A DNA stretch of 44,259 nt from Octopus bimaculoides (GCF_001194135.2 NC_068996.1:7804085-7848343); one strand, 5' to 3'; positions 1 to 44,259 are shown, counted from the first letter of the stretch. Notes: generated by a model not told the origin, from the letters alone. Numbers and translations: made by a program.

Positions 1-281
1 TTATTCTTTCGGTCTCTTTTGCCGAACCGCTAAGCTATGGGGGACATAAACACACCAGCATCGGTTGTCAAGCGATGTTGGGGGGACAAACACAGACACA
101 CAAACATATATACATATATACGACGGGCTTCTTTCAGTTTCCGTCTATCCACTAATAAGGCTTTGGTCGGCCTGAGGCTACAGTAGAAGACACTTGCCCA
201 AGGTGCCACGCAGTGGGACTGAACCCGGGACCATGTGGTTGGTAAGCAAGCTACTTACCACACAGCCACTCCTACGCCTAT
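1..281 (-). mobile_element. tRNA-derived SINE (octopus-type), near full length, runs off the window start
   Basis: The reverse strand begins TAGGCGTAGGAGTGGCTGTGTGGTAAG (A-box-like) ... GGTTCAGTCCCAC (B-box-like), followed by GGGCAAGTGTCTTCTAC...GCCGACCAAAGCC. The same core recurs at ~1770, 6010, 24591, 27610, 40234 and 43866. Family assignment is from memory of octopus SINEs. Confidence 0.8.
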
Positions 282-1554
282 GTATATGATATAAATACAA
301 ATCTTAAACAATAGTCATGATTCCTCCATCATATAGGTTTTTACAAAAGAAAGACAAAGAATAAAAGAGGGGAAAGAAAAGAAGGGAGACAAAAAAGAGA
401 AAAAAAGAAAAAACATCAATGCAACACCACGTGCTTCAATTGGTCACACATCACAAGGCCCGAAGGAACCTAAACAGATAATCAAGTTTTCTCACCGAGA
501 CTATTATTGGACTAAGAGTGATGCTGTTAATATATGTTGGTATGAATGCAACAATTACATAACATTACAAGTAGAAACCCTTCACTCCTGCTGAATGTAG
601 TCCTCCCTTTTCAATACAAGCAGTTCACTACACATCCAAACTAACTTGTACGACTACAGAATTTTAGTTGATGGCCCTAGGATAGTGTGTAATGCACTAA
701 AGTAGAAGAAATATACATGAATTGTACAGCATTTTGTATCATGCAAAGCTTTGCAATCTGATTTGGTTGACAAAAACAGAAGTAGCTTGTCATGTATGTA
801 TGCATGTACATGTGTTGATACATGTGCATTCTTATTCAAAAATTACAATGAATGTAGTGCTGTCTTTGGCACTTCTGTTAATAACTATTTGCTTCAGGCC
901 TTCAAAATTGAGGAATGAGATCCCTTACTTAAAAAACAGTTAGCATCAGGAAGTGTATCTGACTGTCAAACAATACCTTAATTGCATTCATCTAAAAAGC
1001 AAGCATGAAAAAATCAAGTTGCCCCTTGTCAAAAAAGTGACATACTTTCATCAAGCCTTGCACAGCCATGTGTATGCAAATGGCTTTTTCAGCCCAAATT
1101 CCATTCATAGGAGTTCACAGATGAAATACTTGAACTGTCTGTCCCCTGACATCACTGGCTGAACTGTGACCCCTTGTATTTTACCATGTTTGATCAGACT
1201 GCCAGCTGACTCACAAAATTAAGCTACATTCATTATAAATGTGCCACAGAGAACGTATTGCCAGAACGACCTCACAAGCTGCTTGATTTCTAAATGGTTC
1301 ATGTGAGTTTAGGTGGTTGATTAATCTAGCTCTTGAGAGAAGAAATTGCCCCACACACACACACACACAAACACACAACACAATAGCACTTCAATTCTAA
1401 TTGGGTCTCTCTAGGCACTGCATTTAGGGCTAGCTTATGGAGTGAATGCTTCAGACCAGGATACTCCACTCACTTTTACTCATTGACTGCACATCTATTC
1501 TTGACAGTCTTTTTCCAGAATGCACAGTTCTCAGCCAATGCCTCATGTATCCAC

Positions 1555-1631
1555 TAAGAAATGGCACCCTTAATGCCAAAATAAATCACAGAATAGCAAA
1601 AGCTAGTGCTGCTTTTGGGAAGCTGAAGAAG
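1555..1631 (+). mobile_element. RTE-clade LINE fragment (RT C-terminal region)
   Basis: Translates LNAKINHRIAKASAAFGKLKK, matching the RTE 'RIAKASAAFGRL' motif. It ends abruptly in a (CT)n tract. Confidence 0.55.
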
Positions 1632-1769
1632 AGTCTCTCTCTCTCTCTCATATACATTAAAATATAATACTTTTAAATGAAATGTTATACTTATTTTTGT
1701 CTAATTTTCTTAAAAGATTGCAATAATTCTATGTCTTTGTGCATTTTCACCTAGTTTTTGATTCTGGCA

Positions 1770-1900
1770 AATAAATTCACTGGAGCGTTCAGTCAGCCCG
1801 AGGCTGTAGTAGAAAAGACTTGCCCAAGGTACCACACAGTAGGACTGAGCCCAGAACCATGTGGTTGAGAAACAAACTTCTTACCACACTCACATGCCTA
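1770..1900 (-). mobile_element. tRNA-derived SINE, degenerate 5' part
   Basis: CCCGAGGCTGTAGTAGAAAAGACTTGCCCAAGGTACCAC...ACCATGTGGTTG...CTTACCACAC aligns by eye with the 160-281 copy. Confidence 0.7.
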
Positions 1901-2074
1901 CATGTATATACACATATATACACACATGTATATATTACAAATTTGTTTATTTCTAAGTGTGAAGTTAATTAACCTGTAAAATATTGTAATCTTATCAAAA
2001 GGAAACACATTGCAGACAATATTTCTAAATAGAGATTACGTACAGGAATCAAACAAAAAAAAAAAGCATCATAC

Positions 2075-2193
2075 CTTCGCACTTCTCTTGTATCTCTCAA
2101 TTCTTGAAAGAGGAACTGGAATATCAAATTCAAGAATCGGCAACTTTCCTTTTCAAATTTACCATTAGCATCACCAGATAATTTAAACAACTC
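2075..2193 (-). CDS. PDZD8: PDZD8 orthologue, coding exon 2 (start of SMP domain): ELFKLSGDANGKFEKESCRFLNLIFQFLFQELRDTREVR + AG
   Basis: Acceptor TTTTTATTTACAG (AG at 2195-2194) and donor GTATGA (2074). The exon is 119 nt, phase 0 in and phase 2 out. ESCRFLNLIFQFLFQELRDT resembles human PDZD8 ETCYFLNATILFLFRELRDT (recalled). I could not find further exons below 2075, so they probably lie outside the window. Confidence 0.85.
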
Positions 2194-2626
2194 CTGTAAA
2201 TAAAAACATGCATATATTTATTTTGTGTGCATGCATGACAAATACACGAGTTCAGTCCTGGACAGACCTAGAAGCTAAACAACATTACTAATGTTTTCAG
2301 AGTTTCTATAAAAGCTAAACCTCACTGTTTTTCATTAACTTAGATCAAAAGCATTTATTTATAACATTGGCAAAGGCTTGAGTTATTTGTTTTGTAGCTG
2401 ATCCACTATTAAGCTCAAGTGCCGACCCTTATTAAGCCACTGCTTGTAATGGTACTTCTACTCCTTACAAACATCATTGACTACATCTGAAATGAAGACA
2501 TCTGACTGGTAAGAACACAAACACAGAAACACTGTAACACCTCTATCTGACTACTGGACCTGGTGGAAATAGCGAACAATTCTCCCTCATATCAGATTCC
2601 TACTGTATTAAGATTATATGCATGTA

Positions 2627-2879
2627 TTTGTTGCATCTAGGGAGAGTCATTATGCCATTCATTCAATATCAGATTTTTATTATTTTTTTTTTTTTGTCAA
2701 AGCTCTTTTGTTTCTTTTTTGCAAGTGACTCGGTGACTATCAACTGAGAAGATTACAAAGAAGCAACGAAAGAGCTTTGACAATACAGAAAAAAAAAATC
2801 GAATATCTAATAAATGAGTACAATTGAAGCAGTGTGTATGTTAACAATACTGGCATAATGACTCCCTAGACATAACAAA
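2627..2879. repeat. Imperfect ~250-bp palindrome (foldback/MITE-like) in the PDZD8 intron
   Basis: Outer arms CTAGGGAGAGTCATTATGCCA (2637-2657) / TGGCATAATGACTCCCTAG (2851-2869). Inner perfect 14-bp arms TGTCAAAGCTCTTT (2695-2708) / AAAGAGCTTTGACA (2769-2782). A related right arm occurs at ~37640-37795. Confidence 0.75.
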
Positions 2880-2957
2880 ATCTGTTTCAACACACGAATT
2901 CACATAAAGAATCTTGCAAACCAAATATAAAAATGAAATAATATTAATAAATACATA

Positions 2958-2988
<31 letters not shown>

Positions 2989-3205
2989 CTTGGTTGAAAA
3001 ACTTCGATAATGCAAATATGTTAATAGTTACCAGGGTAGCAAAAATCACACAAAAACTGATATTATACCCGGTTAAGGGGTAGAAATTCCATGTTAAAGT
3101 GATGTATTTTGAGTAGATATAAAGAATAATAATAAATGGAGCAAAAACGCATATAATCAAAGGAACTTATTGATTATATGCATTTTGCTCCATTTGTTAT
3201 TCTTT

Positions 3206-3236
<31 letters not shown>

Positions 3237-4090
3237 GTATAAAATGACGCACATGATGCCATCATAGATATATAAAAACAAAGCACAATCATGACCGAAC
3301 TGTTTTGATCACAAGCTTACTTGATCATGCAAACCTGGGCACTAAACAGCAAGCCTGGTTCACAGACGTGGTTTCCTGTCTTAGCCTCTTCCACTATTGT
3401 TACAAAGGCATCTGCTCCTTTGTGGTGGCTAGCTGCATAAACCCCTTCCATCTATGCTCACTCTTCTCTCCTCCTCTTATAACCATTATGTGTTCATCTA
3501 CCAAAGGAGTCAGTGTTTCTGCGCTAGAAATAATAGTCATCCTCTTAATTGTATTTTTATGTAAACATTACAGATTTGACAGCAAAATCAACAAGACAAA
3601 GACTATGCTTCTACATCATCCTCACCCACCAATCAACTGAAAATATCAGTCAAACTGCCTTCCAGACAGAAGCTATCTTGAAAACAGGATATTGTGTAAT
3701 CGAAATTCTCTGAACCTTATCTAAATAGAAGGTAGGGTGCTTATGGTTGGAACACATAAGTGTGTGTGTGTTTGCATGCATATTTTATGTAATATCTTAC
3801 ATGAAACAAACATTAGCTGAAAGTATATTCAATAGAGTTAAGTAGTGTAGCATGGAAAATGGAAGTTAAATAATAATGACGATGATGTTGATGAAAAGTG
3901 ACTGCAACTGAAGTTCCACTGGAGACTAGTAGTCTGATGAAGCCAACTATAGCAAAACTTCAAAATCACGGTCAATCCTTTACTTCTAAGAAAAAGCGCG
4001 TGCGCGTGTGCGTGTGTGTGTGTGTGTGTGTGTATGTGTGTACTAATAGTTTACCAAAAATAAGAATTCTTTTATTTTTTCTTTCCTTAC

Positions 4091-4237
4091 CTCTGGACAC
4101 TGAAATTTCCCAAATTGTGGTTTCTTTGGAATTGGTTCTTCTGGCAGACTGGAAAACCATCTTCGAATCCATATGTATTGTATAATGAGAGTTAGTATCA
4201 TACCAGCTAAGGTGGATACTAAAATGATGACAATCAT
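4091..4237 (-). CDS. PDZD8: PDZD8 orthologue, first coding exon (N-terminal transmembrane anchor): MIVIILVSTLAGMILTLIIQYIWIRRWFSSLPEEPIPKKPQFGKFQCPE
   Basis: ATG at 4237 in AAAATGA context, 147 nt, strong donor GAG|GTAAGG at 4090, phase 0 compatible with the next exon. The hydrophobic helix followed by RR and a Pro-rich stretch matches the PDZD8 N-terminus (human MGLLLMILASAVLGSFLTLLAQFFLLYRRQPEPP, recalled). Confidence 0.85.
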
Positions 4238-5599
4238 TTTGGAAATACCAACTTCATACCACCGGTAAAAAAAACATGTAATCCGACAGGAAGCTTCCAG
4301 TAATATATTTTAAAATTTCTCACACATAACTTATTTTTTTGGACAATCAATTCTACATAGTAGCAATGAAAGACATTGGATATTTTATTTGAGTTTCTGT
4401 TTTCTTTAGTGTGTGTGTGTGTGTGTATGCTGAGACTAGAGAGTTTTTTTGTTTTTTTTTTGGCAGAGCTTCTTTGGCGTTCTTTTTTTTTTTAGAATAA
4501 AATTACTGATATGTTCAAGACAGGGTTTTTCTTTACACTTGATGATAAAATGTATTATGCACTTGTGGAAAAATATGGCAATTAGATGAATAATATATGC
4601 TTGCTTTGTTTCTTAGTGGTTTTTAATCTACATTTTTGATATTTCAATTCTTTCTCCTTTCTTCTGTTTCTTTGTTTTAGCAAATGTGGGTTACGTATTA
4701 TTATTGTCGCTAAAATCTGAAGAGGATCTAAGCCACAGCCAAGACGTATGGCAAACAGGAAGGTGACATTTTCTAAGTAAGATCACAGAATTATCTAAGA
4801 ATGTTTCATATTTCTTTCTTCTCATGTTATTAGCAAACAATATAACAGTTACTAGCTTAAGTCTATGATTTGTTCTAAGCTCTTTTGCCACTTATATTCT
4901 TTAAGTGTCTAAAGCTGAATATAAGGTCACAGTCTTTTAATGTGGCTTTCAGGAACTGCACAACTGTTTGCATGACTAATAAATTAAAATGTAGCTTTTT
5001 TCCCTTCTTTGCTTTCATAAAACTTCAAAATGATTCTCAGAATTTCAACTGGTTTTAATTCCACACTAAATGTTTCGCCAACTGGAAAAAACAAAAAGAA
5101 AAGAGAGATAGAAAATTAAATGTGTTCATGCATGCACACATGCATGTTTGTACATGAGATAGAGATTGTGTTAAAGTGTCAAAAAATGCATGAAAGGAAG
5201 TAAAGAGAGAGAATAAGTGTCAATATGTTTATGTCGGTAAATTTATACACTTGACAATTGTTTAATGTAAGAACTATATGCAATAAACTTCAGATGTCTT
5301 AGTGAGAGTAATTTTTATTTATACATTTCATCCTTCAAACAAATTTAGACAAAAACTGTGTTTATGTGTGTGTGTGTATTTTTAATTTTTTTATTATATC
5401 TGACATTACAGTCAGGTCAGGGGACCTCATCACAGGCTGGTGAGATTTGCTACTAGTACCATGTAAACCCGTTGCTGACCACCCAATCATGAAACAGTAC
5501 TAACAGACTCCTTTATTCAAGTAGCATGCTACTCTTGTGAGGAGTATGCCTGGACCACCAAGTGGGATTAAAAACAGGACTTGTTGAAGAGCAGATGAG

Positions 5600-5680
5600 C
5601 TCCTTGTGGGCCAATGGCCATCCAGTTAGTGAAGGCAATGGCAAACCAACCAAATATCTCTGCCAAAAAAACACTATCTG
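5600..5680 (+). mobile_element. RTE-associated short repeat remnant
   Basis: GAAGGCAATGGCAAACCAACCAAATATCTCTGCCAA resembles the GAAGGCAATGGCAAACCAC...TGCCAAGAAAA motif of RTE/BovB-related elements (recalled). Confidence 0.4.
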
Positions 5681-6009
5681 AAAGTCAGATTAAAAAAGAG
5701 AATTCATGCTTAAGAAGACTTTTGCTGTAGTATCATCAATGCTTTGCCTAAGGCGAATTCATAATGGTAGCCATTGTCATGTATGCTTTTACAGGTTTTT
5801 TACAGCCTGATGCCCTTTCTGTTGCCAACCTCCATTTGTTTGCAAACACTGCATTATCTTCCCCATGGATGGACAAGTTTTCATGGAGAATTGGAAGCAA
5901 ACGACACAGGTTGTATAATGGTAATATCTGTTTACAACAATTATGTGAGGGGCTTTTTCATTTTCCAACTACCAAATCCATGCACATCACTTTATTTCAT
6001 CTACTACTA

Positions 6010-6105
6010 TATTAAAAGACACTTCTCTAAGGTACCATGCAGTGGACTGAATCCAAAAGCATGTGGTTTTCACAAGTAAACCTCTTAACCACATACTATG
6101 CCATA
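6010..6105 (-). mobile_element. tRNA-derived SINE, degenerate fragment
   Basis: AAGACACTTCTCTAAGGTACCATGCAGTGGACTGAA...CATGTGG...CTTAACCAC is similar to 190-270. Confidence 0.55.
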
Positions 6106-6289
6106 CTTACACACACACACACACACCCACCCCCACCCCCACAGAAATCAACCCAAAAAGACTGGTCTAAATATCTCTCCACACCAGACAGTGATATGAA
6201 ACGAACATTTCCAGTCCATAATGCAGGACTTGTCCAGAATGCAAGGCCAACACACACAAGAAAGAAGATTTCTTTAACTTTGCTAAAGA

Positions 6290-7700
6290 AATGGACTCAA
6301 TACTCAAGATAGAGCACCTCTTTCAAAGGGACAGATCCTCCATAGGAAACCCAATGAGAAGAAGTGAAATACTGAACAAGTGGTTCCAAACTGTTTTTAC
6401 TTTCCCTTTAAGACACAGGCAAGTGAACAAAACAGGTGGAGTCCTTTACCACTTCACTTTTAACCAAGAAGGCAATAGAATTGATTAAATCAACATTAAA
6501 AAAAAAGATGTTATACTGACGACCATAGACGAGGTAGATGGAAACTCAGCTGCTGGCCTTCATTGATACCCAGCAATCCTTCCCAAATCATGCAAACAAG
6601 CCCTTTCAAAACAACTGCAGCTTCTTTTTCAGAGCTTCCTTGCCAGTGATAAGTAACCAGACAAATTGAATCAAGGAATAATATACCGTATCTTTAAAGC
6701 AGGAAGCAGAGGCAATGATACAAAAATCATTAGCCTCTCTCTCTCTCTCTCTCTGACTTCTCACAGAGTCACAGAACAAATATTCCACAGGAAGCTAATT
6801 GCATTCCTTAAAGTGGATGACTTACTGACTGACAACAATCAGGCAGAAGCTGCCTGACACAGCTCTTACTGCACTATGACTGGGTGTTAACGCAGCTGCT
6901 CAACAACTTAAATGTAGCTGTGATAGTTGACTTTAACAAAAGCTTTTGCAAAATCAAGATACATAGTATGATATGTCACAAGTTTTGTGATGTAGGCACA
7001 GTTGAAAACTTGAAGTTTCTAAAAGATAAAAATCTGGCAGTAATGGCCAATGCATGCCCGAGAAGGCCACTATGAATAGCATTTAGCTGCTCAGATAACC
7101 ATTTTTGCTAGTTGTGTAGAGAATACAAAATTCTCTCAGAACATACAAACACTGAAATATTGTGCATTTGCAACAGTATTTGGACAATATACATGCAATA
7201 TAACACTGGAAAATTCCAAGCCCTGCAATACCAGTACACAAATCTGAATGAGACACAGACAGGGTATACTGGCCCAACAAAAACTGCAATCGTTGAATCA
7301 AAATCAATAATATACACCTGGAAAGATGCTTTCATTACTCATAATAATGCCCAGGTCACACACTAAGTTGGCAATTACATGCAGACACCTGGCCAGACGG
7401 AGCCATCAAATTTTCAGAATGAGAGAACAGGAAACTACAAAGGTCCTCCGCAGGACATATGTCCTCAGCCACTTAAACTACCGCACCCAACTATGGTCAG
7501 CATTCAGGATAAAATTAACAGTGGAAATTGAAACACAGCAAAGCTACACAAAGAAAATCATTTCCATGCAACATGTCAACCAATGGGAAAGACAGAATAT
7601 AGACAAGAAAAATATGCAGAACCTTAATATTTTCTAAGGAGTACTGATATATACCTTGAAGATCCTGAAAGGACTTGTACCAAACATTGGTATATCAGGA
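6290..7700 (+). mobile_element. CR1/L2-superfamily LINE remnant (RT and C-terminus, heavily frameshifted)
   Basis: Decayed motifs appear in the expected order: SEILNKWFQTVF; IIYRIFKAGSR; VAVIVDFNKSF (cf. YLDFAKAFD); TYVLSHLNYRTQLWS...IETQQSYTKKI...VNQWER (cf. LVLSRLEYCSQLWS...IE.VQR.FT.KI...YWER); YTLKILKGLVPN. Confidence 0.7.
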
Positions 7701-7739
7701 ACAAGGATTAGAAAAGCCTTCAATAGATAAAAGTGACAC

Positions 7740-8460
7740 ACAATGCCCTCAATAAAGCAGAGAGCAGCAATGATGAAAAGAAGCAGAGGAAAATGATACA
7801 AGATTCCTTCTTCAAAAACTCCTTCCACTTTGCCAGGAAACTATTCAACAAGCCAAAATCAGAGACACAATAGACAAAGAAGTTTTTGAGCACCATCTTA
7901 TGGAAACATCTTAAGACTCACACACACATACATTGCTTATAATCAACGGTTTAGTGTAGCCTGTTCAATTAGGGGAATTCTATGATGACAGGCCACCAAG
8001 TAAGGAAAGTGGTCAAGGAAAACACCCCCAATTCATCACCACAGCCAAAAAAGGATTTGCCCTACCTTTTGTACAAGACATTAATTAGGTCAGTACTGTA
8101 GAATTTACAGATCAGCAATCAATACAAGAGAGCTAAAGATGTATACACTCCAAAAGGTCAGAGCTCAATCTACATCAGATAATTCATACCAATATCACTT
8201 CTGAAGGATGATGGAAGAATCTCTTATGGTAGCAAGGCAAGCTAAGTATTCTTCACAGAAAAAGTATGTGGTTATGTCAGTTCAGAATGAATGTCACATT
8301 AAATAGAACATGCCTTGATAGCTCTTGATTTGGTATGGTTTAATATGGCAAATGTCTACAGTTTCATCACAAACAAGATGATTCAACTAACTCCTCAGAT
8401 GCATTGTGTTCCAAAACAAGTGAAAAATGTTGGAATATTTTTCTGGTTTCTCTATGTGAT
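7740..8460 (+). mobile_element. Hero-like (REL-endonuclease) non-LTR retrotransposon remnant A
   Basis: Decayed SFFKNSFHFARKLFNKPKS, (F)IPISLLKDDGRI (cf. FRPISLLNVEGK) and LDLVWFNMANVYS (cf. VWLDLANAYGS). Confidence 0.65.
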
Positions 8461-8559
8461 TCTCAACCATAAGAGTTTCAAAATTCATCCACCATAATTC
8501 AGCATCAAACTGATCCAAATTAAAGTTTCAAAAGCCCAAGCCATGAAAACAAACTATCA

Positions 8560-9260
8560 TCAGAAGAGAGAAACAAAGAAGCAATAAAATGTTATAAAAG
8601 ACCAGGCTTTGAGAGGACAGAATATATCTCTTAATATGGAAGTCCAAGATGAAAGTGAAGTCAAGCCCACTGAAATGCAGAAACATAATTGCCACAGCAT
8701 GAGAAATGATTGGAAAATATCTGGAAAGACATCAATGCAACTCAATGTCTTTTATTAAAGCCTATTAACATACAGGTCAGCAATGAATGGAGAAGAGCTG
8801 AAAGAGTATACATCCCAAAATATCAGAACTGAAAAGACATCAACCAATTCATATCAGTACCAGTACTGAAGGAAACATTTGCTATAGCAGCAAGACTCAC
8901 TAAATATTGTACAGAAAGTATGTGGATGTGTCATTTCACATGGGAGACATCCCTGCTGTGTCTGCTTGTGTAGGACGTCTCAACGATTTTGGAAGCAATA
9001 CAAATACCTAGATGAAAGAAGAGAGAGCATGGTGTGGTTCAATCTGGTAAATGACACCACTTTCGTTCCACAAAATATGATTCAACAAACTCTTGAGATG
9101 TATCATCATACGAACATCAATTGAAAGTTGTTGAAGAATTTTTCTGGTTTCCCCTCTTATTCTCAAACAAAGAGAAGCAACACTTGCCAGACAGTTCCTG
9201 CTGACAAGACTTTGGTCATCCTCTGGCCTGTTCCCAGAAATCAGACCTAACAGAAGGCAC
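8560..9260 (+). mobile_element. Hero-like non-LTR retrotransposon remnant B
   Basis: EWRRAERVYIPK, ARLTKYC, GDIPAVSACV and MVWFNLVN correspond to the RT 0-3 region. It shares the 19-mer AATTGCCACAGCATGAGAA (8687-8705) with remnant C. Confidence 0.65.
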
Positions 9261-9329
9261 ATGAAAGTTGTGTAGTGGTGTAACTAACTAAATAGTTGAA
9301 TGATCTCCCTTTTCTAAGTTTCTCAAAGC

Positions 9330-9640
9330 ATTAATGCCATGAGACGCGGTTCTTAATTATTCAATAAGTTTAGTGGTTCTTTTGGAAGTTTCTAGAATGT
9401 CTAGCGTTCCATTAATAAAAACAGCTTGTTAACCCAGCTTTTCACTTCTTAGCAATGATGTGAATGGTTCTAAGTCTAACTGACTATGTCCATCTATTTC
9501 TCTACGCCACATATTGTCTGCACCTGCTGCTTTGTAGTTTTTCAGTTTCTTGATAGCTCTTTCAACTTCATCTTCACTGATGTTATCCAGTCTTACATCT
9601 AGCAGTTTCATTATCAAAACTGAAGAGAAAAAACTCCGCC
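9330..9640 (-). mobile_element. RTE-clade LINE fragment (EN-RT linker)
   Basis: The reverse strand reads ISEDEVERAIKKLKNYKAAGADNM, the typical pre-RT 'KLKN.KAAG.D.I' motif. Confidence 0.7.
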
Positions 9641-9760
9641 GACGCCTGGTCCCAAGTCCAGGGAGAGAAAGGAGGAGGGTTGGGCATAGGGCTAGCACCC
9701 CTATCCTGTAAAACCCCAACATGCTAAAGAAACAGACAACAAATCTACTGACAATCGGCA
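9641..9760 (+). mobile_element. RTE-type 5' region fragment
   Basis: GGGTTGGGCATAGGGCTAGCACCCCTATCCTGTAAAAC...AGAAACAG matches the RTE-1/Expander-type 5' motif (recalled). Its orientation is opposite to the adjacent RT piece. Confidence 0.5.
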
Positions 9761-9869
9761 CAAGGCAGACAGATCTATAATAAGAGAGTTGAAAGTGAAA
9801 TCAACTCCAAAGAAATCCAAACAGATTGCTAACATGCAGAGGAAAACAAAAGACATGTAGAAGTATGAC

Positions 9870-10400
9870 AATTGCCACAGCATGAGAATCAACAATTGGA
9901 AAAGCTTTGGAAAGTCATCAAAGGAATACAGTCCACCTCAGCAAAGTCTATATTTCATACAGGCCAGCAATGAATTGAGAAGAACTAAAACAGCATACAT
10001 CATAAAATATCAGAACTGAAGCAACATCAGACAATTCATACAAATATCATTTCTGAACCTTGAAGGAAAAATTTGCTATGACCACAAGGCTAACTAAATA
10101 TTGCACAGAGAATAACTGTGTATATGTCAGTTCAACAGGAAGGCATCTCTGCAGTGTTGGGTTGTGTAAAACAGGTCTCAATGAATTGGGGGGGGGGGGA
10201 CAATCTAAGGAGCTAGAGAAGAAAAGGGAGATCTTGATGTGGTATGGCTCAATCTAGCAAATGCCTGGATCCACACAAGTACTTGAGATGTAACATCATA
10301 TGAAAATTAGTTGAAGACTCTTGAAGTATTTTTCCAATTTCTTGCTTTCACAATCTTATTTCCTGCTGAATTAGGGAGTCTTTCATATTGCAAGATTCAA
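9870..10400 (+). mobile_element. Hero-like non-LTR retrotransposon remnant C
   Basis: Colinear with remnant B: QFIQISFLNLEGK, TRLTKYCTEN, GISAVLGCV, DLDVVWLNLANA. Confidence 0.65.
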
Positions 10401-10479
10401 TGTGATTCTGAGAGCATAGTTTTCAGCTGAATTCAGGTGGATTCAAAGTTCTGAGAGCAAAACATCATAAAACAAATAC

Positions 10480-12945
10480 ATCAGATGAGAGACATCACAA
10501 CAACCTAAGTAAATACAACTAGATACAGATTCTGACAGCAAGCTCTCTTCTTTGCTGTTATTTGGAGTAAAATATGGGACTTGATTAGCGAAAGGGAAGT
10601 GTGGGCCAAGCAAGAGGATAAGGAAAATGAAGCAGTGGGGAAGGGGAAAGAACAGCCTAAGAAAGCAATGGGAATGTGCAGAGGAAGATGAAAAACCTGG
10701 CCTCACTCAGCTGTACAAAGATTTAAAAAGAAAATGCCATTATGTGCAACAAAATATCTGCCGAAATGAATGAAGAAAAGAAAGCAAAAGAACTCATGAA
10801 CAGTTTCTGAAGAACTCATACAGGGTAACCAAGAAGCTGCTCACTGAACCAAAGAGTGATGCGAGCATCCAATTCTTCTTTTGCACACGATAAAGTGCCA
10901 AACTTACAGCAATGCAGATTATAACCAGCCACTGCCTCCTATAAATAAGCTAAAGAATCTCTTAAAACCTGATGTCAAATTTCAAATTGGGGACCTCAGG
11001 GAGAAAGAGGTGAATGATTTTGTGAGAAAAGCTTGAGCAAAGAGTGCCCCCAGTTGATGGCATCTCACATAACAAATATTGCAATCATCTACGAAAGAAG
11101 CTCTTTGTCCTACACTGACAGCTGTAGTGCGAAGAGCCTCTAGTAGAGGGTTGGTGTAAAGCAGAAGGCATATACCTGCTGAAGGAGGCCAATGCAGAGA
11201 CTATAAAACAGTTTAGGCCGATATCCTTATTGAATGTGGAAGACAAGATCTGTATGGGAAGTCTCTCAAGGAGAACAGTGGCATATTCACAGAGTAATGG
11301 ATATGCTGAAGAATCTGTTCAAAAGGCTGGAATCTCTGGGACTCCTGGATGTGTTGAGCATTAATTATCAATTTGGAAAGCGATCCAGGATGCCAAACAG
11401 AAAAAGAGAAGTCTGAATGTGGTATGGCTTGACCTAGCTAATGTATATGGCTCAGTGCCACACGAATTACTGCTAAGAGCCATGAACCACTTCCACATTC
11501 AAGACAAAGTGATCAAAATAATGAGGATATATTATGAGAAGTTTCAAGATGAGGTTTACAGCTGGAGATTTTACAACAGATTGGCACCGATTGGAGATTG
11601 GCATTACTGCTGGTTGCACAATATCTGTCACATGGTTTATCCTAGTCATGGAGACGATTTTGAAAGCAGTATACTTTTCAGAACAAATGCCCCATACACA
11701 ATCACCTAAGAAGGCCATCATGGAGGGCATGACACTTCTGTAGACAGACAATCAAATCATGCAGAGTGTTCTCTTGAAGATAGACATGCTGATGTGATAA
11801 AGGATGCAATTCAGGGTAAAAATCACAAGTAGTCTGACATTAATGGAGTGCAACAACAAGCTAAGTTTAAAATAACTGAGGAATGCATTCCAAAAGCCAA
11901 GGAAAAACCTGTTAAGAGCTTGGTGCATGTATAATGTACACCAATGTTCCAGTGTATACACTGTATATGCTGAAATATTGTCAGATGCAAATTATGAAAC
12001 AAGCCAAGGATGGGTTAACAGCAATTGATAACTCAAAGCTACCAGGTAAATATAAAATATGGTGCTTACACTTCGGCTTGTCTCTGCACCTTTTGTGGCC
12101 ACTTCTAATATACAAGGTGGCACTGTTACAAGTTCAAATCATTGAAAAAAAGTGTAATGTGTTCATGAGAAAGTGGCTCGGCCTACCTCAGACATTAAAC
12201 AGCTCAGCTCTTTATTGTAAACTGTTTGCAAGCATGATGCAGAGCGAACACAGATCTGTTGTTTGCTTTGACACTGTTGCTAAGGAAAGAGAGAGAAGAG
12301 AGCTTCATTTAATGCAATGCTCTCAACAAGGACAGATGATGAAATGGGAGGAACACATTGTTGAGAAAAATAAACTGGAATGAGAGATGGAGGTGGACTA
12401 CATCTCAGCTAAGTTTCCTAATTCGATCATCCTATAATGTCTTGCCATCGCCATCAAATCTAGTAAGATAGAACATATCAGAGAATGATAAATGCAGATG
12501 TGGAGAAAATGGAAAACTGAAACATATTCTTTCCAACTATTCACTGGCATTGGATACATGCAGACACAATCTGGTCCTTAAGGTTATTCTCAATTCTATA
12601 AAGAACCAAATTGCTCTCATCAACAGTGAAAAAAAAATACAATGAAAGAACCAACAAGAAATTTCAGTACCTTTGAGTGCTCAGGACAGCAGATCCATTT
12701 GAGGAAGAACAAACTCCCTGTGAGTGATGAGAAGTGGAATAGCTACTGAGAGAAGTCTACAGATTTACCAGGGTGCCAAGGATTCTTTGCCATTCCAGTT
12801 ACAAAGAAAGCGGATATCATAATATGGTGTGAAAGAAAAAAAAGTGGTAAATCTAGTTGAGTTAATGGTTCCACATGAAGACAACGTGGATGCCGCTCAG
12901 GCTCAAAACACTGACCATTATATAAACCTCCTTGAGGAATGTGAA
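10480..12945 (+). mobile_element. Hero-like non-LTR retrotransposon D (RT, CCHC and restriction-like endonuclease; pseudogenised)
   Basis: QFRPISLLNVEDKI, QKAGISGTPGCVEH, VWLDLANVYGSVPH, WHRLEIGITAGCTIS, KYKIWCLHFGL, MMKWEEHIVE, and C-terminal ADIIIWCE...VELMVPHEDNVDAA (PD-(D/E)XK-type). There are many stops and frameshifts. Confidence 0.9.
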
Positions 12946-13105
12946 GAATGTACACTATCAAAAATACAAGTACATAGGTAAGTGTAAAAATATATATATA
13001 TATATATAAGGATATATAAGGATGAACAGAGGTCGCCGTGCTGCTGTTGTTGGGTACATCAGGGTATGTCGATTTGTTTATTCTTTATGTGTCTTGTCCA
13101 TATGT

Positions 13106-13174
13106 GCACTGATGAATAAAAGATGCAGTTTACTGCATAGTTTTGCTGTATTAATTATGAAACCAGTGGTTTGC
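13106..13174 (+). ncRNA. Putative type I hammerhead ribozyme, copy 1
   Basis: Stem I GCA/TGC; CTGATGA 13109-13115; stem II base ATAA/TTAT enclosing the ATGCAG/CTGCAT hairpin; GAAA 13159-13162; stem III ACC-AGT-GGT; H17=T13171. The A10.1-U11.1 pair and the long AU-rich stem II are atypical. Confidence 0.5.
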
Positions 13175-13604
13175 CGTTAAGTTTTTAGGTTAGCTTTGAT
13201 GGTTGCATTCCCTGCGATAGGTAAACATGTGCTTATTTTGGTAGTTTTGACTTATTAAGTCCCTCGAAGCGTGAGGCTTTATTTTATAATAATGCCCTTA
13301 TATGGATTATATTATATATATTTATGGGAAAAAATGATGGGTTTTTTTCCTTATGAGGTTTTTTTCATGCTGACTACTTGATAAATTCTTTAAAAGATTT
13401 TATCCTTATATTATATCACAAATAATTAGAATATATTCAGTGCTGAATATTATTCTGTAAAAGCACATGTTGCCGAAAATGTAACTTGAATAGCCCGCCT
13501 CTTTCACGGATATATAAGGATGAACAGAAGTCACCGTGCTGCTGTTGTTGGGTACATCAGGGTATGTCGATTTTTGTTTATTCTTTATGTGTCTTAACCA
13601 TACG

Positions 13605-13675
13605 TGCACTGATGAATAAAAGATGCAGCTTACTGCATAGTTTTGCTGTATTAATTATGAAACCAGTGGTTTGCA
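13605..13675 (+). ncRNA. Putative type I hammerhead ribozyme, copy 2
   Basis: Same core shifted by exactly +500 nt: CTGATGA 13609-13615, GAAA 13659-13662, predicted cleavage after 13671. Stem I TGCA/TGCA is 4 bp. Confidence 0.5.
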
Positions 13676-13810
13676 GTTAAGTTAAAAGTTTTTAGGAGGT
13701 TAGCTTTGAAGGTTGCATTCCCCACGATCGGTAAACATGTGCTTATTTTGGTAATTTTGACTTATTAAGTCCCTTTAAGCATGAGGCTTTATTTTATAAT
13801 AATGCCCTTA

Positions 13811-13811
13811 C

Positions 13812-13888
<77 letters not shown>
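13811..13888. repeat. Compound (TA)n(CA)n microsatellite
   Basis: Seen directly in the sequence. Confidence 0.95.
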
Positions 13889-13889
<1 letters not shown>

Positions 13890-15411
13890 GTTTCTTAGCA
13901 GACAAACAAGGTGTTTATATCTTTCTATCACATGCAGTGTTGGCAAAATATCTATAGATATATTAATAGAATAAGGATAACAATGAAATAAGAACAATGC
14001 ACCAGTAATTTATTAATGCAAACCAGGAAAAGTTTAGGCTATTTTGGCCAACACTGTAGTACACTTTCTTCCACCCCTTTCTGTTGTTCATGTGGCAACC
14101 ACACCAACCATGTAGCAACCGATGTTTCATTTCTTACACATACATACACACCCATAACTCAAAATAGTTTTAAGACAAAGTTGTGAGTGCATATATGAGC
14201 ATGAGAGCAGCAAAGACCAAGCAAGAAAAATAGAGAGATAAGTGGAATAAGAAAGAGGGTGTCGAGAGAGCCCAGTATCTGTTAGCCACTCAGTAATGAA
14301 GCTACAGCAATGCTATTGTAAAATGTTGAGTTTTGAATTAATAATAAACTGAACTGCACATGTTAATTACTCAAACTTTTGTGTGAAAACGTTTTCACAC
14401 CATATGTAGCTTCAAATATTAAATAAAATCAAGAATGGACACTAACAAGTTAGTGGTGAAATACAATATCTAAGAAGAAAAAAAAAATCATCATCGTTTA
14501 ACATTCATCTTCCATGCATGGATAGGAAAAATAATAAAGAAGACATAAGGCTTAAAATAATATGTAACATTTACTGTAGAAAGCAAATGAATTAATGATG
14601 TAAAACACAGCTGAACAAATACTGTTTTTAAAAATGCTAAATTTATTTAAGTAACTGTAATCATTGATTGTTATACTATAAAAAGTATAAACCTTGCTAA
14701 ATCTGCAAAAGATTCATCCACAAACAAATGAGGAAACTATGTAGTCATTTGACTTGCAAAAATAGCAGTCAATTTTCCCACAAATCATACCCAAAAGTCT
14801 TAAAAGAAATGAAACAAACAAAAAAAGATAAAGAGGAAACAAAAGAAACATTAATACAGTCCTAAAATACAATGTGTAGATGGGATTGTCATGAGGGATA
14901 TTTTTGACAATATGCTTACTCAAATCTGACATCTGGGAATTGAAACAAGAACAGATTTATTCCAATCCTGACAACATGAGCAAGGAGCAACAGTAACATC
15001 AATGACAGAAATAGATACTGTTCGAAAATATTTCAAGAGATATCATCTATCTTGTACTATATCTGTATTAAAACTTATCCAGAATACCAACTATTTTTAT
15101 TGGTCAGTGGACTTGAAACATTAAAAAAAAAAGAAAAAAAAAAAAAGCAGAAATATCAATGCTTTAGTCCAAATGAAGATTAAAGAGTGTGTTCATTTAG
15201 CAAAAAGCAAAAACAAAAATTACCATCCCTAAATATAGCATTTCAACAGATGATTTCATATTAGGAATCTTGCAAAAAAAAAAAATGTAACAGGCTAGCA
15301 AGATGTTGAACACTATAAATGCTTCATATCTACAAAAAGAAAACAAGAGAAAACAAGTGGAAATCGATGGAGGAAATTGCAAAGGAAGCTGTAAGAATCA
15401 GCAGGAAAATG

Positions 15412-16049
15412 TCAGTAATGATGGCACTAAAGCAGCAGCATGAAGGGAAAAGAGCAGCTTGGAACAATAAAACCACATGGCAAACAAAGGGCCGCTGGCA
15501 AGGAACGGGCCATCGGCAAAGAACGGACATATCAGCAATGAAAATGCCGTCGGCAAAGAAAGGGCCAACAGCAAAGAACAGTTCATTGGCAAAGAAAGGG
15601 CCAACAGCGTAGAAAGGCCCGTCAGCAAAGAACGGGTCGTTGGCAGAAGAAGGGGCCATTGGCAAAGAACGGCCCGTTGGCAAAGAACGGCCCATTGGCA
15701 AAGAACTGGCTGCAATGTGTATAAGCTGATGTTGTATTCTGTTTACCTTGCTCTTATTTACAAATGAGTTTGCACCTATCTTCAGATATAGATGAAGACC
15801 ACAGAAGATGAAAATGGAGCTAAATTAACTATTCACAAATGCATCTCAAGAAAAGCCATATCACTGTGAAAGGCCAACGGCAAAGGAAGGGCCCTTGGCA
15901 ACCAAGCTAAGTTGATCCAAGAAGGTCAAGTAGTTGACTAATTCTACCAATCCATTCCTGCTTTATAAATAAATAAAAAACATTGCAAATATGCCATCCT
16001 TTCATTGTTTTATGACTATATTAAATTCAATCCACATTTATTTCCTTTT
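15412..16049 (+). repeat. Segmental duplicate, copy 1, containing an 18-bp minisatellite (GGCAAAGAACGGCCCGTT-like, ~15478-15712)
   Basis: Aligns with 17856-18366. Copy 1 has more minisatellite units and ends at the N gap. Confidence 0.9.
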
Positions 16050-16567
16050 NNNNNNNNNNNNNNNNNNNNNNNNNNNNNNNNNNNNNNNNNNNNNNNNNNN
16101 NNNNNNNNNNNNNNNNNNNNNNNNNNNNNNNNNNNNNNNNNNNNNNNNNNNNNNNNNNNNNNNNNNNNNNNNNNNNNNNNNNNNNNNNNNNNNNNNNNNN
16201 NNNNNNNNNNNNNNNNNNNNNNNNNNNNNNNNNNNNNNNNNNNNNNNNNNNNNNNNNNNNNNNNNNNNNNNNNNNNNNNNNNNNNNNNNNNNNNNNNNNN
16301 NNNNNNNNNNNNNNNNNNNNNNNNNNNNNNNNNNNNNNNNNNNNNNNNNNNNNNNNNNNNNNNNNNNNNNNNNNNNNNNNNNNNNNNNNNNNNNNNNNNN
16401 NNNNNNNNNNNNNNNNNNNNNNNNNNNNNNNNNNNNNNNNNNNNNNNNNNNNNNNNNNNNNNNNNNNNNNNNNNNNNNNNNNNNNNNNNNNNNNNNNNNN
16501 NNNNNNNNNNNNNNNNNNNNNNNNNNNNNNNNNNNNNNNNNNNNNNNNNNNNNNNNNNNNNNNNNNN
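16050..16567. other. Assembly gap (N run)
   Basis: Run of N. Confidence 1.
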
Positions 16568-17855
16568 CGATGGCACCAGACATACCAGAGAAGCCACAGG
16601 CAATTAAAATAGTAAATCTCTCTCATAAAGAACTAACACCCAACCAGATAAACATACTATCCAAAGGACTAAAATTTACACCAACCCCACAACGACCAAA
16701 TTACCATGAAATGAAAGATGATATTTCTGAGTTTTGTAGAAAATTAAGATTAGCCGAGGAATTCTATGACAAACACATTGACGACGATTCAATAGCTAGA
16801 AATAGCAGCAACTACACCCCTACAAAGCCCTCGACCAATTCTGTGAGCACATCACCAATTACCCTTATCAATTCACAAATAAACAAAAACACAGACCAAA
16901 CTTCAACAAGAGACAATGGAACGACTTTAACGAACTGAAAGATAAAACCATAACAATCAAAGAGGCAGATAAAGGTAACGCAGCAGTCCTAATGAACACG
17001 GGGGACTATAAAAATCTAGTACTATCTCTATTAGGGGATGAGACATTACGAAAAGGCCCCACACTGTAACCAATATAAAATAATGAATAATCTCAGGACA
17101 TTACCTCATACCGAGATGGACTCACAGCCAAGGAATACGACTACATTACCAATTTCAAGGGTAAATCAAGTTTATTCTTCGTTATCCCCAAAATCCACAA
17201 AAGTAGAATAATAAGCGATGCATGAAAAGGAGCTACAGACATAATTATCAAGGTCCCCTCACCCGATGACCTGAAACTAAGACCAATAATAGCAGGTCCA
17301 GCATGTGAAACCCACCGCCTCAGCAGCTTCTTGGACACTCTACTGAAACCCTTCCTAAAACACACCAAGAGCTTTATAAGGGATGACCTGGACATGCTAA
17401 ACCACCTCCCAAAAACGGTCAATGAGAAAACACTACTAGTATCCTTCAACGTAGTCAACCTATATTCAAACATCCCACACACTCTAGGAATAGAGGCCAT
17501 CACATTCTGGTTAGACAATTACACCTATGAACTCCCCTCTCGCATTAAAAAAGAGCTTATAATAGAAAGATTAAGATTTATCCTAGAAAATAATTATTTT
17601 ATATTTAACAATGAATACTTCGACAAAAATGGGGACTGTAATGGGAACACAGACTGCGCCTTCTTGTGAACTTGGTCATGTGCTATCTCGAGATTAAACT
17701 ATTCCAGAGAACACTCGAGAAATATGGAGACTCCTTTTCCACCTACATTCAAAACAACTGGAAAAGATATCTCTATGACTGCATCATCCACTGGAATGAA
17801 AGTATAGGAAAACTCAACGAATTCCAAACACTTCTAAATGGAATAAAGGAAAACC
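16568..17855 (+). mobile_element. Penelope-like element (PLE) RT fragment, 3'-truncated
   Basis: IVNLSHKELT...ILSKGLKFTPTP, IKEADKGNAAVLMN, VIPKIHK, LRPIIAGPACETHRLS, LVSFNVVNLYSNIPH, KMGTVMG and RYLYDC (cf. RYLDDC). The sequence stops just before the expected 'KFTME' motif. Confidence 0.9.
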
Positions 17856-18366
17856 TCAGTAATGATGGCACTAAAGCATCAGTATGAAGGGAAAAGAGCA
17901 GCAAGGAACGGTAAAACCACAAGGCAAAGAACGGGCCGTCAGCAAAGAATGACCCCATCAGCAAACAACGGCCCGTCGGCAAAGAACGGGTCATTGGCAG
18001 AAGAATGGGCCGTTGGCAAAGAACGGCCCAACTACAAAGAACTGGCTGCAATGTGTATAAGCTGATGTTGTATTCTGTTTACCTTGCTCTTATTTACAAA
18101 TGAGTTTGCACCTATCTTCAGATATAGATGAAGACCACAGAAGATGAAAATGGAGCTAAATTAACTATTCACAAATGCATCTCAAGAAAAGCCGTATCAC
18201 TGTGAAAGGCCCACGGCAAAGGAAGGGCCCTTGGCAACCAAGCTAAGTTGATCCAAGAAGGTCAAGTGGTTGACTAATTTTACCAATCCATTCCTGCTTT
18301 ATAAATAAAAAAAACATTGCAAATACGCCATCCTATATTAAATTCAATCCACATTTATTTCCTTTT
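17856..18366 (+). repeat. Segmental duplicate, copy 2 (shorter minisatellite array)
   Basis: TCAGTAATGATGGCACTAAAGC ... CCACATTTATTTCCTTTT is nearly identical to 15412-16049 apart from minisatellite copy number and a short deletion. Confidence 0.9.
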
Positions 18367-18599
18367 TTCTCTTCAAAATCAATCAAACATCAAAGGCAAT
18401 ACAATAAAAAGCCAACCAACAGATGAGACATGGTTTGTCACTCTTCTAATCACACACAATGCTAACTTCACATTATGTCCCTCGTTTCACTTTAGTATCT
18501 CATTATTCCAAATCCACATTGGAGTTCATTAACCCTTTTTTGTTACCAAACCAAACTGATATAACCTCTGGTTCTACAATATACTGTTATCTCAGCCAC

Positions 18600-18720
18600 C
18601 TTTTTACCTGTAGACCTATAAGATTACTATTTTATTCTTGTGGATCCCAATAGTGATTTAATGCTTAAAAACTATGTTTATGTATTTCTTTTACAAGATC
18701 ACTGATGTGAAACTATAAGC
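18600..18720 (+). mobile_element. Internal fragment related to the hAT MITE at 23475
   Basis: TATTTTATTCTTGTGGATCC...CTATGTTTATGTA...CAAGAT...CTGATGTGAAACTA is shared with 23518-23605. Confidence 0.5.
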
Positions 18721-18782
18721 ATAGAGTTTACAAATTAGTTTTATAGAAACTGTGGTAATTGCATTGGATTATTGATATCTTG

Positions 18783-18784
<2 letters not shown>

Positions 18785-18826
<42 letters not shown>
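18785..18826. repeat. (TA)n microsatellite
   Basis: Seen directly in the sequence. Confidence 0.95.
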
Positions 18827-18827
<1 letters not shown>

Positions 18828-19991
18828 CTCAAGAGAGGTCTTGTGCAACCACATGCAAATCATGAGATGAGAGATGAATCAGGTCGCAGCCATAAAAGGG
18901 GTGATACCGCTATGTATGACAAAATACTAGCAACTGTACACTGTAGACCATAGAAGTGAGCTGTGTAATCTTGCAGTTATGAATATTCAACATGTTTTCT
19001 GTAACAGTGAAGCACAACATATAGTGACAAGGATCACATCCAGAAAACATAAACTTGAACAACTAGGAAGATGCTAATGCCTGGCTGATACTGTTCAAAG
19101 CAAAAACAGAGAGGCCGTTGAAGATGTCAAAAAGAAGCCAACAATTCTTTCTACCCGTGGAGTTGAAGCCATAATAAAGTTAAAAGATGTTCTTTACTTG
19201 TTAAGTCTTCAGAATGAGCATACCAACAAATAATTGCAAAACTAATGAAGCCAAAAGAGGCAATTGCGGACAGATTAAAATCATTGACTCTAAAGCAACG
19301 AGAAGAAGAGTCAATCAATAACTTTCTTGAGAATTAATTTTCAAGTTTCCATCTGTCATTTGAATAAGTTGAAAGAATATCCAGAAATCATGAAACTCAT
19401 TTTCATTGCAGGATTGTCGTCAGCAAAGATAAAGCTATAAATTTTAGAGGAGTTACAGTGTCATTCTAAAATTAATTACATTGAAATAGCTGCTCTTATA
19501 TCCACCATAGAATCAGAAACACTGTTTGTTAGTAGTTGACAAACAATAACAAACTTTAATGTCAAAAGAATACCCCGATCATGGTGTTGTAGTGAAATGT
19601 TAAAATTTTGGGTATACGCATAAAGCTCATGTGTGTCCAACATATGGAAAAAATTGTAATAAGTGCAGCAAATTAAGGTATTTTGCAAGATTTTGCCAAT
19701 CTAAAAATGATTGTTGTGTGGACAACAAATGTATCTCCAGGTGTGATCAGATCTGTCAACGGTTTGTTGCTAAATATGAACAACAAGAGTGCAAATAACA
19801 TGGGGTTTTGCAAGTGTTTTATAAATAGACAGAAGCGTAGGTATGAAAATGGATACTGGGGCAGCTTGTTCAATAATCCCATCATCATTTGCTTCACAGT
19901 TAGGTATCCCAATCAAATCATGCCACAATAGATGAACCACTTTCCATGGTTCAGATCTAAAGAGTGTTGGATCAATCTGAGTGACACTTAA

Positions 19992-20206
19992 CCCTTTAGC
20001 ATTTAAACCAGCCATATCCGACCAAAAGTATTCTGCCTGTTTTATGTTCAAACTGGCCAGATCTGGTCTCTCACACCAACCCTACAATATCATTTTAAAA
20101 ATTAAGTTACCTTATCCAAATCTCATAGCTACAAGATAATACATGATTAGTTCAAAACTGACGAAAAAAGCATTAATTTTGGCAGAATAATGCAAACACT
20201 AAAGGG
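19992..20206. mobile_element. piggyBac-type MITE (215 bp)
   Basis: TTAA|CCCTTTAG ... CTAAAGGG|CTAA gives 8-bp TIRs and a TTAA-type target site with one mismatch. A degenerate relative lies at 23811-24022. Confidence 0.75.
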
Positions 20207-21549
20207 CTAAACTCAACAACACCAATGATTCACATAAATTTATTGTGGTAGATAGCCCATACTCTTTTGGGTTGATTGGAAAACATTAAAGAACATTCAT
20301 TTTGTTTCCATTTAAACATGGATGTATTCCGAGAGGTTAAAGTTTTTATGGCTTGAGTGGACTGCTCTGATGTGAGATATAGCACAAGTTCAGCTACACA
20401 TGTTCCAGGACATTTGGAAAAAGTGAAAGATAAGTTAAAGAGGTTGGAAATGATGGGTATCTGCACACCCTCGGGTTATTCTGGAGTTGCATGTTCCTCA
20501 CTTGTGGTATGGCTGAGAAAAGATGGATCTCTTCACATGTGTCGATTATAAGGCTCATTTAAATGCACATATTGATACCGATTCTTTTCCCATACCTCCA
20601 ATCAACACCATCTTCTCCCGTATGTCAAGTGCAAAATTTTTCTCCACTCTCAATTAAAAGCATGCGTTTTGGAAAATACCTTTAGTGGAGAAAACAAGGC
20701 GGATTTGTGCTGTTAATACAACCAATGGTCTCTACCTAGTTAACTGACTCAAATGGGCCTTAAGAATTTGAGTGGCCTACTTCAGAACAGCATGGAAACT
20801 CTACTAAAAAGGATCAAAGGAGTATAGCCTCCTCTGTACCAAGAGGATAACTTCATCTGTGGTAGTAGCAAAGCAAAATTGACAAGCAGAGAAAATGCAC
20901 TAGTTGCAAGGCTAACCAAGGTGAAATTCTCCATTAACAAAGAAATGTCATTCTCCAGAAAAAGAAATTTGACTTTCCAGAGAATGAACATATCTGAATA
21001 GGGTATTTCTCTCTATCTCAGGATTTGGTAGTAAAACTAAAAGACATACAGGTACCGAAATCGAAGGAAGATATTGATAAAATAGTGGGTCTGACTAATT
21101 ACTACAGAAGATTTGTCCTGACGTATGCTGAAAAAGTAGAACCACTCTTATCAGCTACATCTAAAGAATTTAAATAGGGTAAAGAGCAAGATAAGGCCTT
21201 CCATATGCTTATCACTCATCTTTTGGAGGCCCCAGTTTTGCAACCATACTCAATGGAGATGAGCATTCTCACTATAGATGCATCCTTGACTGCAGTGGCT
21301 GGGTATTATCCCAGGAACAATACCCAGTAGCATTCATAAGCCACACATTTAGCCAGGCACAATGAAATTGGTCAAAGCAAGAGAGACAGGCTTATGTAGT
21401 GGCATGGTGCATAGATAGACTGCGGCATTTGCTTCTACAAAAGCAGTTTTATTTGGGGGAAAAAAATTCAGCCTTTAAAGACTCTGTTCACGAAGGATTT
21501 GGAAGTACCTGAACATGCTTCACAAAAAATAGCCAGGAATCTTGCAAAC

Positions 21550-22850
21550 AACTTGCACATTCAAGTGCTACCAGTCGAGAACTCCGCATACCGGAAGCCA
21601 GCAAGTGTATGGGGCCATCAGGAGAGGATGCGAGCCATTTTGGGGCCTACCTTTCGACAGCATCAATGCGCACCGACCCCACCTCACTGATGAGGCCCTG
21701 CTTGCTAGATCAACTGGTTATTAAATATAGCCCCATAATTCTCTAGCCATTGCTCATCTCTTTTTAACCAAATCTAGTGGCTAGCCTTCTCCACTGTAGT
21801 TTGTATATCGGTCATGGCGGTATTTACCTCACGATGAGTTAGGCCTAATGATAACAGTTGTCTCACACTATGTCCAACAAACCCTCTACATCCAACTTCC
21901 ATTGGAAAATGTTCCGCTTTCCAGCCTGAGTCTTCACATTCGTTGAGGAGGTTTACATAACAGTCAAACTTTTGAGCCCGCGCAGCGTCCACATTATCTT
22001 CATGAGGAACCGTTAACTCGACTAGATTCACAACTTTCCTTCTTTCACACCACATTAAAATGTCAGGTTTTTCCGTAACTGGGATGGGAAAGAATGCCTG
22101 GCACCCAGGCAAATCTGCAGTCACTTCTCAATAGTCGTTCCACTTTTCATCGCTCATAGGATGTTTGTTGCTGTTCTTGAAACAGATCCACTGACCTGAG
22201 CGCATGAAGGTTATGAAATCTCTAGTTGGTACTTTCAACAGTTTTTTCTCAGTGTTGTTGAGATGAATTTGGTTCTTCATAGCATTGAAGATAACCTTAA
22301 GGACCAGGTTGTGTCTCCATGTATACTTGTTCAATGCCAATGAACAGCTGGAAAGAATATGTTTCAGTGTTCCAACCTTTCCACATTTGCATATGTCATT
22401 CTCTGAGACATTCCATCTTACTAGAATTGTAGGTGATGGCAAAATATCATAGGATGAACAAATCAGAAAACTTAGCCGAGATGTGGTCCACTTCCATATC
22501 TCATCCCAACTTATTTTCCTCTCAACAACATGTTCCTCCCATCTCGTCATCTGTCCTTGTTAAATACATCAGATCAAATGATGCTCTCTTCTCTGCTTCT
22601 CTTGTTTTGATGCTGTTGCTAATAACAGATCTGCGTTCGCTCCAAATCATACTTGCAAACGGTCTGAACTGATTTGCACCAAAATCAAGTCCTCTCCGAT
22701 GGTTTTGTATTGCACCTACCATATCTTTGTTTGTAAGATAAGATGTCATCAGTTTCTGCTTCTGCTTTCCATTCCTGGCTGTTTTCACCTCTGGTGGGTT
22801 ACACCTGATTTCCATGTCCTTTGATTCTCTCAGCATAATGATGGAAGGTG
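21550..22850 (-). mobile_element. Hero-like non-LTR retrotransposon E, 5'-truncated 3' end
   Basis: MTRWEEHVVERKISWDEIWK, CKCGKVGTLKHILSSC...WRHNLVL (CCHC) and KPDILMWCE...VELTVPHEDNV...PMEVGCRGFVG (REL endonuclease), followed by a GC-richer 3' UTR at ~21550-21770. Confidence 0.9.
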
Positions 22851-23474
22851 TCCAAAAACAACAAAATGCAAGGGCATTATATCACAACATAATAAAAGAA
22901 TTTTACAGCAAAATTGGTGATTGGTCTCCAATCTGGAATGTGCATTTATTAAAGAGAAGGATATCTAACATGCAAAAATAGCTTAATATATCATGAAAAT
23001 CAGCCATTTATTCTAGCACTTTATAGAACCACAATATTAGCTAAAATACATGACACACATGAGCATTCAACACGGCTGTGTTTAGTGGCCTGAGTTGGCT
23101 TACTCAGCAGAGAAGTTTGTCAAATCTGACAGTTGCCAGAATGTTAGGCCAGATTTAGTAAAGACAAATGATTCATGGCCTATTTCTGACCCTGGGAACG
23201 TGTGCATATGGATTGGGCATATGTATCAAACATCGGTAATGTACTTGCAATAGTTGATGCCTATTCAACATAGATCGAGGCATTTTTGTATCCTAATCGC
23301 TCAATTGAGACCGAAAAAGCAAGTTGCCTGAGGTCTTCACTCTTTTCTGTGTGTCCACAGCTTTAGTACTGGACAACAGGCCTGAATTTGTTGCATTAAA
23401 GAATATGTTATCATTGGGTTTCAGGAAAATTGAGACACTTGCTTACAGTCTGGCATCTAATGGATTATCTAGAT

Positions 23475-23803
23475 CGGGGGTTCTGAACCATTCTTTTACC
23501 AATAGACCCCTTCAATTATTTTATCCTGGTGGATCCTAATCGCCATTTGATATTTTAAATCTATGTTTATGTAACTGTTTTGCAAGATTCCTGATGTGAA
23601 ACTAACTTCTTTCTATACCTAAGTCTAGTTTAAATTATGCAAAATGTGAGAGAAAGAAATGTTTTCTGCAAGGAAAAAAATTCAAGGCAAAATTTTTTCA
23701 GAGATGCTTAAAATACTATTGTGGAGCCCCCCAAATCTTACATGGACCCTCAGGGGCCATATGGACCCTTAGGGACCATATGGACCTTGGTTGTGAACCA
23801 CTG
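23475..23803. mobile_element. hAT (Charlie-like) MITE, 329 bp
   Basis: Perfect 8-bp TSD ATCTAGAT (23467-23474 and 23804-23811). Termini are CGGGGGTTCTGAACC ... GGTTGTGAACCACTG. Confidence 0.85.
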
Positions 23804-23810
23804 ATCTAGA

Positions 23811-24022
23811 TTAACTGTTTAAGTTTTAAATCAATCATAACTAACCCAGGTATTCTACCTGTTTTTATGTTCAATCCTCCAGATCCAGTCTCAATCTACT
23901 CTACAATGTCAGTTTAAAAATAAATGCATCATTGAAATCTTAAAGCTACCAAATCATGCATAATTCAAAAGAATGGTGAATAAGCATCACAAGTTACAGT
24001 AATCAGAACATTTAAGGTTTAG
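23811..24022. mobile_element. Degenerate copy of the 19992 piggyBac-type MITE
   Basis: Shares TATTCTACCTGTTTTTATGTTCAA...CCAGATC...CTACAAT...AAAAAT...AAATCT...AGCTAC in the same order. Confidence 0.45.
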
Positions 24023-24590
24023 ATTTGTTGCCATTTTGGCTAACAAGCACTACCATATTACATTGAACAGAAAAAAGTGTGCAGGCATAAGAGAATGACT
24101 TAAAGAGGAAAAACAAAATGTGGGCAAATCAATCACACAACAATCTCCTTGGTTCTCAGAACCCATATAAAATTTCATCCACCCCACCACCTTTCAGAGA
24201 GGTATCCTCCATTTGAGAAGCAACAATACGGAGAAATGAAAGTAACATTCCAAATATGTTACAAAAATATCTCAAGCATTATGGTGGTAGAATTGGTAGA
24301 GATTAGACAAGTACCTCATCTTTGGTTATGTCCCTTTAAGCCTTTTTTTATTCATCCATATCAGCCTGGGTTGGATGGGTCTCGGTGTCCAACAACATGT
24401 CACACACTTTTATCCTATGGTACAAATAAGAGTTGTTTGATGGTTATTTCAGAATTGGTTGTAAATGCTGTTGGCCACTAAAAATACTAGCAACAAAATA
24501 AACCAGTCACTCCCTTTAATCATTTAGCAAACTCACAGTTGATGTCCCAAGCTTGGACGGACGGACACATACACACACTTCTTTTCAGAC

Positions 24591-24697
24591 ATAGGAGCAG
24601 TATGTTTGTGTGGCAAAATGTTTACTTCTCAACCACATGATCACAGGTTCAGTCCTATTGTGGGGCACCTCAGGCAAGTGACTTCTATAGCCCCAAG
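24591..24697 (+). mobile_element. tRNA-derived SINE 5' fragment
   Basis: TAGGAGCAG...GTGTGGCAAAA...CAACCACATG...GGTTCAGTCC...GGCACCTCAGGCAAGTG is the same family as 1-281. Confidence 0.65.
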
Positions 24698-25327
24698 TTC
24701 CAAATACCAGCCAAATGACATTTTATTACATTCATTATTTTCAAAATTGAAGCAATTTCAAAATTAATTGAAAGGCAATGTATTTCAATAGAAATATTGT
24801 AATCAAAGAGTTAATCCACCACTTCACTAATTCTGGAAACCACTGTCCTTAATACAAAGAACAAAAGCGGTACAATTTAGAAAACGCCAAACAAATATAA
24901 GATATTTAGTTTGTACCTTGTTTGCTTTAGTAATAAAAGCAAACAAGGTTCACACTAAACATAGGTGTTAAAATTGGATGCCAACTGAGATTTACACGAC
25001 CTTAAAGGTAATTTCCATTTAATTTCCAATTAGCACCTGTGAAAATATCAGGATAAGGAAAAATATACTTGCAGAAAGCAATTATATAAAGTAGTGGTAT
25101 ACCAAACAATAAGAATTGCCAGTAGTATTAGTAATAAAGTTTGGAACTGAGCCAAACTCAATCAGCTTGGCTACTACCTGTACAAACTATTCTGCTTCTG
25201 TTAAGTGGTTACTTTGTATAACAAGCAAAGCTTATTTTCTTCTTACACATAGCAAAATAATCTATAACATCAATCAAGTGTATTTTTATTTTTTCAAGAT
25301 GAAGAGAGAAAGCGTATTAATTATGTA

Positions 25328-25439
<112 letters not shown>

Positions 25440-26504
25440 AATGATTTTAAAGAAATATTTATAACTGGTGGGAGTGGAGGTGATTATTTAAAGAAATCAA
25501 TCCTGCAACATGGCTGGATTCAGGTCACAGACTGGAAAGACAACATATCTGAACAATATCAAATAACTGGCCTTTACTGAATAAGGAGCACATTAAGTAT
25601 TATTTATCTAAAACTAGTTACACATACACACATATATACACATAACTACATATATGTGAAAGAGAGACAGAAAGATGATGGGCATAACTTGATACTATTT
25701 TATTCCAATTATCACACGTTTTCAGCAACATGTCACGGTAGATGCAACCAGATGCAGCTCATAAGGCCAGCATGGAGCAAATATTGTCAAAAAATCAAAA
25801 GCTGTGAGTATAATGTGATTAACATTTGAGTAGAAACCTACATGGTTTAATTGTCATGTTGAATACATTCAATCATATACCCCATCATGTGTGTGTGCGC
25901 ACATGTCATTTCAAGAAACAGATAGGCTTCAAGTATTTATGACATGTAATAGAATCACATAGTCAAATCTGATTAAAAGATTATATAGAAGTAAATAGCA
26001 TATATGTTTACACATATTGAATGATTACATATATATAGTATAGCTAAACATTGCACATAGAGATATAATGTTTTTATACATGAGGAGAAAACAATTACCC
26101 TAAGAAAAAATAGTTTTACATAGGTCCAAATTTGGAAATTCAGTGGGGTACAGTTGATCATAGGACTCAGTCTTTCAACGGTTCATTTCATTTCATCAAC
26201 CCCCACGAAAAGGTAGAACGTAACTAAGATAAGAGCTTATAATAAAGTATATACTACAATGCATATCATCTGATTATGAAGTAATTTTGCCAATTTTAAA
26301 TGACAGTTTGGCATTACATTAGCATAAATATTCAATTCAAAAATATTAGATAGAAAACAGAATATTGCTTATAACCACTTAGCGAAATATTTCAGTGTGG
26401 TTATTTGTGTTAGAAAACTTCAGATAAGAGACGAAAATGTTTTTGATCTTTATCATTTAGCAAATGTTTCAGTCATTGCACTGTGACCATGCTGGGGCAC
26501 CACA

Positions 26505-27264
26505 TTGAAAGGTTTTAATGGAACAAATGAACCCTAATACAGTTCTAACACCACTAAAACTAACCTTATGGATGCGATATGTTGATGACACCCTCATACT
26601 CTGGCCCCACCAGGAAGATGTCCAAGTGCTGTTAGATCATGTGAACTCAATAAAGCCATCCATACAGTTCACAATGGAAAAGAAAAAAGACAATCAGCTA
26701 GCACTCCTGGATGTATTACTAACACGCACCAAGTATGGATTCAGGATATCCGTATACCGCATGCCAACCTTCACTGGATGATACCTCAACTCCCACCATC
26801 CATACAGTGTAAAGAGAGGGATTGTTCAGTGCCTAAAATAGATACCCACTATGAAAAAATGATCAAGCTCAGTAACAATCTATTAAGCAACAACTACCCC
26901 AAAAGCATACACTCCACTCCAATTATGAAGAAAAGAAAGGATGAAACCGATAAACTGTCCACAGTCCATTTACCCTATGTGAAAGGTCTCTCTGAAATGA
27001 TACAAAAGATATGCGGTCCATATGACATAAGGACAGTATTCAAAAGTAATACAACACTTCACAAAAATGAAGACCACTTCCCCCTGTGGGATGAAGTTAA
27101 AATAATAGACAGAGAACAACACTGGAAAATACAAAAACTAAAAGAAGCAGCACATATGCTGTGACAACGACCTCCTAAGCAGACCGAGTAAAGGTATGAA
27201 TAGCATATGGGAACTGGTATTAAGGATAGGAGAATATTAGAATTATAAGCGCTAAAATTCACTC
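26505..27264 (+). mobile_element. Penelope-like element 3' fragment (RT core C-half plus end of the GIY-YIG region, internally deleted)
   Basis: WMRYVDDTLILW, NSIKPSIQFTME, LLDVLL, VYRMPTFTG, LPYVKGLSEMIQKI...IRTVFKSNTTL, and HFPLWDEVKIIDREQHWKIQKLKEAAHM (typical PLE endonuclease C-terminus). Confidence 0.85.
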
Positions 27265-27500
27265 CATAATTGCCCACAGGCATATGGCATAGCAGTTAAG
27301 AGCGCAGGCTACTAACCCCAAGATTCCAAGTTTAATTCCAGGCAGTGACCTGAATATTAATAATAATAATAATAACAACATCAAAAAATACCTTAGAAAT
27401 TTCCACTAAGACACCTGATGAAGGCTGGAGAGTATATCAGCCGATACGTTGTGTGAACAAACAAGATGACAACAAATATCCTTCAAATGTAAATAATCAA
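27265..27500 (+). mobile_element. tRNA-headed, (AAT)n-containing, HHR-bearing module directly downstream of the PLE
   Basis: A-box-like TGGCATAGCAGTTAAG (27285-27300), anticodon-arm-like GCAGG-CTACTAA-CCCC, degenerate B-box (AAGTTTAATTCC), (AAT)n, then the HHR. A second copy is at 40780-40988. Confidence 0.7.
27410..27455 (+). ncRNA. Minimal type I hammerhead ribozyme motif (A14 mutated, probably inactive copy)
   Basis: Stem I ACAC/GTGT; CTGATGA 27415-27421 plus an extra A; stem II GGCTG/CAGCC with a 10-nt loop; GATA in place of GAAA (27443-27446); loopless palindromic stem III ACGT; site GTT. Confidence 0.6.
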
Positions 27501-27609
27501 CCCTAACACTTATTTTAAGGTCTAGTATTTATACTAGCTTTTTTTTTTGTTTGTTTTTGCCATAAACCAACACCCAAGTGTCAAGCACGTGTGTGTATGT
27601 GTGTGTGAG

Positions 27610-27690
27610 AGAAAGAGACAGGCTGCTTTCAATTTCCGTCCACCAAATCCACTCAAATAGCCATGGTCAGTCCAGGGCTTTATTAGGAGT
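27610..27690 (-). mobile_element. SINE core fragment
   Basis: GGCTGCTTTCAATTTCCGTCCACCAAATCCACTC is similar to 125-150. Confidence 0.55.
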
Positions 27691-30600
27691 TGTGGTGAAA
27701 TCCTGACACTCCTGTAAAATAGCAAGTGAACTGTCCTAAACCTAAAAATGCCGCATGCATGCTGACAGTGCAACGTAGTGTGGCACATGCGGTCGCATTT
27801 GTAAAGGCAGTCGTAGAAGTTCTTGAGAAGAGATATAAGTTTGTTACGTGTTTGTTACTGATTTAGTGTTTGTAGTCTTATAACACTGTTACAGTGTAGT
27901 CTATATCTAAAGTCAAGGATATAAGAGTGGTGATGAGACGACATTCAAAGTTCACTGTGGACATTCTTAGCATGGAAGACCTATTAGCTTCCATGGTACA
28001 GTTGCAACAGCAACTACAACAAAATCAACAGGTACAACAATAACAGCAAACTCAACAGTTGTTGGAATTATTGTTGCAGTTCAAAAACACTTCAGGTTTG
28101 TTCAAGGCAGACACGGTTGCTAATTCAACTGAAGAAATTTATAATTCAGAAGGGATTACGTTTTCTGCATACTTCTGAAGGTATGAAGGAATCTTCAAAG
28201 AATGTAGAAACTGGACGGACAAAAAGGTACAGCTTCTTTTAAGGAAATTATCACCTGCAGAACATGTAAAGTATTGGAATTACACCCTACCGAGAAAACC
28301 CATCCGAAATTTGTTTCAAGAAAACAACCTGTTATCTAAAATATTCAGTGAAAGAAGTTCACTGTTTAATATTTGCTGGGAGTGTTTGAATTTAAGAAAA
28401 AAATGAAATTGAAGATTTTGTCATGTATACCGGAATTGTAAACAGAGAATGTGAAAAATTTAAACTAAGCGAATTAACCCAGACATGTACAAGGATTAAC
28501 TGTAAGCAAAGATGCAGAGATATGGGCTCAGATATTGACAAAACTAGAACAAGATTCAAAACTAACTCTACAGGCAATAGCTGAAGAATGCCAAAGGATT
28601 ATAAATTTACAACAGGATGCAGAAACAAATTGGAAAAAATTATTCAAATATACAGATGTGTCGACCTGTAATAGATAAGAAAAGAAAAACAACAGTCAAG
28701 ACCTGAACCATGCTATGAGTGTGGAGAAAAACATTTTAAAAGAAACTGTCCTTTTAAAAATCTAAAATGTTGTGGATGTGGAAAAATCGGACATAAGAAT
28801 TCACATAGTTGGGCGAAGCAAAAAAGGTTGAATGAAAAATATTCAAGAAAAAAGTATTGTCAACACAAATGCAAAGAGAGACACCAAAAAAAACAAAAAA
28901 ATGTGTCTCCATAAAAATAAATGTGAATGCAAAACTACAGTTGGATACAGGTAGTGATATCACAATAATTAACAAGGATGCATGGAGAAAAATAGGAAAG
29001 TCGACATTGAAGAAACTTTGAAAATTGCGCGAGGTATTTCAGGGAAACAATTGCAATTTTGGGGCAAAATAAACAAGGTGACATTTCGCAGAAAAACTTT
29101 GAAAGCCAAAGATTTTGTATTAAAAAATACAAGCCTTAGCACAGATTGGATGGAATTATTTAATTTATGGGACCTCCTCATAAATGTTTTTTTGTAATAA
29201 TGTAAACAGTTCTTATGCCAGTTCAAATAAGGCATCGGAGGATTTAAAAAAGAAATTAAAGATTTTTTCCTCATGTTTTTTCTGAAGAATTAGGTAGGTG
29301 CACCAAGACAAAAGTAAAATTTCAAATGAAAGAAAACGCTGTACTGGTATTTAAACCAAAGTGAGTTGTACCTTTCACAACACTGAATTAAGTCAATGAG
29401 GAATTGGATAGACTTGAAAAGCTTGGAGTTATAGCAAAAATTAATTATTCAGAATGGGCATCACCAACTGTTTATGTAAAGAAAAAAAAATACAAGTGTA
29501 TGCTGACTTTTCAACAGGCTTGAACGACTGTTTAATGACATACTATTACCCATTACCAATTCCAGAGGAAATTTTTGCAAAAATCAATGGAGGAAAATTT
29601 TTTTTCAATGTTGGACTTGTCAGAGGCATATCAACAGTTACAAGTGGAAGAGGAATGTTCGAAATTATTAACGATAAACACCCAATAAAGGTTTATATGA
29701 ATTCATTCAACTTCCTTTTGGGATAAAGATGGCACCTAGTCTTTTCCAACAGGTGATGGACAACTATTCTTGCGGATACGGATTTCGCTATAGCTTACTT
29801 GGATGACATACTCATAAAAAGTGAGTCTCAAGGCCAACGTGAAGAACATGTTAAAAAGGGCTTTGGAAGAATAAAAGAGTATGGATTTAAACTTAGCAAA
29901 GAAAAATGCAAATTTTTTATGCCAAAAATAAAGTTTCTAGGGCGAGTTATTGATAAAAATGGTCACAGACCAGTTCCTTCAAGATTGACTGCAATAAAAA
30001 ATATGCCTCCCCCTGAAAAAATTACATTACAAGCATTTTGGGGCTCGCAAACTATTACCAAACAAATATACTGAATATGCATGAACTAAGAGCACCCCTA
30101 AACGACCTATTGAAAAAAGATGTTAAATGGTATTAGTTGGACAGGTGCCAAAAAGCATTCAAAGAAATTTTAAAAGTTTTAACATTGGAACTGTCATTAT
30201 TGCATTTTGATCCAAATTTAGAAATATTAGTAGAATCAGATACTAGCAAAAGTGGTATAGGAGCAGTAATTTTACACAAGTACGAAAATGGTAGCCTAAA
30301 ACCCATCGCTCATGCTTCACGTTCATTGTTGGTGGCTGAAAAAAACTACAGCCAAATTGAGGAGGCATTAGTCATTATTTTTGCAGAGCAAAAATTTCAG
30401 ATTCATACATGGAAGGAAATTCAATCTGCAGACAGATCACTGCCCATTGTTATCAATTTATGGATTGAAAAAAGGGTATCCCCCACACATACAGCCAAAA
30501 CAATTGCAGTGCTAGAGGGACAATCCTGCTAAATTATGACAAAGATGGAATTTCTACCATCGAAAAAACTGGGACATGCGGATGGGCTGTCAAGATTGAT

Positions 30601-32265
30601 ACCTAAATACAATGAACTGTTAGATAACACAGTTAATAGCAGCATTAAAAGCTGACATCGAAATAATAAATATACTCTGCAACATAGTACACAAACTACC
30701 TGTCACTTTAGAAGAAATAAAAATCAAAGCAGAGAAAGATGAGTTCATAATAAAAATGAAAAAAATAGTGAAGTCAGAAATAAATACAAAACCTCATGTA
30801 GCCAAGCATAACAGTTTTGAAATGGCTAAGTGGTTAGAGCATCAAGCTTACAATTGTGAGGTTGTGAGTTCGACTCCCAGACCGGGCTGCATGTTGTGTT
30901 TTTGAGCAAGACTCTTTACTTCATATTACTCCAGTTCACTCATCTGTAGAAATGAGTTGTGATGTCACTAGTGCCAAGCTGTATAGGCCCTTGTCTTTCC
31001 CTAGGATGACATTGGTGGCATGGAGAGGGGAGGCTTGTATGCATGGGCAACTGCTAGTCTTCTATAAAAACAACCTTGGGTTGTGTGTTCACCAGTGAGG
31101 TGACTTTCTGCCCAGACTTGCACCCCCGGAGGGGAACCACTTAGATGTACCCATGGTCATTCGTGACTGACAGAGTAGAGTTTTTTTTACTTATGTACAC
31201 TGAGAGGGTTGTAATATCCATTTCTTTGCAAAATCGTACACTAAAAGAATTCCACATGAGACATCCAGGAATCACGAGAATGAAAGCACTGATGAGGAGC
31301 CACATTTACTATCTGAAGATAAATCAGGATATTGAAAAATTGGCAGCAAAAGCACCACTTATAAAAATTCAGCTTTGGTATAAGATTGACATACCTTGGT
31401 CCAGATTACACAGACTTCACAGGACCGTTAAATTGAGAGTATTATCTTATAGTTGTGGACAGTTACACGAAATGGTCAGAAATATATAAATGTAAGAAGC
31501 CAATTTCCAAAGTAACAATGGAATTTCTGGATGAACGTTTTGTATGATATGGTGTCCCGGACACAGTTCATGTTGAAGGAATTTATAAACTTTTGCAAAA
31601 TGCATGCAATGGAGCCTATTAATACTCTGCCATATCATCCAAGATCAAATGGACGAGCAGAACACTTTGTAGACACATTCAAGAGGGCCCTGAAAAAATC
31701 TAGGTATGAGCTACTAGCTGATGCTGCGTTGATGCAATTCTTAAGTGTCTACTGAATAACACCAACACCACTTCAGGTAGGTTGTCGGCTGAACTAATGT
31801 TTGCTAGGAAAGTCAGGTCAGTGATTGACAAATTACTACTGGGAAGAAAAGCAATGGAGAGAAACACCGAAAATAAGATGAAATACTTCAAAATCGGTGA
31901 CAAGGAGTGTTTTTTTTTTAAATATACAGAAATGGAAAAGAAAGTTGGGAGGGTATAATAAGTAAACATTTAGGAAAAATAATGTACATGGTAAAAAGTC
32001 ATACATGGGAACACAAAAGACATTTAAACCAACTGAAAGGAAGGTTTATGGAAGAAAGAATAAGACACAAAGAACCAATGAAATTTCTTTGATACTTTTG
32101 ATGTACCAGTACCTCAAGGAATAGTCAAACCAACAAGTACATCAACTAGGAAAAGAAAAACAGAACTTTTGCAAGCAAGTAGAGCCAAAACAAAAAAGAT
32201 GATCAAATTTCTTCCTGGGGAATTAAGTAAAAAAAAAAATCAGGGGGTGGGGGACGAGGTGGTAA
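27691..32265 (+). mobile_element. Ty3/Gypsy LTR retrotransposon, near full length and pseudogenised
   Basis: Putative 5' LTR 27691-27926 starting TGTGG; PBS-like TGGTGATGAG (27928-27937). Gag from ATG 27972 (MEDLLASMVQLQQQ) with zinc knuckles CYECGEKHFKRNC and CCGCGKIGH. Protease KLQLDTGSDITII; RT AYLDDILI; RNase H SDTSKSGIGAVILH...YSQIE; integrase HPGITRMKALMRS and NGRAEHFVDTFKRAL; PPT-like GGGGGTGGGGGACGAGG (32243-32259). Confidence 0.9.
30819..31143 (+). mobile_element. tRNA-derived SINE (second family) inserted in the Gypsy pol
   Basis: A-box TGGCTAAGTGGTTA and B-box GAGTTCGACTCCC. The core GAGCAAGAC...CTCCAGTTCACTCA resembles V/Meta-type SINE central domains (recalled). Gypsy coding sequence resumes on both sides. 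Confidence 0.8.
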
Positions 32266-32580
32266 TCTATATATATAAAAATGAGAATGTGTGTGTGTCT
32301 GTGAATCCCTAAAACTCGAGAACTACGCAACCAATTTCATTCAAATTTTACACATGTCTTACTTAGGGTTCCGGTTGTGTTTTAGTCAAAAAATTTTTTT
32401 AACTTCCTGCATAGTTCGAGCCCACAGCAACATCATATCTCCTCCACTAGTTAAGTATTACGTGTCAAAAGTGAAACAAAAACACTCATGTCAAATACTT
32501 TCACTTTAAAAATGAAACTATTCTAACTGAAACAATCACATTTTGATACTGTAATGACAAATACTTTCATTTTAATGGTG
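32266..32580 (+). mobile_element. Non-autonomous Helitron-like element, 5' end (full extent unclear; may span the gaps to ~34.2-35.0 kb)
   Basis: A|TCTATATATATAAAAATGAGAATG(TG)nTCTG...AACTACGCAACCAATTTCATTCAAATTTTACAC is typical of non-autonomous Helitron 5' ends (recalled). The internal segment 32385-32455 is repeated at 34150-34215. Confidence 0.5.
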
Positions 32581-33045
32581 TGTGTATGTATGTATATATA
32601 TATATNNNNNNNNNNNNNNNNNNNNNNNNNNNNNNNNNNNNNNNNNNNNNNNNNNNNNNNNNNNNNNNNNNNNNNNNNNNNNNNNNNNNNNNNNNNNNNT
32701 ATATACATATATATATATATATATACATATATATATACATATACAGAGAGAGAGAGAGAGAGAGAAAGAGAGAGGGAGAGAGAGAGAGAGAGAGAGAGAA
32801 AGAAAGAAAGAGAGAGAAAGAGAGAGAAAAAGAAAGAGAAAGAGAGAGAGATGTATATGTATACATATACATGTATATGGGCACGTATATGTATAGATAT
32901 ATATATAGATCTATATGCATACATGTATATGTATACATATGTGTAGATGTATATAGATAGGTGTACATCTAATATGTACACATATATAAATGCATACAGA
33001 TATCTATACATATATACACCCATACACACACAAACACACACATTA
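32575..33045. repeat. Compound (TA)/(GA)/(TATG) low-complexity block containing the N gap 32606-32699
   Basis: Seen directly in the sequence. Confidence 0.95.
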
Positions 33046-33226
33046 GTCATTTGTTTTCTTATCCAAAACTACGTCAAAAGTATTGAATGGATCTTTAAGA
33101 AATTTGGAAATTATATTCTATGCATAATGGCCATAACCCCCATGAAAATTCATATATTTTTGATGTTGATGAAATTTTAACCATACAGATTACACACAAA
33201 TAAAGTAATATTTCTAAAAAATTTTC

Positions 33227-33953
33227 NNNNNNNNNNNNNNNNNNNNNNNNNNNNNNNNNNNNNNNNNNNNNNNNNNNNNNNNNNNNNNNNNNNNNNNNNN
33301 NNNNNNNNNNNNNNNNNNNNNNNNNNNNNNNNNNNNNNNNNNNNNNNNNNNNNNNNNNNNNNNNNNNNNNNNNNNNNNNNNNNNNNNNNNNNNNNNNNNN
33401 NNNNNNNNNNNNNNNNNNNNNNNNNNNNNNNNNNNNNNNNNNNNNNNNNNNNNNNNNNNNNNNNNNNNNNNNNNNNNNNNNNNNNNNNNNNNNNNNNNNN
33501 NNNNNNNNNNNNNNNNNNNNNNNNNNNNNNNNNNNNNNNNNNNNNNNNNNNNNNNNNNNNNNNNNNNNNNNNNNNNNNNNNNNNNNNNNNNNNNNNNNNN
33601 NNNNNNNNNNNNNNNNNNNNNNNNNNNNNNNNNNNNNNNNNNNNNNNNNNNNNNNNNNNNNNNNNNNNNNNNNNNNNNNNNNNNNNNNNNNNNNNNNNNN
33701 NNNNNNNNNNNNNNNNNNNNNNNNNNNNNNNNNNNNNNNNNNNNNNNNNNNNNNNNNNNNNNNNNNNNNNNNNNNNNNNNNNNNNNNNNNNNNNNNNNNN
33801 NNNNNNNNNNNNNNNNNNNNNNNNNNNNNNNNNNNNNNNNNNNNNNNNNNNNNNNNNNNNNNNNNNNNNNNNNNNNNNNNNNNNNNNNNNNNNNNNNNNN
33901 NNNNNNNNNNNNNNNNNNNNNNNNNNNNNNNNNNNNNNNNNNNNNNNNNNNNN
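33227..33953. other. Assembly gap (N run)
   Basis: Run of N. Confidence 1.
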
Positions 33954-34854
33954 ACATATATTTCCTATTTTAAAGAAATTCAAACAATACATATTACACA
34001 CAAGTTAAAAAGATTCCCAACAATTAAACTTCTCTGGTTGACATTAATACACCCATCACCAATAGGGGCCTTAACTCCAACAATTTTCAGCTCCATGAGC
34101 TCCATTTTTCAGGAGCAAAATTCTTTTAAGGTCCATGTAGTGTCTTAGGCCAAAAAAATGTTTAACTTCCTGCATAGTTCGAGCCCATAGCAATATCTTA
34201 TCTCCTCCACTATTTCAGTATTAATTTGGTATCTAAAAGACCATAATAAACAATTTAATTTAGATTGGTTGATTCTCTCCATTTCATTTCCATATGATAA
34301 AAGTGAAGAATTCTGCCAGATCTGTAATAGTGAACTATTTTCTAAGAAACCGCTTGTAAACACAGCTTTAGAGCATGCTTATTGATGTAAGCATTGGCAG
34401 AAACATACCTTTAGTTCATATAAGTGATTTCTACCATTCTATATAATTTGAACATTGATTTTCTTCTTACATTTCACCTTCACTAGATATATCTTTTTCC
34501 AAGCCTTTAAGTTTTATTTCAATTCACGTATCGCTCTATATTTCTCCTTCATTAGTTTTCTGCTTATTTCTTTCCTTTACCCCTCCTCTTTCGATAGGCT
34601 ACCTTTGACGTTACATCTTCTAACGGTTTTTTCAAAAAAACTTAATAACGTTCCATTCATGATTATACACATCCATCACATTGTGCTAAAATGTCTTATT
34701 GATGAGTTTGGTTTCTTTCTTTCTTTGATGAGAAGATTACATTGTTTCACACCATTTTATTCCTTCGGAATAATACCAATGTTGTCTTCGAAACATATGT
34801 CGGAAGTAAAAGAATTTGAATAACACCTGCGTTTAACTCCATTAATGAATTTAA

Positions 34855-34890
34855 GATCTGAAGAAGGAATTCTAATTCCGAAATATCATC
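34855..34890 (+). ncRNA. Minimal type I hammerhead ribozyme motif with an intact catalytic core
   Basis: Stem I GAT/ATC; CTGAAGA 34858-34864 plus an extra A; stem II GGAAT-TCTA-ATTCC; GAAA 34880-34883; loopless palindromic stem III ATAT; cleavage triplet AUC (34885-34887). Confidence 0.65.
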
Positions 34891-35024
34891 GGACTACAGT
34901 TTACCAAGTTACAACAGGTATACAGTCCATTTTTTGTTCTATATTGCATTGTTATACCTTCCTAAAATTTTTATTCTTTACAAACAATACACAATGCTTC
35001 AAGCGAACTACAATACTCTCTTAG

Positions 35025-35061
<37 letters not shown>

Positions 35062-35371
35062 CATACATACATACACACGCGTGCGTGCGTGCATGCATGT
35101 GACAATAGTGCTGCTAAGCAATAACAGTCCAAGTCAGGAGCTTTTCCCCCCTCAGGAAATATTGGTGGCACGGAGAAAGACTTGTATGCATGGCCAACTG
35201 TGTCATTCTCAAAAACAAAATCTGCACATTTGCACACACACACATATAGCTGAATGATCAACCTAGAATGATAAAACCCCAACCATCCATCTTAAGACAA
35301 TGTATGTACATCACTAATATTACCCCCACAACACGGCACTATCTACATCATGTAATACCATATGTTTATAT

Positions 35372-35374
<3 letters not shown>

Positions 35375-35446
<72 letters not shown>

Positions 35447-35460
35447 CATACATACATACA
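35375..35460. repeat. (TA)n/(TACA)n microsatellite
   Basis: Seen directly in the sequence. Confidence 0.95.
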
Positions 35461-37919
35461 AATATATATAGAGAGAAAGATGGTATTTGTGTATAAATCA
35501 TATACAATATATTTAATAAACGCATTTAGTCTCACTGCAGAAAATGTAGCCTCTGATTAAAGCACAGAATCTTTGATAGTCAATTGTGATTTATCAATGG
35601 ATTATATCTAAACAGCTAGACTAATTATCTATGCATCTATATACACACATGTAATGAAAATACGATGCATATGATTCCCATATAAATACTTAAAACAATG
35701 TGTGTGCATGCATGCACACACACACACACACACAAAATGGGATTTAGCAACTAGTCTTGCAGAGAAATCAATCTCAATTATAGAGTGTGAGGAGGTGACA
35801 GATCAAAGAATTCAAAAGGAAATTTAAGTGCTTATAAGGAAAATTAATTAAAGTCTATTACAGAATTGGAGATATTAGTTTGATAGCCTGAGTCATAGAC
35901 ATTTCTTCTACACCTTCATTCCTATTACCAATGTGATAACCAGCACATGCATAATGGTGGGAAGCTCTCTCAAACAAGCTAATATCTTCAGAACAGTCAT
36001 GTGCACTGTTACTATAAACTACTCTACTTACACAAGAGAGCAAGCTTCAACATGGTCATTATCTAGAAGAAATAGCAGGTATACATCAGTCTAAATAGGA
36101 TATTATTGGGATTTAAGTTTATTGGCTTTCTTGCTGTTTATATCTCATCAATATACACTCATCTATCTCTCCCTATTTCATAATATATATGCATATGGGT
36201 GTGATACAGTTATGTATGTGTCAAACAAAGAGTGCTCAACATTGTATTGGTAGATAAAAATTATTTGTGCATCAAGGCTACCACTGGTTTCATGTTAAGA
36301 AAATATCTTAATCTTTGAAGCTACTCACATGGAGCTTAACTATCAACACCTTCACCACCATCGTCTTTCACCAATAATACCACCATCTCTGCTTTAGCGT
36401 CTTATAATTATTCAATAGATGTTTGTCTCATAAATTTATTTGTTTTGATTGTTGAAGTTTTGTTTCTTTTTAATTTTATCTTAATTCTTTAACATTCTGT
36501 CTAAACATTTTCCTAATTAATAACTATGGCGTTATAATAATCTTTAATGGAAAGTTGCAATATTGATAAACAAAAATCCTCATTTTTAAAACAAAGAAAG
36601 CAACAACATTATCATTCTCAAAGCAATAGAAAGCAATTAATACAGCTAGCCAAATTCTTTAATCAAGAACTTATTGAAGTCATCAGGGAAATATAATACC
36701 AACGGAAGATTTTGATTTACACCACATTTAAACAGTAAATATATCAGAACTTAAGGCAGATTTGGACAGATTGGTTTCAAAGGGGTTCATATTACCAGTG
36801 GCATGATAAAATCCACCCCATCCTTGCTGTGAGGTGGGTAGTAACATGAAGGGCATCTGGTTCTAAGGAAAAAAAAAAAGAAACAAGGCCCCTCTCAAAG
36901 CATAAAAGAAAAGAATGTAGCAAGCAAAAAAGATGTCTGGTTTCCACTGTTTCTGTGCAAGTTAGATGACAAGGATAAGAGAAGAGTAATAAAATGCTGA
37001 GACCCAATCAAATGATGGTTGCATAGAATAAAATGAATGTAAATAAATGATGTAAATTCAAACAATATAGCCAAATGAACAAGGCAAGCTGACAGTCAAC
37101 CACTGTCATTATGTCACTATGGTTACATTCACAGCAACACATCAGATTATTATAAATACGACTGATATAGGTTAATCCAGAGACCAAGTATTCAGTGATA
37201 ATACAGAACTACTACTAGTAATGATATATAATAAGAGCAATGTTAGATCTAACTATGGTTAAGTGAAAACAATGGAAAGGAATTAACAGATGTTTTCACT
37301 GAGAATGACATACAAGTAAATCCAAAGACATAGTGTTCAGCAATATGACTGTACAACTGATAATTGTTTCTGACAATTATGTCAAGCTATTTCTCATTTG
37401 AGGGATTTCTTAAATCGCTGTTCAACCTGCTAAAAATAGTTATATTTTCTTCAGGCTACATTCTGTTGCTTAAAACCTTTTGCTACCAAATTTCTGTTGA
37501 AATACCTTATCTATAGGTTTCAATTATTGAAATAAAGAATTTGAAGGGTTTTTTTTATTCTTTTTTTTTTTAGTGAAATAACTTCATAATCAAGTTAGAA
37601 TTTTGCTGGATCAAAAGCCATTAAAAAGTTTGCAAGTTGCAACAAAAGAGCTTTGATAAAAACAAATGAAACAAACAATCAATTAGTTAGTTGGATATTT
37701 AACCAATTGACTAATGATACAAGAGTGGACTTGAACCAGTGCATGTGTTAATAATATTGGCATAACGACTCTCCTTAGAGATAACAAAATTCCATGAAAT
37801 CTCACAAAAACAAATACAAAAAACAAAATTCTAGAAATTCTTCATATTAAAATTTCGAGCATCTTTTGTAAAGGGCAAATAATATTTAAGACATCTTGTG
37901 CTCCAGAATTTTTTCCCAA

Positions 37920-38160
37920 AAATCTAGTATTCCTGGAAACACAATCTGAGAATTAGACAATGCAATTCTTGATACACCAGAAGTTGTGATGGCCATAGAT
38001 GGAATAACTGATCATAAATCAAGGTCTAGAATCAAAGGGCCTTAGAGTCAATCTAGCAAAACCAAAGCCTTATTAAGTAGAAAGGCAGATAAATCACAAA
38101 TCCCTTCAGGTAGATGGCCCTGCTTGATCTGTAGAAAAGGTGTAGGTAGAAAGTCAACTA
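37920..38160 (+). mobile_element. RTE-clade LINE fragment (RT C-terminal)
   Basis: GLESKGLRVNLAKTK...SGRWPCLICRKGVGRKS is typical of RTE post-RT regions. Confidence 0.7.
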
Positions 38161-38844
38161 ACTAATGACGGAACCAGTAGACAGGAACCGTATGGAAACC
38201 AATCCTTTAACATCTATTATCCATTTTGGCATGGGTTGGACATGCTGGCATAGGTTGGATATATATATAATACACTTGTCTCACCACTTTTGTCATCTTT
38301 GCGAGAGCTTTGACATCCTGAGATCAAACCTGAAAGTTTTCCTACATCTTTGGGCTTTCTGTATCCATAGGGTTCTTCCACTTAGATCTTGGTACACTAT
38401 TCTAGTATATTTTCCCATGAATTATTACATGAACACTAATAAAATAATTCTTTACTTCCAACACAAACTGCCAAATCTTTCATAACATGACTAATCAATG
38501 ATTTCCTTCTTATTTATCATTCCTTAAACACTTCTGAACATAATTTCTTGCTATTTTCTTGGCACTTTATCAATGAAATAATGATGTTACTGTTATCCAA
38601 ACTGATACAAATTAATGGTTAATGCTATAATTACTGACATTATTTCAACTTTGGATGCTCTCCACTTTCGTTCTACTTCATATATTGACAATTAAATGAA
38701 ACTGAATAAATTAGCAGGCAGGCACAGTGTTTACATTATAACAAACAAGTCAATTATTAGTTGAAAATAATTATTTGCTTAAATACCTTTGTATTAAGTC
38801 TTGTCTTCACTGCTGTCTTTCTGGAGCAATAACTTTTGTGTATG

Positions 38845-38975
38845 TAGTGGCAGATTGGCCAGGTTTCCAGCTTGCCTGATGGCAAGTGGGCCCCTGTGCC
38901 ATTAAAATCCATATATGAGGGCCCATGTTAGCATCTAAGGAGCCCATCCCTTCAAGTTTGCCAATTTATTCACTG
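38845..38975. mobile_element. Possible short MITE with degenerate TIRs
   Basis: TAGTGGCAGATTGGC ... GCCAATTTATTCACTG are imperfect inverted ends. No clear TSD. Confidence 0.3.
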
Positions 38976-39289
38976 CTGGAAGAATGCATTAATTATTTCA
39001 ACCTGCCTGTGTTTGTAGGCAGTTGAAAAGAATACTTTAACAAAACAAAAAAATTTTAATGATGGCATTGTAGTTGCAGGTGGGCCCCCTTGGTCTCCTG
39101 GCAACCAATGTTATACCCGAAATATGTTATGCCAGAAAGCCTTACTCTTCCCTTATACCATTGATTCCATTCAAGGCTCCACCCCTGCCCCAACACCAGT
39201 ACACTAAACCTCTCCTCTGTACCAGAAGACCCTCTCAATTTAAACTGACCCATTTATGTCTGCAGTAATAACACTTAATGCTTATTAAA

Positions 39290-39955
39290 GAAGCAGGCCT
39301 GGAAGGAGTGGAAGTGGGGGTAGCAGGGAATTGTATCAAATAATCAGAAGGAAAGTTTGGAGGCAGGTATATTTAGCCAGAGAGCAGCAGTAAAGAAGTA
39401 GTTTGCCAATGTTCTGCAATGTGAATTGAAGTGTTTCAGATTGCAAGACAGTGTGTGAGAGAAAATCATGATGTCATAGGAGAGAAATGTGTCTGCATGG
39501 ATGATGATGCACTTGCATTTAATGATTCTGCAAAGAAAGAAGCTTGGAAACGCCATTATGAAAGGCTGCTAAATGAAGAACATGAATGGGAGAAGGAGAG
39601 TCTGCCAAATGTTGACCCGACTGAGGGACTAGCTATCCGAATCGGGAGTACTTTGGTAGACAAAACAAAGATATGAAGACAGGGAAAGCCACTGGCCCAT
39701 CAGGAATCACCACTGAGATGCTTAAAATATCTGGCAGCATAGGTTATGGTCTAGTTACCCGTATAGTTAACCAGGTGGTACATGAAGAAGTCATACCCAA
39801 TGACTGGTGTAGTAGTACCATAGTCAACTACTACAAAGGTAAAGGTGATGCATTAGACAGAAATAATTACAGGTGTCAAATTTTTGGATCAGGTGATGAA
39901 AGTCACAGGGAGGGTCATAGCCCACCTAATGAGGGAGAGAGTTAGGCATACAACC
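39290..39955 (+). mobile_element. RTE-clade LINE fragment (linker and RT start)
   Basis: KKEAWKRHYERLLNEEHEW, MKTGKATGPSGITTEMLK and IPNDWCSSTIVNYYKGKGDALDRNNYR. Confidence 0.85.
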
Positions 39956-40231
39956 ATAGAAACCATGACAAATCAGACCAGAGTATGGTGAAACAATAAA
40001 AAAAATTAATTGAATGTTACAGAATTTATTTTTGATTTTCTTTTCTTTTTTATTCTTTAGATATTTTACTTTGCAATGTATTGTGTTTTCTTATACACAT
40101 CACATTGAATGTTCTAATCATTTGAAGCCTAATGGTCCAGAACACAAAGGACTCAGGAAACAAGAAAAGCTTACAGGCACCAATCTCAGAGATGACAAAA
40201 TGCCATGGAAACAAGAACAAGAAGTAAAACT

Positions 40232-40606
40232 TCTGCTGCCAAGAAACAGTTCCAGGTTCAGTCCTACTATGTGGCACCTCGGACAAGTGCCTTCCACTAT
40301 AGCCTCAAGACAGCTAAAGCCTTCTGAGTGGATTTGGTTGACAGAACCTGAAAAAGCCCATCATTTGTCTTTGAGCATGTGTATGCATGCATAAGTGCAT
40401 GCATGTTTGTCTTGACATCAGATGTAAACAAGTGCCACTGTTATAAAACAGGCGTCATTTGTAATATTCTGCAAGAACATGTCCAGTCAAGGGAATGTGT
40501 TATGCTTCTTAGAACAGGTGAGAGTTGGCAAAAGTTGTAAAAAAAAAAAAACTGCCTCAGAGTAGATATTAAATAATGATTTAGATTTGCAATTAAGATG
40601 TTGCAA
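40232..40606 (+). repeat. Near-identical duplicate of 43887-44259 (starts with a 5'-truncated SINE)
   Basis: TCTGCTGCCAAGAAACAGTTCC ... GATGTTGCAA differs from the other copy by only a few bases and poly-A length. Confidence 0.95.
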
Positions 40607-40779
40607 AAAAAATGCTTCTTGCATAAAATTTGAACAGTATAAAAAAATAAGTCATCAGAAGATGAAGCCCATGACGTGCGTGCGTGCGTGCGTTTTTGTG
40701 AAAAATATGAAAAGGAAAGCCATAATGAATCCTTTCCATTATTTAAATTTGGTGGATATGTATTGACCACTACGCCATG

Positions 40780-40988
40780 TGCCCATGGGCATATGGCATA
40801 GTGGTTAAGAGCAAGGGCTACTAACCCCAAGATCCCAATTCCAGGCAGTGACCTGAATAGTAATAATTGTAATAATAATAATAATAATTAGAATAATAAT
40901 ACTAATGATAACATTGAAGATTACCTTAGGAATGAGAACCTGAGTTCGAAATTTCCCCAAGACATCTGATGAAGGCTGGAGGGTATAT
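40780..40988 (+). mobile_element. Solo copy of the tRNA-headed HHR module, 3'-truncated inside stem II
   Basis: GGGCATATGGCATAGTGGTTAAGAGC...CTACTAACCCCAAGAT...CCAGGCAGTGACCTGAA-(AAT)n...GACATCTGATGAAGGCTGGAGGGTATAT, then an abrupt switch to unrelated sequence. There is no PLE ORF upstream. Confidence 0.75.
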
Positions 40989-41335
40989 GAGATGACAAAA
41001 TGCCATGGAAACAAGAACAAGAAGTAAAACTTCAGTTTGAAACAGACAAGCCCACTTCAGGGAATAAGAAACACCAGAGATTGGAGTCTCAAGTCCATAG
41101 AAAAGCCTGCTTAAGAGAACAGGTGTTAACAGAACTTCAAAGTAACACAGCCAGAAATACCTGTTGCAGAGATCAAGAAACATCAGACCAACAACAAGAG
41201 GAGTTGGAATTTAAACTTTTTGCTCGTGAAGAGAGGCAATTAGCAGCCTTCAACTACAATCTCACACATGAGCATTACTCTAGAAGCCTTATGAATACAT
41301 ATGAGGACAGAGCAGAGTGAAGGCCAGGTGACCAC

Positions 41336-41338
<3 letters not shown>

Positions 41339-41373
<35 letters not shown>
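41339..41373. repeat. (GT)n microsatellite
   Basis: Seen directly in the sequence. Confidence 0.95.
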
Positions 41374-41376
<3 letters not shown>

Positions 41377-42270
41377 AAAGAAAGACAGCAGAATAAATAA
41401 GTCATACTTTTTATAGACACCTAACACACTTTTCTTATTGAACTAACACTAAAAGCCTTCATAATTCTTATTGATATGAAAAGTCAAAATGTAGATTAAC
41501 AAAAATATAGATATATTCTTATTAGTAAAGTAATATATAAGATTTATATACATTGGCACTTATCAAACTAGTTACTAAGCATGTATGTAGGTATTCACAC
41601 AAACAGATAGGGAGGAAGGGAGAGATAATAAATGATACTTATTTTTGTTTTTTTCTTGGCAAATATGGAAAAAACAAACAAAAAGAAACAAGTTGCATTG
41701 CCATCTGGTGGGCTAAAGTCAAACAATACACGTGAATTTCACTGCAATGTTTACACAGAAAACAGTTGTATCAATGCTCCACCACTGGAAGCAAATAATT
41801 TGTACCAACCATTCTAATAGTTTCAAGCCTCAAAACATTAATTTCTTAGAACCTAAACACATGAAATGATGCAAAAACATTTTGCCTGAGTTCAAATTCT
41901 CTTGAAGTTCAATTTACTTTTCATCCATACAAGTCAAAATAAGTACCAATTAATGTAATCGACTTACACTCTACCCCAACATTGCTGGTCTTATGTCAAA
42001 ACTTGAAACAAACATTAATTTCTTAGGAATAGCAAGTAAAAAGGATATGACTTATACAGGAAGCAAGAGCAACATTTATAGTTCTTACTGGGAACCTAAA
42101 TTGGGTCACGGATTGAGATTTAGTTTGGTCAAACTAAAAACAAAATGACAAAATTCTTCCACCAGCTACACCATGACACAGCCACATACACCAAATATTT
42201 GTTGCATCATTATAATCACCAACATCATAATTATCATCACTCTTTGTCCTCAATTTCATCAGGCACTCTA

Positions 42271-43518
42271 CTGGGTGTACCCAAATTAAAAGCAACCAAA
42301 GTTTCAGGTTTTTATAACTGTCAATGTGATAAGATATGAAAATTACACACTATTATAAAAGCTTAGTGTGTTTTCTTTTTCTTTCAGACTAAACAAATTC
42401 AGATTTACAAATAAGATAATGGCTATTGATGTAATACAGTCATAACCCTCCACAAAGGAAGCAAGAGTAATACAGCTATAGCAAAAAAGCTGGATATTAA
42501 CCCCCAACAGTCTGGAAAATTGTCAAGAAACTTCAAGAGACTGGTTTCATCACTGATCAACCTGAACATGGCTGAAAAAAAGTGTGCAGACCCCTCAGTT
42601 TATCAAAAGTCCCAGAGAAATGATACAGCAAAATCCTTGTGCTCCATAAGAGAACTGGCTGCCACAGCAAAAATAAGCTGAACATCAATGTATCAAGTGC
42701 TGCAGGAAGATCTCGGGACCAACTCTACAAGATGATCTTCCACATTCAGCTCACACAAGTTTATAAGGCCATGAGACTGGAGAGAAGTCATCTTATCCTG
42801 TGTCAGATTGCTGAAGGCATGCTGCCCAACCTGATAGTCACTGACAAAAACTTGATATCAGACAGTAAAACCACCAGAACGACCAACTTTGAAGTGTATC
42901 TAGCTCTGCCAAAGGTAGACTCATAAATCAACACTGAAATCTACAGTCAGTTATGGTTTGGGTGGCTGTGATAGCCACTAGAAGGTCTTCCCTTGTTTTT
43001 GTGCCCTCAAGTATTAAAATTAACACCCAGTGATACATTAGCAACATTCTGGAAGTTGGACAGCTTCCAGGGTTGAATGAGCACTTTCAATGTACACCTT
43101 GGAGCTTCCAACAGGACTCAGTACTATCAGACAACACTGGATTCAGAAAAAACGTTCATAGGCATGGATGCATGGCCCTTAAGAAGCCTCAATCTCAACT
43201 CTCTAGATTTTTCAGTTTGGTTCATTTTTAAGATGAAGGGTTTGAGCACTCATGCTTCACTCGATAACTCTAAAGGTTAAAAAAACTGCACCAGGAATGG
43301 GCTTCAATTCTGCAAGAACAACTGTGTGCCGCATGCGAAGTATTCATGCCTACACGTAAGGCTGTGATTTGAAATAGAGGTGGTCATATCAAATAAATAT
43401 GATAGGGTCAATTGTGCTTGTTTTAGCATTGTATTGCAATGCTCAGACCTGAAATATAACAATATTTTGCTTTGGGAAAATTGAAAAAAGTTGGTTGCCT
43501 TAATTTTGGGACACCCTG
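42271..43518 (+). mobile_element. Tc1/mariner transposon, maT (DD37D)-like, full length (1248 bp) with a dead transposase
   Basis: TA TSDs (42269-70, 43519-20). TIRs are CTGGGTGTACCCAAATTAAAAGCAACC and the reverse complement of CAGGGTGTCCCAAAATTAAGGCAACC. Decayed motifs: VMVWVAV, KINTQ*YISNILE, WSFQQDS, WPLRSLNLNSLDFSVW. The DD37D assignment rests on motif style, not on a counted spacing. Confidence 0.85.
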
Positions 43519-43865
43519 TAACTAAATTATCAAGCAATTAACACAGATACACACACATATGGTTCAGCTCATAGATAATGCATGTTGTTTAAGACGAGGA
43601 ATGAGTGGCAGCAGACATTTCAATAAAGCCCAAACATGGCACCTGACATAATTACCTAATTCCTTTTATAAACAAACCCAATTACTTACATACAGAAACA
43701 AATGAAGGGAAGGTCTCAATGATTGCTTGATCTGATCTGCTAAAAACAACAGTCAAATTTCCCTCAGATTACACCTTGCTGATTTACCTTTTCCCTTACC
43801 ATATTTCTGTTGAAATGTCTTTCAATTATTTTGAAAATTAATTTGGAAGGATTTAGTCTGATACC

Positions 43866-44259
43866 TTGGTGCAGTGTGGCAAAAAGTCTGCTGCCAAGAA
43901 ACAGTTCCAGGTTCAGTCCTACTATGTGGCACCTCGGACAAGTGCCTTCCACTATAGCCTCAAGACAGCTAAAGCCTTCTGAGTGGATTTGGTTGACAGA
44001 ACCTGAAAAAAGCCCATCATTTGTCTTTGAGCATGTGTATGCATGCATAAGTGCATGCATGTTTGTCTTGACATCAGATGTAAACAAGTGCCACTGTTAT
44101 AAAACAGGCGTCATTTGTAATATTCTGCAAGAACATGTCCAGTCAAGGGGATGTGTTATGCTTCTTAGAACAGGTGAGAGTTGGCAAAAGTTGTAAAAAA
44201 AAAACTGCCTCAGAGTAGATATTAAATAATGATTTAGATTTGCAATTAAGATGTTGCAA
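43866..44259 (+). repeat. SINE with intact 5' end plus flank; probable donor of the 40232-40606 duplicate
   Basis: It retains the SINE head (GTGCAGTGTGGCAAAAAG) that is missing at 40232. Confidence 0.85.

What the first reader, a model, noticed from the sequence alone, without database searches (positions are those of the whole stretch)
13010..13810. Retrozyme-like element: two hammerhead ribozyme motifs exactly 500 nt apart in direct repeats
Seen in the sequence: an ~800-bp non-coding element with two ~300-bp direct repeats inside a (TA)n tract. Each repeat has CTGATGA, a stem II closed by ATAA/TTAT around an ATGCAG/CTGCAT hairpin, GAAA, a near-palindromic stem III (AAACCA-G-TGGTTT), a GUU site and a 3-4-bp stem I. 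The only difference between copies in the stem II region falls in the hairpin loop (TTTA vs CTTA). Established: tandem HHRs that excise a monomer, which then circularises, define retrozymes and HHR satellites, and palindromic stem III loops allow dimeric folding. Inference: a 500-nt RNA (13172-13671) is released and may circularise, making this a non-autonomous element probably mobilised by PLE machinery. There are no TG..CA ends, PBS or PPT, so it is not an LTR-type retrozyme. I do not know of such a family from cephalopods but cannot exclude that one is described. Caveats: the A10.1-U11.1 pair, H17=U and the long AU-rich stem II are suboptimal.
Basis: partly seen in the sequence, partly recalled or inferred. 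Interest (0 to 1): 0.85.

Follow-up and report, generated by a model that had tools for sequence, protein, structure and literature searches.

The report
Direct repeat with doubtful hammerhead motif
A ~0.5-kb non-coding stretch of octopus-like DNA is present as 1.7 head-to-tail copies between TA microsatellites, and each copy carries a string that reads like a hammerhead ribozyme; no independent test supported it as a ribozyme, so the retrozyme reading stays a minority possibility.

Summary
Two ~320-bp direct repeats (13010-13331 and 13508-13840, about 91% identical) flank a 176-bp spacer and lie between (TA)n tracts. Each repeat carries CUGAUGA, 43 nt, GAAA, ACC-AGU-GGU, then U17, exactly 500 nt apart. 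The two motifs are one event copied by the duplication.

A descriptor set at the motif's own values is rare: about 0.002-0.007 hits per 44-kb window. Every feature sits at the minimum and looks like AT-rich background: helix I of 3-4 bp, helix II closed by four A-U pairs, A10.1-U11.1, U17.

No Rfam hammerhead model matched, even in a 91-nt search. The monomer hammerhead fold takes 3e-5 to 4e-4 of the ensemble, because CACUG/CAGUG pairs the core with stem III. A double-hammerhead fold is possible but is not the best dimer.

No other copy turned up, but no cephalopod genome could be searched.

The strongest signal is different: an 87-nt hairpin with 10 G·U pairs opens each repeat and folds only on the + strand (z about -5).

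A Penelope-like element with the same partial-tandem layout, ending in (TA)21, lies 1.5 kb downstream.

Verdict: an ordinary low-copy repeat. A genuine atypical retrozyme has a probability of about 0.15-0.2.

The parts
12990..13008 (.). Left flanking (TA)n microsatellite
   Evidence: Read directly. It follows the 3'-truncated end of an old RT element, whose homology stops at 12947.
13010..13331 (+). Direct repeat copy A, about 320 bp including its TA-rich tail at 13299-13331
   Evidence: 90-91% identical to copy B, in register at offsets 498/500/510.
13009..13095 (+). 87-nt hairpin of copy A that folds on the + strand only (37 bp, 10 of them G·U)
   Evidence: -35.2 kcal/mol, z -4.65. The minus strand gives -7.8 kcal/mol, z +0.57. 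Second most strand-asymmetric of 2127 100-nt windows on the + side, after copy B's hairpin.
13106..13174 (+). Hammerhead-like string, copy A. Helix I 13106-08/13172-74. Core CUGAUGA 13109-15. Helix II insert 13116-58. GAAA 13159-62. Helix III 13162-64/13168-70. U17 at 13171.
   Evidence: No Rfam hammerhead hit. The hammerhead fold takes 2.7e-5 of the ensemble.
13332..13507 (+). Single-copy spacer U. It holds a palindrome at 13429-13457 and a short inverted match (13456-13496) to 13188-13241 of the repeat.
   Evidence: 13172-13507 folds better than shuffles on both strands (z -3.1 and -4.2).
13508..13840 (+). Direct repeat copy B. Its TA-rich tail merges into the right-hand (TA)n.
13508..13594 (+). 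87-nt + strand-only hairpin of copy B
   Evidence: -37.3 kcal/mol, z -5.36. The minus strand gives -11.0 kcal/mol, z +0.90.
13605..13675 (+). Hammerhead-like string, copy B (helix I 4 bp; U17 at 13671)
   Evidence: the hammerhead fold takes 4.0e-4 of the ensemble.
13812..13888 (.). Right flanking (TA)17 followed by (CA)21
   Evidence: TRF.

Best explanation
The locus is a low-copy, non-coding unit of about 0.5 kb present as about 1.7 head-to-tail copies (A-U-A') at a TA microsatellite. The hammerhead-like string in each A copy is most likely a fortuitous or at best vestigial match, not a working ribozyme.

Shown: the repeat, its boundaries in TA-rich tracts, the motif as text, and a + strand-specific G·U-rich hairpin at the start of each repeat.

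Inferred:
- The copies arose by a DNA-level event in slippage- and exchange-prone TA tracts. One route is unequal exchange that duplicated [U-A-tail], followed by loss of the first U. The left end carries a 10-bp ATATATAAGG duplication.
- The duplicated segment already held the hairpin. With 10 G·U pairs and at most one A·C, that hairpin was shaped at the RNA level on the + strand, so it probably comes from an older transcribed or retroposed sequence.
- No RNA is excised by self-cleavage.
For: - The repeat is real and unique within 44 kb.
- Both motif copies are one duplicated sequence.
- Every motif feature sits at the descriptor's minimum and matches AT-rich background: helix I 3-4 bp, helix II closed by four A-U pairs then an internal loop, helix III 3 bp plus a triloop, A10.1-U11.1, U17.
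- No Rfam hammerhead model matches in the window, in 1 kb, or in 91 nt at E<=10.
- The MFE pairs CACUG (core C3-G5) with CAGUG (stem III). The hammerhead fold is 4.3-6 kcal/mol worse and takes 3e-5 to 4e-4 of the ensemble.
- TRF with the published retrozyme-pipeline parameters does not report a tandem repeat.
- No other copy was found in the window, in 21 kb of Octopus bimaculoides DNA, or among ORF-derived proteins of 5.8 billion clusters searched in six frames. By contrast, another dispersed repeat shows up three times in the window and once in L003.
- TA-rich tracts sit at all three unit boundaries, and a 10-bp tandem lies at 13002-13023.
- Published warning: relaxed hammerhead descriptors give mostly false positives (PMC6155905, PMC3088659).
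Against: - A motif passing even this relaxed descriptor is rare: 0.002-0.007 per window. It falls inside the only such direct repeat of the window, and on the strand that the hairpin marks as the RNA strand.
- A non-integer copy number with TA tracts on both outer sides comes from one step of PLE-style or rolling-circle retroposition. A DNA-level route needs two steps.
- PLE-associated hammerheads are themselves atypical: helix I 2-5 bp, long helix II, small palindromic helix III, weak in vitro (PMC4209133).
- The double-hammerhead fold (-38.0) beats two separate monomers (-35.3).
- The absence of other copies is weak evidence, because no cephalopod genome could be searched.
Confidence: 0.5

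Rival explanations
1. Genuine PLE-type non-LTR retrozyme, or two 5'-truncated PLE 3' ends in partial tandem. The unit is U+A (about 510 nt) plus an upstream 5'-truncated copy. It was inserted by PLE reverse transcriptase/endonuclease into (TA)n. Each unit carries an atypical hammerhead that works only as a double hammerhead through the near-palindromic ACCAGUGGU, releasing a 500-nt RNA that a tRNA ligase may circularise.
For: - The core is intact and the motif is rare by chance.
- Two motifs lie 500 nt apart on the strand that carries the strand-specific hairpin.
- The predicted monomer is strongly structured: z -5.1 on the + strand against -2.8 on the - strand.
- The double-hammerhead fold is more stable than two monomers.
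- The element is flanked by (TA)n. It has a non-integer head-to-tail copy number like PLE pLTRs. A PLE with that layout, ending in (TA)21, lies 1.5 kb downstream.
- The literature matches several traits: PLE hammerheads have a short helix I, a long helix II and a small palindromic helix III (PMC4209133); retrozyme units span 51-972 bp, mostly <=7 units (bioRxiv 10.64898/2026.07.22.740005); (TA)n is a preferred target and 'half-core' motifs have 35-50-nt spacing in Naiad PLEs (PMC8557442).
Against: - No Rfam hammerhead match.
- A10.1-U11.1, U17, an A-U-only base of helix II followed by an internal loop, and a 3-bp helix I together look like background sequence rather than a selected ribozyme.
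- The core is sequestered in the MFE.
- The double hammerhead lies 4.7 kcal/mol above the best dimer.
- No family member was found.
- No significant similarity to the neighbouring PLE's pLTR, and that pLTR has no CUGANGA..GAAA core.
- TRF does not call the locus a tandem repeat.
Confidence: 0.18
2. Another kind of small non-autonomous mobile element with terminal direct repeats (TRIM-like, or an unclassified retroposon with a TA-rich tail), inserted in (TA)n. The hammerhead string is fortuitous.
For: - The A-U-A' geometry and TA tracts on both sides.
- An RNA-strand signature in the hairpin.
- The region is dense in nested transposable elements.
Against: - No TG..CA ends coinciding with the repeat boundaries, and no PBS, PPT, TSD or poly(A).
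- No tRNA-like head.
- No other copies found.
Confidence: 0.15
3. A duplicated hairpin-RNA locus (miRNA-like or other structured non-coding RNA). The 87-nt hairpin is the functional unit, and the duplication copied it together with neighbouring sequence.
For: - A 37-bp stem that folds only on the + strand, z about -5, kept in both copies. A 2-nt bulge in copy A is paired in copy B through a UU insertion.
- The 5' half of the repeat, which holds both hairpins, differs less between the copies (about 4%) than the 3' half (about 10%).
Against: - No Rfam miRNA or other family match of note.
- The apical loop is only 5 nt.
- No expression data. With only two related copies, conservation is uninformative.
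Confidence: 0.1
4. Assembly artefact: haplotypes or reads mis-joined at microsatellites.
For: The window comes from a gapped scaffold assembly (N runs at 16050-16567, 32606-32699 and 33227-33953), and the repeat is bounded by microsatellites.
Against: About 9% divergence with several indels between the copies, a unique spacer, and no N gap inside the locus.
Confidence: 0.03

Closest known systems
Metazoan non-LTR retrozymes (type I hammerheads in short tandem repeats; Cervera & de la Peña 2020, PMC7229834; Li et al. 2026 preprint)
   Same: - Low-GC, non-coding, head-to-tail repeat with a unit inside the published 51-972-bp range.
- One CUGANGA...GAAA...UH motif per unit on one strand.
- A short near-palindromic helix III that could support a dimeric hammerhead.
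- A strongly structured predicted monomer.
   Different: - Only 1.7 units, which TRF does not call.
- The hammerhead fails all Rfam models and has A10.1-U11.1, U17 and a 43-nt helix II with an A-U-only base.
- No family, no expression evidence and no similarity to a PLE pLTR could be shown.
Penelope-like element partial tandems (pLTRs) with minimal or atypical hammerheads (PMC4209133, PMC8557442)
   Same: - A 5'-truncated copy followed by a longer copy.
- A (TA)n target.
- Short helix I, long helix II, small palindromic helix III.
- Core halves 35-50 nt apart, as reported for some Naiad 3' UTRs.
- A real PLE with this layout lies in the same window.
   Different: - No reverse transcriptase or GIY-YIG coding sequence.
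- No significant sequence similarity to the PLE at 15.4-18.8 kb.
- That PLE's own pLTR has no hammerhead core.
Plant LTR retrozymes / TRIMs (PMC4918200)
   Same: Two direct repeats of about 300 bp, each with a hammerhead-like motif, around a short non-coding internal region.
   Different: - The motif has type I topology, not type III.
- No TG..CA ends, PBS, PPT or TSD.
- AT-rich, whereas plant retrozymes exceed 55% GC.
Ordinary local segmental duplication at microsatellites
   Same: Two diverged copies, boundaries in TA-rich tracts, a 10-bp slippage duplication at the left end, and no other copies seen.
   Different: - A non-integer copy number needs a second event.
- It does not by itself explain the + strand-specific hairpin or the motif.

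Membership tests
Hammerhead ribozyme (type I) | Conserved core C3 U4 G5 A6 N7 G8 A9 / G12 A13 A14 / A15.1-U16.1, H17 | tested here: met
   CUGAUGA at 13109/13609, GAAA at 13159/13659, A15.1-U16.1 possible, U17 at 13171/13671.
Hammerhead ribozyme (type I) | Three helices abutting the core, paired next to the core, without multiple mispairs in short stems (criteria of PMC3088659) | tested here: inconclusive
   Helix I is 3 bp (copy A) or 4 bp (copy B). Helix II is 4 A-U pairs, then a 2x2 loop inside a 43-nt insert. Helix III is 3 bp plus a triloop. All are at the minimum. The 10.1-11.1 pair is A-U, not the near-universal G-C.
Hammerhead ribozyme (type I) | Match to curated covariance models (Rfam hammerhead families) | tested here: not met
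   No hammerhead family at gathering score in the window, none at E<=10 in 1 kb, none in 91 nt. Caveat: a 43-nt helix II insert is penalised, and PLE-type variants may be poorly covered.
Hammerhead ribozyme (type I) | The catalytic fold is thermodynamically accessible | tested here: not met
   Monomer: the hammerhead fold is 4.3-6 kcal/mol above the MFE and takes 3e-5 to 4e-4 of the ensemble. Dimer: -38.0 against -42.7 for the best dimer and -35.3 for two monomers, so the dimeric form is inconclusive.
Hammerhead ribozyme (type I) | Conservation and covariation of the helices across independent copies | not testable with these tools
   Only two copies, both from one duplication. No cephalopod genome was searchable.
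Hammerhead ribozyme (type I) | Self-cleavage 3' of H17 | not testable with these tools
   Needs an in vitro transcription assay.
Non-LTR retrozyme | Tandem repeat (TRF) with at least two consecutive units, each holding a complete hammerhead (pipeline of bioRxiv 10.64898/2026.07.22.740005) | tested here: not met
   TRF '2 7 7 80 10 50 1000' reports only the microsatellites. Two motifs exist, but the array is 1.7 units.
Non-LTR retrozyme | Non-coding, low-GC unit of about 50-1000 bp | tested here: met
   GC 0.33, no ORF above 67 aa, unit about 500 bp.
Non-LTR retrozyme | Multi-copy family; sequence related to a PLE pLTR | tested here: inconclusive
   No copy in the window, in L003 or in the other loci. 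Similarity to the window's PLE 3' end is at chance level. The genome-wide test was not possible.
Non-LTR retrozyme | Expressed as linear and circular RNA of unit length | not testable with these tools
   No transcriptome access.
LTR retrozyme / TRIM | TG..CA LTR ends, PBS after the 5' LTR, PPT before the 3' LTR, short TSD | tested here: not met
   Repeat homology extends 13 bp upstream of the only possible TG. Copy A's LTR end would read TA, not CA. The sequence after copy A is TGGATTATATTA, AT-only after the TGG. There is no purine tract unique to the spacer and no TSD.
PLE partial tandem (pLTR) | A 5'-truncated copy followed by a longer copy, often in (TA)n; sequence homology to a PLE | tested here: inconclusive
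   Layout and target fit. Homology to the one PLE available was not found.

The most novel reading that the evidence does not exclude
The locus is a first cephalopod non-LTR retrozyme, or a PLE-derived partial tandem. Its hammerhead breaks several near-universal rules (A10.1-U11.1, GUU site, 43-nt A-U-based helix II, 3-bp helix I) and cleaves only as a double hammerhead through the ACCAGUGGU near-palindrome. The G·U-rich + strand hairpin would then be part of the rod-like circular RNA, and might even record A-to-I editing fixed by retroposition.
Probability: 0.15. Interest if true: 0.55.

Novelty: new member of a known kind. Interest (0 to 1): 0.27.

Why it matters
If the hammerhead were real, it would extend retrozymes to cephalopods. 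It would also show that a hammerhead can tolerate an A-U pair at 10.1-11.1 together with a very long A-U-rich helix II. That would be a modest addition to a known class.

As it stands, the locus shows that a relaxed hammerhead descriptor can be met by AT-rich sequence, and that a duplication can make one match look like a "tandem ribozyme pair".

The strand-specific G·U hairpin is the more solid oddity and is cheap to test with RNA-seq.

Tried and rejected
1. Rfam at three scales (44 kb at gathering score; 1 kb and 91 nt at E<=10). No hammerhead or any other ribozyme family matched. Only noise appeared: weak C/D-snoRNA hits from the UGAUGA box and mir-297 on the TA/CA microsatellite.

2. Search for relatives. 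None of these gave a related copy.
- blastn of the element against the window.
- A 20-mer scan of JGI metagenomes gave one chance 21-nt hit.
- A scan of GTDB genomes gave one chance 28-nt hit in a bacterial MAG.
- Two scans of IMG/VR gave nothing.
- Protein searches with the 64-aa ORF and with a six-frame concatenation gave nothing.
- HMMER against 1.84 billion representatives gave nothing.
- Exact-product look-ups of window ORFs were not on record.
- Loci around RT homologues, including 21 kb of O. bimaculoides, held no copy.

3. An eyeballed resemblance between the motif region and the PLE 3' end (CACTGATG...AGTTTAC...TAGTTTT...GAAAC.GTGGT at 18697-18765).
- Smith-Waterman against shuffles gave z about 3 for the chosen 95 nt.
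- Unrelated real windows score as high or higher, so the lead was rejected as chance.

4. tRNA-derived SINE head (GGTTGCATTCCC resembles a B box). ARAGORN and Rfam found no tRNA-like structure.

5. LTR/TRIM reading: no hallmarks.

6. Insertion into the upstream RT element. That element's remaining 3' part does not resume after 13888.

7. Supplementary consensus files of the Naiad paper were not held as sequence.

Full report
**What is there**

- Two direct repeats, A (13010-~13331) and B (13508-~13840), align at 90-91% identity. The register offsets are 498, 500 and 510 because of three indels.
- The repeats enclose a single-copy spacer (13332-13507).
- (TA)n lies to the left (12990-13008). 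(TA)17 followed by (CA)21 lies to the right (13812-13888).
- The repeat similarity continues into a TA-rich tail (13299-13331 against 13810-13840), so the array is about 1.7 units of a ~500-bp unit.
- There is no ORF longer than 67 aa and GC is 0.33.
- blastn finds no other copy in the 44-kb window.

**The hammerhead-like string**

Each repeat reads GCA-CUGAUGA-[AUAA...43 nt...UUAU]-GAAA-CC-AGU-GG-U-U|UGC.
- C3 lies at 13109 and 13609, and U17 at 13171 and 13671, so the two motifs are exactly 500 nt apart.
- That spacing follows simply from the duplication. The two motifs are one sequence, not two observations.
- The only difference inside the core and helices is T/C at 13129/13629. A C/A difference at 13175/13675 lengthens helix I from 3 to 4 bp in copy B.

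**Is it more than chance?**

I wrote a descriptor set at the candidate's own values: helix I >=3 bp, helix II >=4 closing pairs, spacer <=60 nt, helix III >=3 bp with a 3-12-nt loop, A15.1-U16.1, H17, G·U pairs allowed.
- It finds only these two sites in the window. With the thresholds relaxed to I>=3, II>=3, III>=1, they are still the only two.
- Markov sequences of the window's composition give 0.007 hits per 43 kb.
- In 77.7 kb of real DNA, 2 of 539 decoy cores of the same composition give a hit.
- So the match has a per-window probability of about 0.002-0.007. It is not trivial.
- In a genome of about 2.7 Gb (size from memory) hundreds of such matches would still be expected.
- The thresholds were set after the fact.

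**Quality of the motif**

Every variable feature sits at the minimum and carries the letters that AT-rich background would supply.
- Helix I is 3-4 bp.
- Helix II is closed by four A-U pairs followed by a 2x2 internal loop.
- The 10.1-11.1 pair is A-U. It is described as the most conserved pair of the consensus apart from A15.1-U16.1 (PMC3088659).
- Position 17 is U.
- Helix III is 3 bp with a triloop.

Independent tests gave the following.
- No Rfam hammerhead family, nor any other ribozyme, matches at gathering score in the window, at E<=10 in 1 kb, or in a 91-nt search where hits of 8-16 bits are listed. The long helix II insert and the atypical PLE-type variants weaken this negative, but it remains a negative.
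- The MFE of the 75-93-nt segment is not a hammerhead. CACUG, which includes core C3-G5, pairs with CAGUG of stem III around a long imperfect hairpin. The stability is no better than shuffles (z -0.3 to -1.3).
- Forcing the hammerhead helices costs 6.0 kcal/mol in copy A and 4.3 kcal/mol in copy B. The hammerhead-compatible ensemble fraction is 2.7e-5 and 4.0e-4.
- A double hammerhead with an extended helix III (ACCAGUGGU against itself: 8 pairs and a G·G mismatch) gives -38.0 kcal/mol. That is better than two separate monomers (-35.3) but worse than the best dimer (-42.7). A dimeric mode is therefore not excluded.

**What the literature allows**

- PLE-associated hammerheads are themselves odd. 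They have helix I of 2-5 bp, helix II of 6-8 bp and a small palindromic helix III. They act as dimers and cleave poorly in vitro (PMC4209133).
- Metazoan non-LTR retrozymes are low-GC tandem repeats. Their units span 51-972 bp and most families have <=7 units (PMC7229834; bioRxiv 10.64898/2026.07.22.740005).
- PLE insertions are typically 5'-truncated partial tandems, and for Naiads (TA)n is a preferred target. Some Naiad 3' UTRs carry the two core halves 35-50 nt apart (PMC8557442).
- The same literature warns that relaxed descriptors yield mostly false positives (PMC6155905; PMC3088659).
- TRF run with the retrozyme pipeline's parameters does not report this locus, because 1.7 units is too few.

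**An unexpected, more solid signal**

Each repeat begins with an 87-nt hairpin (13009-13095 and 13508-13594).
- It has 37 pairs: 27 Watson-Crick and 10 G·U, with at most one A·C opposition.
- On the + strand it folds at -35.2 and -37.3 kcal/mol (z -4.65 and -5.36; 0 of 200 shuffles as good).
- On the - strand it does not fold (-7.8 and -11.0 kcal/mol, z +0.6 and +0.9).
- Among 2127 100-nt windows, these two are the most strand-asymmetric on the + side: 26-29 kcal/mol against 18 for the next. Only the trivial (TA)n(CA)n junction matches them, and it is asymmetric the other way.
- A decaying DNA palindrome should collect G·U and A·C oppositions equally. Ten against 0-1 points to shaping at the RNA level on the + strand, by selection or by a strand-specific process such as editing followed by retroposition. 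That last step is inference.
- The + strand is also the strand of the hammerhead-like string.
- The predicted 500-nt monomer has z -5.1 on the + strand and -2.8 on the - strand. The rest of the unit (13172-13507) is moderately structured on both strands (z -3.1 and -4.2), owing to short inverted repeats.

**Surroundings**

The window is octopus-like repeat-rich DNA.
- A degraded RT element (~10.5-12.95 kb, + strand) has O. bimaculoides LOC106867650 as its best named homologue. It is 79% identical in DNA to that locus.
- A second copy of this element lies on the - strand (21.8-~26 kb).
- The + copy's homology stops at 12947 and does not resume after 13888.
- A Penelope-like element lies 1.5 kb downstream on the + strand. 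Its ORF runs from 16570 to ~17880, with motifs such as LSKGLKFTPTP, IPKIHK, LRPIIAG and SFNVVNLYSNIPH. The PLE assignment rests on my memory of these motifs.
- Direct repeats at 15403-16049 (cut by an N gap) and 17847-18366 (74-90% identical) flank that ORF. The element ends at (TA)21, 18785-18826.
- So PLE-style partial tandems that end in (TA)n do occur here. However, that pLTR has no CUGANGA...GAAA core, and its 3' end is not significantly similar to the element.
- (TA)n tracts are common in this window, seven in 44 kb. This lowers the weight of the flanks.

**Relatives**

None was found by any route open to me: window blastn; exact-pattern scans of JGI metagenomes, GTDB genomes and IMG/VR; ORF and six-frame protein searches; HMMER against cluster representatives; and about 135 kb of fetched loci, including 21 kb of O. 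bimaculoides.
- No cephalopod genome could be searched, so this only excludes a very high copy number.
- As a positive control, another dispersed repeat appears three times in the window and once in the O. bimaculoides locus.

**Weighing**

For the retrozyme reading:
- an intact core, rare by chance;
- a position inside the only direct repeat of this kind in the window;
- the RNA-marked strand;
- TA flanks;
- a non-integer head-to-tail layout, which one retroposition event explains;
- a plausible dimeric fold;
- a PLE next door.

Against it:
- every helix and every free position looks like background rather than a selected ribozyme;
- no covariance model matches;
- the core is sequestered in the monomer;
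- there is no family evidence;
- there is no link to a PLE sequence.

A rough odds calculation compares two rates per window. One is the density of genuine loci times the chance that a genuine hammerhead looks this poor. The other is the chance rate of a motif falling inside a direct repeat. Depending on the guesses, it gives anything from about 1% to about 30%. I settle on 0.15-0.2 for a genuine hammerhead lineage. I give about 0.5 to a local duplication carrying a fortuitous motif. The remainder goes to other mobile-element or hairpin-RNA readings.

**Verdict**

Its central claim, a working tandem hammerhead releasing a 500-nt RNA, is unsupported though not refuted. Even if true it would be a new member of a known class. 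Interest is low to moderate. The strand-specific G·U hairpin is the feature most worth a quick look in RNA data.

Noticed in passing
window 13009-13095 and 13508-13594 (+): An 87-nt hairpin with 37 bp, 10 of them G·U. It folds only on the + strand (z about -5, against z>0 on the - strand). These are the most strand-asymmetric windows on the + side of the whole 44 kb. A 2-nt bulge in copy A is paired in copy B through a UU insertion.
   Followed up: yes
window 15403-18826 (+): A Penelope-like element in partial-tandem (pLTR) layout. Direct repeats 15403-16049 (cut by an N gap) and 17847-18366 are 74-90% identical. The ORF runs 16570-~17880 with frameshifts. The element ends at (TA)21, 18785-18826. 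No CUGANGA..GAAA core lies in its pLTR. The PLE assignment rests on RT motifs recalled from memory.
   Followed up: partly
window 15473-15710 and 17923-18026: An 18-bp minisatellite (GGCAAAGAACGGGCC...) sits inside both pLTR copies of the PLE, with different copy numbers.
   Followed up: no
window ~10500-12947 (+) and ~21774-26000 (-): Two diverged copies (77% identical over 730 bp) of one RT retroelement family. They are 79-88% identical in DNA to an O. bimaculoides locus (LOC106867650). The + copy is frameshifted and 3'-truncated at 12947. The - copy keeps an intact C-terminal ORF.
   Followed up: partly
window 1-269, 40249-40353, 43904-44011; L003 3710-3980: A dispersed short repeat (SINE-like?) is present at least three times in the window and in the O. 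bimaculoides locus. ORFs 40014-40394 and 43810-44196 share a long identical peptide stretch, and 40579-40606 and 44232-44259 repeat the same 13-mer tandem.
   Followed up: no
window 13937-13953 / 14040-14057: A 17-bp inverted repeat, CAGTGTTGGCAAAATA / TATTTTGGCCAACACTG, about 85 bp apart, just right of the (CA)n. It could be a MITE-like or hairpin element.
   Followed up: no
window 15123-15146: An A-rich tract of 24 nt, possibly the poly(A) tail of a + strand retroposon ending just upstream of the PLE.
   Followed up: no
window 12974-12983: CATAG|GTAAGT, a consensus-like 5' splice site, lies right after the truncation point of the RT element and before the (TA)n. Probably chance.
   Followed up: no
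window 30137-31489 (+): ORFs that look like LTR-retrotransposon pol fragments (RNase H-like and integrase zinc-finger-like). This is judged by eye only.
   Followed up: no
window 16050-16567, 32606-32699, 33227-33953: Assembly gaps (N runs). The first hides the junction between the upstream pLTR and the PLE ORF.
   Followed up: no
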